A DNA stretch of 64,000 nucleotides from a virus (taxonomy: Duplodnaviria > Caudoviricetes): IMG/VR virus record IMGVR_UViG_3300033463_000015; one strand, written 5' to 3'. This document shows positions 1 to 64,000 of this stretch, piece after piece; the stretch's first letter is position 1; the number at the start of each line of letters is the position of its first letter. Below the pieces are notes generated by a model. It was not told the DNA's origin and did no database searches. It worked only from the letters and a program-made list of their open reading frames with translations. Position numbers and translations under genes: made by a program.

Positions 1-206
1 TGTACGAGTCCGCTCGCGAGCTGGTGCTCGGGCAGCTGGAGCTGGCCACCGAGGGCGCGACCCTCGCGGAGCTGGTGGAGAGCTGCGGCGATGCTCTGCC
101 CGCTGGGATGACCAAGGGCAAGGTGCAGTACGCTCTGCTCCACTACTGGAACGACGCAGTGAGCGTCGAGCAGACCAAGGGTGGTAATGTCTATCGCCTG
201 CGGTGA
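1..206 (+). CDS. Winged-HTH-like early protein, paralog 1 (5' truncated by window edge)
   Basis: Frame open from nt 3 (YESARELV...). Shares TLAEL..TKGKVQYAL..W...V.....G.N.Y with ORFs at 2482, 5829 and 9548. Followed by a GC hairpin and T-run at 216-244. Confidence 0.7.
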   Translation, partial: YESARELVLGQLELATEGATLAELVESCGDALPAGMTKGKVQYALLHYWNDAVSVEQTKGGNVYRLR

Positions 207-573
207 CGCGCTGGGAGCTGCCCCTCACGGGGCAGCTTTTTATTTGCGCGGATCCAATCGTTATATAGTTATAACTAACTTTCGTGCCGGCGGCCGCGAT
301 CGTTATGAATACATAACTACCTGGATCCGGCGCATAATTATGCAGAAAAATTTATAAATATTCATAGGAAAAAATACTTGACAAATTTCAAATTTTGAGT
401 ATAATAATAAGTGTCAGGTAGGGAAGTTCACGATGAGCCCTCGGGTTCAACGCCAATCGTGGTAAAAGGTGAATGCGATAAAAGCCAACTTCCCTCTTGA
501 CAAGCTCTTCACTCTATGGTATAATCAAGACATAAGAGAACGACACTCTTAAAAACGAGAAAGGGGTACACCT

Positions 574-963
574 ATGGCTATGACTAAGACCGCTCTTGAA
601 ACCGCTCTCCGCACCGCTTTCCTGTCCAAGCTGACCGAAGCCCTTGCTGATGAGGAAGTCCTGCGCGTGGGCTCCAACGAGATTGCTATCCCCTGTGTCG
701 ATGCTGAGGGCAACGATGCGTGGGTGGTGGTGAAGGTCTCCACGCCGCGTGGAACGCGCAATGGCGAGGGTGGCTACGATGCCTACGATGGCTACGCGGC
801 CGCGGATGACTACGCTATCGACTGCGCCGAGAAGGCCGAGAAGCGCAAGGTCGCGGACGAGAAGAAGGCCGCGAAGATCGCGGCTGACGCCAAGCGGCGC
901 GCCGAGAAGGCCGCGAAGAAGGCCGAAGCCGAAGCCGCGAAGGCCGAAAAGGATGGGGAGTAA
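574..963 (+). CDS. Hypothetical early protein with Lys/Ala/Glu-rich C-terminal helix
   Basis: RBS AAAGGGG, own promoter at 497-525. Similar architecture to 7355..7708 (DAEGNDAWVVV vs DANGEQRYVRI, KA-rich tail). Confidence 0.8.
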   Translation: MAMTKTALETALRTAFLSKLTEALADEEVLRVGSNEIAIPCVDAEGNDAWVVVKVSTPRGTRNGEGGYDAYDGYAAADDYAIDCAEKAEKRKVADEKKAAKIAADAKRRAEKAAKKAEAEAAKAEKDGE

Positions 964-1108
964 TCTCCCCATTTTTTGATGGCTAGGAGTTAGTCATAAC
1001 TAACTCCGCCGGCCGCAAAGTTAGGCTTGACAAACTCCAGCAATCGTGGTAAAATCATAATTGAAAAGAGGAAGGACACCTCCCAAACCAGAAAGGACAT
1101 TTCATTTT

Positions 1109-1762
1109 ATGGGTAACAAAATGGTCATCGACACGGAAACCGCCAACACTCCCAAAATTGAGGGGAAGTTGTTCTCCAACGATGGGCAAGTCTATGATGC
1201 TTGTTTCCGCGTCATCAATGACGAAGGCGAGACCCTTGAAGTTGTGCCCGTTATCAATCGCGATGTTTTCATTTCAATGCCCGAGGCGATGAGCGAGGCA
1301 TATTTCGCCGCGAAAATCCCGCAATACTGGCGCGACATTTGGAACAAAAAGTACACGGTCACGGACAGTTGGGGAATGTTTCAAATCTTCCGCACCCTCT
1401 GCCGCAAGTGGAATGTTGAGGCAATTATTGCCCATAACGCACCCTTCGACATTCGCGTTTTGAATGCGACTATGCGGTATCAGACCAAGAGTAAAAAACG
1501 GTACTTTCTCCCGTATGGTATGCCCGTGATTGATACCATGCGGATGGCGCAGGCTACCATTTGTAAGTCCCCCGATTATGTGGAGTTTTGTAAGCAAAAT
1601 GGCCTGATGACCAACCACTCCACCCCGAGACCGCGCGCGACCGCGGAAGCAATTTGGCAGTTTCTTACCAGTAATTTGGATTTCACCGAGGAGCATACTG
1701 GCGTGGGTGATACAGAGATCGAAGCCCAAATCTATGCCGCGTGTCTCCGTTGGAATGGGTAA
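1109..1762 (+). CDS. DEDDh (DnaQ-like) 3'-5' exonuclease, paralog 1
   Basis: ExoI VIDTET, ExoII AHNAPFD, ExoIII EHTGVGD. RBS GAAAGGA. Confidence 0.8.
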   Translation: MGNKMVIDTETANTPKIEGKLFSNDGQVYDACFRVINDEGETLEVVPVINRDVFISMPEAMSEAYFAAKIPQYWRDIWNKKYTVTDSWGMFQIFRTLCRKWNVEAIIAHNAPFDIRVLNATMRYQTKSKKRYFLPYGMPVIDTMRMAQATICKSPDYVEFCKQNGLMTNHSTPRPRATAEAIWQFLTSNLDFTEEHTGVGDTEIEAQIYAACLRWNG

Positions 1763-1872
1763 TTTCATACCCATTCCTTTTGTGCCGGCGCAAAATTTTC
1801 TACAATTTCCCTCTTGACAACCAACCCCTTTTATGGTAGAATCAAAGTGTACCAAGAAAGGAGATGACCCCG

Positions 1873-2019
1873 ATGAAGGTAATCTATCAATACACTTTCG
1901 GCGATGGATTGGTAATGGAATTCGCAGAAGAAATGCCCTTTACCCTTTTGAAACTCGCGGTTGACTATCACAAGGGACTCATCAAGTGCAAGAAGATTGT
2001 GATTATGGAGGTTGAGTAA
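1873..2019 (+). CDS. Small hypothetical protein (48 aa)
   Basis: RBS AAAGGAG, promoter at about 1814-1842. MKVIYQYTFG...EVE*. Confidence 0.6.
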   Translation: MKVIYQYTFGDGLVMEFAEEMPFTLLKLAVDYHKGLIKCKKIVIMEVE

Positions 2020-2020
2020 A

Positions 2021-2179
2021 ATGAACAAGCACAACAAGGTCAAGTCCAATGTGGAAATCATCCGCTCTATCCGCGGCGATTGGGGCGCGATTTCCCCCGT
2101 GACCAAGGTCATCGGTGACAAGCGGCGGAAGAAGAAGGACGCGGAAGCGCGGCGCCAGATTCGCGCGTACAAGGGCTAA
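2021..2179 (+). CDS. Small basic hypothetical protein (52 aa)
   Basis: RBS GGAGG. MNKHNKVKSN...RAYKG*. Confidence 0.6.
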   Translation: MNKHNKVKSNVEIIRSIRGDWGAISPVTKVIGDKRRKKKDAEARRQIRAYKG

Positions 2180-2481
2180 GTTAGGGCAACCTAACTTTGC
2201 CGGCGCGGTTAGCCCTGGCTAACCGCCGCAGATTGACAAAAACTTGTCAATCTTTTTTTTGCCAACCTATTGACAGGAGTCTAATTTTGAGTATAATAGA
2301 ATATGTCAGGAGGAGATAGGGAGCCCACCCCGAGGGGAGCGACCCTCCACCCCGAAAAAAAGTTTCCCAAACCCCTTGACAAACACCGCAAGGTGTGGTA
2401 CAATCAAGATGTCCTCAAGAGGAGGGCACACAAAAGAGTGCGGAACGACACCGCGTTAACAAACGAGAAAGGAAGGTCTAT

Positions 2482-2811
2482 ATGACTAAGGCTACTCTGT
2501 CTGCTCTGGTTTCCATCGTGGTTGACTCTGACGTGGAGGACAAGGACGCGATTCTCACGGAACTGAACAAGGAACTCCATCGCGGTGACGCCGTGAAGGC
2601 CGAGAAGGCGCAGACGTATGACAGCGCGTGGGAGTCCGTGCGCGAGATTCTCGCCACCGCGTCCAATGGTGCGACCGTGGCCGAGATTTTCGACAGTCTC
2701 GGTGAGGGCGTGCTGACCAAGGGTCAGCTCACCTACGCCCTCGGCCACCAGTGGGCTGACCTCGTGGTCAAGACCACTGGCAAGGTGAACACCTACGCCC
2801 TCAAGGCGTAA
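2482..2811 (+). CDS. Winged-HTH-like early protein, paralog 2
   Basis: ATVAEIF..LTKGQLTYALGHQWADLVVKTTGKVNTY. RBS GAAAGGAAGG. Tandem promoters upstream. Confidence 0.8.
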   Translation: MTKATLSALVSIVVDSDVEDKDAILTELNKELHRGDAVKAEKAQTYDSAWESVREILATASNGATVAEIFDSLGEGVLTKGQLTYALGHQWADLVVKTTGKVNTYALKA

Positions 2812-3011
2812 GGCTCACCCCTCCCGAATGCCACCCCTATGGGGTGGCATTTCATTTTGATTTCATAATAGTTAGTTAGTCATAACTAACTCGGCCGGCA
2901 TTTTATTTCGTGCCGGCGCAAAATTTCCCCTGGCAAAATTGCAAAAACCTCTTGACATCCAAACCCCTTTGCGGTATAATCAAGATGTACCAAATGAAAG
3001 GGGTTATCAAG

Positions 3012-3539
3012 ATGAAGAACGATTACGAAGTCCGCGCCGCTAAGTTCGCCCCCATCCTCGTCCGCCTGTTCGCCGCGTGCGCGACCCTCGCTGATTTCGA
3101 GGACGCCATCTGCGAGTACAATTCTACCCACAGCATCCAGCTTCACTATGCTCACGGCGTGTCCCGCATCGCCATCCTGCGCGCGGATTATGTCATCAAG
3201 TTTGACCTTGTGCCCGAAGAGAGTTGGACGAACGATGATGGCACTTGCCGCGCGGGTGATAACTCCACCGAGGCCGAAGTCTATGCCCGCGCCGAGCGTG
3301 AGGGCTATGCCTATCTGCTTGCCAAGACTACTGTGCTCCATATCGGTGGACGTTGCGTGTCCATTATGCCGCGCGTCGATGGCGTCGATGATTGGCATCG
3401 GTATTGGGGTGACTATGTGACCGATGAGGAATACGACTGGCTCGACTGGAACATCCACGACATCCACGAGGGCAATGTTGGCTACCGCAAGGGCAAGCCC
3501 GTAGTCATCGACTACGGATGGGATGGGAATATGTATTAA
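3012..3539 (+). CDS. Minimal protein-kinase-like fold protein, paralog 1
   Basis: G-V-S-R loop, VIKFD (Lys), helix-C Glu (EAEVY), catalytic DIHEGNVG and VVIDYG motifs. Confidence 0.7.
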   Translation: MKNDYEVRAAKFAPILVRLFAACATLADFEDAICEYNSTHSIQLHYAHGVSRIAILRADYVIKFDLVPEESWTNDDGTCRAGDNSTEAEVYARAEREGYAYLLAKTTVLHIGGRCVSIMPRVDGVDDWHRYWGDYVTDEEYDWLDWNIHDIHEGNVGYRKGKPVVIDYGWDGNMY

Positions 3540-3658
3540 TATTCCCATTTCGTTTTGCCGGCGCGAAAATTTCCCTGGCGAAACGCGAAAAAACCTCTTG
3601 ACAAAACCCCTCCCCTATGATAAAATTAAGTTGTACCAAGCGAAAGGAGCAAGGCAAA

Positions 3659-4375
3659 ATGAAGGAACTGTATCTCGTATTCGATGGCGAAGTTGCGAAT
3701 TGCCCCAAGGATGAGAAGGGTCAGCTTGACCTCACGAGCGGTCAGGTGTATGACAGCGGTTGGGCTATCGTAGATAATGAAGGTCGCGTGTATTGCGAAC
3801 GTTCGTTCGTCAATAGTGATGTCTTCTACGGTATGCCGCAGGCTATGGGCGAAGCGTTCTTCGCGGACAAGATTCCGCAATACAAGCAGGACATCCGCGA
3901 GGGCAAGCGCATTGTCCGCAACACGTGGGGCATTTGGCGTCAGCTTCGGCAGGATTGCGAGGACTACAAGGTCAAGGCCATCATCGCCCACAATGCGCGG
4001 TTTGATGTGCGGACGATGAACACCACGATGCGCTATCAGACCAAGAGCAAGCGGCGTTACTTCTTCCCCTATGGTATGCCTGTGTGGGACACGATGAAGA
4101 TGGCCGCGGACACTATCTGCAAGCGTGCCGACTATGTGGCCTTCTGTGAGGAACACGACTATATGACCAAGCACAAGGTGCCGCAGGTGCGCAAGACTGC
4201 CGAGATTCTGTGGCGTTTCCTCACTGGTGACGATGACTTCGCCGAGTCGCATACTGGCCTTGAGGATGTCAAGATTGAAGCACAGATTTTCGCGGCGTGC
4301 GTGCGGATGCACAAGGCGATGGAACGTGATGCGGAACTTGAACCCGATGACATCGAACAGCGGTGGGCTCTTTGA
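3659..4375 (+). CDS. DEDDh exonuclease, paralog 2
   Basis: VFDGEV, AHNARFD, SHTGLED. Shares TMRYQTKSK.RYF.PYGMPV.DTM with 1109..1762. Confidence 0.8.
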   Translation: MKELYLVFDGEVANCPKDEKGQLDLTSGQVYDSGWAIVDNEGRVYCERSFVNSDVFYGMPQAMGEAFFADKIPQYKQDIREGKRIVRNTWGIWRQLRQDCEDYKVKAIIAHNARFDVRTMNTTMRYQTKSKRRYFFPYGMPVWDTMKMAADTICKRADYVAFCEEHDYMTKHKVPQVRKTAEILWRFLTGDDDFAESHTGLEDVKIEAQIFAACVRMHKAMERDAELEPDDIEQRWAL

Positions 4376-4467
4376 GCCCGCCGTTTTCGCGCCGGCATAA
4401 AAAATTAGGCTTGACTAACTCAACACTATGCGGTATAATAAGGGTGTAAAGAAGAGGAGGAATTCCA

Positions 4468-4641
4468 ATGTTCAAGATTGAGTATGAGTACAATGGCCGC
4501 ACTATGACTTTCGATTTCATTTTCCATAGCTTTTGGGCCGCAAGCCTTAAGGCGCGTGACATCTCTAACGCCTTCCACACCAACGCCTATGTGTACAACC
4601 TTCACACGGGCGTCTATGTGGCGCATTACTGGGGCGATTGA
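4468..4641 (+). CDS. Small hypothetical protein (57 aa)
   Basis: RBS GAGGAGG, own promoter at about 4411-4439. Confidence 0.6.
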   Translation: MFKIEYEYNGRTMTFDFIFHSFWAASLKARDISNAFHTNAYVYNLHTGVYVAHYWGD

Positions 4642-4723
4642 CCCAGTTTTGCCGGCGCAAAAGTTAGGCTTGACTAACTCCTGGGTTTCGTGATACAATA
4701 AGGGTGAAAGGAAGGTGCTAAGA

Positions 4724-4861
4724 ATGAAGGTTTATCTCCGTAATTGCAAAGGACAGCAGACAATCCGTGAACTGAAACTGAGTCAAATTGTACGCATTTG
4801 GTTGTATCAAATGGTTCACGTGCGGAAAGAAGAGCGTTGCATTATGAAAATTCTTTTCTAA
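4724..4861 (+). CDS. Small hypothetical protein (45 aa)
   Basis: RBS AAGGAAGGTG, own promoter at about 4670-4699. Confidence 0.5.
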   Translation: MKVYLRNCKGQQTIRELKLSQIVRIWLYQMVHVRKEERCIMKILF

Positions 4862-4924
4862 AAACTCTTGACAAAACTCAAATCATCGTGTATAATAAAA
4901 ATACTCCAAGAGGGAGTAGAAAGG

Positions 4925-5362
4925 ATGACAACGATGACGATTTGGTTCGATATGGATGGCACGATTGCTGACCTCTATGGCGTGGATGGATGGCTTGACA
5001 ACCTCATCAACGAGAACACCCGCCCCTATGATGAAGCGAAGCCGCTTGTGAACATGGCACACCTTGCGCGGCTTCTCCACAAGGCGCAGGCGAATGGTTA
5101 TGAAATCGGTATCATCTCGTGGACTTCCCGCGGTGGCTCTGACCTCTACAATGGCGAGGTTGCCCTTGCTAAAATGGTATGGCTTCATAAGCATCTGCCC
5201 TCTGTGGAATGGGATGCCATCAAGATTGTGGCCTATGGCACGAACAAGCGCACCGCGTGTGGTGGTGGCATCCTGTTCGATGACGAAGAGCCGAACCGCA
5301 AGGCGTGGGGCGAAGGTGCTTTCACCCCTGACGAAATCATCCGCGTGCTGAAGGGTATCTAA
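4925..5362 (+). CDS. HAD-superfamily phosphatase (5'-nucleotidase-like)
   Basis: Motif I FDMDGTIAD, motif II IISW, conserved Lys, motif IV LFDDE. Confidence 0.75.
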   Translation: MTTMTIWFDMDGTIADLYGVDGWLDNLINENTRPYDEAKPLVNMAHLARLLHKAQANGYEIGIISWTSRGGSDLYNGEVALAKMVWLHKHLPSVEWDAIKIVAYGTNKRTACGGGILFDDEEPNRKAWGEGAFTPDEIIRVLKGI

Positions 5363-5828
5363 TTACCCTTTTTTCGTGCCGGCGCGGCAGTTAGTTATGA
5401 CTATATAACGAATCAGCCCTGGCGATTGTCAAAAATTTGTCAAAGAAAATTTGAAAAAATGCTTGACAGAAATCAAAATTGGAGTATAATTAATATTGTC
5501 AGGAGGGGACAGGGACACCACCCACGGAGGGCAAACCTCCGAGGCCGAAAAAAGTTCCGCGACCTCTTGACAGAGCGTCACACCCTGTGCTATAATAGGA
5601 CTGTAAGAAGGAGATGATACCCTTGGAGTAGAGAAAGGCCGCTAGCCGCGGATGGTGCGGAATTGCCAAAGCGCTTCCCTACCGCGTAGGCCGCAAAGAA
5701 GAGCGCAAAATTTCCTCCGAAAAACCCTTGACAAACACCACAGGATGTGGTACAATAAAGATGTTCCAAGAGGGAACACGAAAACGATCGGGAAGGAAAA
5801 CCCAACCAAACCAGAAAGGATGTGCCCT

Positions 5829-6161
5829 ATGAAGGTTTCCACTCTGTCCGCTGTGTACAATGCCCTGACCAACTACGGCTATGCCGATGAGACCGTGATG
5901 GCTGACCTGTACGCCGAGATTCACAAGGGCGACAAGGTCAAGGCCGAAAAGGCCGCGCTGTATGAGGATGCCAAGCCCATCGTCTTCGGCGTCTTCGCCC
6001 TGACTGACAAGCCCCTGACCGTGGCTGAGATTTGGGAGAACATCGAGGGCAATGTCCCCGAGGGCTTCACCAAGTCCAAGCTGTCTTACGCCCTGACCCA
6101 CAACTGGGCCGATGAGGTCGTGAAGGTCACGGGCAAGACCAACGCCTACACCAAGGCGTGA
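5829..6161 (+). CDS. Winged-HTH-like early protein, paralog 3
   Basis: LTVAEIW..EGFTKSKLSYALTHNWADEVVKVTGKTNAY. Confidence 0.8.
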   Translation: MKVSTLSAVYNALTNYGYADETVMADLYAEIHKGDKVKAEKAALYEDAKPIVFGVFALTDKPLTVAEIWENIEGNVPEGFTKSKLSYALTHNWADEVVKVTGKTNAYTKA

Positions 6162-6196
6162 CCCTCTATGGGAGGGCGCAAGCCCTCCCACCTCTT

Positions 6197-6271
6197 ACCC
6201 CATTGGCTCAATGGTAGAGCAACTGACTCTTAATCAGTGGGTTGCGGGTTCGAGTCCCGTGTGGGGTACCA
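6197..6271 (+). tRNA. tRNA-Lys (anticodon CTT)
   Basis: Acceptor ACCCCAT/GTGGGGT plus ACCA, D-arm GCTC-AATGGTA-GAGC, anticodon arm ACTGA-CTCTTAA-TCAGT, T-loop TTCGAGT. Confidence 0.93.
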
Positions 6272-6517
6272 GTGCCGCCTTAGGTGCGGCTTTTTATTTA
6301 TCGCAAAATTAGTTATATAGTTATAACTAACTCGCGGCCGGCACAAAATTAGGCTTGACTAACCAGGAGTTATGTGTTATAATAAGGGTGTCAAGAGGGA
6401 GAGAACCCCACCGCAAAAGGATGAGCGGGTGGCCCCGATTGGGTGGCGGACTCCAAAAAAGTCTTGACAAAAATCAAAAATTGATGTATAATGTAGAGGA
6501 AGAAAGGGGAAGAGACT

Positions 6518-6763
6518 ATGACTAATGTGTATGTGCTCACCAACGAAACCGATGGCAATTCTGTGATTGGCGTCTACTCCACGATGAAGAAGGCCATCAA
6601 TGCCCTCTTCAACGCCGCGGAGACCCTTGAGGTCGTTAGCTCTTGTATGGAGTCTGTGGGCGTGCGCTTCGTGTTCCTCGCGGGGACTGTCCCTGTGCGC
6701 TACTACATCGAAGAGGTCGAACTCGATGAGACCCTCTTCCTGCAGAAGAGCGACCTCTATTGA
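6518..6763 (+). CDS. Hypothetical protein
   Basis: ORF with RBS and promoter at 6464-6492. Confidence 0.7.
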   Translation: MTNVYVLTNETDGNSVIGVYSTMKKAINALFNAAETLEVVSSCMESVGVRFVFLAGTVPVRYYIEEVELDETLFLQKSDLY

Positions 6764-6772
6764 TAAGGAGCG

Positions 6773-7213
6773 ATGAAGATGACCAAACTTCAAGCAGTCC
6801 GCAAGTTTGCTAATGCTGTGGCACAGCAGAAGGTTGTCATTGCGCGCAATCACATCACCAAAAATTGGGCAATGTCACAGGATGAATTGCGTATGCTCAC
6901 GCCCACGAATTTCAACTATGAACCCGATGAAGGTGATGAAGCCTTCCGCATCGACTTTACCCATCGGTATGCCCCCGCTAATGAATTGATGGACATCACC
7001 ATCACTATTCTCCACGAAATCGGTCACTATTTTACCCGCTTTGACTATGATGCGGATGAAGATTACCACTTACGGCGTGCGGCCGCGAATATGAGTGAAT
7101 ATCTCCGCATTCCGTGTGAGCGTCTCGCTACTGATTGGGCGATTGCGTGGCTTCATGACCTTGAGCATTGGGCCATTGCTAAGCAATTTGAAGCGGACTT
7201 TATGGGTAAGTAA
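6773..7213 (+). CDS. HEXXH zinc-metallopeptidase-like protein
   Basis: TILHEIGH followed by E-x-x-A (CERLA). Confidence 0.6.
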   Translation: MKMTKLQAVRKFANAVAQQKVVIARNHITKNWAMSQDELRMLTPTNFNYEPDEGDEAFRIDFTHRYAPANELMDITITILHEIGHYFTRFDYDADEDYHLRRAAANMSEYLRIPCERLATDWAIAWLHDLEHWAIAKQFEADFMGK

Positions 7214-7354
7214 TTGCCCATATTTTCTGCCGGCGCGCTTGTGAAAAACTTAACAAAGAAAAATGCACAAAGCCCTTGACAATCACAAACCGATGGTGTA
7301 TAATCTAACTGTAATCAAGGGAAGGACACCCTACAAACCGAAAGGAGAATCTCT

Positions 7355-7708
7355 ATGGCGAAGATGAGCAAGCCTCAGGTGGATGCAGAACTGCGGGCGC
7401 GTGTGTTCAATGACCTCATCGAAGGTGCGGATACTGCTCTCCAGTATTGGCACATCAACGACCGCCAGTATGGCGCTCTGCTGAAGGACGCGAATGGCGA
7501 ACAGCGGTATGTCCGTATCGGTGTCATCGTGGCGGAACAGCGCGAGGATATGACTGCCGAGGAACTGATGGAGTCCGAGGTCAATGCGTATCGCGCCAAG
7601 CAGGAGGCCAAGGCCGAAAAGGCCAAGGCCAAAGAGGAAAAGATTGCCCGCGACAAAGCGCGGCGCGAGGCCAAGGAAAAGGAGGCGCAGGAAAATGTCG
7701 AAGGATGA
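7355..7708 (+). CDS. Hypothetical early protein with charged coiled-coil tail (likely paralog of 574..963)
   Basis: RBS AAAGGAG. KAEKAKAKEEKIARDKARREAK tail. Confidence 0.75.
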   Translation: MAKMSKPQVDAELRARVFNDLIEGADTALQYWHINDRQYGALLKDANGEQRYVRIGVIVAEQREDMTAEELMESEVNAYRAKQEAKAEKAKAKEEKIARDKARREAKEKEAQENVEG

Positions 7709-7883
7709 GATGGTTTGCCCCAAGTGCGGGAGCGAGGACTATGAGATTGGGGACTACGGCGAGAACTTCAACGATGAAGACTACTACTCCCGTTGGTGGC
7801 TCTGTCGTTGCGGAAAGTGCGGCTACTGCTATGAGGTGGAAAAGATTTACAATCTTGTCCGCACTCTGGTGAATGGGAACTAA
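7695..7883 (+). CDS. Zn-ribbon protein
   Basis: CPKCG...CGKCG, RBS GGAGG. Confidence 0.65.
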   Translation: MSKDEMVCPKCGSEDYEIGDYGENFNDEDYYSRWWLCRCGKCGYCYEVEKIYNLVRTLVNGN

Positions 7884-7994
7884 TGTTCCCATTCGCCGCC
7901 GGCAAATTAGGCTTGACTAACTCGTCAAGATGGTATATAATAAGGGTGAAAATAAGGAAAGGAAAATCCTAAACACCAGAAAGGATGATGAAGT

Positions 7995-8234
7995 ATGAAC
8001 CCGAATCGCCCTATCATTTGCAACATTCACAACTATGAGGATATGAGCGTTGAGGAAATCAATGCTCTGATTGACGGACTGTGTGGTCTGCGGCAGAATA
8101 AGCTTTCTGAAACAGCAGATAAGCACGCAGAGAGATTGAGCAATCTCATTTGCGACATTATGGACGATGGCTTTGTAGTCTATTGTAATGGAAACCAAAT
8201 TGAGCCTTGTGACCTTGATGTGCGTATTGATTAA
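7995..8234 (+). CDS. Hypothetical protein
   Basis: Own promoter and RBS GAAAGGA. Confidence 0.65.
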   Translation: MNPNRPIICNIHNYEDMSVEEINALIDGLCGLRQNKLSETADKHAERLSNLICDIMDDGFVVYCNGNQIEPCDLDVRID

Positions 8235-8344
8235 GGGGTAATAAATTACCCCTTATTTTCGCCGGCAAGAAAATTAGGCTTGACTAACTATCTGTCTTAT
8301 GATATAATCAAACTGTAAAAAGAAATAATCAAGGAGGAATCACG

Positions 8345-8620
8345 ATGGACGAATTTGAGATAAGTATGCGCATTGCTGAACTGGAAGACGAACTTGACCA
8401 GTTGCGTCTTGAAAATGACTCTTTGCGCCAGCGGCTTTGCGACAAGAAGTATCGGTATCAAATGATTACGGTATATGGCCAAGCCAGCAAGGTCGAAAGG
8501 AGCAACGACATTTCTATCTTGCTTCAAGCCGCATCCATCTATCTGTACGACCGCGACTGTACTATGCTTTCTATCTATGATTTCAAGGAAGGCCGCGACA
8601 TCTTTAACTACAGCCGTTAA
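8345..8620 (+). CDS. Hypothetical protein with N-terminal coiled coil
   Basis: RBS AGGAGG. IAELEDELDQLRLENDSLRQRL. Confidence 0.7.
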   Translation: MDEFEISMRIAELEDELDQLRLENDSLRQRLCDKKYRYQMITVYGQASKVERSNDISILLQAASIYLYDRDCTMLSIYDFKEGRDIFNYSR

Positions 8621-8695
8621 GGTGCCGGCCAAAAATTAGGCTTGACTAACTACCCTCTGTGTGATACAATAGGGGTGTAGAAAGGAAGGATGACA

Positions 8696-8845
8696 ATGTT
8701 CCGCAAAGTGTGTGCCGCTCTCGGCGCTATCCTGTTGGCTATGGGTCTCCTGTGGGGCGCGTTCAATCACGCATGGCTGTGGGCAGTCCTTCCCGCATTC
8801 ATCCTGATGGCTATCGGTAGCATTAAAATTACCGATGACGAATAA
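8696..8845 (+). CDS. Small membrane protein (49 aa, two hydrophobic segments)
   Basis: MFRKVCAALGAILLAMGLLWG...WAVLPAFILMAIG. Own promoter. Confidence 0.6.
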   Translation: MFRKVCAALGAILLAMGLLWGAFNHAWLWAVLPAFILMAIGSIKITDDE

Positions 8846-8911
8846 AACCTCTTGACAAACCCCTCCCCATATGCTATAATAAGAGCGTACCAAACGAAAG
8901 GAGCGAACAAA

Positions 8912-9202
8912 ATGCGCGACATCAAGAACGGCACCTACAATGGCAATATGACCTTCTGCCCTGTGAACTGTTGGAACGAGGACGATTGCCCCTATGCCCA
9001 CGAGGGTATCTGCCACATCGATGACCCCGTGGAGGATTGCGATGACTTCGCCGCGTTCTTCCCCTCTTGGGAAGACTGGGAAGACGCGGACGATGTTGAC
9101 CCCGATGCTCCCACGGACTTCTCGCAGGAAGAAATGTGGTGGGCCACGCAGACCTTCGGTTTCAATACTGAAGAAGCAAGAGAGGATGATGACGATGCTT
9201 GA
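8912..9202 (+). CDS. Very acidic Cys-containing hypothetical protein
   Basis: RBS AAAGGAG. FCPVNC..DCPY...CHIDDP..DCDDF, rich in Asp/Glu/Trp. Confidence 0.7.
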   Translation: MRDIKNGTYNGNMTFCPVNCWNEDDCPYAHEGICHIDDPVEDCDDFAAFFPSWEDWEDADDVDPDAPTDFSQEEMWWATQTFGFNTEEAREDDDDA

Positions 9203-9547
9203 TACCTTTGTTGTACTGTGCCAGATTCTCTTTATCATTGCTATCATCGTTCATAATATGAACGGAAATAGGGGTAAGTAATTACCCTTATTTTTCGCCG
9301 GCGCGATTGTTAAAAACTTAACAATCCTAATTTTGAAAAAACACTTGACATATCCCAAATTTGCGGTATAATAGAATTGTTCCAAGGGACACCACCCACA
9401 CCCCAGTTGCCAAGTCGCGGTTCAAACTCAAAAAAAGTTTGCGAAACCCCTTGACAAGCACCCCAAAGTGTGGTACAATGAGAATGTCCCAAGGGACAAG
9501 AAAAAGAAAAGACAAGGCCAGTCTCAAAAACCAGAAAGGGTAACCAC

Positions 9548-9883
9548 ATGAAGCGCAACACCATCCAGTCTCTCGTTTCCTTCCTCAATGGCGAGACCGT
9601 GACCAACCTCGACGAGATCAAGGCCGAACTCGAGGCCGAACTGAACAAGGGCGCGGTCGCCAAGGCCGAGAAGGACGCGGGCTATGAGGCCGCGTGGGAC
9701 ATCGTCCGCAGTGTCTTCGCCCTAACCACGGCTCCCCTGACCGTGGCGGAAATCTTCGAGCAGGTCGAGGAGACCCTGCCCGAGGGCTTCACCAAGGGCA
9801 AGGTGCAGTATGGCCTCACTCACCAGTGGGCTGACCGCGTGGTGAAGATTGAGGGCAAGCCCAACACCTACCGCCTCGCGTGA
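9548..9883 (+). CDS. Winged-HTH-like early protein, paralog 4
   Basis: LTVAEIF..EGFTKGKVQYGLTHQWADRVVKIEGKPNTYRL. Confidence 0.8.
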   Translation: MKRNTIQSLVSFLNGETVTNLDEIKAELEAELNKGAVAKAEKDAGYEAAWDIVRSVFALTTAPLTVAEIFEQVEETLPEGFTKGKVQYGLTHQWADRVVKIEGKPNTYRLA

Positions 9884-10029
9884 GGCGGGGAGGGCTTCGG
9901 CCCTCTTTTCTTTTGGGCGCAAGTTAGTCGTGACTAACTGGCCGGCACGAAATTTTTTTAAAAAGGTATTGACAAAAAGATTCCTTTGGCTTATAATAAA
10001 GGTGTTCCAAGAGAAAAGGAGGATGAAGT

Positions 10030-10251
10030 ATGTATAACCACAGGAGTATCTACGAACCTATCCGCGAACCCATTCGTTACGAATTCGATACGCGATACAA
10101 GGATGGCCGCGTTGAAGCCAAGGTTGGCAACGATGGGCCCTCCCTTGTCATCGAAGCGCTCACTGCTCTCAACAATCCCGAAGTGAATAGCGTGAGTGTG
10201 TGGGACTTCGTGGAACAGCGTTACCTCATCATCCAGACCAAAGAGCGGTAA
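10030..10251 (+). CDS. Hypothetical protein
   Basis: RBS AGGAGG, own promoter. Confidence 0.65.
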   Translation: MYNHRSIYEPIREPIRYEFDTRYKDGRVEAKVGNDGPSLVIEALTALNNPEVNSVSVWDFVEQRYLIIQTKER

Positions 10252-10349
10252 GAAATTTTCAAAAAGGTATTGACAAATAAAATAAAATGAGTATAATAGA
10301 AGATGAAGAAAGGACAAGGACAGTCCGTAAAACCAGAAAGGAATAACAT

Positions 10350-10778
10350 ATGACCACCATCGAGACCATTCGTGACATCACCGTGACCGCTAAAGTTGCC
10401 AATCGCATTGCACAGGAAACGAAAGCAGAACTCGCGCGGCTCAAGCTTGAAAAGGCCACCATCGAATTCTGCGAAAACTATGTTGAAGCCGAAATTTTGA
10501 ACGCGGCAACCGAAGGAATTGGTTGCGTTTATCTGCCCACGTTTGGTAGGATGCAGTATAGTGATGCTGATGAATGGTATCCTTTGAAGACTGATACTTA
10601 CCGCTATGCCAATGGTGATGAGTCTCTTGTTCCTGACCAGACTAAACCCGCGATTAGTATTGCGTATCTTACCAATTATCTTGAACATCGCGGTTTCACT
10701 GTCACGGTTGAGAAAAGGTATTATATGCAGTATAGTTGGGGTCAGCAGAAGGGACACCGCATCCGCATCTCTTGGTAA
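10350..10778 (+). CDS. Hypothetical protein
   Basis: RBS GAAAGGA, own promoter, terminator at 10777-10801. Confidence 0.7.
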   Translation: MTTIETIRDITVTAKVANRIAQETKAELARLKLEKATIEFCENYVEAEILNAATEGIGCVYLPTFGRMQYSDADEWYPLKTDTYRYANGDESLVPDQTKPAISIAYLTNYLEHRGFTVTVEKRYYMQYSWGQQKGHRIRISW

Positions 10779-10815
10779 GGGTAGGAAACTACCCTTTTTT
10801 TCGTGCCGGCAAGTT

Positions 10816-11262
10816 TTACATAGACTTGCACGACCATTCATACTGGCGACCATTGATAGACTGAAGCGTTTCAAACGCCATCGCCACATAGGTGAAGAAC
10901 TTATTGCGCGCACCCTTCAACGTGTTCACATTCATACAGCGGAAGTGGTCATTGCCGCGATGTTCCATATTGCAGTTAGCATCATACATAGACCGCACAT
11001 ATGCTTCAATGAACAGCCTATCAGCGTGCGTCCCTTCAAACTCAACATACAGATCAATAGGCGTATCCACAGTATACTTGCGGCCATCAAGATTCTTTGA
11101 CTCTCCAATCTTAATGGTGGCATCCATTTCAAAATAATTCTTGGCTTCCATTTCAGTATACTCATTCGCGCGGTCAAGATACCACTGCTTTGCCTGTTTG
11201 AAGTTCTGCCAACCATATCCATCGGTGTAGTAAGTTGCAAAGTAAATGTAGCTCAGTTCCAT
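10816..11262 (-). CDS. Hypothetical protein (inverted unit)
   Basis: RBS AAAGGAGG. Minus-strand promoter TTGACA-17-TACAAT at about 11302-11330. Flanked by GCCGGC on both sides. Confidence 0.75.
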   Translation of the reverse strand: MELSYIYFATYYTDGYGWQNFKQAKQWYLDRANEYTEMEAKNYFEMDATIKIGESKNLDGRKYTVDTPIDLYVEFEGTHADRLFIEAYVRSMYDANCNMEHRGNDHFRCMNVNTLKGARNKFFTYVAMAFETLQSINGRQYEWSCKSM

Positions 11263-11585
11263 TATGATGCCCTCCTTTATTTCGCGCCTTTCAGCATCTT
11301 TATTGTATCGCTTTTCCTAGCTTTTGTCAATAGGTTTTTGAAAAAAATTTTTATGCCGGCATAAAAAATCGTGCCGGCAAAATTCTGCCGGCGCCACAAG
11401 ATACTCTCCCACCTCTACCATATTATCACAAAGTTGTCAAGTTGTCAAGCCCCAAAGTGTTACAATTGTGTTAAGATTTTGTTACAAAATTATGACGCAG
11501 CCTTGTCAAGTGTTTGACCTGTGTCAAGTGCTTACCGGCTTCCAAATTCTGCCAACCGGATCCTTATATTATAATATAGCGCCAG

Positions 11586-11747
11586 GGAGCTGGGAAAGGC
11601 CATAGGAGCTGGGAGCTGGGCCCGTGGGAGCTGGGACTAAAGGAGCTGGGAACTGCCCCGGCGACCGGAGGGAGCTGGGGAGCTGGGAATGGATCCGGCA
11701 GCTGGAAAATTTTTCCAACGCGCCAGGGAGCTGGGTCAAGGAGCTGG
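11586..11747 (+). repeat. Cluster of nine GGAGCTGG direct repeats
   Basis: Copies at 11586, 11605, 11612, 11627, 11642, 11671, 11679, 11727 and 11740, all on one strand. Confidence 0.9.
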
Positions 11748-11751
11748 AAAT

Positions 11752-11785
11752 AAAAAAAGAAGGCCAGCATCAGCTGGCCTTCTTT
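11752..11785 (-). terminator. Intrinsic terminator of the helicase gene
   Basis: AAAGAAGGCCAGC-ATCA-GCTGGCCTTCTTT hairpin with a T-run on the minus strand. Confidence 0.75.
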
Positions 11786-13158
11786 AATCCTACGATCCGG
11801 TATTGCTTTATATGAGCACGCCCATACTTGCGTTCTTCAAATTCTATCTCGTCTCCCCATTCTTTTGTTACAGCCTACCACGTCAGGAGCTGCTTTGTAA
11901 ATGTCTTATCATAGACAACATAAGTCTATAGTAATTCTTTTATCTCATCCTTATTATGCCAAGTATAGTAGCAAGCTGAAAAGTGCCCATCTTCTCGCAC
12001 AAACTCTACCAGCATTTTTGCCGCAGATAAAATATACTTACGCTCGGGCGCATAACGCGCTCTAATAAATTGACCAATATCCATATAATTACGAGAGTTG
12101 CAAATCCAATCTTGGAACCGTGTATCATAAATATCTATGCCGCGGCCCGCGACCTAATTGGTTATAACGCAATCATATTCTGGCGGAACCATATGATGTT
12201 CATTAATATACTTTAATCCTTCACGCTGCTTATCAGTAACGCAGCCACGCCAATCAGGATTATTCTCGAACGACCATAGCGTTAAGACGTGAAAGCCCTT
12301 TGCCGCAAACTACTCTTGCAGCCGCATAATATCAGTAACACGTTCTGTATATATCCAGGGGCACATATTCTTATCAGGACATATCAAACCATCGTTAAGA
12401 GCTGCAGAAACACTTTCAATAAAGACAGTTTCTTTGGCGTCATAGATTTCATCAATCTTGCCGCGCATAATATAATTAATATAATCACCGAACAAAGAAG
12501 CTGCTATCTCTGGAGTAGCAGACATCGCGATTAAACGTATTCGTGCGGGCTCCAATATAATAGTATGAATACTATAGATAAAAGCTGCAATAGAAGTGTG
12601 GCGGCCTTCCTATAAAAGGTTAGCAAGCTTCTCTTCTTTTAGATCCGGGAACGTCTTCTTGACTTGCCGGATCTCAGCTTCATAGTATTGCTGCACATCA
12701 TCAAACTCATCCCATACAATTAAATCTATATCATCTAACCATTCGGTATCACGTCGTATAAGAGCTGCAAAAGTTTGATAGCACATTATGTGTATCTTGT
12801 CGCTATCATCCTCCACCGTCCATACGCGTTTCTATCTATGTGCCAGCCAGCCATCTAAGTCTGTATCAGCAAACACTGTAGTAATATCTGGATAGCGCAG
12901 ATGAATATTATCGCGCAGCACCATTGTGTGGACAAGATATACTATATGTTTTTTCGCACGCGAAAAGCTGAGGATGCGCGGATCAAAACTAAAAGTAGTC
13001 TTGCCACATCCCCTCGGTGCTTTCAGCACATTAAATTGTCCTGGCTAGATACGCTCTAAATCTTCTGCCTATATAATAGAAGATAAGAACTACTAGTGCT
13101 CTATCGGTTGATGCGCGCTTACCTACGTAAGCGGCATGGTAATAATTTCCTGTCCCAT
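11770..13158 (-). CDS. SF2 (DExD-box) helicase-like / origin-binding protein, 462 aa with TAG=Gln
   Basis: Three track fragments share one frame joined only by TAG. Motifs: I APRGCGKTT, II WDEFD, III MSAT, V TN(Q)VAGRGIDI, VI QFIRAR. 11 in-frame TAG, ends TGA. RBS GAAGGAG. Confidence 0.85.
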
Positions 13159-13178
13159 TCTCCTTCCACCTCAGTTAT

Positions 13179-13207
13179 ATTATACATGAACTTTTAATGT
13201 TTGTCAA
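13179..13207 (-). promoter_or_regulatory. SigA-type promoter of the helicase gene
   Basis: Perfect TTGACA-17-TATAAT on the minus strand. Confidence 0.8.
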
Positions 13208-13224
13208 ATATTAGGTGCGAAGAT

Positions 13225-13600
13225 TAGATAAAAATAACACCATCTTATATCTAAAAATAAAAAATGTGATATTTATAATGTGTTATTTTTTCGCGTGAGC
13301 CCACGGAAAATCAATACAAAAAAGTAACACTTTTTGCGGAAACGCTACTCAAAAAATAACACCAAATATTTATTACAAAAAATACCACATATTATACTAT
13401 ATGTATAAAAAATGTGGAATAAAAAATGTGTTATTTTTTCGGGTGTACCCACGGGCCCGTTATAATATAGTCAAAAAATAACACCAAAAAATTCCTTATA
13501 TATATTATATATATAAGTAGTAAATTTTACTTGAAGTAATCCCGCGAAGCGGGATTACGGAAAGTAAAATTTACTACGCCGTGCCGCGAAGCGGCTCCCT
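13225..13600. other. Putative replication origin (AT-rich, iteron-like repeats, long hairpin)
   Basis: Non-coding. AAAAATAACAC-like repeats in both orientations. 61-nt inverted repeat at 13517-13577. Adjacent to the helicase gene. Confidence 0.5.
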
Positions 13601-13859
13601 AGCCTGTTGGGAAGGAAGCTGGGTAGTAAGCCGGATCTTAAATTTTTAATAAAAATTTTTATAGAAAAATACTTGACAAAGTTAAAATTTTGAGGCACTA
13701 CTCCAAATTCTAATCTACCCTTTCACGCACCTAGCACACCTAATTTTCCCTACTTACCCTTCACACGTAGACTCTGCCCCATACTTATACTTTTACTTAC
13801 AATTTTTCTTACTTCTTCTATTTTTTCATACCTAGAGGTTTCTAACTTAAATAAAATAT

Positions 13860-13887
13860 TTGACTTTTTCAAAATTTATAGTATAAT
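13860..13887 (+). promoter_or_regulatory. SigA-type promoter (similar ones at 16887, 18107, 23655)
   Basis: TTGACT-16/17-TATAAT, with AATTT in the spacer. Confidence 0.75.
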
Positions 13888-13915
13888 TATTTTAGAAAGA
13901 AAGGGAGGTAAGGGT

Positions 13916-14185
13916 ATGGGTAGATGGAGAGATGAAACTCGACGTCTTACAAAGAATGCTCGTTCGCAGCTTCAGGGTGCTAGCATTCACGAACTCATTA
14001 ACTGGGAACGCACTTACTTGCGGCGAATGATCCAGATTGCGGCACTTGATGGCTCCTACACCATCCACATTGATGCACTATGGCGTGTGAATGTTGAGTG
14101 GTTGAGGGATGAGGACTTTATGGTGCTTGGCGATGATGATACTGGCTATGATATTAGCTGGGGAAAGGGTTATAGGTGGAACTAA
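13916..14185 (+). CDS. Hypothetical protein
   Basis: RBS GGGAGGT. C-terminal GYDISW resembles 18170 and 18406. Confidence 0.7.
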   Translation: MGRWRDETRRLTKNARSQLQGASIHELINWERTYLRRMIQIAALDGSYTIHIDALWRVNVEWLRDEDFMVLGDDDTGYDISWGKGYRWN

Positions 14186-14186
14186 G

Positions 14187-14933
14187 ATGGATCGCACTAT
14201 GCAGCATTTCATTTCCATTTTGGATCAAATGATTGAGAACAACCAGTTTTTCGCATTTTATTTTCAAAGCCCCTTCTCGCTTGAGGACATCGAAGATATG
14301 CATTGGGATTACAATATACCCCGCAACATTTCATTTTACAGTGGAGTGTCTCGTGGTGTAATTTCAGATTCAGAATGGGATGAAGTTATCAAGTTTGACC
14401 TTGATAGTTACTATGCGGAAGTAAGCCCCTGTGCGGCTGAAACTACTGTGTATCAGGCTGCTGTGAATGCGCGTTTGGATCGTTGTTTTACGCGGGCTCG
14501 CTTCATTGGTACTTATGTGAAGACTGTGAAGGCATACCCCGTATCTCTGTTTGAAGGTTGTGATGACGAGAACCTTGACCTTACCGAAGAAGATTTCATT
14601 GATAAGGTCAAGGAACTTGGTTTTGATGAAGGTGATATGCGCGAGGTCACTATTCGTCTGCCGCTGTATGCCTATGAGAAGGCAAATAATGTTGGTTGGA
14701 CTTGTCCTGAGTATGAGGATGAGGAAGGCGAAATCGCGCATTCGTATGACAGTCCGCTTGTTGAGCGTGCGGAAGAAGTTGCCGCTAGCTTTGTGCATGA
14801 ATATGGTGAAGAACTGTATGCGGAACTGAGCTCTTTCCTGCGTGAATGGGATGTGAATGACTTGCATTGCGGCAATGTGGGTTGGATTGGCAAGCGATTC
14901 GTGCTGATTGACTATGCGGGTTACCACGAATGA
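14187..14933 (+). CDS. Protein-kinase-like fold protein, paralog 2
   Basis: SGVSRG, VIKFD, ETTVY, DLHCGNVG and VLIDYAG match 3012..3539, with an insertion. Confidence 0.7.
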   Translation: MDRTMQHFISILDQMIENNQFFAFYFQSPFSLEDIEDMHWDYNIPRNISFYSGVSRGVISDSEWDEVIKFDLDSYYAEVSPCAAETTVYQAAVNARLDRCFTRARFIGTYVKTVKAYPVSLFEGCDDENLDLTEEDFIDKVKELGFDEGDMREVTIRLPLYAYEKANNVGWTCPEYEDEEGEIAHSYDSPLVERAEEVAASFVHEYGEELYAELSSFLREWDVNDLHCGNVGWIGKRFVLIDYAGYHE

Positions 14934-15031
14934 TAACCGTCCTCCCCCTAGTCGTAAATTAGCGGCCACTTCGTGGCGGCTAATTTACTCCTTCCCCCTA
15001 GCGGGGGAATTTCAAAATGAAAGGTGAGAAT

Positions 15032-15538
15032 ATGGAAGAGAAGTATAGTGTATTTAAAGAAATGTCATATAGGCCCCGTTATTATTTGCGGCATCCTATT
15101 AGGTGGATTGGAGATAAGTGTAGAGAAATTAGGTGGGGTTGGCAGCGAGCTACTAGAGGTTATGCTGATTGCGATGCCTGGAATTTTGATATTTGGTTTA
15201 GTCATGTAGTTCCAAGTCTACTGGATCATCTAGCTGATAATTCTAATGGATGGCCTGATAGTAAGTTTGAAACTCATAGAGATTGGGTAAATTGGATTCA
15301 TAAACTTGCGGCTACTATTAGGTTTATGCGCGAAGACCAGCAAGATGAAGTAAATGAATGTTGGCCTGCTTATCAAGAGAGTTTGGATAATTGGCAAGCA
15401 GGCGGATATGATACTCGTCACGAAGAAATGTTTCACCAGTATTATAAGAGAGCAAGAGAACTTGCGGCTAAAGCTGATGAAGATTTTGCCGCTATTATGC
15501 CTGAATTTGTAAAGTATTTTCATTGCTTGTGGGATTAA
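15032..15538 (+). CDS. Conserved phage hypothetical protein (Trp-rich)
   Basis: WQRATRGYADCDAWN...FHCLWD*. RBS AAAGGTG. Confidence 0.7.
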   Translation: MEEKYSVFKEMSYRPRYYLRHPIRWIGDKCREIRWGWQRATRGYADCDAWNFDIWFSHVVPSLLDHLADNSNGWPDSKFETHRDWVNWIHKLAATIRFMREDQQDEVNECWPAYQESLDNWQAGGYDTRHEEMFHQYYKRARELAAKADEDFAAIMPEFVKYFHCLWD

Positions 15539-15539
15539 T

Positions 15540-15743
15540 ATGGTTTAGGTTATATTAAAAAATACACCCGCTTTCTTATGGACTTGTTCTCAATGTGGAG
15601 CATTACTCACTTATAAAACTAATGATGTATATGAAGGCCATTTTATTTATTGCCCCGTTTGTAAAAGTAAGGAGCATATATTGTTTGAATTAAATTATGA
15701 TGGGGTGATTAAGGATGAAAAGCAAACTACTACTAGCACTTAA
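15540..15743 (+). CDS. Zn-ribbon protein (TAG at codon 3)
   Basis: MV(Q)VILK...CSQCG...CPVCK. Visible only with TAG=Gln. Confidence 0.6.
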
Positions 15744-16158
15744 ATGCTTTTTAAATCCATATTCTAATAGTCGCCATTTATGTGAAAATTGTCCTTTTGG
15801 GTATAGTGTGCCAATAGATGATGGCTCTAATGACCCTCCATATACTTGCGATGACTTGAAAATATTAAATGATGTGTATTAGTATTTAGAAGCTAACACG
15901 CAGCATTTGCTAACGAAAGATGAAGTGCGCGAAAAGGGACTTGCGGGCGCTCCATTATGGTTTGAATCCTTAGATGGTTCTGCCGTACATAATGGGTGGA
16001 AGTTGGTTTAGATATATCCCCCGTATATGAATGAAGTTTACTTATGTGATTTTAATTAGCGTGGAGTATTTTATAGCTTGCGGCAATACGGTAAAAGTTG
16101 GAGAGCTTGGGCTCAGCCGCTAGTAAAGGAAGAAGTATGTGGAACAGAAATGAGTTAA
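15715..16158 (+). CDS. Hypothetical protein, 147 aa with 3 TAG
   Basis: Fills an otherwise empty gap. CENCPFG...YGKSWRAW. Confidence 0.65.
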
Positions 16159-16358
16159 TCGAAATTATTATGATGCGTGGCCTAGATAAGCTTGCGGCCG
16201 CCGCCAAAGTTGATAAGTGTCTGGCGCAGGTGCGGCAAGAGCCTATGCTGGCAACTATGTACTTTCACGATATGCTTAGACTTAATTTTGGATACATTGA
16301 TGTAAAGGAGATTGAAGATGGAGAAGCAGGATATTGTAAAGATTCTAATGAAGCGTGA
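16137..16358 (+). CDS. Hypothetical protein
   Basis: ORF in a tightly packed operon. Confidence 0.55.
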   Translation: MWNRNELIEIIMMRGLDKLAAAAKVDKCLAQVRQEPMLATMYFHDMLRLNFGYIDVKEIEDGEAGYCKDSNEA

Positions 16359-16521
16359 CCATATGACGCTCAATGATGCTTGGAACCTTATTAATGATAC
16401 ACAGGAAGAGATTGATTATTTACTCAGCGGCAGCAACCCAATGCTGTATGAGGCCGAAGATATTATTAAGTCTAATCTTGGTCTTGAACCTGACTATCTT
16501 GACGCATTTCTTGCATGGTAA
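16318..16521 (+). CDS. Hypothetical protein
   Basis: RBS AAAGGAG. ILMKRD...LGLEPDYL. Confidence 0.7.
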   Translation: MEKQDIVKILMKRDHMTLNDAWNLINDTQEEIDYLLSGSNPMLYEAEDIIKSNLGLEPDYLDAFLAW

Positions 16522-16531
16522 GGAGGATAAT

Positions 16532-16882
16532 ATGACGGAACTTTATTGGGATAGCACGCATGAACGTTATGGCGTACTTGTATCTCACGGTTATGGATCC
16601 GGCTGGAGCTCTTGGAACTCGCCGCGGCTAGCTTACGACCGCAAGGTAATTGAATATTGGAATGCCAATCATGATGCTAAGCCTGACGTAGTTGCTGCAT
16701 GGCTTGAAAAGAACGGTTATCCTAATATTTATGTTTCATTTTCAAATTGGTATAATCTTGCTCTTGAATGGGTGCCCACTAATGTTTGTTGGCGTATCCG
16801 GGAGTATGATGGCGCAGAATCTATTGAGGTTCTTAATCTCGCTGGCTGGAACAAGTTTGATAAGAATGGAAACCCTGTATAA
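16532..16882 (+). CDS. Conserved phage hypothetical protein
   Basis: VLVSHGYGSGWSSWN...IREYDGAESI. RBS AGGAGG. Confidence 0.75.
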   Translation: MTELYWDSTHERYGVLVSHGYGSGWSSWNSPRLAYDRKVIEYWNANHDAKPDVVAAWLEKNGYPNIYVSFSNWYNLALEWVPTNVCWRIREYDGAESIEVLNLAGWNKFDKNGNPV

Positions 16883-16945
16883 TTATTTGACTTTTATTCA
16901 ATTTATGATATAATAATTATAGAAAGAAGAAAGGAGATACTAAGT

Positions 16946-17218
16946 ATGAAGTATCGTAAGATTCCGGTTGTCATTGAAGCTATTCGTTGGACTGGTGAGA
17001 ATGTGAAGGAAGTGAAGGAGTTTGCTGGCGGCAATGCTATGATTCATTATCAGTATACCGCTATCACTCCTGATATTCCAGAGGTTGTTCTTGTGCTGAA
17101 TACTCTCGAGGGCGAGATGCACGTTAATAAAGGTTACTACATTATTAAGGGTGTTGACAATGAGATTTATGGATGTCGTCCTGATATTTTTGAGAAGACT
17201 TATGAGGTAGTCGAATGA
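16946..17218 (+). CDS. Conserved phage protein (KYRKxPVVIEA...TLEG...PDIFEKTY family)
   Basis: Motifs typical of a widespread phage family. Promoter at 16887. Confidence 0.75.
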   Translation: MKYRKIPVVIEAIRWTGENVKEVKEFAGGNAMIHYQYTAITPDIPEVVLVLNTLEGEMHVNKGYYIIKGVDNEIYGCRPDIFEKTYEVVE

Positions 17219-17421
17219 ATTACAAATGTCCTGCTTGCGGCGTATCACATTACGCCGTTCAGTATTATGTCTCTACTCTAATGGGTTATCAGCGTGTTTT
17301 TAAAGATGGGAAGGATATAACGGAAGATCCTAACCATCATATGATGTATTGTCAGTGCCTCAATTGCGGCAATTACTTTGCGGTTGAAATGAATAAAAAG
17401 GAGAGTGATGCTAATGTCTAA
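17215..17421 (+). CDS. Zn-ribbon protein
   Basis: CPACG...CLNCG. Confidence 0.65.
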   Translation: MNYKCPACGVSHYAVQYYVSTLMGYQRVFKDGKDITEDPNHHMMYCQCLNCGNYFAVEMNKKESDANV

Positions 17422-17889
17422 GTTTATTTTCTTAGACATTTAGTTGATGGCGTTCTAAATTCAACAGACTTTGATAAGTTTTGCACAAATAATGAATTCA
17501 AGGAGTGGTGGAGTTATGGCTTGCTAGATCAAGAGTGTGTTCTACTACTAAGACGTTTAGTAAAAATTACTGGTGCTAAAATTGTCTTGTGCTCTTCTTG
17601 GCGCACCAGTTATGAGCATATGGCTCGTTTAAGTCAGCAGCTTGAACTTTATGGCCTTAGTATTTACGGCACCACAAATGAAAATTCAACTATGGGTCGC
17701 GGCCAGCAAATTATGGAGTGGGTATATAACCACGAAAATTGTGATAACTTTGTTGTGCTTGACGATGATAATACTATTCACGATTACCCGCCCGAGACCG
17801 AAGTGACTAGCCATCTTGTTGTTCCGTCTTATGAGGTGGGACTTACTGAGAAAGATTTTGAAGCGGCACTAAAAATTTTGGGGCGATAA
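17414..17889 (+). pseudogene. HAD-domain protein (HAD_SAK_2-like) interrupted by 5 extra nt in motif I; pseudogene or recoded gene
   Basis: MSKFIFLDI, then TAGTT, then DGVLN...IVLCSSWR...RGQQI..W...FVVLDD in another frame. Confidence 0.6.
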
Positions 17890-17912
17890 GCCCCTTTTCT
17901 ATTGGAGGATTT

Positions 17913-18110
17913 ATGTGGTATCTAATTGCTTTTATTGGCGGTATGCTAGTGGGTTTAGCTACTAGGAAGCCGCTAGATGCGCTAAGATTGCGGCATAAGC
18001 GCTGTGAAGGTTATAAAGCTGCGGTAGATGATATGATTACGTTCTGCTATTGGCGTGAAAATGGTGGCACTGGCGCACGGCATACTGGAGTTTGGTTTCC
18101 AGATGATTGA
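17913..18110 (+). CDS. Small membrane-anchored protein
   Basis: RBS GGAGG. Hydrophobic N-terminus. Confidence 0.6.
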   Translation: MWYLIAFIGGMLVGLATRKPLDALRLRHKRCEGYKAAVDDMITFCYWRENGGTGARHTGVWFPDD

Positions 18111-18169
18111 CTTTTTTCAAATTTTGAGTATAATATAAGTATAAGAAAAATAGAAAGGGGAAACCTTAT

Positions 18170-18406
18170 ATGACTGCGAAAGAGGCGTATGATATGGCTA
18201 AGCCTAAGTATGATCAACTGTGTGAGCGGCGACTTAATTTTATTCTAAGACAAATTGAAGCATGCGCCAAACGCGGTGAATTTTCTTATGTTGGGATTAT
18301 ATATCCTGAGAATATAATTGTACTTGAAAAACTTGGTTATACTGTATATAAAACTCGTTATAACGGAGAATTTTATGAAGTTGAAGTTAATTGGAGGAAT
18401 GTATAA
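18170..18406 (+). CDS. Hypothetical protein
   Basis: Promoter at 18107. LEKLGYTV...VNW. Confidence 0.65.
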   Translation: MTAKEAYDMAKPKYDQLCERRLNFILRQIEACAKRGEFSYVGIIYPENIIVLEKLGYTVYKTRYNGEFYEVEVNWRNV

Positions 18407-18669
18407 TGGAAATGTTTATGAGAGCAAGTCAGGCTCGTGAAGAGACTAAGGAAGTTGTATCTACTCGTGTTGACCCCGTCGTAGAAATTGTTAAGAATGC
18501 TATTCTCGCCGCTATTAAGGAAGGCGAGTATAAGTGTATCGTAATGGAGAACGTGCCGCGTAGTGTGCGGTCAATGCTTGAGGCCAGCGGCTATGAGGTG
18601 TCCAAGTATCTTGACGTGACGCATGAACCTGTAAGGGAAGGTTGGAAGATTAGTTGGGAGGACGACTAA
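18406..18669 (+). CDS. Hypothetical protein (similar to 18170)
   Basis: LEASGYEV...KISW. Confidence 0.65.
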   Translation: MEMFMRASQAREETKEVVSTRVDPVVEIVKNAILAAIKEGEYKCIVMENVPRSVRSMLEASGYEVSKYLDVTHEPVREGWKISWEDD

Positions 18670-18932
18670 TGGAAGACAAGGTAAAGCCGCGTAAGTGGAT
18701 TGAAACTATCCCCGGTATGTGGATGTGCGGCAACTGCGGCGAAGTTATCAATGTCTTTATGATTAAATGTCCAAAGTGCGGAAAGGAAATTGCTTGGGAC
18801 GGACGTGAAAGCACGGCTCATCGAATGAACGATGAGAATCAGGATGTTGAATGTGGTGAGAAAACATTAACAAAGAAAATTGATCCTAAAAAGCAAGTTC
18901 CGCCACCAAATAAAAAAAGAAAGGGAAATTAA
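18669..18932 (+). CDS. Zn-ribbon protein
   Basis: CGNCG...CPKCGKEIAW. Confidence 0.6.
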   Translation: MEDKVKPRKWIETIPGMWMCGNCGEVINVFMIKCPKCGKEIAWDGRESTAHRMNDENQDVECGEKTLTKKIDPKKQVPPPNKKRKGN

Positions 18933-18934
18933 TT

Positions 18935-19144
18935 ATGGATATGAAAATTGAAAACGCAATCCTGTGGGGTCTGGTAAATCTCGCTGAAGAAGGTGGCACT
19001 GATTTTAATCAGTGGTTTGAAACGGAACTTGATGAGTATGCTGATGAGATCCGGAAGATGGATTATTGGCAGAGTATTTTGTTCTGCGCGGGCCATCATT
19101 TTGGATTGCTTGGTGACCATAGCGATACGGAGAATATGCCTTGA
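18935..19144 (+). CDS. Hypothetical protein
   Basis: Coupled ORF in the operon. Confidence 0.6.
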   Translation: MDMKIENAILWGLVNLAEEGGTDFNQWFETELDEYADEIRKMDYWQSILFCAGHHFGLLGDHSDTENMP

Positions 19145-19356
19145 TGGATAAAGAGATTTATGAAATTATTGAAGAGACGGTAGATAAAATTGCTCGCGAA
19201 ACCGCAGGCTACTATGTTACTGGCACTTGTATGTGGTGCGGCGGCCATAATAGGGAAGTGCAATACTATCCTTTTTAGCGTGATGGCTGCTTCTATATTA
19301 GTTTGATTTGTAAAAAATGTTTGGAAGAGGTAACCGAAAATGGCAGACTCCTGTGA
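19144..19356 (+). CDS. Zn-finger protein, 70 aa with 1 TAG
   Basis: CMWC and CKKC lie on either side of an in-frame TAG. Confidence 0.6.
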
Positions 19357-19552
19357 AAAAATTATTGAACATCTGTATGAGGCTACAGATAATCGCGTGA
19401 TTGGGGTCAATGAAGAACTTGGCCCTATTTGTTCTATTCCCGCTATTTGGCTTTATGATGCGGCAGCAACTCTTAAAGTTCAGCAGGGTATTATTGATGA
19501 GTATAAGAAAGCGGATACTTTTCTAGCTATTCACGGATGGAAATGGAGATAA
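19340..19552 (+). CDS. Hypothetical protein
   Basis: RBS GAGG. Confidence 0.6.
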   Translation: MADSCEKIIEHLYEATDNRVIGVNEELGPICSIPAIWLYDAAATLKVQQGIIDEYKKADTFLAIHGWKWR

Positions 19553-19558
19553 ATAAAT

Positions 19559-19822
19559 ATGGATAATATTGAAGCTATAAAAATTGTAGAAAGAGAAAAG
19601 AATAGATTTCTTGATAATTATGTAGATTTTAGTGGAACTGAAGAAGCATATAATCGCGCCGTCGCAGCCTTAAAGCGACAGACACCTACCCCGGTAGTGC
19701 ATACATATATGGGTAATGGTATTGTATTATTTACTTGCCCTGAATGTAAAACTTTAGTTCTTTATACTCAGCGATTTTGTAATACATGTGGACAGAGGTT
19801 GAAGTGGGATGAGAACAATTGA
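19559..19822 (+). CDS. Zn-ribbon protein
   Basis: CPECK...FCNTCGQRLKW. Confidence 0.7.
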   Translation: MDNIEAIKIVEREKNRFLDNYVDFSGTEEAYNRAVAALKRQTPTPVVHTYMGNGIVLFTCPECKTLVLYTQRFCNTCGQRLKWDENN

Positions 19823-20171
19823 CGCGGACGCATTGCTTGAAACGATAGAAGATCATGTAACTACTGTATCATGTTGCCCAACTGTTGATTGGTCGATGGG
19901 CAAAACTCAGATGAAAAAACAGGTTATCGAAGACATTCGCAATGCTCCAACCATCAGTGGCTGGGTCAACTTCAAGGACAGGCCGCCTGACGAAGGACAG
20001 CATGTTGTAGTTCAACACGAAGTAAATGGCATCCATTACCAAGATGTTGCACATTATCTTTGCGAAAGATGGTGGTTAGACGGTATGTATAACGGCGTGG
20101 AACTCAATGCGATTCGCTGGTATTCGTTTCCAGAACCGGAGGAAGAGGTGACCGAAGATGGACAAAGATGA
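19809..20171 (+). CDS. DUF551-like phage protein
   Basis: MRTIDADAL...NAPT..WVNFKDRPP...RWYSFPEP. Confidence 0.6.
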   Translation: MRTIDADALLETIEDHVTTVSCCPTVDWSMGKTQMKKQVIEDIRNAPTISGWVNFKDRPPDEGQHVVVQHEVNGIHYQDVAHYLCERWWLDGMYNGVELNAIRWYSFPEPEEEVTEDGQR

Positions 20172-20440
20172 GCTGAAAAAGGCGCTATGCACTTTGGAAG
20201 ATCAATTAACCATTATTAAGTGGAACATATATCCGATGAGCAAGGATTTCGACTGGATAGAATCGGCAATCAGAATTATTGAAACTATAGTGACGAGAAT
20301 GTCTGCGGACAAGGAGGCAACTGAGGATGAATGAAAGATTTTGGTTCTTTGTCTTCGGACTCTGGAGTGGGCTAGTAATCGGTGCACTTATCGTAGCATT
20401 AAAAGGGTGACCGAGAAGTGAAGAATTGGAGGATTAAGTA

Positions 20441-20785
20441 ATGTCAGACATGATTAATGCCAAGAAGATTGTTATTGTACAAGACTGTGTTGTTGGCAAG
20501 AAATGCGATATTTGCGGAAAAGAAATTCCGCCTACGGTTATTCCACACAAATATGGAGATCCGGTTTATGACTATTATGAAATCACAACGCACCACAATG
20601 ACTGGGGAAACGACAGCATTGACAGTTACGAGCACTTTGATGCCTGTTCGCCGGAATGTGCCTATAAACTATGGGACGAATATATTCATAATTCTAGGGG
20701 AGTAAGGAACACAAGGTGTATTGAGGTTGAGCATGTAAACTGCTGGACGCTGGAAGATACGGAGGCGAGCGAGGATGATGCCTGA
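20441..20785 (+). CDS. Cys-containing hypothetical protein
   Basis: CDICGK...THHNDWGNDSIDS...CSPEC. Confidence 0.7.
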   Translation: MSDMINAKKIVIVQDCVVGKKCDICGKEIPPTVIPHKYGDPVYDYYEITTHHNDWGNDSIDSYEHFDACSPECAYKLWDEYIHNSRGVRNTRCIEVEHVNCWTLEDTEASEDDA

Positions 20786-20899
20786 CTGGTTCAATAATTA
20801 TGTCGGCCCGATCATGTTAACAATTATGATGTTGGCTTGCGCGGTGGCGGTTGTGGCGTTGGTTGTATGGTTGTTTAAAACTTGGAAGGAGTGAGCAGG

Positions 20900-21184
20900 A
20901 TGCCTGATTGTATGAGTTTCCCTGATAACATTATGGATTTCATTGATGACTACAGCTTTGAAGACAGTGACCATGTGTATACAAATGGGAGCAAATTAAT
21001 TTAGTCATTCAGAGTAAAACAGGCAGTAGAACACTACTTCCGAGAGCAAGAGCCAGTAAAGCCAGAATTGCGTATGAGCAAGCACGGATTTAGACAATGG
21101 ATTGTATGCGGAAATTGCTATGAAAAGATATATAGCGGAGACGATTATTGCCGCCATTGCGGGAAGAAGGTGAAATGGAATTGA
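20900..21184 (+). CDS. Zn-ribbon protein, 94 aa with 1 TAG
   Basis: Reads through TAG to CGNC...YCRHCGKKVKW. Confidence 0.6.
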
Positions 21185-21393
21185 AATGGGAAGATTTTAA
21201 GAATTATTATTCAAGTATGAATATGCTTTCTAATAATTATGCGCAGACAGATATAGAATGCCCCGAATGCGGCAAGTTCTTATTTGAAAGAAGAGATATA
21301 GTTTTAACAAGTTATCCTCCTCAATATCAATATGAATGTGCATGTGGATTTGTAGGATATTCTCATAAAGATTGGGAAAATAAATTGGATTGA
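21175..21393 (+). CDS. Zn-ribbon protein
   Basis: CPECG...LTSYPPQYQYECACG. Confidence 0.65.
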   Translation: MELKWEDFKNYYSSMNMLSNNYAQTDIECPECGKFLFERRDIVLTSYPPQYQYECACGFVGYSHKDWENKLD

Positions 21394-21404
21394 GGCGATA
21401 ATAA

Positions 21405-21611
21405 ATGGATAATACAATAGATTTTATTGACTGTATGCGCTCTATGCTATAGGATATACATGAAGAGCAAGAACGAATTGTTAGATGGCTAGGTAAGTTC
21501 TGTTCTCATGTAGATAATGATTTTAGACCATTACCTGATAAAGAAAATACAAAGTTCTTTCAGGATAAGATGAATGAACAATTTGGGTGGGACGTTGATA
21601 TAGATGAATAA
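21405..21611 (+). CDS. Hypothetical protein, 1 TAG
   Basis: Fills the gap only with TAG=Gln. Confidence 0.5.
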
Positions 21612-21924
21612 TTTAGAAGCAATTTATAATGAAGTTGAACAATTAAAAGATTTTGATTCTTATACTCCTTATCAGCAGCGTTGTAATAAACTTTTGCATA
21701 TGATAGAGGATTTTTAGGACCATACTACAATCGTAGATAATCAATTACTACAAAAATTTTGGAATGCTTTCTATAAAGAAGAGGATGAATGGGAAAAACT
21801 TTTTGTTGGCACTTCAAATCACGAGAAATGGTTCACATCTTATCGACCTTGGTTACAAGCGGGATTTGAAATTGCTATTAAAGTATTATTACAGGAGATT
21901 GATAAACAAAATGGAACTAATTGA
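21604..21924 (+). CDS. Hypothetical protein, 1 TAG
   Basis: Overlaps its neighbours by a few nt when TAG is read through. Confidence 0.55.
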
Positions 21925-22153
21925 TCGTGATGAATTACTAATAGAAGTTATGGGTATAACTGATGGATGGCTTCGGCCGCCGAAGAATTGGAAATGGTAT
22001 GAAGATTCTATTAGAAATGCACCGCAAGCCTCCTGTGCTAACTGTAAATGGTATAGTGGCGAAACCTGCGTCAATTTTTATTCAGATTGGTGTGATGACT
22101 TTAGAACACCAGATAAATTATGTGAATGTTGGGGGTATAAAGATGGAATTTAA
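21911..22153 (+). CDS. Cys-rich hypothetical protein
   Basis: MELIDRDEL...CANCKW. Confidence 0.6.
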   Translation: MELIDRDELLIEVMGITDGWLRPPKNWKWYEDSIRNAPQASCANCKWYSGETCVNFYSDWCDDFRTPDKLCECWGYKDGI

Positions 22154-22484
22154 ACATACAGTTGATTTAAAGTGGGAGCATAAGTATCCTGTCATTACCT
22201 TGTGCGGCAGCACCCGCTTCAAACCTTACTTTGAAGAAGCTAATCGCATCCTTACACTCAAGGGGTGTATTGTAATTAGCGTAGGGTGCTTTGGCCACGC
22301 AGGTGATGTGTTTACAGACGAGCAGAAAGAAATGCTCGACGACATTCATAAGAGAAAGATTGATATGGCGGATGCGATTTATGTTATTAACAAAGATGGT
22401 TATATTGGTTCATCGACTAAAAGTGAAATTGAATACGCTAAAGAACACGGTAAGGGTGTATATTATATGGAGGAAATGGAATGA
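22143..22484 (+). CDS. Nucleoside 2-deoxyribosyltransferase-like (NDT/DUF4406-type fold) protein
   Basis: VITLCGSTRF...HKRKIDMADAIYVIN..GYIGSST..EIEYA...GK. Confidence 0.6.
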   Translation: MEFKHTVDLKWEHKYPVITLCGSTRFKPYFEEANRILTLKGCIVISVGCFGHAGDVFTDEQKEMLDDIHKRKIDMADAIYVINKDGYIGSSTKSEIEYAKEHGKGVYYMEEME

Positions 22485-22741
22485 TTAACAGATATGGTTG
22501 GATTTGCCCACAGTGCGGCCGCGTATGGGCACCTACAATTACAAAGTGTGGCCCTTGTGAAGTAGTAGCAACCGGTGCCCATAATGTAAAACATAAATGG
22601 CCCCCGGTGGAAGATGATGATGAAGATGAGTATTGCACTTGCTATCACGAGGGTGAGTGTTGGGGCACTAAAGAACGGGATCAGGTTAATTGCGGCGGCA
22701 AGCCTGATAAATGCGAGAGATATGAAAGTGATTGGAGGTAA
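22481..22741 (+). CDS. Cys-rich hypothetical protein
   Basis: GWICPQCGRVWAP...C. Confidence 0.6.
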   Translation: MINRYGWICPQCGRVWAPTITKCGPCEVVATGAHNVKHKWPPVEDDDEDEYCTCYHEGECWGTKERDQVNCGGKPDKCERYESDWR

Positions 22742-22746
22742 TTGAT

Positions 22747-22938
22747 ATGGAAGAAGTTACTTATACTATTAGATGTGAAGGTGACATTGTTGCTAAAAAT
22801 GTGCCTGAATACTATGCTTGTATGATTATTCAGTCTATTATGACTAGATTTCATAGATCTGCGGCCGCAGGTGATCTAAAGATTAATATTGAAGCAGAAA
22901 GCCATACGATGTCGCTTGATGATGACCTACCATTTTAA
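22747..22938 (+). CDS. Hypothetical protein
   Basis: RBS GGAGGT. Ends DDDLPF. Confidence 0.6.
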   Translation: MEEVTYTIRCEGDIVAKNVPEYYACMIIQSIMTRFHRSAAAGDLKINIEAESHTMSLDDDLPF

Positions 22939-22948
22939 GGAGTAATAT

Positions 22949-23284
22949 ATGAAATATAGAAATAAAATATTATCTGTTTCACTAATTGTAGTAGTATGCA
23001 TTGGTATGATGTTTCTGCTATGCGGATGTGAAGAGCATACTACCGGTAATCGTGTAACTTATGGCAAAGATGTACAAACTTTTAATTACGCTTATATTAA
23101 ACTAGATGGACAAGAAATTGTTAGTGGTTATGTTACGCAGTGGCGTGATTACGATGACAGCGATGTTGTCCAGGTGCTAATTGGCGGCAAGTATTATCTT
23201 ACTCATTATGCTAATGTTGTGCTAATTGCTGACCCAGAAATAGGAAGTATTGGTTATGATAGTGGTATTGTAAATCATAATTAA
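22949..23284 (+). CDS. Putative lipoprotein
   Basis: Basic N-terminus, hydrophobic stretch, LCGC lipobox-like motif. Confidence 0.6.
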   Translation: MKYRNKILSVSLIVVVCIGMMFLLCGCEEHTTGNRVTYGKDVQTFNYAYIKLDGQEIVSGYVTQWRDYDDSDVVQVLIGGKYYLTHYANVVLIADPEIGSIGYDSGIVNHN

Positions 23285-23295
23285 GGAGAATAGAA

Positions 23296-23526
23296 ATGAA
23301 GATTATTCGTGAGGGTGTAAAATCTCTATATAGGAATCCTATGGGACATAATGTTCAGTTTATGTGTGGAAAGTGTGGTTGCATCTGGGAAGCAGATGAT
23401 AGTGAATATGATAGAATTACAACGGCACATAATGAACACTATGCTCGACATAATTGTCCTACTTGTGATAACCTTACATATGAGCGAATTTGGAAGGTGA
23501 ATGAAGAACTATGGTCGGGTATTTGA
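23296..23526 (+). CDS. Zn-ribbon protein
   Basis: MKIIREG...CGKCGC...CPTC. Confidence 0.65.
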   Translation: MKIIREGVKSLYRNPMGHNVQFMCGKCGCIWEADDSEYDRITTAHNEHYARHNCPTCDNLTYERIWKVNEELWSGI

Positions 23527-23738
23527 TGAAAAAGGGAAACTATTATGTATGCTCCAATTGCAGAATGCGGCAGAAGGTAATCAAACCTTACTGCCCTTTT
23601 TGTGAATATGAACTTTCTAATTTTGAAACTGTAATTTTACAGGGTTATAAAGATTTGACTAATCCTCAAATTTCTGGTATAATATATACAGAAAGTGAGG
23701 AGGATGACGGGTATGGAGAAGAACATCAAGATTATTAA
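23526..23738 (+). CDS. Zn-ribbon protein
   Basis: CSNC...YCPFC. Confidence 0.55.
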   Translation: MKKGNYYVCSNCRMRQKVIKPYCPFCEYELSNFETVILQGYKDLTNPQISGIIYTESEEDDGYGEEHQDY

Positions 23739-24027
23739 CTACAAGGGTGAAGCTTTTGACACCGAGATGCCGTATGAGCACGTTGCGGCTATTGCTGTCA
23801 ACATTTGGAGTGGTGACGAGATGCTGACTATCTTTACCAATGACGGTGAAGTGCGTCAGTATGACGCCGCCGACTATCATTACTATCGTAGTGATGGCCA
23901 CTATGATGGCGCCTATGCCATCTACCCGAAGGACTTCGAGGAGTGGGACAAGCGCACTTTGCCCGACCCCTATATGGATGGCGGCTATAAGTATTGGGAG
24001 GATGGTGAAGATAGTGCAGGGAACTAA
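23713..24027 (+). CDS. Hypothetical protein
   Basis: Promoter at 23655, RBS GAGGAGG. Confidence 0.65.
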   Translation: MEKNIKIINYKGEAFDTEMPYEHVAAIAVNIWSGDEMLTIFTNDGEVRQYDAADYHYYRSDGHYDGAYAIYPKDFEEWDKRTLPDPYMDGGYKYWEDGEDSAGN

Positions 24028-24262
24028 AGAACTTCTTCTTAAGGTGCTGAAAGAGCAGATTGAAGACGCTGAATTTTTCAATAGCAATTATTGTAAAATG
24101 ACTCCTGTCTGGGTCTTTAAGGATACACTTGAACTCCTTCAGCCCGCTAAGCCTCCCAAGGCATCTCATCAGTGGGATAAATGCAACTACTGTGGCCGTT
24201 ATGTTTTTTACACTTGGAAGTGGTGTCCGTATTGTGGAAGGGGTATTAATTGGAATGAATGA
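24002..24262 (+). CDS. Zn-ribbon protein
   Basis: CNYCG...WCPYCGRGINW. Confidence 0.6.
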   Translation: MVKIVQGTKELLLKVLKEQIEDAEFFNSNYCKMTPVWVFKDTLELLQPAKPPKASHQWDKCNYCGRYVFYTWKWCPYCGRGINWNE

Positions 24263-24674
24263 CTCTCACCTGTTTAAGGCCGCACGCAAGGCAAGTAAGA
24301 ACGCCGATTACACCGGAGCTAATGGCGTTCAAATTGGGTGTGTGGCCGTCTATAAAGGAACCATTCTTGCTAAGGGATGCAATAGCGACAGAACTCATCC
24401 CACGCAGGAGCGATATAACCGTTTCAGGTATAAGAATGTGGGCAATAGATACTTGCCCGCTAAATGCCATAGCGAGATAAGAACCATTGAAAAACTGAAG
24501 TATCTTGACATTGATTTTTCTAAAGTCCATATCTATGTGTATCGTGAGTTTAAAAATGGAGAACTTGGCCCTTCTAAACCTTGTCCTTCTTGTGTTGCCT
24601 ATCTTAAAAGTATGGGCATCCAGCATATTCATTACACTGATGTTGATGGATACTATCATTTGAAGCTTGTGTAA
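24255..24674 (+). CDS. Zn-dependent cytidine/dCMP-deaminase-like protein
   Basis: IGCVAVYKG..LAKGCN, H-x-E (HSE) and PCxxC (KPCPSC). Confidence 0.75.
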   Translation: MNDSHLFKAARKASKNADYTGANGVQIGCVAVYKGTILAKGCNSDRTHPTQERYNRFRYKNVGNRYLPAKCHSEIRTIEKLKYLDIDFSKVHIYVYREFKNGELGPSKPCPSCVAYLKSMGIQHIHYTDVDGYYHLKLV

Positions 24675-24685
24675 AGGAGAATATT

Positions 24686-25090
24686 ATGGATTTGTATGCG
24701 ACGCTTTTCCTAAAGAAGGACCTTGTGAAACGTTATATTGAAAAGCATTACGGTTTTATTCCTCGTCTGCGCGGCGTGCGTTTTATGCGTTATGAAGAGC
24801 CTAATGCGTGCGAAAGTATGGGGCGGCAGTCTGTGCTTTGGAGCGAGAACTGCGGCAAAGATGTAATCTATATTCATACACGCTGTGGCGGCGGTTATGA
24901 CGAAACAGATCCGGACAGCAACTACATTGCTTGCGGCGGCAAGGGTTGGGAAGAGGATAATAAGGATACCTTTATCGAATCTGTAGATGACTTTTATGAC
25001 TCTACTTATCGTGACCATTATTTTAGAGCCGTAATTGATGATGATTATAATGAAATTTGTAAACAGCTTGAAGAAGGAGTATTGATTTAA
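24686..25090 (+). CDS. Conserved phage hypothetical protein
   Basis: IYIHTRCGGG...DDFYDSTYRDHYF. Confidence 0.7.
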   Translation: MDLYATLFLKKDLVKRYIEKHYGFIPRLRGVRFMRYEEPNACESMGRQSVLWSENCGKDVIYIHTRCGGGYDETDPDSNYIACGGKGWEEDNKDTFIESVDDFYDSTYRDHYFRAVIDDDYNEICKQLEEGVLI

Positions 25091-25092
25091 AA

Positions 25093-25413
25093 ATGCTATA
25101 TCGAGACAGTGATGATGCGGTCTATGCCTATGGCTCTAACGAAGTGAAGCCTATTAATTATGAGGAAGAGCCATATACGTTCTGGAACCTAGTAGATGAG
25201 TATGGCGAAAGTTATGCCAATACTCATCCAGATACAGTAGTAGAAGCAATGGAACAGTATCATTTCTTTTATAACGCTAAGTCTACCGAGCGTGCGGCCA
25301 TCAATAAGTTTTGGTCTCTATCTCGTGAAGAGCGTGTAGATGTTCTTTATGAATACTTTAATGAGAATATTGACTATTGGCAGAAGGAACTTGAGAAGGA
25401 GAAAGATGTATGA
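25093..25413 (+). CDS. Hypothetical protein
   Basis: RBS AAGGAG. Confidence 0.65.
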   Translation: MLYRDSDDAVYAYGSNEVKPINYEEEPYTFWNLVDEYGESYANTHPDTVVEAMEQYHFFYNAKSTERAAINKFWSLSREERVDVLYEYFNENIDYWQKELEKEKDV

Positions 25414-25808
25414 GTTATACTACTAAGTATTACATTAATGAAGAGAAGCGAACTATTGTTTGTGTGCTTGAGAGCAGCCCTTTTGATGCGCTAGACTTTG
25501 TAGAAAAGAGCGGGCTTCGTTTTGTGTTTAAGGATGAAAGGCACCTGCGCGTGATGCCAACTCGTTTTGTAGGAGTTGCTAAGTGTGCGCCTGAAGATAC
25601 TTATGATGAGCATATTGGTAAGCTAATTGCCTTTGATCGCGCCAAGGAAAAGTATGATCTAGCCTTTATTCGTGCGGCTGACGCAATGCTTGATTATAAG
25701 CTTGGAGCACTACACGATTGCGAGCGGCGACTTGATAAGTATATTGAGAAGGCTTCACAGCATCATTATAAGCGTGAAGATGAAATTGAAGATTATATGA
25801 ATAGATAA
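25410..25808 (+). CDS. Conserved phage hypothetical protein
   Basis: GVAKCAPEDTYDEHIGKLIA motif. Confidence 0.7.
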   Translation: MSYTTKYYINEEKRTIVCVLESSPFDALDFVEKSGLRFVFKDERHLRVMPTRFVGVAKCAPEDTYDEHIGKLIAFDRAKEKYDLAFIRAADAMLDYKLGALHDCERRLDKYIEKASQHHYKREDEIEDYMNR

Positions 25809-25845
25809 AAAAATAAGAGGGGACCATCAGGTCCCCTCATTTTTT
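25807..25845. terminator. Bidirectional intrinsic terminator
   Basis: A-run, GAGGGGACC-ATCA-GGTCCCCTC, T-run, between convergent genes. Confidence 0.8.
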
Positions 25846-27335
25846 ATTTTCTTTTCAAGTTCATTAACTCTATTTGCTAGCTCTGCTAATAAAACTTTAA
25901 TATTATTTAGTTCTTCTTCAATCAATGTATTGTCATTATCATCATCGTCAGGTTCTTCAATAATTACAGGCGTCTCATCTACAGGCTTAATTCTACTTTC
26001 AAGTAAAGTCCAAGTCTGCTTGCCGACTATGCCATCTATTAATAAACCTTCTTTCTATTGGAAAGCACGAACTGCTGCATCAGTTTTCGCGCCAAAAGCG
26101 CCGTCTGCTAAACCGCAATCATAACCAAGCGCTTTTAACATAGTTTGAAGTTGCTGAACCTCTGTTCCTTTGCTACCTTTTTTAAGTGTCTTCATAACTT
26201 TTACCTCCCCGGCATTGTTAATTTCTTTATTATCATATAGTCCTACTGGTATGGCATAATGAGTCCAAGCTTTATCGGCTACAGATCCGTGCTATACATT
26301 TACAGAACAGTGAATAATTTCACCATCACCAATATGTAAGCCAGTATGTGCCATCTTACCAGTTGATTTATTATATTGGAATACACAACATACAACATTA
26401 GGCATATCTTTAATCTCGCCTTTTTGTACCCAGTTGGGATTATGGTTATACTGTGAAGTACATCCGCCGCCTTCAAGAGCAACGGCTCCGGCTTCTTTTA
26501 AGCAGTAATAAGTAAAACCACGGCAATCGAAACACTTTGTGCCATTCCACTTGCACTTTTCACACGCGCCGTCTTTGGTACCATTAAGTACCTGACATTT
26601 ACTTATAATAGTTGGATGGTCACTTCTTGCTCTACGTTTTCTATTAGCAGGAGTGCAAGCCTCTCCCCAGGCGCCGAACACGTATGGCCATCCCATACAG
26701 CCCTTGGCAATCTCTACTGCCTTCTATGCTTTTACACTCATTTCTTTCACCCCTGTGGCTCCATATTCACCCATAAGGGTGGTATTTGGATAATAAAATT
26801 CAAGTATCTATTTATATGTGAAGCCTTGACTTGCGGCATATCTAGCACCCCGCTAGCTCATACCTACACCGTGGCCAGTTTTGCTGCCACCTGCGGCTGC
26901 ATCCCAAGGGTCATCATATGCTAGCAAGTATCCTCTTACACCGCCCCAACGTTCTTGACTTGATACTGTGCGGCCGCCATTACTTGCAGAGAACACAGTG
27001 CTTGCGGCTTTACCGCCATAAAATAATACTTGTCCTGCAGTTGCATTAGTTGCATCAATACAATTCTAATATTTACTACTATAGCGTGGAGCTCTATAGG
27101 CTTGGGCGCTAGATGATGCGTCTGAAATTGGCGTTCCATTTAATACTCCACGAGACATTGCATAGGTGCGGCTAGCTACTGCTTGAGCCTTTAAGGCTTC
27201 TGGACCGCCAGAGGCAAATTCTGATGCTACTACTGCGGCGACATATTGTTCAAATTCAACTTGTACAGTATCACCAACATTACAGCCAAAGTAATTAGCA
27301 TTTTCTGTTCTTGTTATTTTTACTGATATTAACAT
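25827..27335 (-). CDS. Modular endolysin: SpoIID/LytB + NlpC/P60-like + PG_binding_1 + coiled coil, 502 aa with TAG=Gln
   Basis: One frame with 6 TAG. SpoIID: VASE...EALKAQAVASRTY, FSASNGG, GHGVGMS(TAG)RGA, ILEFYYP. NlpC/P60-like: GWPYVFGA...FDCRGF...HTGL...IHCS. PG-binding: LKKGSKG.EV..LQ..L...GY...DG.FG.KT..AVRAFQ...DGIVG..TW. RBS GAGGTGAGG. Confidence 0.88.
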
Positions 27336-27515
27336 AATACCTCACCTCTTATAAAGGAGTGATAAAATGACAAAATAAAATTATTATTTTCTGCGACGGG
27401 CAAGAAAAAAGTATAGGTTGTTGTAGGACCTATTACACATACAATGAAATGAGATATTATCTCATAATGGAGTACGCATCGTAAGGATGCGATTTTTATA
27501 AGGAGGTAAAGGTTT

Positions 27516-30500
27516 ATGGCTAAAATTAATCAATATTCTCCTACTAACTGGACTGGCGGCGATGAAATTACTGCGGATAGTTTAAATAATATTGAAGCAG
27601 GCATACGTGATGCAACAGCCGCAATTGTTGAAGCCCAGAATGGAGATTAGTCATTACATTAGAGAATTAGTGCTATTGAAAGTGCTACTGGCGTAGATTA
27701 TGGTGACAGTATTAGTAGCTTAAGAACAGATGTTAATAATTTATCTAATTCTTTAACTACTATATAGGGCCAATATACAACTATTGCTGGTAATATTCCA
27801 GCTAATTTATAGGCCACACTTGCTGCAAAAGCTAATAGTAGCGATGTAAATAGTACTCTGGATACTTTAACTGCGGCAATTAATACTATAAAAACTGCCG
27901 TTGATGGATATAATGATACTGAAAATGAAGTATTAGCCGCGCATTCTAGTTTAGCTTTAAATACCGATTATGCTAGTTTAGATGCACGTTTTGAAGCTAT
28001 TGAAACCACTATGAATTCTGCTGGAGCTACGACTAGTGGGTTAGGAACTAGAGTTACCGCTCTTGAAAATGCAATGCCAAACAAAGCTTCTGCAACTGAT
28101 TTAGCTACATTAGCAAACGCAGTTAATGATACTACAACTGGTTTGGCCGCCACAAAAGCTATTGCAGATGCGGCGGTTACCAGTGAAGAACTCACTAGTG
28201 CGTTAAGTAGTAAAGCAAGTACTACTACTACCGATGCATTAGATACTCGACTTGATGCTATTGATGGTGGAGCCGCATTAACTGGTAATACACTTGTATC
28301 AAGAGTAACTGCATTAGAAAATAATCCATCTTCTGCTACTGTAATCATTAATAAAAATTTAATTATTTATAATAATAATGGAATTCCTATTGATATTGGG
28401 CAAGAAGTTAGTGCTGATAAAGACTATTTATTATAGGGTACTGATGATAAATATTATTATTGGAAGTATATAAATGATAATTGGTAGTTAATTAGCGGTG
28501 CTGGCGGAAATAATGATGATTTAACAGAGGATATTAAAAAATATAATATTATTAAATATACTAATGATGAAGAAGTATCTTATTTATATTTCTTTGAATA
28601 TGATTATGGTTATGATAATTCTTTAGATGATACATTAGCACAGCAATTTACTAATTGGACTTCTGGAACTACTTATTCAGTAAATGATTATGTGCTATAT
28701 AATAATTATATTTATCAATGTATTACTGCAAATTCCGATGCTACATGGGACGTTACACATTGGAACAATCTTCATGTTAAACTATTAAATACTATTGAAT
28801 TACCGCAAGGAGGCGGAGGCACTGTATCAAATACAATTACTATCTCTAATTTAGTTCGTCCAACAAACGTTAGTAATGGTGCCGATGCTATATTTAGTTT
28901 TACTGCGATCACTAATGATGAAAGTGATATTACTAGTATTAAATGGTATGTAGATGGTATTGAAATATCACCTAATGAGGCAGTTGAAATGATACCAGCT
29001 AGTGGATGGGGCATTAGCGGGACAACCTTTAAATTTAATGCTAAAGGTCTTTTAAAAGAATCTGATAGAAGTACCGTACGTGTTGAAATGATAAGTGAAG
29101 GAGCGGCGACTTTTTCTCGCTCTTGGCCAATTCAAAGTAATGAATTTTCTATTAGTTGGAATAATACTATTTAGCCAATTATGTTATATACTAATGGAAA
29201 TGCTGTATCTACTATTGTTAATGTTATTGCTGCAGCAAATAGCAGTAATATTGTAGAAATAACAGTAAATAATCATAGTAAATCTTAGACTGTTATTGGC
29301 ACTAATAATGTAACGTTTAGTTTAAACGCAGAATGGTTTAATAGTGGTAAAAATACTGTTACAGCAAAATTAAGAAATCCAGCAGATGAAAATGAGGAGA
29401 ATGTAAAAACAATTCATTATATCGCATTATGGGGATATAATGCTACTACTCCATTGATTGCATTTGCTGACAGTGAATTTGAAGGGCAACAATATGAAGA
29501 AATTTTAATTAATTATTATGCTTATAACCCTACTAATGAATCCACTACAATCACTCTTACTTTTAATGATAGCAATTCTAATCCTATATCTCGCACTGCT
29601 GTAGTTGGGCGTGAAATGCAAACATATAGATATACTTCTAATAATGTTGGTACGGTTACTGCACAATTAACTACTACTTATGAAGTAAATGAAACTATAC
29701 AGGCAGTAAATGACACAGCAACGATAAGAATTAGTGCGAGTTCTTATAATTTAGGAATTGTTAGTGGAGAAAATTTACAATATAATTTTGATCCAAATGG
29801 TCGTAGTAATAATGATTTGGATAGAACATAGTTTGCTGGTAATATTATTTTTAGCGAAAATTTTGACTGGATTAACGGCGGCTTTAAACAAGATCCAAAT
29901 GGTTCAACCGCTTTTGTGGTTAAAAAAGGAAATACAATTACATTACCACGAACATTATTTTTAGAAGATGATGATAATGGTAAAACTATTGATATTTGTT
30001 TTAAAGTTGCTAATAGTGATATATATGATGCTGAAGCTATACGAGATATTGATAGTAATTCTAGTAAAGGTATCGTATTAAAAGCAAATTATGGAGAACT
30101 TTATTTAAATAATAGTACTCCATAGATTTTTAGATATTGTGAAGAAAATAGAATTGATATGTCAATACATGTAGAGGGAACAGTAAATCAAAGAATAGTT
30201 ACCGTTTGGCTCGACGGCATTCCTAGTTATGTAGGAGAGTATACAAGTGAAATGCTTGAACAAAAAAATACTGCTGCTACTATAATTGGAAGTGAACATT
30301 GCGATGTATGGGTATATGCTATTAGAGTATATAATTCAGCATTATCTGAAAAAGATATGGTACAAAATTATATTGCTAATGGTGTTAACATTAATGATAA
30401 AATTAAACGCTATACTGAAAACAATATTTATGGTAGTAGAATAAAGACTGTTTCTGGCCAAGGCATCGAATATTATTCTCATACTGAAATTACTCCAGAA

Positions 30501-33500
30501 CAATTACATATAGCTATGCCTGATTTAACTATTGTTGAAATTGAAGCTGACAGAATGACAAAAACAAAGTCTGATCCTGTACCAGCGCATGTTATCATTA
30601 CTGATCGTATTTAGACAACGGAAGGAAATAAAGTTTCTTATGAAGATCGAATAACTGAATTAAACGCAGCAACCACTGATACAAGTAAGGACGGCTGTTT
30701 GTTTAAAGTTCAAGGTACTAGTTCAGTTGCTTATGCACGCTCTGCATTAAATTTAGATATTGATTTTAAAAATTGTAAAGATGCAAATCAAAATAGTATT
30801 AAATATAAAATTTCTGATAGTTCTATTGGAGTTAATTATTTTAATATTAAGGCTAATGTTGCATCAAGTGAAAATGCTAATAATGTATGCGCAGTAGATT
30901 GGTATAATACCTACCAGCCATTCAAAATTGAAGCAAGGAAAGAAAACAGTTCTGTACGTGATACGATAGAAGCAAAGCCTTGTGCCGTTTTCTTTAAAAA
31001 TACAAGCGCAAATACAATATGGATCGGTAGTTAGTAGGTCGCGCCTGGTGAACAAACACTATATTTTATGGGCGATTTATGTAATAGTAAAAAGAATCTT
31101 GAAGTATTTGGAGAAGATGGCACTGGAGAACATTATACTAAATGCTGTATTGAAGATAGCGGTAATGATACACTAGAACAAAGATTCTTGGCCGCACCTG
31201 TATATAATAATGAAAATGATCAATGGGATAGTTATGATCAAAGTCAAGGAAAATATGTAAAGCATTTTGAATGGCGGATGGAGCCAAATGAAAATGATAA
31301 GCAAGCTTGCATTACTGCTTGGACTGAAACTGCTACTTGGGTGGTAAGCACTATTAATAATCCAGAAAAATTTAAAGCTGAGTTTGACCAATATTTTATA
31401 TCTCAAGCAATGCTTTATCATTTCTTAATGATTGAATATTTTGCTGCATATGATAATGTAAGCAAAAATACTTTCTATAGTTTTGATTGGGATGAGAATG
31501 CCGATTAGACAAAATGGGGTGGCTATCGTTGGAGTATTAACAAAGCATATGACTGGGATACCATTTTAGCATATGATAATGATGGCAAACCTTTAGGTGA
31601 CTATGGCGTAGATTTTGGTGACACTGAAAATGGAAAATCTTTGTTTAATGCAGCGGATAATCCTATTTGGAATAATATTCAAACTGCTTATAAAAATGAA
31701 TTAAATGCTTTATATATACAACTAAGAGGCCAAGGCGCTTGGAATTCTAATGTAATCGCATAGAAATGGAATGAATATCAAGCATTAAGACCACATGCAG
31801 CAATGGTAAGAGATGCATATGTAAAATATATTTATCCTTATAAAACAACAGGAGTTATTATAGATACAAATCCATTAGGATATGATAATAACTACATTGG
31901 CCGCCTTGCAGGTAGTAAAATTTACCAACGTACTCAATATTTTACTTATCAAACAAGTTATATGGACGGTAAATATAGTTATTATAATCAAAATGATGCT
32001 TTATAGTTTAGAACTAATGGTACTGCAGGTACTAAAAACTTTACTGTAAAAAGCTATGCTAAAACTTATATGACTTTAATTAAAGATGGGCAGTCTTTAG
32101 GTAGCTTAAAAGTTGAAAAAGGAGCAGAAGTAATCTTCTAGAATGCTACTGTAGGTAATAATACTACAATGTATTTAACTCCAGATAGATTAGTATAGTA
32201 CATTCGTCCTTTAAATGAAACTCAAAACTCAACTTTCGTAGCTTCTGGCGCAAATAAACTAATGGAAGTAGTATTGGGCGGAAATGAAATTAATAGTTCA
32301 TGGTCAAATACAAGCAATATTGTCGTTCCATCTCCTATTTTAAAAATTATAGATTTACATAATATTACGACATTTGCTAGTGCTTTAAATTTAAGCACAA
32401 ATACAGAATTAACAACTATTGATACACGAAATACTAATGCAGGTAATATTACTATAGCACCTTATGCACCTTTAACTAGTGTATATTTAAATGCTTGTTC
32501 AGGTTTAACTTTAAGTTATATTAATACTATAACAAATAGTAATAATTTTACCATAGAGAGTGGAGAAAATCTTTCTTACATTAGAATAGAAGATTGTAAC
32601 TATATTATAATGTCAAAAATAATAGATGCTCTTGAAGCAGAATTAGAAACAAAAGATTTCTCACAAATTAGTGTACGTATAACTGGACTTCATGGTGCAA
32701 ATGGTAATAATACTCCATTCCAATTATCTAGTACAGAATTATTAAATAAATTGCAAAGTGCTAAAGCGATAGACGCGCTTGGTAATAGTGGAATAGCTCC
32801 TTGTGCATTAACGGGACGCGTACATGTGCCAACTATTGGGTCTGTTGAACTTACTCATTTTAATACAATTTGGCCTAATCTTACAATTACTTATGATGAA
32901 TAGATACAATAGCAAACTATAAGATGTGTAGATGAGGATGAAGAAACAGAATTATGTTCTTTCTAGGTACAAGCGGGTAGTAATTTAATTGATCCGTACG
33001 TATCAGGCGAACTTCAAATTGTTCCTACTAAAACTGCTGATATACAATATTCTTATATATTCGGTGAGTTAGACTAGGGTGAATATATACCATTCTCTGG
33101 ATGGCGCTTAGCAGATATGAACGAATCAATTTATTCTATTTATGGTAGTACCCCCTCTATACAAGTTACTGATACTGTAACATTAATTGCTACATATACA
33201 CGTGTTCCATAGCAATATGTAGTAAGATGGATGTTAGATGCTACTCACGAAGTTTATCGTACACCAACGGCCTATAATTATGGTAGTGGATACGCATTGT
33301 CTGCACCTACTATGTAGTATATTCATGATAAAGGTCTTAGTACGACTACATTTAGCGGCTCTGGCTCTACTTGTAGTTATAGTATTATGACTGGATGGGA
33401 AAAATTGCCGACAAATATAACTCCAACTACAGCTGGCGGAACATATGATATTTATGCTACTTGGTTAAATAGAACCAATGTAAATATTAATGACGTTCTT

Positions 33501-35123
33501 ACTAGTAATAATTATGATGTAGCAGAAAAGTTACTAGTTCTAAAAAATATGCAAGCCGCGCGTTCAACATTGTCACTTCAAGATTTATTCCCTGTAGTAA
33601 TGGGTTATAATGGTTCAGTTGAAGGCTATTCTTTAGTAAGTAATCCAATACGTTATACTGGTACTTCAACAACTATTAATGATTATACACCATTCGCGGC
33701 CAATAAGAGTTTTACAATCGCTATTGACTATAAATTTAATTAGGAATAGAATTCTACTGCAGATGAAGCAGTACTATTATCTTGTTATGATTCTACTGGT
33801 GATAGTAAACAAGGCTTTAAACTATTTTATAATCCTCGTAGTGCTTCTCCAGTCCCATAGATTAGTTTTGGTGATACTGCGGCGGCCTATAGTTCTACTA
33901 ATATACGTACAATTGGCAACTCTATTACAAATCGTGGTATGATAGTATTACGGCATTAGGCAAATGATAAAACTTTATACATTTATATTGGTTCAGATAA
34001 CACTGGATTAGCAACAGAATATTCTAGTAGTGCTTTTAGAAAAACCATTACTAATTAGAATTTTGTTCCTAATACAAATGCTCATATTGTACTTGGAGGC
34101 ATTAATGCTGGAGGAGATACATCTATAACTAATGCTCGAGGTACGCTTTACTCGGTAAAGTACTGGGAAGAAGACTTAGGAGAAGGAGAATGCATGCAAT
34201 TAGCGAGTTGGTGCCACGAGACAATACATTTTGCGGTTTCAGATTATAACGGAGCCACTGCTCATAGTGCTATTAACTCTACTTTAAACGCTTCAGTTGT
34301 ATTACATGCATTAAATGAATCACAAATGGGAACTATTACCGAGCCTAAAATCTCAAGAGCTGACGCACCGAACAATCCCACTATTGGTTGGCAGCCGTCA
34401 ACGGTACGTGATTTTTATAACAATCGTATATATAACGGTTTGCCTGTATTATTATAGAGTATTATTAATTCTGTATCTATCCCTTATAAAATTGCTTCTT
34501 ATAATCAGGAATCTGGATACATTATCAATTAGAGTGGTGTAAATATATCTAAAGATTATGTATTTGCTCCTTCCTGTGTTGAATTAGGAGAAAATCGTGG
34601 TAATCATTCTGTTGAGGCGTCGGGTCCATTCAGTTGGAATAACGCATCTTAGATGACAACTTTAATTTATAATGAAGGCAGCTTTGAAAATGGGAATGGT
34701 AATGTTAATTATAGTCGTTTAAGATTCCCATATAAAAATATTCTACTTAATCCATCTGCAACAGTATATACGAAATTTCCAACTACTCTTGGTAGCTTCT
34801 ATACTTGGGCATCAGAAAATTCAATCACCCTTAAAGAAGGGGATATTTTAATTCCTGAAAATAGTTTAGTTGCTTATATTTATGTATCAACTGCATCAGT
34901 TAATGCTGGAGCACCAATCATTACTGATACATCTTCAAAAGCATATTTAGCTACTAATAATGGCGGTTGGATTGAATCTAAAGGTTGGTGGACTCGTTCT
35001 GTACTTGATACTAATAGTGCGGGGCAGATTAATAAGTTTATTTATATTGATACATTAGGTGCCTTAATTACTTCAAGTAATACTGAAAATGTTCATGGTA
35101 TTAATTGTTCTATTGCAATTTAA
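27516..35123 (+). CDS. Giant virion/tail-associated protein with CotH-kinase-like, LamG-like and LRR-like regions, 2535 aa with TAG=Gln
   Basis: Twelve track fragments lie in one frame, and the gaps I read contain only TAG (about 32), no TAA or TGA. RBS AGGAGGT. Motifs NFDWINGG, VQGTSS..Y, KANVASSENANN, DNVSKNTF, YDWDT.LAYDNDG. Confidence 0.85.
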
Positions 35124-35137
35124 AGAGGTGAGAATGT

Positions 35138-35866
35138 ATGACTTATTATAAAATCATTGTTAATAATCAAATTATTGGCGTTGCCACTTCTATGAATTGC
35201 CTTCGTTTTTAGAATAAGCATTTAACATTGGAGCGAACAATGGATGATTTAGCCGAATATATTGAATGCGTGGATCAATTATATCATGCAACTTGGATGG
35301 CGCCAATAAAGACAAATTTATATCATTATGTTGTGGCAGCTATTATAGAGGTTTCTGAAGAAGAGTATGCTATACTAGTCCCAGCAATTGAAGACAGCCC
35401 TATTCCTATTGAAGAGGATGAAGAAGAACAACCGATTATTTCTAATGAAGATCCAGATATTACAGTTGAATTTGTTCGTGAAGCAAAGATAAATAAAATG
35501 TCACAAACTTGTAATCAAGTAATTGAAGCCGGCTTCGACATTGAACTTAGTGGTAAGATAGAGCATTTTTCCCTTACCACCCAAGACCAACTTAACCTTA
35601 TCTCCTTATCCTCAATGGCGGCGAATGGTATGGAAGCAATTCCATACCACGCCGACGGGGAGATTTGTCGTTTCTATTCTAATGCAGAAATGCAGGCGAT
35701 AGTTGCAAGGGCAACTGCTTTCAAAATCTACCACACCACATATTATAATGCGTTAAAAAATTATATTAATTCTTTAGACACGATTGAGGCTATTGCGGCG
35801 ATTACCTATGGTGTTGAATTGCCAGAAGCTTATCAATCTGATGTTCTAAAGTCATTACAGCAATGA
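35138..35866 (+). CDS. Tail-fibre-associated protein (DUF4376-like), 1 TAG
   Basis: RBS GAGGTG. FSLTTQDQLNL...YHADGE.CRFYS. Confidence 0.7.
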
Positions 35867-36282
35867 AAAAAGTAATAAAAGATACTGCCATTTTTATAAT
35901 ATTTGGCACTATCTATTTTCTTCTTGAATGCATATGGAAGGGCCATCCTTCACACTATACCATGTTTATATTAGGCGGCATGATGGGCCTTGTAGTAGGC
36001 GGTCTAAATGAATGGTATAGTTGGGATTTGCCCTTCCATATATAGTGTATATGTGGTGCGGCTTTGGTAACTGCAGGAGAAGGCATATTTGGTTTAATAC
36101 TAAATAAATTATTACACTTAAATATATGGGATTATAGTCATACTTGGGGTAGATTTTTCTTTGACCAATGTAGCATTCCATTCACATTACTCTGGTTATT
36201 ATTATCAGCAATATGCATATTACTTGATGATTTCATTAGATGGAAGTTATTCGGTGAAGAAAAACCTCATTATAGATTTTGA
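35863..36282 (+). CDS. Membrane protein (putative ABC-transporter type IV permease-like family), 1 TAG
   Basis: Two fragments joined by TAG. LECIWKG..HYTMFILGG...IWDYS...QCSIPF. Confidence 0.65.
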
Positions 36283-36353
36283 CGCAAAATACTATAACTC
36301 CCTACTATAATTATCACTTTCAATTTAGAGGTCTCTTATGACTGAAAATGTTA

Positions 36354-36386
36354 GGGGATGTACTTAAAGTACGTCCCCATTTTTTT
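36354..36386 (+). terminator. Intrinsic terminator-like hairpin
   Basis: GGGGATGTACT-TAA-AGTACGTCCCC plus ATTTTTTT. Confidence 0.6.
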
Positions 36387-36419
36387 AATAATAATAAATA
36401 ATAGAGGTCGGTGATAGCT

Positions 36420-39400
36420 ATGATAAGGCTTATACAACGACGCTTAATTATCCCGCGTGGAGACACGGGAACATTTACTGTGCCTTTGTTAGCCACGGCC
36501 TAGACTGGTGATGTATAGGTATTCACTATTTTTGATGAGAAGACTTAGAAAAAGGTTTTTGAGAAAATAGTAGAGGTTAGCGGCGAAACAATGGAAATTG
36601 TTTTTAGCCACGCCGATACTGTAAATTTACCGGTTGGTGATTATGTTTGGGATATTAAGTTTTACAAAGACCCTGATATTGTCGATGGAGTGGTGACAAA
36701 TGGCACCGAAATTGACTCTTATTATGCGGCTTTTAAGTTGCCTGTTTGTGAGATTAGATAGACAGGCGATACTTTATTGACTGCCGACGATGCTCCTACT
36801 TCTACTATGGCACCGGAGCAGTTGAATATTGTGTTGGCGGCAATGAGCGAGACTAATGCGGCTAAGGCAGATGCGGCAAATAGTGCATCCGCGGCTGAAG
36901 CATCGGCACAAAGTGCGGGTGCGGCGGCAACTGCGGCTAATACTGATGCGGGTCGAGCAGAAGATGCGGCAACAAGTGCCAGCACAAGCGCTTCCGCCGC
37001 CAGCGACTCTGCGACTGCTGCTGATAGCGCTAAGGCTGACACAATTAGTGCGATGAATAGTGCTGTTGCAGCTAATACAGCAGCATAGACGGCATTGAGT
37101 AGTGCTTAGGCGGCGGCAACTACGGCAACTAACAAGGCTGCTGAGGCGACCGCAAGTGCGGCTGCAGCCAGCGATAGCGCTACTGCGGCTTCAACGAGTG
37201 CTTCTGCCGCCAGTTCATCAGCGAATAGTGCGGCATCAAGTGCTAATAGTGCTGCGGCGTCAGTTATTTAGATGGATGCATTAGTAAGAACTATTCCTAC
37301 TAATGTAAGTGAATTTACAAATGATGCGGGTTATATTACATCCGCGGCTTTACCTACTAAGGTAAGTGATTTGACTGATGATAGCGGACATTATACGAAG
37401 CCGGCTGGTGGTATTCCTGCGGCTGATTTGGCTGATGGAGTAGTGCCGGTGTAGGATGTTTAGATTGATGGAACTAGTATTTTAAATAATAGAGTTGTCA
37501 ATATTCCTACTGCAAATGATAATTCATCTGGAGTAGTAAAAATTGATTCATCTTATGGTATACAAATTTCACAAAATGGCTATTTACAAACTGCTATACC
37601 AAGTGATTCTCAAATAAAAAATGCTAATAAAATTGCTGGTACTTATAAACCTATTGTTCCTAGTATATAGCATATATCTACATTTTATGGCTTAGCAAAG
37701 GCTGCTGGGGCTGATATGAAAAATAGTGATAACGCAGTAGGCACCTACACATCCGAAGCCAAAACCGCAATCCAATCAATGCTTGATGTACCGTCAAATG
37801 CAACCGTAACTAGTGCTATTAGCACAGCAATTGGCAATGTAAATTAGTTCAATATATCGGTTGTTTAGGCTCTACCAGAACAAAATATATAGGAGCATAC
37901 TATTTACTTTGTTCCTAAAACTGGTGAGACTAATGATGTATATGATGAGTATATTTATGTAAATAATGGTTGGGAAATGATTGGGAATACACAAATTGAT
38001 TTGAGCAATTATGCTACAAAAGCAGACACCGTACTTGATACAACCCTTAGCCGCGGACGCAAGGCAAATACTACAGTCGGTACCGCCAGCATCGCATTTG
38101 GCGTTGATGCAGAAGCAAGCGGCTATTATTCTACAGCCATTGGTCTAAATACAAGTGCCGTAAGCCAAGGTGCGTTTGCTGAAGGTAAAAATACAACTGC
38201 ACACTATATTGCTCACGCTGAAGGTGAAAATACTGAAGCAAATGGTTCGTGGGCACACAGTGAAGGCGTAGGCACTGTCGCAAATGGGGCAGCATCACAC
38301 GCGGGCGGCGATAGCACAATTGCGAATGGACATTCTTCATTTGTGACTGGTAGATATAATGCGGCTGACAGTTATGATAATTGGGCTTTCTGGGCTGCTA
38401 ATACATCATATGATGTGGGAGATAAGGTAAAGAGAGAACAATTAGTGAATAATGAGCCTACTATTATAGGCTATATTTGTAAAGAAGCAAATACTGATGA
38501 AACTTTTACTATAAGTCATTGGGACTTTGATAGTAATCATATGAACTATTCTGTTATTGTAGGTAATGGCTATGAAGCAGAAGACTCTGAGACACACGAA
38601 GTTGTAAGACACGGTTCTAATGCATATGCTCTTGACTGGGATGGTAACGGCCACTTCGCAGGTGATGTGTATGTTGGCGCTAATGCTGATTCGACAGGCG
38701 GAGAGAAACTTGTAAAAGAAAGCGATGTGCCTGTTGAGAGCGGAAGTGGCGTTGGGAGTGTACAGACAAAAGCATTTGTGTATAGTGGAGTTACTTTTAC
38801 TCAAACGGCAGAAGGTGTTGGATCATTTGCAGAAGGAATAATGACTACCGCTTCTGGAAATTATTCTCACGCAGAAGGAAATGTTACGACCGCTTCTGGT
38901 ACTAATTCTCATGCAGAGGGGCAGCAAACGATAGCTTCTGGGAACAGAGCTCATGCCGAAGGAAATCGTGTAACCGCATCCGGTGCTAATTCTCATGCAG
39001 AGGGTTATTATACTACCTCATCCGGTGCTAATTCTCATGCAGAGGGTTATTATACTACTGCGTCTGCTTCAAGATCTCATGCTGAAGGATGGATGACCGG
39101 AGCTAATGGTATGGCATCTCATTCTGAAGGCGGTGTTACTGACGCGAACGGCAATTGTTCTCATGCCGAGGGAAGCAATACTATTGCTAACGGAGAAAGT
39201 CAGCATGTAGAAGGTGTATATAATGTTCCCGATTCTTTTAGTAATTGGCCAGAATGGGTTGCTAATACTGTCTATTCTGTAGATGATAAAGTAAAAATAA
39301 CAACTACAGTAAATAATGAAACAACTATTGAAGGTTATATTTGTCAAAATGCTAACTCAGATGCAGAGTTTACTACGGCTAATTGGACTAAAAATACAAC

Positions 39401-39575
39401 AATGAATTATGCCCATATTGTAGGTAATGGTTCAGCTTATGGTACTTCAAATGCCTACGCCCTAGATTGGTCCGGTAACGGACACTACGCAGGCGACATA
39501 TATATAAATTGTAATAACGATAGCACTGGCGGCGAAAAGCTAGTGAATGGATTAAAGGTGGTGAGGTTGATATGA
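36420..39575 (+). CDS. Tail fibre / adhesin with Ala/Ser-rich stalk and YadA-like SHAEG head repeats, 1051 aa with TAG=Gln
   Basis: Single frame. All TAGs lie before 37893. 14-aa repeats of A.G..SHAEG..T. Confidence 0.82.
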
Positions 39576-40000
39576 TGTATTTAGGTTAGAATGCTGTGGG
39601 TATTGCGACAAAAATACCTGTTGGAGAAATATATCAGAATACAACCATAGCCCAAGAAAATAATTCACAAACTATTATTTTTAGCAATGTTGAAAATAAA
39701 CCAGACGCTTTTATAGTTGGTGTGATGAATATGTCTGGTATAACACCAAGTGGTTTTTATGGATGTACTGCGGCTTGTGGTGTTTGGACAGAATATCAAG
39801 GTGGCCAGTATGCTGGCGGCCGTGCGACTGGAATAAATCAAAGCAATTAGGAAGACCATTGGCAAATAGCAGCAGGCAATATTACATATGATGCAGACGC
39901 AAAAACATTTACAATTTTTACAAATAGCCCAGTTAGATTTATATCTGGCTGGACATATAAATTAAGTTATTATACTTCGCATAGAGGAGGTGACACCTAA
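39572..40000 (+). CDS. Tail-associated hypothetical protein, 2 TAG
   Basis: ATGA and TAATG overlaps with both neighbours when TAG is read through. Confidence 0.7.
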
Positions 40001-41295
40001 TGCCTGATTATTCAAAACAAATAGTCTACCTATCACAAGCTCAATATCAAGAGCTTATAACCAATGGCACCATAACTGTGGATGGTGTCACCGTTACATA
40101 CAACGAGAACGATATATACGTAACGCCGCAAGCGGAGCCTGTAACTGATGTGCAGGTGAATGGGACGAGTATTGCAAGTAATGGAGTTGCTAATATACCG
40201 ATGGCAACAGAGAATAGCTATGGTGTAGTAATGCCCGATAATGCAAGTCTTGGTATAGCAAACTATTTAGGTATACCAAAATTAACCATAAAACCACGGC
40301 CAATCGGATATATTAAAGGCGAGAATCAAGAAACAGCTATAACTGCTTCAATGCAACATCAATCTACTTTTTATGGTTTAGCTAAGGCGGCAGGAGACAC
40401 AACACAAAAGAACTCTGATAATGCCGTTGGTACTTACACCGATGAAGCCAAGCAAAGCATCCAACAAATGCTCGGCGTCTCCTCCCTCATCGCCCCATCC
40501 GAACCTACCCTCATCGCCTCAAAAGCCTATGCGGTTGGCGATGTATTTACTGCGAACGGCAAGCTCTACAAAGTTACGACAGCGATTGCGGCTGCGGAGA
40601 GTATTGTAGTGCAAAATGAAGGGGATGAAATAAGTGGGCATAATGCGGAAGAGTGTAAAATGACGGATTATGCAGTGCATGATGTGCAAGTCAATGGCAC
40701 GAGCGTAGTTAGTAACGGCGTGGCGAATGTGCCGATAGCAAGCACATCAAACCTTGGTCTTATAAAGCCAAAGAACGGATTTGGTATTTCGGTTAATTCA
40801 GCAGGACAAATATATACTGTAAAGCCGATCACGGCAGAAATAAAAGCAGGGACACATCAATATAACAGCATCGTTCCATATAATCAGCATGAATCTGTCT
40901 TCTATGGTCTTGCTAAAGCCGCAGGAGACTCAACCCAAAGCGCGTCCAGTAACGCAGTCGGCACCTACACCGACTCCGCCAAAGCCTCCATTAAATCAAT
41001 GCTCGGTATTGTTGATGGCTCAACTGGCACGGTATCTGTCACGGGCACAACTCCCTCAATCACCGCAGTTGAAAACACCCGCTACGTCTGCGGCGAAGTT
41101 GTTACATTGACCATTACTCCACCCGCAAGCGGCATTTGCATTATACGCTTCACCAGCGGCACAACGCCTACTGTGCTTACTGCGACTGGTGTTGTATGGC
41201 CTGAATGGTTTGATGACACAGCACTTGAAACTGAAAGAGTTTATGAAATTTGCATTACAGATGGGTATGGGGCGGTGATGTCATGGGCACTGTAA
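40000..41295 (+). CDS. Tail fibre-associated protein with a duplicated DVQVNGTS...FYGLAKAAGD module
   Basis: Internal repeat that also occurs in the 36420 gene. Confidence 0.8.
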   Translation: MPDYSKQIVYLSQAQYQELITNGTITVDGVTVTYNENDIYVTPQAEPVTDVQVNGTSIASNGVANIPMATENSYGVVMPDNASLGIANYLGIPKLTIKPRPIGYIKGENQETAITASMQHQSTFYGLAKAAGDTTQKNSDNAVGTYTDEAKQSIQQMLGVSSLIAPSEPTLIASKAYAVGDVFTANGKLYKVTTAIAAAESIVVQNEGDEISGHNAEECKMTDYAVHDVQVNGTSVVSNGVANVPIASTSNLGLIKPKNGFGISVNSAGQIYTVKPITAEIKAGTHQYNSIVPYNQHESVFYGLAKAAGDSTQSASSNAVGTYTDSAKASIKSMLGIVDGSTGTVSVTGTTPSITAVENTRYVCGEVVTLTITPPASGICIIRFTSGTTPTVLTATGVVWPEWFDDTALETERVYEICITDGYGAVMSWAL

Positions 41296-44147
41296 AATAT
41301 ACTGGGCCTGTGGCATCATTCCACTGCCCTACTAATGCGGAGATTAGAAGCTTGAAGGTGCATTTTAGCCCGAAGCAGGATGGAACAGGAGACCCGAGTC
41401 CGGAGAATGTGCGGCCGATTGTTGGATGGGATGGAGTAAAAGCGTATGACTGGACTTCTGCAAACGCAAGCACCTCTTCTGTTCCAAGTGAGTATAAGAA
41501 GGTCGAGTATCTGGAATGTACCGGGACGCAGTACATCGCGACGAACTACATTGTTCAGTCTGGCTGGGCTGATATAACAATGCGGTTTATGCATAGAGCT
41601 ACCCAATCTAACGATTCAATGTATTTTGGTAGCTCTGCAGGTTCCACTAAATGGACATTCCAATGCGAATGTTATGCTGGAACGGGCTGGTATGTGGCGT
41701 GCGGAAAATATAATTATCGAAATCAGTTGTATGGGTTTTGTACAAGTTCTGATGTTGTGTATGATTTGCGTGTTAATAACGTGTGCCTTACAATAGGCGG
41801 CAATACGACAACAGATAAAACTATACGAGATGGCGAAAACACTTTTCCGATGTACATTTTCGCATGGAATGGTAGTGGTAATGCTCAATACTTGAATACA
41901 GGTGCAAGAATTTATTTTCTGACTTTCCGTGAAAACGGCATTATTGCCGCCGATTTTGTCCCTTGTCTTCGCAAATCTGATAACAAACCCGGAATGTACG
42001 ACACGGTATCTCAAACCTTCTACACCAATGCCGGAACAGGCGAGTTCCTGTATGGCCCTGAAGTAAGCGGATATACTGAGGACTACAAGTTCGGGGTGTT
42101 GGGGAAGAATAAACTTGATGTTTCTGCTTATATAGATAATGAATATGTTAAGTCTGATGGAACTTTTGATACTAATAATTCCTTTAGGCGTACCGATTAT
42201 CTTCATTTATCGCCTGGAGATTATATTTATTCATCTGTAAAAAATGATAGTGTTGCGGCATATAGTAGAGTATGCGGATATACAAAAGATAAAACTTTTG
42301 TTTCAATGCTTAATGAACAGCTTAAAAATTCTGAAAATTACACAATGACTTTTACTGTGGCAGATAATGTTTATTATATTGTATTACAATCATATAAAAA
42401 TACATCACAAGAACAAATCGAACTCGGCTCCACCGCAACCACCTACGAACCCTACTCCTCCGACAACACCGTCTACGGCGGCTATGTCGATCTGGCGAAA
42501 GGGGAAGTGGTGGCGGAGTGGTATAAAGTTGTTATGGACGGAGTAAATATCAAGTGTAATAGTGACTACAGCAATGACAATTATATTATCGGCGGATGGG
42601 TATATGTTTCACCAACCGGAATGTATGATAGTGAGTTTCATTCAAAGTATTGCTGCGACAGCATGCCAATAGTAGCAAACACTGAAACGAATCCACAATC
42701 TTTACCATTTATGCGTACGACAGGTGCTGGATATTTGTATCTTAGAATTTGGGCGGCTAATACGGCAGATCATCCTGAACTTGACACGGCGCAAAAGCGA
42801 AAAGACTTTGTTAATGCTTACCTCCAAGAACATCCAGCATCCGTAGTATACAAATTAAGAGAACCCATCCACTACCCCCTCGCCCCAACCGCCCTCCAAA
42901 CCTTCCTCGGCCGCAACAACGTCTGGTCCAACGCGGACTATGTTGAAGTTGAGTACGATTTGCACGAGACGCAAGACCTATTGCAGCGAAAAGCCTTCAT
43001 TATGGCTAATCAGCCGCACATTGTAAAACCAGCGGCGGCAACGTTGCAGAGCTTCAGGACGGATGTTATTGCGCCGCTGAAGGAATGTAAGGTGCATTTT
43101 GAACCTGTACAAGAAGGTAGTGGTGACCCAAGTCCGGATAATGTCAGGCCGATTACGGGGTGGACTGGGTGCGAGGTGTATCGGACGGGGAAGAACTTGT
43201 TGAATGCCAGCGTACTGTCACAAGCCGAATCGTATAGCACTTTAGGCTTATACGGATACCGCTATACTGATGCGATCTTCCTGAAACCGAATACGCAGTA
43301 CTATATCAACTGGGACAGAACAGGACAAGACGCAACAGCAGACCCTGTGTGTTATTGGGGAATAAAAATCTATAATAGCACATATAGTGATGTATCAGAC
43401 ACCGGAACGTTTAGGTATTATGTGAATGGTGCAAACGGTCTGAGAAGATATACGACCAGTTTTACAACCGGGCCTTACGGTGCTGTTCGATTTGCGATTA
43501 ACCCGCAGAGCGGCTATGCCAATATGCAAGCGGCGCTGAACGACGTATTCGCAAAGGCGTACTGGCAAATGGAAATCGGAACCGCCGCCACTTCTTACGA
43601 ACCCTACAACGGTACGACCATTCCCTTCGACTGGACTTCCTCTGCCGGGACCGTATACGGCGGGTATGTGGATTTGGTGAAGGGGGAGTTGGTGGCAACT
43701 CATAGAAAAGTACAAATACCACCGAATGACATAAAAGGCGGAGTTGGTGGCTTTGTTGACAATCCAGCATATCAAGGAGCCACGTTTACCCATAGATATT
43801 TTAGCATATCTCAACAAAGTAACACGAATGGGTTACTGATTGGGAATTACATGTCAAAAGGGAATTGTGGCAGAGAGGCTTGGCGTTGTAATTATGACGG
43901 AACAGGTTTATTGCACTATTCTGTTTCTAACGATGCAATTGGTGTTACATCAGAAACTTCTGCTGGTGATAGAAATACGGCGGTGGCTGCGTGGTTATCA
44001 GAGTATAATCCATATTTAATATACACTCTACAAACCCCACAACTGGTTGCAACCCTCACCCCAACCCAGCTCAAAACCCTCCGTGGCACTAACAACGTCT
44101 GGTCCAACGCAAACGGCAACATTGAATTGGCTTATTGGAGCCATTAA
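41283..44147 (+). CDS. Putative receptor-binding/tail protein with two tandem modules
   Basis: GDPSP.NVRPI.GW, G..AT.YEPY...VYGGYVDL.KGE and NNVWSNA each occur twice. Contains a YLECTGTQYI...PGMYD module. Confidence 0.75.
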   Translation: MGTVKYTGPVASFHCPTNAEIRSLKVHFSPKQDGTGDPSPENVRPIVGWDGVKAYDWTSANASTSSVPSEYKKVEYLECTGTQYIATNYIVQSGWADITMRFMHRATQSNDSMYFGSSAGSTKWTFQCECYAGTGWYVACGKYNYRNQLYGFCTSSDVVYDLRVNNVCLTIGGNTTTDKTIRDGENTFPMYIFAWNGSGNAQYLNTGARIYFLTFRENGIIAADFVPCLRKSDNKPGMYDTVSQTFYTNAGTGEFLYGPEVSGYTEDYKFGVLGKNKLDVSAYIDNEYVKSDGTFDTNNSFRRTDYLHLSPGDYIYSSVKNDSVAAYSRVCGYTKDKTFVSMLNEQLKNSENYTMTFTVADNVYYIVLQSYKNTSQEQIELGSTATTYEPYSSDNTVYGGYVDLAKGEVVAEWYKVVMDGVNIKCNSDYSNDNYIIGGWVYVSPTGMYDSEFHSKYCCDSMPIVANTETNPQSLPFMRTTGAGYLYLRIWAANTADHPELDTAQKRKDFVNAYLQEHPASVVYKLREPIHYPLAPTALQTFLGRNNVWSNADYVEVEYDLHETQDLLQRKAFIMANQPHIVKPAAATLQSFRTDVIAPLKECKVHFEPVQEGSGDPSPDNVRPITGWTGCEVYRTGKNLLNASVLSQAESYSTLGLYGYRYTDAIFLKPNTQYYINWDRTGQDATADPVCYWGIKIYNSTYSDVSDTGTFRYYVNGANGLRRYTTSFTTGPYGAVRFAINPQSGYANMQAALNDVFAKAYWQMEIGTAATSYEPYNGTTIPFDWTSSAGTVYGGYVDLVKGELVATHRKVQIPPNDIKGGVGGFVDNPAYQGATFTHRYFSISQQSNTNGLLIGNYMSKGNCGREAWRCNYDGTGLLHYSVSNDAIGVTSETSAGDRNTAVAAWLSEYNPYLIYTLQTPQLVATLTPTQLKTLRGTNNVWSNANGNIELAYWSH

Positions 44148-44200
44148 TTACTAATAAACTACTCCTACGGGAGTACAACATCACATAAGGAGTGATCTCT

Positions 44201-44521
44201 ATGGTACGTACAATTTATGAAGTATATGCAAAAGTAGTAGACGCTAATGGCGCCTACAACACCCTATCTGGTTATCCTAAGGTATTCGACAGCCGTTCTT
44301 ATAATGGTGATGTCGAGAAAACACTTCAGCGCGCAAAGGGAGAGTTCCACGAAACTTTTGGCGCAATGTGCAAGCGTGACGACCGTCAGCAACAGATGGT
44401 TGTACTTATGACTTCTGCTGGTCAACCAATTGAACGTCAAGTAATTGGTTCTATTGCTCCTGATCCTGATCCAGAACTAGAGGTTGAGCCTGAAGAAAAT
44501 CCTTAGCCTGAAGGTGAATAA
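44201..44521 (+). CDS. Hypothetical protein, 1 TAG near the C-terminus
   Basis: RBS AAGGAGTG. ...EENP(Q)PEGE*. Confidence 0.7.
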
Positions 44522-44590
44522 AAATTTTTACAGTGGGCGTAAACAGACATACATATCTGCTTGCGCCCACACTTTTTTTATGGAAAAGAT

Positions 44591-44619
44591 TTGACAAACT
44601 AAAATGTTTGTGATATAAT
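44591..44619 (+). promoter_or_regulatory. SigA-type promoter inside the late region
   Basis: TTGACA-17-TATAAT with TG extension, just after a terminator hairpin (44533-44579). Confidence 0.8.
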
Positions 44620-44652
44620 ATAATTAAAGAAAAAAAGAAATGAGAGGTTAAT

Positions 44653-44859
44653 ATGGGACGAAATAGAGACGATTATTACTACGAAGAAGTATATTCTACT
44701 GAAACCGAAGAAACTACAATTGTAAACGAAATTGAAATTGGATGCGGCTTTTGTAAAGACAAACGTAAGAATAAGGACATTGAACTTTACTTTCTTGATC
44801 GCGCAAACAATATGCGCCCTTGTTCTTACTGTCCATCTTGCGGCCGCAAGTTGGGGTGA
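44653..44859 (+). CDS. Zn-ribbon protein
   Basis: GCGFC...YCPSCGRKL. Confidence 0.7.
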   Translation: MGRNRDDYYYEEVYSTETEETTIVNEIEIGCGFCKDKRKNKDIELYFLDRANNMRPCSYCPSCGRKLG

Positions 44860-44863
44860 GTGA

Positions 44864-45274
44864 ATGAATAATACTTATAATTGGAATAATCCTTTAATGG
44901 GTATGCAACAGGTTGCCTAGCCTAATTATTACCAAATGGCTCCCAAATATGAAATTATTCAAGTAAAAGGTGAAGCCGGTGCTAATAATTTTCGTATGGC
45001 GCCAAATAGTAGAGCAATTTTAGCTGATGAAACAGCACCAATGATTTGGTTTGCTCATACAGATAGCGGTGGTTACTTAACTGTAGAGCCTTATGATATT
45101 TATCCACATAAAGCACAAGAGCCCGTTAATGTAAATGATTTAGCGGAGCGCGTAAAGAAATTGGAGGATTTATATGTACAACAATCCACTTCTAAATCCA
45201 AGAAGCAACGTTAGCCAACGGCCACAACAGAGCCCACAAATGGACCAATTGAGACAAATGGTACAACTGTATAA
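44864..45274 (+). CDS. Module gene 1, hypothetical (2 TAG)
   Basis: MNNTYNWNNP...QVKGEAGANNFRMAPNSRAILAD. Confidence 0.65.
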
Positions 45275-45449
45275 AAATAGCAAAAATCCAATGCTCGCAA
45301 TGCAGAATATGCTTGAGCAAAATAAAGAGCTTAAAACTGTTATGAATTTCGTTAATAGAAATGGCGGAAATGCACAACAGTTATTTTATGAATTAGCACG
45401 TGAAGCGGGTGTAGACCCGCAAGAAGTGCTAAAAGGATTAGGGATATAA
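45174..45449 (+). CDS. Module gene 2, Gln/Met/Asn-rich helical protein
   Basis: RBS GGAGG. NPMLAMQNML...GNAQQLFYELA...GVDP. Confidence 0.75.
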   Translation: MYNNPLLNPRSNVSQRPQQSPQMDQLRQMVQLYKNSKNPMLAMQNMLEQNKELKTVMNFVNRNGGNAQQLFYELAREAGVDPQEVLKGLGI

Positions 45450-45512
45450 TTTTTAAGCACGCGAAAGCGTGCTCTTTTTATATCAAAATATTTTAACAGG
45501 GGCGTGATTCAT

Positions 45513-46139
45513 ATGGATGGAAATCTTTCTGCTGCTGATATGGCGGCCGTAACCGGACGTGATGGAAACTGGGGCGAGGGTTTGTGGTTATTTGCTATTC
45601 TTGCTCTAATGGGTGGCGGCTTTGACAACTGGGGCAATCGTGGTGGCTATGAACAGTATGCTACTCGCGATCAAGTTCAAAATGGTTTCGACACCCAGAA
45701 CCTCCAAGCTCAAACACGTGATATTTTAGCCGCAGTAACTGGTGGCACTGCTCAATCTGTTGCCGCGACTAATCAAGTATATCACGATGTAGTAAGCTAT
45801 GTAGGCGACAAATATATGGAACTCCAACGTGATTTAGCAGGTCTTGCTGTTGGACAGGCTAACTTACTCGCTAAACAAAATGAAACTGGTTGCGGCATTC
45901 TTCGCGCAATTGATGGCGTAAATTATAACGCAGCTATGAATACTGCAGCTATCAATGCTAATGTCACCGCAGTAGGTCAAAAAATTCTTGATGCTATTAT
46001 GGGCAATAAAATGGAAGAAATGCAAAACCGTATTAACCAGCTTGAGCTACAAAACCAGCTTGGTAATGTAGTTCGCTATCCTCAAGGCTTCGTTTATAAT
46101 GCTGGTAACAACCCTTTCTGTGGATGTGGGTGCAATTAA
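45513..46139 (+). CDS. Module gene 3: Gly-rich, hydrophobic segment, coiled coil, C-terminal CGCGC (spore-coat-like)
   Basis: LSAADMAAV..WLFAILALMGGG...QNGFD...RAIDGVNY...CGCGCN. Confidence 0.75.
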   Translation: MDGNLSAADMAAVTGRDGNWGEGLWLFAILALMGGGFDNWGNRGGYEQYATRDQVQNGFDTQNLQAQTRDILAAVTGGTAQSVAATNQVYHDVVSYVGDKYMELQRDLAGLAVGQANLLAKQNETGCGILRAIDGVNYNAAMNTAAINANVTAVGQKILDAIMGNKMEEMQNRINQLELQNQLGNVVRYPQGFVYNAGNNPFCGCGCN

Positions 46140-46212
46140 TAGAGCGTATTGAGTACGCCGACTAAGGGACGCGTACTAACGCGTCCCTCTTTTTTATTTG
46201 GAGGAAAAACAT

Positions 46213-46521
46213 ATGAAGATAATTGAAAAATTATGCGATATGATTGAGGAGGAGCTTGATAGCGCCGAATGCTATGCGAAATGCGCTATTGAGAAAAAAG
46301 AAGAATACCCTCAATTAGCAGAAACCTTCTATAAAATTGCTAATGATAAAATGGGACATATGAATTTACTACATACCCAAGTAGTTTCTATAATAGAGGA
46401 CTACAGAAAAAAGAAAGGGGACCCGCCAGAGGCGATGAAGTTATTATACGATATTTTACATAAAAGATATATAGCTCACGCCGCGGCAGTTAAGGGTATG
46501 CTCGCATTATATAAGGAGTGA
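46213..46521 (+). CDS. Module gene 4, ferritin-like four-helix protein
   Basis: IEEEL..AECYA...F.KIA.D.MGH...LH. Confidence 0.65.
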   Translation: MKIIEKLCDMIEEELDSAECYAKCAIEKKEEYPQLAETFYKIANDKMGHMNLLHTQVVSIIEDYRKKKGDPPEAMKLLYDILHKRYIAHAAAVKGMLALYKE

Positions 46522-46527
46522 TGACTT

Positions 46528-46938
46528 ATGCTACAGGCTTATAGTTCTAATTTAGCAATAGATGCTAATGCTGCTTTTCCATTTAATAATGCTACTATTG
46601 ACAAAGGATGCGCCGAAAAGTTATCTGCGCCCGCAACTATCCAACTAAATCAACGCGGTGTTTATCTCGTTGAAGTTGACGGTTTCGCAACAGGTGCGGC
46701 CGCAGGAGTGAATACAGTTCAACTTAATGTAAATGGTGTAGCATTGCCGCAAGCTATTAGTTCATTTACAACAGCGGCAGCTACAGTAGCTAATTTTGGT
46801 TTTAAAACCTTTGTCCAAGTAAGTGAAAATAATTGTAATTGTAATTGCTTCTCTAGCCCAACAGTTTTACAAGTATTAAATGGTGAGCAGGCATTGACCG
46901 ATGCTCATATTAATATTGTGGTTACTAAAATTAGATAA
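46528..46938 (+). CDS. Module gene 5, beta-sandwich resembling BclA-C/exosporium domains
   Basis: FPFNN...IQLNQRGVYLVEV...VQLNVNGVALPQA...CNCNC...NIVVTKI. Confidence 0.6.
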   Translation: MLQAYSSNLAIDANAAFPFNNATIDKGCAEKLSAPATIQLNQRGVYLVEVDGFATGAAAGVNTVQLNVNGVALPQAISSFTTAAATVANFGFKTFVQVSENNCNCNCFSSPTVLQVLNGEQALTDAHINIVVTKIR

Positions 46939-46982
46939 TAAAGTGCGCTGGACGTAATAGTCCAGCGCCTTTTCTTTTAGCT

Positions 46983-47579
46983 ATGAATATAGAAGAAATT
47001 TTTACCACATTAATTACTCATATGAAAACTGGCATAGAGATGCATTATAAAATGATGGAAGCTTATGATTTCTTATCATTACCGGGCTATAAAAAATGTC
47101 AAGAATATCATTATCTTTCAGAAATTCAAGAGCAATTACAATTATCTCATTACTATACAGAAAATTATTATAAAATATTAAATGTTTCCGCGGCAGAAAT
47201 TGAAGTATTTTCATAGAGTTGGTACAAATATACTAGACAAGAAGTTGATGCCAACACAAAGCGTTCTGCTATACAAAATATGATGAAGCAGTGGGTAAAT
47301 TGGGAACGTGAAACTAAAACATTATATCAAAATATGTACTAGGAACTAGCAGTTCTCAATGAAATTGCTGCAGCTAATTTTTTAGAGAAATATATTAAAG
47401 ACGTCATTGAAGAATTGCGGCAAGCATAGCAGAAGCTAATTGAATTGGAGACAATTAATTATGATGCTATAGAAATTATTAAAGAGCAATAGCATTATTA
47501 TAAAAAATATAAAAAGAAAATAAAGGAAGTGATTTCAAATGCAGAAAAATTGGAATCACGAACGGTGGAGAACTCGTGA
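46983..47579 (+). CDS. Module gene 6, ferritin-like protein, 198 aa with 4 TAG
   Basis: HM..GIEMH...YDFL.LPGYKKCQEYHYLSE...WVNWERETK.LY...DV.EEL. Confidence 0.65.
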
Positions 47580-48018
47580 TTTATTATTAGAGTACGATGC
47601 CGCTATTATGCCCCCTCATCCTCGCGCGGGCGGACTAGCAATAATTTATCCTTGGGGCTCATCAGTATATGATAATGTAGTGGATATGTCAATTCCTCAT
47701 AATCCACATACCACAACTTTATCAATGATATATCCTTGGGAAAACACATCATTAAATATTTTAAATCATCAATTATATCTTATCGCTGTTCAAAATGGGT
47801 TTGATGGAACTGAGGAGGACTTTAAAGAGCTCTTCAAAGGTTATGTTGGACCACGTAGTATTATGTTTGCAACTTATTCGGCGTTTCCAGATACTGGTAT
47901 TACTGATAAGCTATATTTTGATTTAGAAACTAAAATATTATATTATTGGAATGATGAATATATTCCAGTTAATGCAATGCTAATAGCAAATACTAGACTT
48001 GATGGTGGTGAAGCGTAA
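47539..48018 (+). CDS. Tail-associated hypothetical protein
   Basis: YLIAVQNGFDGTEEDF and FPDTG....LYFD motifs. Confidence 0.7.
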   Translation: MQKNWNHERWRTRDLLLEYDAAIMPPHPRAGGLAIIYPWGSSVYDNVVDMSIPHNPHTTTLSMIYPWENTSLNILNHQLYLIAVQNGFDGTEEDFKELFKGYVGPRSIMFATYSAFPDTGITDKLYFDLETKILYYWNDEYIPVNAMLIANTRLDGGEA

Positions 48019-48722
48019 TGGCTACTAATAGTGTAAAAGTCACTTTACAAATTCGTCATGATGAAGCAGCCGATTGGACTACGCGAAACCCTATTCTAGC
48101 TCAAGGTGAATATGGCTTAGAAGTAGATACAGGTTGGTTAAAAATTGGTGATGGAATACTTGATTGGATACATTTACCTTATTTAAATAAATTGGATTTA
48201 TCTTATTTTAAACAGAATTTAGATGGTACAATTACTTTTAGTGATGCATTTTAGAATACAATTGCAACTTTAGAAGCAATTGCAGGAGAAGCTATTACAA
48301 GTTTAGTAATAACAGAGCCTCCAGTTAATGATACAGATGTGCCAAATAAAAAATATGTAGATGATAAAGTTGCTGAAGCTGTAGGATTAAAAAGAATAAT
48401 AGTAGATGAACTGCCATCGGCCATGAACGCAGATCCAAATGCAATGTATATGGTTCCAGCACCATCAGGAAATTATTATGAAGAATATATAGTAATCAAT
48501 GGTGTTTGGGATATGATAGGCGAAACTGGCGATGGCGGTAGTGGCGGTTTTGATTTACAAATAGCCACAGAAGCACGATTGGGTGGAGTTAAATCCACTA
48601 CTTAGCCTGACGGCGTATAGGTTAATTCTAATACTGGTTTTATGACCATTAATGATGTTTCAACAACTAAATTATATGTTCCAACAGGAGATATATTTAT
48701 TATATACGGCGGACATGCATAA
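48018..48722 (+). CDS. Tail fibre protein with Mtd_N/hyaluronidase-N-like domain, 3 TAG
   Basis: QIRHD.AADW...NPILAQGEYGLE.DTG.LKIGDG...W..LPY. Confidence 0.75.
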
Positions 48723-48736
48723 GGGAGGTGGCGTAA

Positions 48737-50665
48737 ATGGCGGAACATCAAATTGAAACGCGCATATTATTACGCTACGATACCTATGATAATTGGATGC
48801 ATAGTACTGTTATTTTAAAAACAGGCGAAGCCGCAATCGCGGCGATGCCATAGGAATATAGTATTATTGAATCTAATATCAGGCCTGAAAATACACCACC
48901 AGCTATAGGTATAAAAATAGGTGATGGATACCATTATTTTTCTGAATTGCCTTGGGTCTAGGGAGTGGCCGCGGATGTATATAATTGGGCTAAATCTCAA
49001 ACGAAACCAAGTTATAATGCTAATGAAATTATAGGTTTAACAACACTAATTCAAGAATATATTAATAATATTTCAGGAGATGTAACTGTTGAAGCTCGTA
49101 GTTATAGGTTATAGAAAGGTACAGATGCTAATATTAATAAGTATTTTTTATAGTCTAAAGGTGCTAATGATACTGATTGGGTAACAGATGAATTAAATTA
49201 TATAGATTTAAATGAATTTGCCGATGTTATTGCTTGGTTAGGTAGCGGTCCTAGTGATTATTGGAGTTTATCAACTTATGTTAATACAAAAATTAATGAT
49301 AAATTAGCTACTTTAAATTATACAGATAATATTAATAATAATTAGGTAGTAATAGGAGTAGATTAGACTGATGGTTTAATTTCCGTTACTCGAAGTCCTT
49401 TATATGCTTCTAATATTAATGGTGTTATAGATGTTGCTCATGGTGGTACAGGTCGTCAAGTTTTTGAATATGATGAAGTATTAATTGGAAATGGTAGCGA
49501 AAGTCTCACTAGTAAGCCTATTGATACTACTTTAACGAATAATAATCATTTAGCAACAAATAAAGCTATAATTAATTATATTACGAATGCAACTGCGGGT
49601 ATTACTAGCGCGATGCATTATCGCGGCGAAGCAACAGTTGAAATTGTTAATAATAGCGCTGTTAATCCACAAATTAATGGATATAATTTTTCATAGGCAG
49701 AGCCTGGAGATGTAATTGTTTATAATTATAAAGAATTCGTTTGGACTGGCGGCAATTGGCGCTTATTAGGAGATGAAGGCAGCTATATTATTAAAGGTAC
49801 AGTTAGTAACAACGACATATTAGATAATGCCGATATAGCGCAATCTAAAATTAGTAATTTAATAACAGATTTATCAAATAAGGTAGATAAAGAAGAAGGA
49901 AAAAGCCTTTCATCTAATGATTATACGGATGAAGAGCAGCAAAAATTAGCAGACATTGAAGAAGGAGCTTAGCGTAATTTAATTGAACATTTATATGTAA
50001 ATGGATTAGAAGTTACTCCTTCTGTAATTGATGGTAATCAAAATTCTATTGCAATCCGTTTAAGTTCATTAACACCTGAAGAAGAAGAAAAACTTCGCGG
50101 TATTGAACAAAATGCACAAGTTAATGTAATCGAGCATTTCTTTTTAAATGAAAATGAAATCATACCTAAGACTTATAAAGGATTGACAAAATCAGTTCAA
50201 TTAGAATTAATTGAATATACTGAACAAGAACAACAAAAGCTAGCTGGCATACAGACTGGAGCTCAAGTTAATACAATACAAAGTATTAGTGTTAATGGGG
50301 CTACCATTTCTCCAACTTAGGAAAAAACAGTAGATATTATAATACCAGATCATGCTGAGCATGCTAATAAAATTGAAAAAATTTATCTTAATGGTGTCGA
50401 ACAAGTGCCTGATTAGGATAAATATGTAAATATTCAAATTGATGAATCAGCAGTTAGTTTTACTGTATTAAAAGGCGCGCGAGTACCTACAGGTATTCCC
50501 GCAACGCCATATGAAGATATTGATTTAGATGAAACTACAAAAAAATTAGAATTTGCTAAAATAGCAAAAACTGGGTGGGTATATGATATAGTTAATACAC
50601 CCGCAAGTAATACAACAGATTATTTAATACTAAGGTGCGGTGATTCAACAACCTTAATTGATTAA
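48737..50665 (+). CDS. Tail fibre protein, 642 aa, missing entirely from the standard-code track
   Basis: RBS GGGAGGTG. Mtd_N-like start (KIGDG..YFSELPW). KVDKEEGKSLSSNDYT, and three KL..I...AQ.N.I repeats, one with TAG at the Gln position. Confidence 0.8.
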
Positions 50666-50698
50666 ACTTGGCTGGAATGATGCCGAGGAGGTGCTTTC

Positions 50699-51271
50699 AT
50701 GGCTACTAAAACCGTGAACACACGAATTCAGTTGAAAAGTGATACTGAAGCTAATTGGAATAAGGCTGGTCCTAAGGACGGAAGCCGTGGTTTCGTACCA
50801 CTTTCGGGTGAGCTCATCATCTATTCAGCTGATGGGGCTCACCCCTTTTCTCGTTTAAAAGTAGGAGATGGAACACAGGATGTTACTGCATTACCATTTA
50901 TTGATGCAGGAACTATTAACGGTTCTTCTCTACCAGGCGATAGCATAATTTTATATGCTAATACAAGTAGTTTTCCACGTAGTGGTGAATCAAATAAATT
51001 ATATGTTGATTTAGCCAATAATCGTATTTTTTGTTTTTCCGCAGGTATTGGTTATACTCAACTATCACATTTTACATATCAAATAACAACACAAACAATA
51101 AAATCAGTTAAATCTTGGTCTGCCGGAAGCATGACAATTTTAAATGTAGAAAATAATAAATTATAGGCTGAGAATGGAACTGCTCCTGAATTGGAGACTG
51201 AAGATATTGTTGTTATTACTAATCTTACAGAAACATCTCCAGAGGTGATTAACAATGGCGGGAATGACTAA
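50699..51271 (+). CDS. Tail fibre-associated protein, Mtd_N-like, 1 TAG
   Basis: RIQLKSDTEANW...GELIIY...LKVGDG....ALPF. Confidence 0.75.
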
Positions 51272-53756
51272 TTCAATAACTGATTATATTGGTATAGTTA
51301 AAGTAGATGGTTCTGAATATTTAACTGGTTCTACTTTGTTTGGAACTTGTACTACTGAAGCAAATGTAGCCGCGAAAAAAGTTGTAATAGAAGAAATTAC
51401 AAATTTTACACCGACACATGGCTTAACTATTCACGTTTTATTTACACATACAAATACTGCTGCTAATCCTACATTACAATTTAATTCTGAATCTAATGCA
51501 ACCACTTATCCAATTTATGCTTATGGTGATAGCCCAGTAGGTAATACATTATCTACTTCTTGGCATGATAATGCAATTGTCAGCTTTACTTTTTATGATG
51601 GTGCATTAGATGCAACAGCTACTTCTAAACGTTGGATAATGAATAGCGGTACCGACACAGGTGCTGATGGATTAGCATCAGTTAGTTTAGCAAATGTTAA
51701 TAATGCTGATGATTTAAAAGCAATTGAAGCATTAACAGGGACCAGTGGCTATTTAAAGAAGACTGCAGCGAATACTTGGGCTTTATAGACTGAACAAGAA
51801 GCTAGTTCAACTGTAGCCGGCATTACAAAAATAGGAGCTTCTGGCGGTGCCGCAACATATGAGCATACTCATGGTAATATTACTAATGGTGGAGCTCTAT
51901 AGACTAATGATGTTACTATTGGAGACGGAGATAAATTAGTTATTACTGATAGTAGTGATGGAAATAAAGTTGCTAGAGCTTCGCTATCATTTGGGGCAAA
52001 TAATACTACAAATAAAGGTAAAGCACTAACATAGGCTGGTACTTGGGAATCATTTACTAATAATCCAGGTACTGTCACTAGTGTTTAGGTACAAGGTAGT
52101 TCTCCAGTTGTATCAAGCGTTGATACGGCACAGAATGGAACTTTAAGTACAACTATTTCTTTAGCTAGCGGCTACGGCGACACACAAAACCCATATACTA
52201 GTAAAACAAAAAATTATGTGCTAGCTGCTCCTTCTGATGCTAATGGTGTGCCCTCTTTTAGAGCATTGGCAGATGCTGATATTCCTAGCACAATTGCTCG
52301 TTTAGCTAGCCCAGCTTTAACTGGTACTCCTACAGCACCAACTGTGTCTGATGCTACTGACAGTTCTACGACAATTGCAACTACTGCATTTGTTGCGGCT
52401 GCAATCAACAATAAATTGGCGGCAAATGATGCTATGCAATTTAAAGGCACTATTGGCACTAGTGGTAATCCCGGTACATTACCAACAGCTGATTATCAAG
52501 CAGGTTATACTTATCGTGTTATTACAGCTGGTACATATGCTGGATAGGTTTGTGAAGTTGGCGATCTAATTATTGCGGTTAAAGATTATAATTCTAGTAC
52601 TGCATCAAATAGCGACTGGACTGTAGCACAAACAAATATTGATGGTGCCATTACCGCAAGTGATGGTGCCGCAGATTATTTAACTAAATTTAGTGGAACA
52701 CATACGGTAACTAAAGGACCTAAAATTACTTCAAATGGCACTGGCTTTTTGAAAGAGGATGGAACATGGGCTACTCCTACAAATGATAGAGATCCAGGTT
52801 ATGGTTCAATTACACCAGCGAATACAACTGATGGAACCAGTGCTTTAACTGGTAATACTACTGTAGTAACTGCTACCAATTATAGTGAAAATATTAAATT
52901 TACTGGTGCCAATAAGTGGATTGTTTTAGCAGGCACTAATAGTAATACTGCTGGTTCAGATGAATTAAAGTTTGCTCACTACGTACCTTCTACTGCTTAT
53001 GTTAATAATGGACCTACTTCAAATCAAACTGGTGCTCGTGGTAATACATTTAATATTCCAAAAATTACTATTGATGAAGCAGGCCACGTTACTGATATTA
53101 GTAGTATCACAGTATCTTTACCAGCTAGTGATAATACTGATGAAAAATTAGCAATCGCATCAGAAGATCCAAGCACATCTACGGCTTATAATTTAATTTT
53201 TGCAAAACAAAATACAGATAGTGCCGCAACACGCTATTATAATACTGGTATATAGCATATCGCATTAAAAGGAACAACTTCTGCGGAAGGTTATAGTGTG
53301 CTTGCTTTAGGTAATAATATAGCAACTGGTACTGCTAATAATAAAAAAGGTATTTTAAGATTATATGGTACTTCTACTTCTTATACTGATATTATAGGTA
53401 CAAATAATACAACAGCACAAGTGCTTACTTTGCCGAAGACCACTGGCGGCAATTTAGTTGGTACAAATACAACTAGTAAAGTTGGTGATACTGATAATCC
53501 AGTATATATCGCAGCGAATGGTATAGCAACTGCTATTAGTTATACAATAAAAACTAGCGTACCTAGTGGAGCCGTATTTACAGATACAACTTATACGGCA
53601 ACTGCAAATACAACAATTCATTATTTAAATGATGCAAATTATGTTAAAACCGCAACCGTAAGTAATGGCGTTTTAACAATTACAACAATTACAAATGCTT
53701 CTTCAATAACTCCGGTAACAGCAATTACACCAAGTGTAGCAGGACCATCAAATTAA
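51255..53756 (+). CDS. Tail fibre protein, 833 aa with TAG=Gln
   Basis: Four fragments in one frame. ASPALTGTPTAPT and AGTYAG(Q)VCEVGDLII. Confidence 0.8.
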
Positions 53757-53772
53757 TAGGTAGGTGAATTAA

Positions 53773-56565
53773 ATGGGATATATTAATAAAATAACAATTA
53801 CTGATAATGGCACCCATTTAATCGAGCCGACATTATATGCTGTTGCAAGTGGAACAGCATCCACTATAACTGCCTCAATTGACGGATTTGAGGCAGTTAG
53901 CGGAGTTATTGTATATATTACAATGACGGCTGATAATGCAGCTGATGCTACTTTAAATATTAATTCAGGTACTGCAAGAGATATTTATTATAATGATAGT
54001 AAAATTACTGCTGGAAAATTAGCTAGCGGCCGCACCTATGGTTTTGTTTATGATGGAACTAGTGGTAGTGAAAAATGGATTTTAATTGGGGATGCTTTGG
54101 CGGACCATTTACATGATGATAGATATTTAACGTTAACTGGTGGAACATTGAATGGTTAGTTAAATATTACACATACTAATAATACAGGCGGAGAATTGAT
54201 TATTAAATAGGGCAATGATAATAAATTATTTGTAGGCGTCGGTAGTAGGAATAGTAATTATGGAATTTATGATTATGGAAATTCAAAGTGGATGGCATAT
54301 ATTAATAGTAGCGGTACATTAGGTATTCATGACAATGATTTAACTATTACTGATAGTGGTAGTGTTACAGTAGCTAAAAATTTTACGGTTACTACTACTT
54401 TTGCTACACGAAAAGTAGAATACGCAATTCCTGCAAGCACGTATGAAGCAGGTTGGAGACGAATTTGTACAGTAGGAACACTAGAGTTATATCCTTCTTG
54501 GTTTTTATCTATTGAAGGAACATATAATGGATATAAACCAAATAGCGGTCTCATTATGGTAACAGGTGGATATTAGTCTATAGTACCAATATTATTACAT
54601 GCTAGAGTAGAAGCATGTCCTATAGTATCATATCGCTTATTAAGAAAATCTAATACTAATTCATCATTTTATTTAGATGTTTATATTCCAGAAGGTACTC
54701 TTTCTAATGTAGGCACTCTTAAATTCTATTTTTGGGGAAATGTATCAGTTAGTGATATTCAAACGTCACTTGATATTAATTCAAGTACTGGCGGTAGTGA
54801 ATTTACATTAGTAAGTTAGGGTGCAGGCACAATGGCTCTTACAAAAAATGTTCTAGCTCTTACTGGTGGAACATTGAGCGGAGATTTAATTCTTGGGACA
54901 GGTTCAAGTTCTCACGGAGCTACACCAAAATTAATATTCTAGCGTGCAACTGCAAATGACACATATACAGACTGGCGCATACAAGTAGGAAGCACGGGCG
55001 TTCTTACATTTTCACAAAATTTAAGTGGTACTACTAATAATACTGATGTAACTATATTAAACTTAGAGCCTGCTACAACGGGTAATAGTTTAATTGCTAA
55101 ATTATATCCGGGTGTAGATAATACATATTATTTAGGAACAAGTAGTAATAAATGGGCAAATATATATGCAACCAATTTTGTAGGTAATGCTTCAACAGCA
55201 ACCTCTTGGGCAGCCGCACAAAAAACTAAAGTTAATCTAGCAACTATTTATGGAACTTCAACTGGAGAAAGTGAAACAACAATTAATGGTGGCCAAAATA
55301 CAGTACAAGAAATTGGTGTGTCTGGTATATTAAATGTTGCTAATGGTGGCACTGGAGTAGATAGTTTAACTGATTTGCGCGCAAATTTAGGTTTGTCTCA
55401 AGCCTTACGTTTTATTGGTATTACTACTACAGATATGACCAATAATACTGATACTACCAATAGTTATACTGGTACTCCTACTATAACAGAGCTTAATTCA
55501 TATACTCCATCAGTAGGAGATGTAGTAATTAATAGTATAAATTAGGATGAATGGGTATGCATTAGTACAGCAAATTCAACTTATACTTGGGAACGTTTAG
55601 GTAGTGACACATCATATAAAATTGTGTAGACACCAATGACAGATACTACAGAAGTTGGAAATACTGCTACACAATTTGTAGCAAAAGTTACTCAAACAGC
55701 TAATGGTGATATTACTGTTACAAAATCTAATCTACCAATTACTGATAATACTGTAGCTACACCTATTGAAAACAATGATACCACATTACCAACAATGAAT
55801 ACATTATATTATGGTTTACCAACCATAAATAATGCACATAATTATACATCAAATACAACAATATATGCCCCTACTACTGGTGGAAGTACATCTGGTAATC
55901 CATTAATTGCAACTGGTAGTACATCAACGCCGTCATGGTATGGTGGTTTAGTATTAGCAGGTACTTCAAGTGCATGGACATCAACTTTTACTGGTAATTC
56001 TACTATTTTAGCATAGACAGGAGCGTCTAATACTAGAGGTTCATCTTCATTTATTCTTGTAAATACAGCTGATAATAATAATTCTACCAATGCAGTAGCT
56101 ATTGAATTACAACGTAAGGGTAATTAGTCTTGGTAGATATTAAATAGTCAAGCGGGTAAATTAATATTTAGAAATGATTATACTACTTCAGTACAATCTA
56201 CTTATTCACAAATAGCGTTAACTTTAGAGCCAAATACTGGTGATGCTACATTTTCTGGTACTATTGATGCTACAACTATTACTGCTAGTAGTGGATTTGT
56301 TGGTGATGTTACTGGTAATGCTTCAAGTGCAACTCAAGTTGCAGCAACATTAGCCAATACTACTAAAACTTATTTATTAGGTACATCAACCGCAATTACA
56401 GCCACAGCCGCAAATGTATCATTAATCGGTGATACTGCTGTTTATTTAACTACTACTAGCGGCGAGTTAAGTACAGTACGTTATTCTTTAAATAGTAGTG
56501 GTACTGAAAAAGCATATATAACTTATAATACTACAGATGATTGCATTGATTTCATCTTCGTTTAA
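53773..56565 (+). CDS. Tail fibre protein, 930 aa with TAG=Gln
   Basis: Fragments in one frame. HDDRYL.LTGGTL.G and VANGGTG repeats. Ends CIDFIFV*. Confidence 0.75.
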
Positions 56566-56576
56566 GGGGGAGTTAT

Positions 56577-58463
56577 ATGAGTTTAAAAGTATGGCTCCCA
56601 CTTAACGGGAGCTTAGAAAATAAAGGAATAAGTAATTTAACTATAGTAGAAAGCGGTGTTGTAGTTAATACTGCCGGAAAAATAGGATCTTGCTATTCTT
56701 TTGACGGATCAAATGATTATATTTCATTAACTGGTTCAGTACTTTATGACATAATTAAAGGCGGCTCATAGCCATTTTCAATAGCAATGTGGATATATCA
56801 TAATGATAGTACTAGAGCAATATTATTTGGTGATCACGAACTTAGCGGGAATATTAATTTTAATATTGAATTATCTACTGCTCATCGTATAAGATTCTAT
56901 TGGAATGGTTCTCCAGATAAAACTTTTAATAGTGAATCAAGTGTTGGACTACAAACTTGGACCCATATCACTGTTACTTATAACGGTGATACTATTTTAA
57001 TATATAAAAATGGAACATTAATTACTGATAAAAGATCTGGTACATTAAGTGAAAGAATAAAAACTTCTGGCGCATATTATTTAGGAAGAGATAACCGAAC
57101 TGGAACTACAGCCTTTAATGGTAAAATGAATGATTTTAGATTATATGATCATTGTCTTTCAGCAGCAGAAGTTAAAGAAATAGCACAAGGATTAGTTTGC
57201 CATTATAAATTAGAAGGCGCGAATGAAAATCGTATGCGTCTAACTCCTAATTCTCATGATGCAACCGCCTATCAAGCTTATGCAATAAATATGACTGAAA
57301 ATTTAGTTGCAGGAGAAACATATACAATGCAATTATGGAATGTAGATTTATATCATTCTGCTAAAACTGCCGCGAATACCACTGCATCTGTATGGTGGGG
57401 TGGTGGAAGCGTTAATTTATTTGCTTGGGATGCCTCAACTTATTTTACCAAAACAAGTGATACAAATTATCACGCAAATCATTTAGTAAAAACTTTTACC
57501 GTCACAGAAACATAGGCTTCTGGTAATGGTGCTACTAATAGTTATTTACGCATTTATAATTCTCCAGGCAATGCTACTGGTACTCGTAATTTAGAAGTTG
57601 GCAGATGGAAATTAGAAAAAGGTTCTACTGCTACTCCTTGGATTGCCGCAGATGAAGATAGCTCAGAAAATAGAAAAACTATTATTGATAGTAGTGGATA
57701 CAATAATAACGGAACTGCTAATGTTAGTCCAATATATTCTAATATTATAAATGATGGTAGATACTCTAATTCTATGATATTTAATGGAAGTACGTATATT
57801 AAATGCACTCAAGCAGGAATGCTAAAAGATGAAATTACAGTATCTTGCTGGGCTTATGAAGCAGATTGGAGTATAGGTTATGGTAGAACAATTAGTTGCT
57901 TACAGTCAGGTGGTTGGGGTTTTGATAATTCAACAGCTAAAAGACGTTTTTATATTGGAACTGGTGAAAGTAGTAATACTTATAAAGGTGCTACCTCTAC
58001 ATCAAACTGGACTGCTTTAAGTGCAGGATGGCATCATTTTGTTGGAACTTATGATGGATTTAATGTTAAATTTTATGTAGATGGAGAGTTAGAAGCTACT
58101 ACAGCAGCATATGAAACAAAAACTCCAATCTATTATAATACAGCCACAAATATTTTTATTGGTGCCGAAGCAGGAAATAATCAAACAACTCCTACTACTC
58201 CATATTTTAGTGGTAATATTAGTGATGTACGTATTTATGCTACCTCATTACTTGACACAGAAGTAAAATAGTTGTATAATACAAGTATGAAGATAGATAA
58301 TGGAAATAATATTCATACGTTTGAAGTTATTGAGGATAGCAATAATAAAATTACTAAATAGGGACAATTAATGTGTAAAGAAATAGATGAATAGAATTTT
58401 AGTACTAATATTAAAAATTTTTCAAATGGTACTTGGTATATTAATAATCTTATAGAGCGTTAA
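56577..58463 (+). CDS. Two-LamG (ConA-like) domain virion protein, 628 aa with TAG=Gln
   Basis: LKVWLPLNG...GKIG.CYSFDG, WTHITVTYNG...MNDFRLYDHCLS, WHHFVGTYDG...ISDVRIYAT. Confidence 0.8.
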
Positions 58464-58474
58464 GGAGGAATACT

Positions 58475-60895
58475 ATGGCACAACTTAAAGATACTTTAAT
58501 ATAGGGCAGTGCCCGAGTTACGGATGCGCTCTATGCAAATAGTATGAATGGATTAACACTGACCGCCGCAACTACCGGTTTTACTATAGCAGGCGGCACA
58601 ACTTCTAAAACTTTAACAGTAAATGAAACTTATACTTTAGGTGCGGCTTGCGAAAAAGGAGTAACAGATAATTCAAGCGCTACAGCAGTAACTTCTTCAG
58701 ACACAAATTTAATTACTGGTCGCACACTTTATTATGCTGGTTATTTATCAACTAGCGGCGGTACTATAAATGGTAATTTAACTTTAGCAGCTACTAGTTC
58801 TGGTGATTCACCATCCCTTATTTTTGATAGAACTGGTAGTAATTCAACAGACTGGAAACTTGTTGTAACTAGTGGTAAATTAAGTTTTTAGTCTAGAACT
58901 GGAACAAATGCTTTTACAGAACGAGGCTATTTTGGTGATAATAGTAGTAATTTTTATGCTGGTTAGTTAAGATTAACTACAAGTTCAAGTACAGCAACTT
59001 CAGCAAATACAATTGAAATTTCAGATAATAGTTCTACTCCAGTTGCTATGGCAAAAATTGGGATTAGTACAGTTGGTGCATGTATGATTGTAGCTAAACG
59101 TGTTTTAACTTTAGTAGGCTCTAGTAATGACGGAAGTACTACTCCTGAGACTAATTATGTTACAACAAAAGGATTATAGGTGTGGTAGGACTGCACACGA
59201 CCTGCAGCTGATGCTAATTATTCATTAGGCTCATTTAGTTATAGATTTCAAACCGTATATGCTAAGGAACTGGCGGTTGGGCCACCTACAAATAGTGGCG
59301 CTGCTAATGTTACTGGCGGTATAAATTATTATAAAGATGCCTCTACAATATACGGTCATATTGGTTAGGCTACACCATCAAGTGCCACTGGCTCAGCATT
59401 AGCTATGTATAGTACTGGAACTATCGGACTTAGACCAAAAGCGACAATTACCGATAATGCATTTTCAGCAACTACTGGTATTACTATTGATGAAACTGCA
59501 ATTACGCCAGCACAAACTAAAACTGTAGATTTAGGTTCTACTGATTACAGATTTTAGAGACTATATATTACTAGTGTAATAGAGTCACAAGCCTATGCTT
59601 CTGGTACACAAGCAAGATATCCATATGATTTAGTAATGAAAAACAGTTCTGGTAATACAGTAGCAGAAATGTATTTTGATGCTGGTTCTGGAACTAATTA
59701 TACTTCTGGCAGATACTGGTTTAGACAGTATAGTCCTAACACAACTGCAAATACGACAACTACTGAAAAATATGAAGCATATGCTTTACCAACAGCAACA
59801 AAAGGGTTAACAGATGATGTATCTTACCACATATTAACTTCAAAAAATGCAGTTACTATCGCACAAGGTGGCACTGGTACCTCAACTGCGCCAACTGCTG
59901 GTGGCGTAATATATGCTAGTTCAACATCTGCTTATGCTAGCACAGGAGCAGGAACCGCAGGACAATGTCTAGTTTCTGGAGCCGCCAGTGGTCCATCTTG
60001 GGAAGATAAAGTTATTTGGAAAGCTACTTGTGATACAGCAGGTGCTACAGCTGATAAAGTAGCTACTTGTACAAATTTTCCAAGTACTTTGACTACTGGC
60101 TTAGTCGTGTTAATAACATTTGCTAATGCTAATAGTGCAGCTGTAGCAGATTTAACTTTAAAAGTTGGTAATTCTACTAAAAAGAATTTGCGTTGTTTCA
60201 GAAATGGTGCGGTAAATACACTACCCGGTGCAGGATATTTGGGAGCTTAGACTCATTTATTCTGGTATGATGGTACACAATGGGTTACTGTTGTGGATTA
60301 TAATAGTAATACAAATACTTATGTTACTCAAAATCATAGCACTTCAAATAATTCATATCGTATGCTTATGACCTCTTCTTCTGGTACTGGTACTGGAAAT
60401 CCGGGTGCTACCACAGCAATTTGTAGTAGTAAAATGTATGGCAATCCAAGTACAGGACACTTCTATGCAACAGCAGTCCATAATGCTGTTTGGAATGACT
60501 ATGCTGAATATCGTCAATCTAGAGATTTTGAACCCGGTCGTTGCGTGTAGGAAAATGATGATGGCTGGTTGACAAGAACACAAGAACGTCTAGTTCCTGG
60601 CGCGTCTATAATATCAGATACTTGGGGTCATGTTATGGGTGAAACGGAATATGCTAAAATTCCAATCGCTGTAGCAGGAAGAGTATTAGCCTATCCATAT
60701 CGTAATAGAAAAGCATATCATGCTGGTATGACGGTATGTTGTGCACCAAATGGCACCGTTGATTTTATGACTAGAGATGAAATTATGAAGTATCCAGATT
60801 GTATTGTAGGTATCGTAAGTGAAGTACCTGAATATGAATTTTGGGGCAGCGGACAAGTACCAATTAATGGAAGAATTTGGATAAAGGTGAAGTAA
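58475..60895 (+). CDS. Tail spike/fibre with C-terminal intramolecular-chaperone-like domain, 806 aa with TAG=Gln
   Basis: RBS AGGAGG. MAQLKDTLI(Q)G, then NAVWNDYAEYR...PIAVAGRV...GRIWIKVK. Confidence 0.78.
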
Positions 60896-60896
60896 T

Positions 60897-61535
60897 ATGG
60901 GTAAATTTTATTTAGCAAATAATATTTCTGCTACAAGCACTAATGCCAATTAGTATGGTTCATTAACTATTCCAGTAGCATATAAAAATACAACTATTAC
61001 TGTTAGTTGGTATACAAGAGGATACAATGCGTCAAGCGCAAGCGGCTATACTGTTAGCAGTTTTTTAAATTTATCATATAAATTAGATAGTGGTTCAGAG
61101 CAGATAATTCAATCTTAGTCTCGTAGTGCTCATACAACGGGTAACTTAGTAGAATAGACTGGTACTGCCTCAATAGTTATTGGTAACAATACAACATTAA
61201 AATTTAGATTTAATTATGGTCGTACAATTGCCGGTGGCGGCGGTGCGAGTTTTTCTCCATCATTCACTTGGACTTGTTACGTTAAATGCCCTTTTGGAGG
61301 GATTACTTCTGAAGATATTATTACCGCGGCTAAATTAAATGCAGTTGCAACTGCTAATGGTGTAAATACTTCTGTTACCGCTGGTAATAATATTATTCGT
61401 ACACCTTGGCAAACTATAGGCACAGCTGTAGGTGTAACATTTGATAGTACTAACCCATTAAAAACTAATTTAGAAGCAGTTTTATATGAAACACCAGGCA
61501 GCTTTGATGCAACTGGTTCAAATGTTGGTTGGTAA
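60897..61535 (+). CDS. Hypothetical virion protein, 212 aa with 3 TAG (absent from track)
   Basis: Starts 1 nt after the previous stop. Contains DIITAAKLN. Confidence 0.65.
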
Positions 61536-61643
61536 TGACATAAGAAACTATAATTAAAAACTAGCTTCACAACATATAAGGGAGAAGAATAAAAACTTTT
61601 CCCTTCTTATTTTTTATGATAAAAGGGAGAGGAGGGATAATAT

Positions 61644-61931
61644 ATGAATATAATGACTAAACGCGGACAAGTAGATAATATCATAACATATGAACATATT
61701 TGCGATACTCGCGCAGATATGGCTAATATACCTAATAATCAAATTACTTTAGGTTCTGTATGTATCGTTTTAAAAGGATCCGCGGGGCTTGAAGTTTACA
61801 TGGCCACTAGTGATAAAGAATGGATTGATATTTCTTCTATTGGAACTGGCGGCAGTACACCTGCAGGCTCTGGAGCTACAAGTGATATAGTAGGACAAGG
61901 CACAGCCGACAATATGGTACTATAGGGGTGA
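61644..61931 (+). CDS. Hypothetical virion protein
   Basis: RBS GGAGG. Ends VL(Q)G* if TAG=Gln. Confidence 0.7.
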
Positions 61932-61936
61932 TAATT

Positions 61937-62311
61937 ATGGCCTATGAGAAAACAGTATGGCAGGCGGGTGACACCGTAACTGCGGCAAAATTAAATAAAT
62001 TAGAAAATGGTGTGGCGACAGGCGGTGCTATTTATATTCCAATAACAATTGATGAAGAGGAAGAAACGGCAAGCATTAGTTATAGTTATAATGAAATTGC
62101 AGAAATGATAAACGGCGGCGCCACAATTATTTTTACTATGGAAGTAAACGACGGGATTAGCTTTTTCTATGTAAGCTATATGGCAATCGAATCTGGCCAT
62201 TATCTAGTTGGTACTAATGAAGGCCCAGTTTTTTATAGTGAAAGTGCAGATGAACACTTAACCGCATCTCAAGATCTTCCTTCGCCACAGAATCCTGGAA
62301 CTGTATTATAA
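61937..62311 (+). CDS. Virion protein, MAYEKT.W..GD..TAAKLN.LE.GVA family 1
   Basis: Shared N-terminal motif. Confidence 0.75.
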   Translation: MAYEKTVWQAGDTVTAAKLNKLENGVATGGAIYIPITIDEEEETASISYSYNEIAEMINGGATIIFTMEVNDGISFFYVSYMAIESGHYLVGTNEGPVFYSESADEHLTASQDLPSPQNPGTVL

Positions 62312-62325
62312 TGGGGGGATTATTA

Positions 62326-62715
62326 ATGGCCTATAATCAAACTAATTGGTCAAGTAATGACCTCATTACAGCAGAAAAATTAAATAATTTAGAAAATGGA
62401 GTTGCTAATTTAAATACTTTTTATATTACAGCCACTACTACCACCGTAACTCCATCAAGGGGAACAGATGAAAACATAACACGTACTACATTAAGTGCTA
62501 GTTATGATGATATTATAGAAGCTATTAATAATAATAAAATAGTTTAGATGGTAGAAAACTTTGAAGGCGAAGAAGAGATCTATCCTTTGGTAGGAATTGG
62601 AACAAATTCTAATTATATGGCAATTTTTGATAATACACCATATTCTGCACTACAATCTACAGATGATTTATTCTATGATTCACAACAATCATCAACTCCC
62701 TTAATAAACGCATGA
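62326..62715 (+). CDS. Virion protein, same family 2 (1 TAG)
   Basis: MAYNQTNWSSNDLITAEKLNNLENGVA. Confidence 0.7.
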
Positions 62716-62726
62716 GGTGATTTAAA

Positions 62727-63113
62727 ATGGCTTATGAAAAGACAACGTGGGCCGCAGGAGATGTAGTAACCGCGGCGAAATTAAATAATTTAGAAAGTGG
62801 AGTTGCTAATGCTGGGGCAAGTATTGTAAGTATAAATTTATCAACAGGAGCCTTAGATATAGCCGCAGGGGACTTATTCCAAGCGGTAAAATCCGGAGTA
62901 GTAATAGCACAAGCAACTGGGAATAACAACGGTGAATACTTATATAATTGTATTGGCGCAAATGTAGACAGTTCAGGATATTATGATTTTTATTTCTTTG
63001 ACCCAAGTGGCCAATTAATAAGATTGACTGCCTCATCTGCCAATGATTATCCTGTAGCAGAAGGCGCCAATAACGAAGGTAATGGTGATTAGGATATAGG
63101 TCCCGCCCTATAA
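62727..63113 (+). CDS. Virion protein, same family 3 (1 TAG)
   Basis: MAYEKTTWAAGDVVTAAKLNNLESGVA. Confidence 0.72.
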
Positions 63114-63151
63114 TATATAATATAATAACAACAAAAAGGAGCGTGAAATAA

Positions 63152-64000
63152 ATGGATATAATTGATGTTATTTTAGGAAGAGTCTTATCTCCTTCCGGCC
63201 AAATATCTACTTATGCCGCTCGTGCAGCTCAGGCCGCTCGAGATGCGGAAGCGGCAGTAGATTCAATTGATTCAATCACAGAACAAACCAATACAAATAA
63301 TGAGAATGCTGAGCAAGCATTAGAAGATGCTAATGCGGCTTTAGCTGCTGTAAATGAAGCATTAGGTTCATTTGATACTTAGACTGAATTAATTGATGAT
63401 GAAATTAATAAATTAGTTTTAAGTATGACAACTTCTATGACGAGTGAAGCAATCTCAAAGAATTTGGTAACTACTTATCCAGATGATTCTACTCATACTT
63501 TACAAAATGTATTAATTATGTATCAGCAGTCTGGTAACAATGTTAATGGTACAATGACTCAAAAAGCCATCACTAATTACGTAAATAGCGTCAAAACAGA
63601 ACTTCAAACCGCTATTAATAATATTACTATTTCAGGCGGCGGTGGCAGCACTAATTTAGGCATTGACAACGCCGGAACTATTGTAGTAGTAGGCCCCGAT
63701 GGCAATATCACTGCTGGTAATGCTACTGAAGCTGATGTAATTGAAGCTTTAATCAAAGCAGGAGCTTATTCTATTTCTGGTGTAGTTGGTATGGAGCTTG
63801 ATTATGAAAATAAAATTTATACTCGTACTCAAGATGGTAGGGTATTACAAGCAGGCTCTGATTATGACCAATATCCAATGTTTGGCGGTCGCAAGCGTTG
63901 TAATGTAGCTGATGATGGCACAATTACTGCTTGGTATGGTGATAATAATTATACTGAAGATGGTAGTAATGGTTAGGTTATGGTATATTAGCCCAAATTC
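63152..64000 (+). CDS. Tail protein, 3' truncated by window edge, TAG=Gln
   Basis: Fragments in one frame. MFGGRKRCNVADDG...EDGSNG(Q)VMVY(Q)PKF. Confidence 0.75.

Follow-up and report, generated by a model that had tools for sequence, protein, structure and literature searches.

The window, the 64-kb stretch of viral DNA analysed here, derives from a phage whose genome is about 175-180 kb and in which TAG codes for an amino acid. ORFs of 2537, 1057 and 930 aa, as well as others, opened up once TAG was treated as sense, and the early array used only TAA or TGA as stops. The phage is of a large gut or rumen type, and its host is probably a member of the Clostridia. PHROG matches in the window were to structural, tail-fibre and endolysin proteins, and the window was collinear with a complete 179.6-kb relative at 72-82% nucleotide identity. 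Almost no early or middle protein had a Pfam or PHROGs match, and no binding protein for the junction sites described below was identified. A dCMP-deaminase-like gene was seen at 24129-24674.

Positions 1-11392 form the rightward arm of the early region, divided into about 18 very small transcription units. GC content was about 50% in this array and 32-45% in the remaining window. The unit promoters are of the near-consensus host sigma-70/sigma-A type: 24 plus-strand sites matched TTGACA-N16-18-TATAAT at 11 or 12 of 12 positions. At the unit boundaries an intrinsic terminator is followed by a non-transcribed spacer with GCCGGC and then by the next promoter. The 5' stem of the terminator often consists of the gene's last codons, with the stop in the loop. 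Within the spacer, GCCGGC has weak symmetric T-rich and A-rich arms, and an 18-bp AGTTAG-N6-CTAACT palindrome often lies 1-9 bp away, on either side, in GCCGGC and CCCGGG clades alike. In one promoter class the -35 is embedded in this palindrome.

1-11392, plus strand: rightward early-gene array, about 18 GCCGGC-delimited units, extending past the left window edge
213-405, plus strand: junction 1; terminator 213-240, degenerate AGTTAG-type palindrome 263-280, GCCGGC 286-291, promoter 378-405
948-1055, plus strand: junction 2; stop-enclosing hairpin 948-977 (protein tail ..KDGE), palindrome 988-1005, GCCGGC 1008-1013, second palindrome 1019-1036 with embedded -35, promoter 1027-1055
1752-1842, plus strand: junction 3; stop-enclosing hairpin 1752-1777 (..WNG), GCCGGC 1784-1789, promoter 1814-1842
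2179-2297, plus strand: junction 4; palindrome 2179-2196, GCCGGC 2199-2204, hairpin 2205-2226, Rex-like palindrome 2230-2253, promoter 2270-2297
2826-2980, plus strand: junction 5; terminator 2826-2852, palindrome 2874-2891, two GCCGGC (2894, 2912), promoter 2952-2980
3516-3626, plus strand: junction 6; stop-enclosing hairpin 3516-3555 (..DGNMY), GCCGGC 3557-3562, promoter 3598-3626
4359-4439, plus strand: junction 7; stop-enclosing hairpin 4359-4385, GCCGGC 4391-4396, -35-embedding palindrome 4403-4420, promoter 4411-4439
4628-4699, plus strand: junction 8; weak stop-enclosing hairpin 4628-4647, GCCGGC 4651-4656, -35-embedding palindrome 4662-4679, promoter 4670-4699
5350-5490, plus strand: junction 9; stop-enclosing hairpin 5350-5371 (..KGI), GCCGGC 5378-5383, degenerate palindrome 5389-5406, promoter 5463-5490
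6169-6383, plus strand: junction 10; terminator 6169-6190, tRNA-Lys(CTT) 6197-6271 with its own hairpin 6274-6290, degenerate palindromes 6311-6332, GCCGGC 6337-6342, promoter 6355-6383
7201-7304, plus strand: junction 11; stop-enclosing hairpin 7201-7222 (..MGK), GCCGGC 7229-7234, Rex-like palindrome, promoter 7276-7304
7867-7941, plus strand: junction 12; stop-enclosing hairpin 7867-7898 (..NGN), GCCGGC 7898-7903, palindrome 7905-7922, promoter 7913-7941
8232-8308, plus strand: junction 13; hairpin 8232-8255 starting at the stop, GCCGGC 8261-8266, palindrome 8272-8289, promoter 8280-8308
8618-8670, plus strand: junction 14; stop 8618-8620, no clear terminator, GCCGGC 8624-8629, palindrome 8634-8651, promoter 8642-8670
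9264-9372, plus strand: junction 15; stop-enclosing hairpin 9264-9295 (..RGK), GCCGGC 9297-9302, Rex-like palindrome about 9305-9326, promoter 9345-9372
9887-9997, plus strand: junction 16; terminator 9887-9908, palindrome 9922-9939, GCCGGC 9941-9946, promoter 9969-9997
10777-10815, plus strand: junction 17; terminator 10777-10796, GCCGGC 10805-10810, adjoining the 3' end of a convergent minus-strand gene (10816-11262)
11302-11392, no strand assigned: right-hand limit of the array; minus-strand promoter 11330-11302 of the convergent gene, followed by three GCCGGC (11355, 11373, 11387)
9548-9883, plus strand: winged-helix paralog of about 110 aa, one of five
3-206 (partial), 2482-2811 and 5829-6161: further winged-helix paralogs, with a more distant member at 574-963

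The seven terminators that had been listed as containing a stop were all present, each enclosing its stop codon, and folded at -10 to -22 kcal/mol (z -4 to -8). A stop lay inside or touching a hairpin in 11-12 unit-final genes, more than the seven first listed. The description of the junction as a repeated composite regulatory element is supported.

GCCGGC occurred 24 times in the window against 7.6 +/- 2.8 expected, and 0 of 100 dinucleotide shuffles reached 24. The original prediction had counted 21 copies, and the same number was found at 286-11392, all 21 in non-coding spacers and none in called genes. Placement was assessed over five GCCGGC-type arrays (the window, L001, L027+L003+L038, L046 and L051). 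Their coding DNA (38.0 kb) held 2 copies where codon shuffles gave 17.6 +/- 4.0, and their non-coding DNA (21.6 kb) held 91 where 4.2 +/- 2.1 were expected, an enrichment far above what base composition predicts. The terminator-to-first--35 spacers (7.7 kb) accounted for 81 copies, the stretches between tandem promoters (7.4 kb) for 3 and the 5'UTRs (4.0 kb) for none; another 4 lay where the promoter was uncalled. The proposed position between a terminator and the next promoter therefore holds almost without exception.

Both GCCGGC and its core CCGG are limited to the spacers and purged from early transcribed DNA. CCGG was seen 19 times in early coding DNA against 147 expected (z -12.5). It fell within GCCGGC in 21 of 22 cases in window 1-11400 and in 14 of 14 in L064, and within CCCGGG in 7/9, 9/11, 9/10 and 4/4 cases in the sister clade. 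In the complete relative, the early region at 12.6-31.1 kb held 30 of the 47 GCCGGC and all 16 AGTTA-N8-TAACT palindromes. Observed/expected ratios in early coding DNA were 0.08 for CTAG, 0.13 for CCGG, 0.25 for CATG and 0.34 for GATC. Since CTAG, CATG and GATC are also depleted, the CCGG purge may in part reflect generic avoidance of restriction sites instead of pointing to a junction factor.

The junction palindrome depends on lineage, being GCCGGC, CCCGGG or TTAGATGT-N4-ACATCTAA. The close relatives L047-L050 carried TTAGATGT-N4-ACATCTAA in 14 of 16 junctions and only 1-2 copies of GCCGGC, with unchanged architecture and the same gene flux. A backbone protein of the window was 67-75% identical to the L047-L050 versions and only 48% to that of the GCCGGC-type L046. 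In a distant clade, CCCGGG lay next to the AGTTAG-N6-CTAACT palindrome common to both clades. Junction repeats showed concerted evolution and wholesale replacement between lineages.

As had been anticipated, whole units were gained, lost, replaced and reordered among relatives; units 4391-4651 and 7898-8261, for example, were missing from L001. Scattered paralogs were likewise real, with the family of about 110 aa present five times and an exonuclease-like family twice. The winged-helix paralogs are the sole evident DNA-binding candidates in the array, and the Rex-like palindromes preceding their own genes are more plausibly their predicted targets. An HTH_36 protein did not follow motif type.

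Well-resolved breakpoints lay at RBS leaders, at terminator edges or in the repeated promoter and showed no specific coincidence with GCCGGC. Those of E47/E49, at high resolution, lay at the RBS leader and the left palindrome edge. L001 and L064 parted either between the RBS and the start ATG or between a pair of AAGGAGG leaders, and other breakpoints fell within an operon (window 1864-2019) or separated a stop from its terminator. Adjacency was lost almost as frequently within operons (54%) as across motif junctions (72%). The junction was not the single portable stop, terminator and promoter element that had been envisaged: the ORF moves with its terminator, and palindrome, promoter and leader stay. 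The gene at 10816-11262, taken earlier for an inverted cassette, has the same inversion at the same right-hand array end in relatives B and L046; it is an old convergent end gene and not evidence of cassette inversion.

GCCGGC looks like a lineage-specific protein-binding boundary mark rather than a dedicated recombination site. We give a probability of about 55% to the whole explanation, an early array with recognition sites in its spacers and repeat-driven shuffling of units. The spacer palindromes would be recognition sites for at least one sequence-specific DNA-binding protein, phage- or host-encoded. Where units meet, it would either form a roadblock or insulator downstream of each terminator or act through an operator shared by the early promoters. 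Concerted evolution may keep the sites uniform within a lineage. Units could be gained, lost and shuffled through ordinary homologous or microhomology recombination between any of the repeated regulatory pieces, whether RBS leader, terminator stem, palindrome or promoter, and GCCGGC would then be no dedicated crossover site. Against a bound protein, a strictly invariant 6-bp core is commoner with restriction-modification enzymes than with transcription factors, and the 9 to 79 bp spread of GCCGGC-to--35 distances is atypical for a classical operator.

The cleavage or crossover role originally proposed for GCCGGC, in a dedicated system of cassette capture, excision and shuffling, appears quite improbable. 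Such a system, based on a site-specific recombinase or on a nuclease of the CCGG family that leaves compatible CCGG overhangs, would fit the turnover of units among relatives, the purge of CCGG from the remaining early region, and a unit deletion whose crossover lay somewhere within the repeat of about 30 bp from GCCGGC to the promoter (GCCGGC..TTAGGCTTGACTAACT). GCCGGC and CCCGGG also share what we take to be the CCGG core of one restriction-enzyme family. However, the best-resolved recent events broke at RBS leaders, at terminator or palindrome edges and inside operons, and gene flux was equal in lineages without GCCGGC. Outside the early region of G001, 17 GCCGGC were present against a Markov expectation of 14.4, so sites are tolerated there. 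No integrase, resolvase, Y1 transposase or NgoMIV-like gene was detectable in the complete relative (179.6 kb), and searches of G001-G003 found no recombinase, transposase, C5 or N4/N6 methylase, or NgoMIV family member. The lack of methylase and NgoMIV-like genes in G001-G003 also weighs against a role of the hexamers as sites at which a methyltransferase or restriction enzyme of host or phage acts, whether as decoys, methylation-dependent switches or sole unmodified sites in modified DNA. Both GCCGGC and CCCGGG belong to the canonical type II recognition sites, no other words were as depleted from early coding DNA as 4-bp palindromes, which were less depleted in the late region, and the dCMP-deaminase-like gene hints at altered nucleotide metabolism. 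Yet a host that cut CCGG-containing sites would make about 20 conserved copies in the DNA expressed first a handicap for the phage, and the tight AGTTAG-N6-CTAACT pairing is left unexplained. We regard this restriction-modification role, too, as rather improbable.

A passive GC clamp after the U-tract, needing no protein partner, would impede forward translocation of RNA polymerase and strengthen intrinsic termination. Its appeal is that GCCGGC lay 0-9 nt past the hairpin and T-tract where the 18-bp palindrome did not intervene, and never within transcribed DNA. We nevertheless consider it unlikely: any GC-rich hexamer would do, but the core is invariant and switches whole to CCCGGG between clades. 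GCCGGC also lay 31-46 nt beyond the terminator, behind the palindrome, in four window junctions, occurred at a terminator-less junction (8624) and in triplicate at the array end, and close relatives terminate without it. The concerted evolution and lineage replacement of the junction repeats could also mean that the hexamer is a functionless passenger homogenised by gene conversion. This appears very improbable, given that across 107 sites the core carried 2 bits per position and the near-random flanks at most 0.5 bits, that the hexamer was retained at orthologous junctions of genomes just 70-80% identical, and that its core was purged from all other early-region DNA.

The array of boundary-marked units, as we favour it, resembles several known systems in part. 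Like integron attC cassettes, it has small unrelated genes split by a repeated palindromic element and high cassette turnover; unlike them, every unit has its own promoter and terminator, an IntI-type integrase is absent, and the palindromes are short perfect inverted repeats without R''-L''...L'-R' structure. Stoperators of Cluster A mycobacteriophages are repressor sites present in many copies, with a motif that follows the specificity of the repressor; they are 13-bp, asymmetric, transcription-oriented and genome-wide in temperate phages with a known repressor, and the bound protein blocks elongation (PMC6550527, PMC9283540). Both systems have tens of copies of one short, mostly intergenic site whose consensus varies between related lineages. 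The present sites differ in being palindromic, confined to the early array and positioned after terminators, and neither repressor nor integrase was found here. The SPO1 host-takeover module spans about 12 kb in a large phage that infects a Gram-positive host; its early genes are small, lie in short operons and have promoters and ribosome-binding sites of the kind seen in very highly expressed genes (PMC6873191). The likeness is one of organisation, in small early genes, short operons and strong expression signals, and the iterated GC palindrome is absent from that account. The nearest precedent, in agreement with the original prediction, is the PeSL (promoter-early stem-loop) element of T4-type phages, for which homologous recombination between repeats is the proposed mechanism (PMC2839356, PMC4122927). 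Here the phage group is another one, TAG-recoded, probably with a clostridial host and with no T4 core genes seen; its junctions add strict lineage-specific palindromes in a non-transcribed spacer, the stop codon is commonly within the terminator, and breakpoints use the repeated RBS leader too. Both couple a stem-loop terminator directly to a sigma-70 early promoter (PMC2839356, PMC4122927), in many copies in a hyperplastic region of small ORFans, with indels and replacements between relatives bounded by repeated regulatory sequences. The early array is best read as a host-takeover type with PeSL-like composite junctions.

The window contains 24 copies of GCCGGC, where 7.6 ± 2.8 would be expected. 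The original prediction had counted 21 palindromes, each between a terminator and the next promoter, and 21 of the 24 copies did fall at 286-11392, with none inside a gene. Placement statistics were pooled over five arrays of the GCCGGC type: those of the window, of L001 (the early array of the relative genome G001), of L027+L003+L038, of L046 and of L051. In these arrays, 38.0 kb of coding DNA carried 2 copies compared to 17.6 ± 4.0 expected from codon shuffles, and 21.6 kb of non-coding DNA carried 91 compared to 4.2 ± 2.1, a 21-fold spacer enrichment; the claim of intergenic enrichment beyond base composition was thus borne out. By compartment, 81 copies lay between a terminator and the first -35 element and 3 between tandem promoters; 5'UTRs had none. 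The profile built from 107 sites has an invariant 6-bp core, flanked weakly and symmetrically by T-rich sequence 5' and A-rich sequence 3' of it. Genome-wide counts were made in G001, a complete relative that stood in for the whole genome: of 47 GCCGGC copies, 30 fell in its early region (12.6-31.1 kb), as did every one of the 16 AGTTA-N8-TAACT palindromes. What is new here is a strict palindrome that differs between lineages and is limited to spacers outside the transcribed DNA, and a search of the literature on GCCGGC in phage intergenic DNA returned nothing relevant.

The embedded word CCGG was the most depleted by z-score in early coding DNA (19 vs 147 expected, z about -12.5 to -13). Junction hexamers accounted for 21 of 22 CCGG at window positions 1-11400 and for 14 of 14 in the related locus L064. 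CCGG was mildly depleted in the late region (ratio about 0.56), where GCCGGC was not avoided. The most depleted 4-mers of early coding DNA (574-10778) were all palindromes, CTAG at 0.08 of expectation, CCGG at 0.13, CATG at 0.25, GATC at 0.34 and ACGT at 0.48, and depletion of 4-bp palindromes was stronger there than in the late region. Because early genes are poor in CTAG, CATG and GATC as well, generic restriction avoidance may account for part of the CCGG signal. The pattern recalls the site-free first-step-transfer DNA of T5.

About 18 junctions lie within 11.4 kb. All seven terminators predicted to hold a stop codon in the hairpin were real, each enclosing its stop, and 11-12 unit-final genes in total end in or at a terminator hairpin. 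Folding of the junction hairpins gave -10 to -22 kcal/mol with z of -3 to -8, and 24 plus-strand promoters in 1-11.4 kb fit TTGACA-N16-18-TATAAT at 11-12 of 12 positions. A second palindrome, AGTTAG-N6-CTAACT with at most two mismatches, had 19 occurrences in the window where 3.3 were expected; 17 fell at 263-9939. It was located between terminator and GCCGGC or covered the -35 of the TTAGGCTTGACTAACT promoter class, and where both palindromes occur they are 1-9 bp apart, on either side. A zincin-like gene of G001 (L001:13320-13354) reads into a palindrome of this second type and gains its stop there (tail ..SHN); ORFs seem to extend into whichever junction element lies next. GTTAG..CTAAC was considered as an integron core site (GTTRRRY) and rejected, as arm order, loop length, promoters and IntI absence do not fit. 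A likeness to the Rok AACTA motif was dropped as chance overlap.

Tandem consensus promoters separated by structured leaders of 80-100 nt precede each copy of a family of winged-helix paralogs of about 110 aa (378-573, 2270-2481, 5463-5828, 9345-9547); these leaders matched no known Rfam family. One early junction contains a tRNA-Lys(CTT) at 6197-6271, present at 90% identity in contig B, another relative, and absent from G001, which instead carries a tRNA-like insert between tandem promoters (L001:15800-16100).

The window belongs to a 174-kb ENA assembly. Read in the standard code, it showed few long ORFs past about 27 kb. TAG as sense opened frames of about 2535-2537, 1057, 966, 930 and 835 aa, among others, with PHROG matches to tail-fibre, virion-protein and endolysin families, all generic. 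TAG is used as sense in middle and late genes (12000-64000) and in no early gene; early genes (1-11.4 kb) stop at TAA or TGA only. GC content steps sharply from about 50% in 1-11.4 kb to 32-45% in the remaining window; early arrays of TTAGATGT-type relatives reach only about 41%. The window is collinear with G001 (IMG/VR contig 3300031992_000015; 179,585 bp, CheckV 100% complete, overlapping ends) at 72-82% nucleotide identity. Its first 11.4 kb is the rightward arm of the early region, upstream of which relatives carry a leftward arm. The sole match of positions 1-12000 in the INPHARED phage database was a 60-bp tRNA, so no cultured relative was found, and Rfam also returned only the tRNA.

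Window features outside the early array
27516-35123: TAG-rich gene, about 2535-2537 aa, 32 in-frame TAG
11770-13158, minus strand: SF2 helicase-like gene, 11 in-frame TAG
11434-11533 and 11579-11748: iteron-like repeats, TTGTCAAGT in 4 copies and GGGAGCTGGG in 7 copies
14187-14933: gene for a 248-aa backbone protein, 75%, 68% and 67% identical to the L047-L050 group, 71% to G001 and 48% to L046

The two iteron-like sets, between the array end and the helicase-like gene, may be an origin of replication. The helicase-like proteins of the window and of G001/G002 (L062 / L061) share only 27-28% identity, although the flanks are at 72-82% nucleotide identity: a non-orthologous replacement. A helicase tree was abandoned. 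Most early proteins had no functional match in Pfam or PHROGs. Among 10 early and 20 middle proteins only weak matches were obtained (an exonuclease-like PHROG, a sub-cut-off NT5C, a zincin, a zinc ribbon and a dCMP deaminase), none of them a DNA-binding candidate. The dCMP-deaminase-like gene (24129-24674) and an early gene (4925-5362) with the weak, sub-cut-off Pfam NT5C match and a 5'-3' deoxyribonucleotidase PHROG match are hints that nucleotide pools are altered or the DNA modified. Paralogs are scattered among units as originally described: the winged-helix family has five members and a DEDD-exonuclease-like family (phrog_20187/192) two. Gene 10816-11262, taken before for an inverted cassette, is inverted at the same array end in two relatives too, and is an old convergent end gene.

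Six short contigs binned into two Acutalibacteraceae MAGs (L079, L080, L084, L094, L096, L104) probably represent related phages. Their arrays abound in AGTTA-N8-TAACT (as many as 16 within 8 kb), in consensus promoters and in GCCGGC, and 11 of 12 CCGG in L094 lie within GCCGGC. The binning is a weak lead to the host.

Comparison with relatives revealed that the junction palindrome turns over. In a distant clade (L012, L042, L021, L032, L006 and L017; exonuclease-like proteins 28-32% identical, and an NT5C-like protein at about 41-46% identity in two loci), junctions run as in the window from terminator through AGTTAG palindrome and hexamer to promoter, and the hexamer is CCCGGG. GCCGGC is absent from this clade apart from one copy in L017, and nearly all CCGG is inside CCCGGG. 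In a close group, L047-L050, 14 of 16 junctions have a stop-in-hairpin terminator followed by TTAGATGT-N4-ACATCTAA, with only 1-2 GCCGGC and 0-1 AGTTAG-type palindromes per locus. This group is not an outgroup, because the window's backbone protein is nearer to theirs (67-75%) than to that of the GCCGGC-type L046 (48%). Because the backbone protein is missing from two further relative genomes, G002 and G003, pairwise identities were used in place of a rooted tree. These identities indicate that the junction palindrome was swapped wholesale while flanking genes and single terminators stayed recognisable, such as the ..KDGE hairpin common to window 948-977 and L047. Since L047-L050 keep the architecture with another junction palindrome, GCCGGC is not needed for it.

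Well-resolved breakpoints did not fall specifically at GCCGGC, which had been proposed as the point of gene gain, loss and reordering. The window and G001 differ by unit-level indels, and in contig B units are reshuffled one by one. Broken gene adjacency was seen in 72% of comparisons across motif junctions vs 54% inside operons. Window unit 4391-4651 is absent from G001, with a crossover inside a repeat of about 30 bp running from GCCGGC to TTGACTAACT. Between L047 and L049 (94-96% identity), one ORF was replaced along with its terminator, with breaks at the AAACCAGAA leader on the left and at the palindrome's left edge on the right. The 4391-4651 deletion and one edge of this replacement fall within the junction repeat, and other breaks lie at RBS leaders or inside operons. 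G001 and L064 (92% identity) differ by a gene inserted between RBS and ATG, a unit inserted between two AAGGAGG leaders, and a tRNA-like block inserted between tandem promoters. Window gene 1864-2019 was inserted within an operon, and in G001 an additional gene of 46 aa separates a stop codon from its terminator. Breakpoints at leaders, terminators, palindrome and promoter repeats suggest that recombination uses all repeated regulatory pieces, and a dedicated role for GCCGGC is not supported. The original prediction of a portable junction supplying stop, terminator and promoter stands in part: the junction is a PeSL-like composite (after the promoter/stem-loop elements of T4-type phages), but the mobile piece would be RBS, ORF and terminator, with palindrome, promoter and leader staying resident.

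We consider the junction palindrome a putative protein recognition site acting at unit boundaries, at a probability of about 0.5; its wholesale replacement would fit recognition sites evolving in concert with their reader. The winged-helix paralogs are predicted to fold as three helices plus a winged helix (pLDDT 92), nearest to Fur, PerR, MarR, ArsR and Z-alpha at weak E-values of 0.03-0.15. The family has 217 metagenomic homologs and no Pfam family. Fold and structure searches found no link to GCCGGC, and differences in the recognition helix between motif types are confounded by phylogeny. TTGTTAAAAACTTAACAA-type palindromes precede the paralog genes; the copies listed below sit ahead of the first tandem promoter of these genes and of gene 7355.

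TTGT(T/G/C)AA-N4-TT(A/G)ACAA palindromes
2230-2253
about 5425-5446
about 7237-7258
about 9305-9326

We take these palindromes to match the clostridial Rex operator; they are likelier than GCCGGC to be the target of the winged-helix proteins, or of host Rex. Besides these paralogs, no recognisable DNA-binding domain was present among the window proteins examined with Pfam and PHROGs. An HTH_36 protein was set aside as reader, as it does not track motif type: its copies in L047-type phages and in GCCGGC-type G001 share 97.6% identity.

It is improbable that GCCGGC and CCCGGG are instead targets of a CCGG-specific nicking or cutting activity that focuses breaks and recombination on non-transcribed spacers. 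Such an activity would explain the purge of CCGG from every early transcript yet its retention once per junction, and would turn the early region into a natural system for exchanging cassettes by cutting and rejoining, with ends that are compatible between lineages. Phage_integrase, Resolvase, Y1_Tnp, the C5 and N4/N6 methylases (PF00145, PF01555) and the NgoMIV-type nuclease (PF09015, searched without a positive control) were absent from G001, G002 and G003, apart from one sub-threshold Y1_Tnp match in G003, so that the expected recombinase was not found elsewhere in these genomes.

Large phages carry their fastest-evolving anti-host weapons in early host-takeover regions, whose modularity is, to our knowledge, understood for T4-type PeSLs only. 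Three features are added by this phage group: a strict GC hexamer almost restricted to non-transcribed DNA between units, a junction palindrome swapped wholesale between lineages with genes 70-80% identical, and a terminator hairpin that routinely forms a gene's last codons and stop. If a protein reads the junction palindromes, the system would mark or insulate unit boundaries in a phage transcription array and would offer a way into early-gene control in phages with recoded stop codons; we know of none of this group in culture. The junction of terminator, spacer and strong promoter is also a compact, naturally insulated expression unit, potentially for Gram-positive hosts.

Among known systems, GCCGGC is the NgoMIV/NaeI site and CCCGGG the SmaI/XmaI site of type II restriction-modification, but such an element would encode a methyltransferase or endonuclease, and G001-G003 had no match to PF00145, PF01555 or PF09015. 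Integron cassette arrays adjoin the tyrosine recombinase IntI, whereas G001, 100% complete, lacks PF00589; integron cassettes are promoterless and share the Pc promoter, whereas each unit here has its own near-consensus promoter. Stoperators likewise comprise many copies of one short intergenic site with a lineage-specific consensus. However, the stoperator site is asymmetric and oriented with transcription, whereas the junction motifs are all palindromes, and stoperators accompany a cognate repressor and temperate life with integrase or parA, whereas no repressor was found here and Phage_integrase and Resolvase are missing from G001-G003. The stoperator system is the nearest functional analogue of the junction palindromes as putative recognition sites (PMC6550527, PMC9283540). 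The window's hairpin or terminator directly before a consensus sigma-70 promoter, in many copies within a plastic small-gene region, resembles PeSLs, and their choice as nearest precedent proved apt (PMC2839356, PMC4122927). The array and its junctions appear to work like PeSL elements within an SPO1-style host-takeover region (PMC2839356, PMC4122927, PMC6873191).
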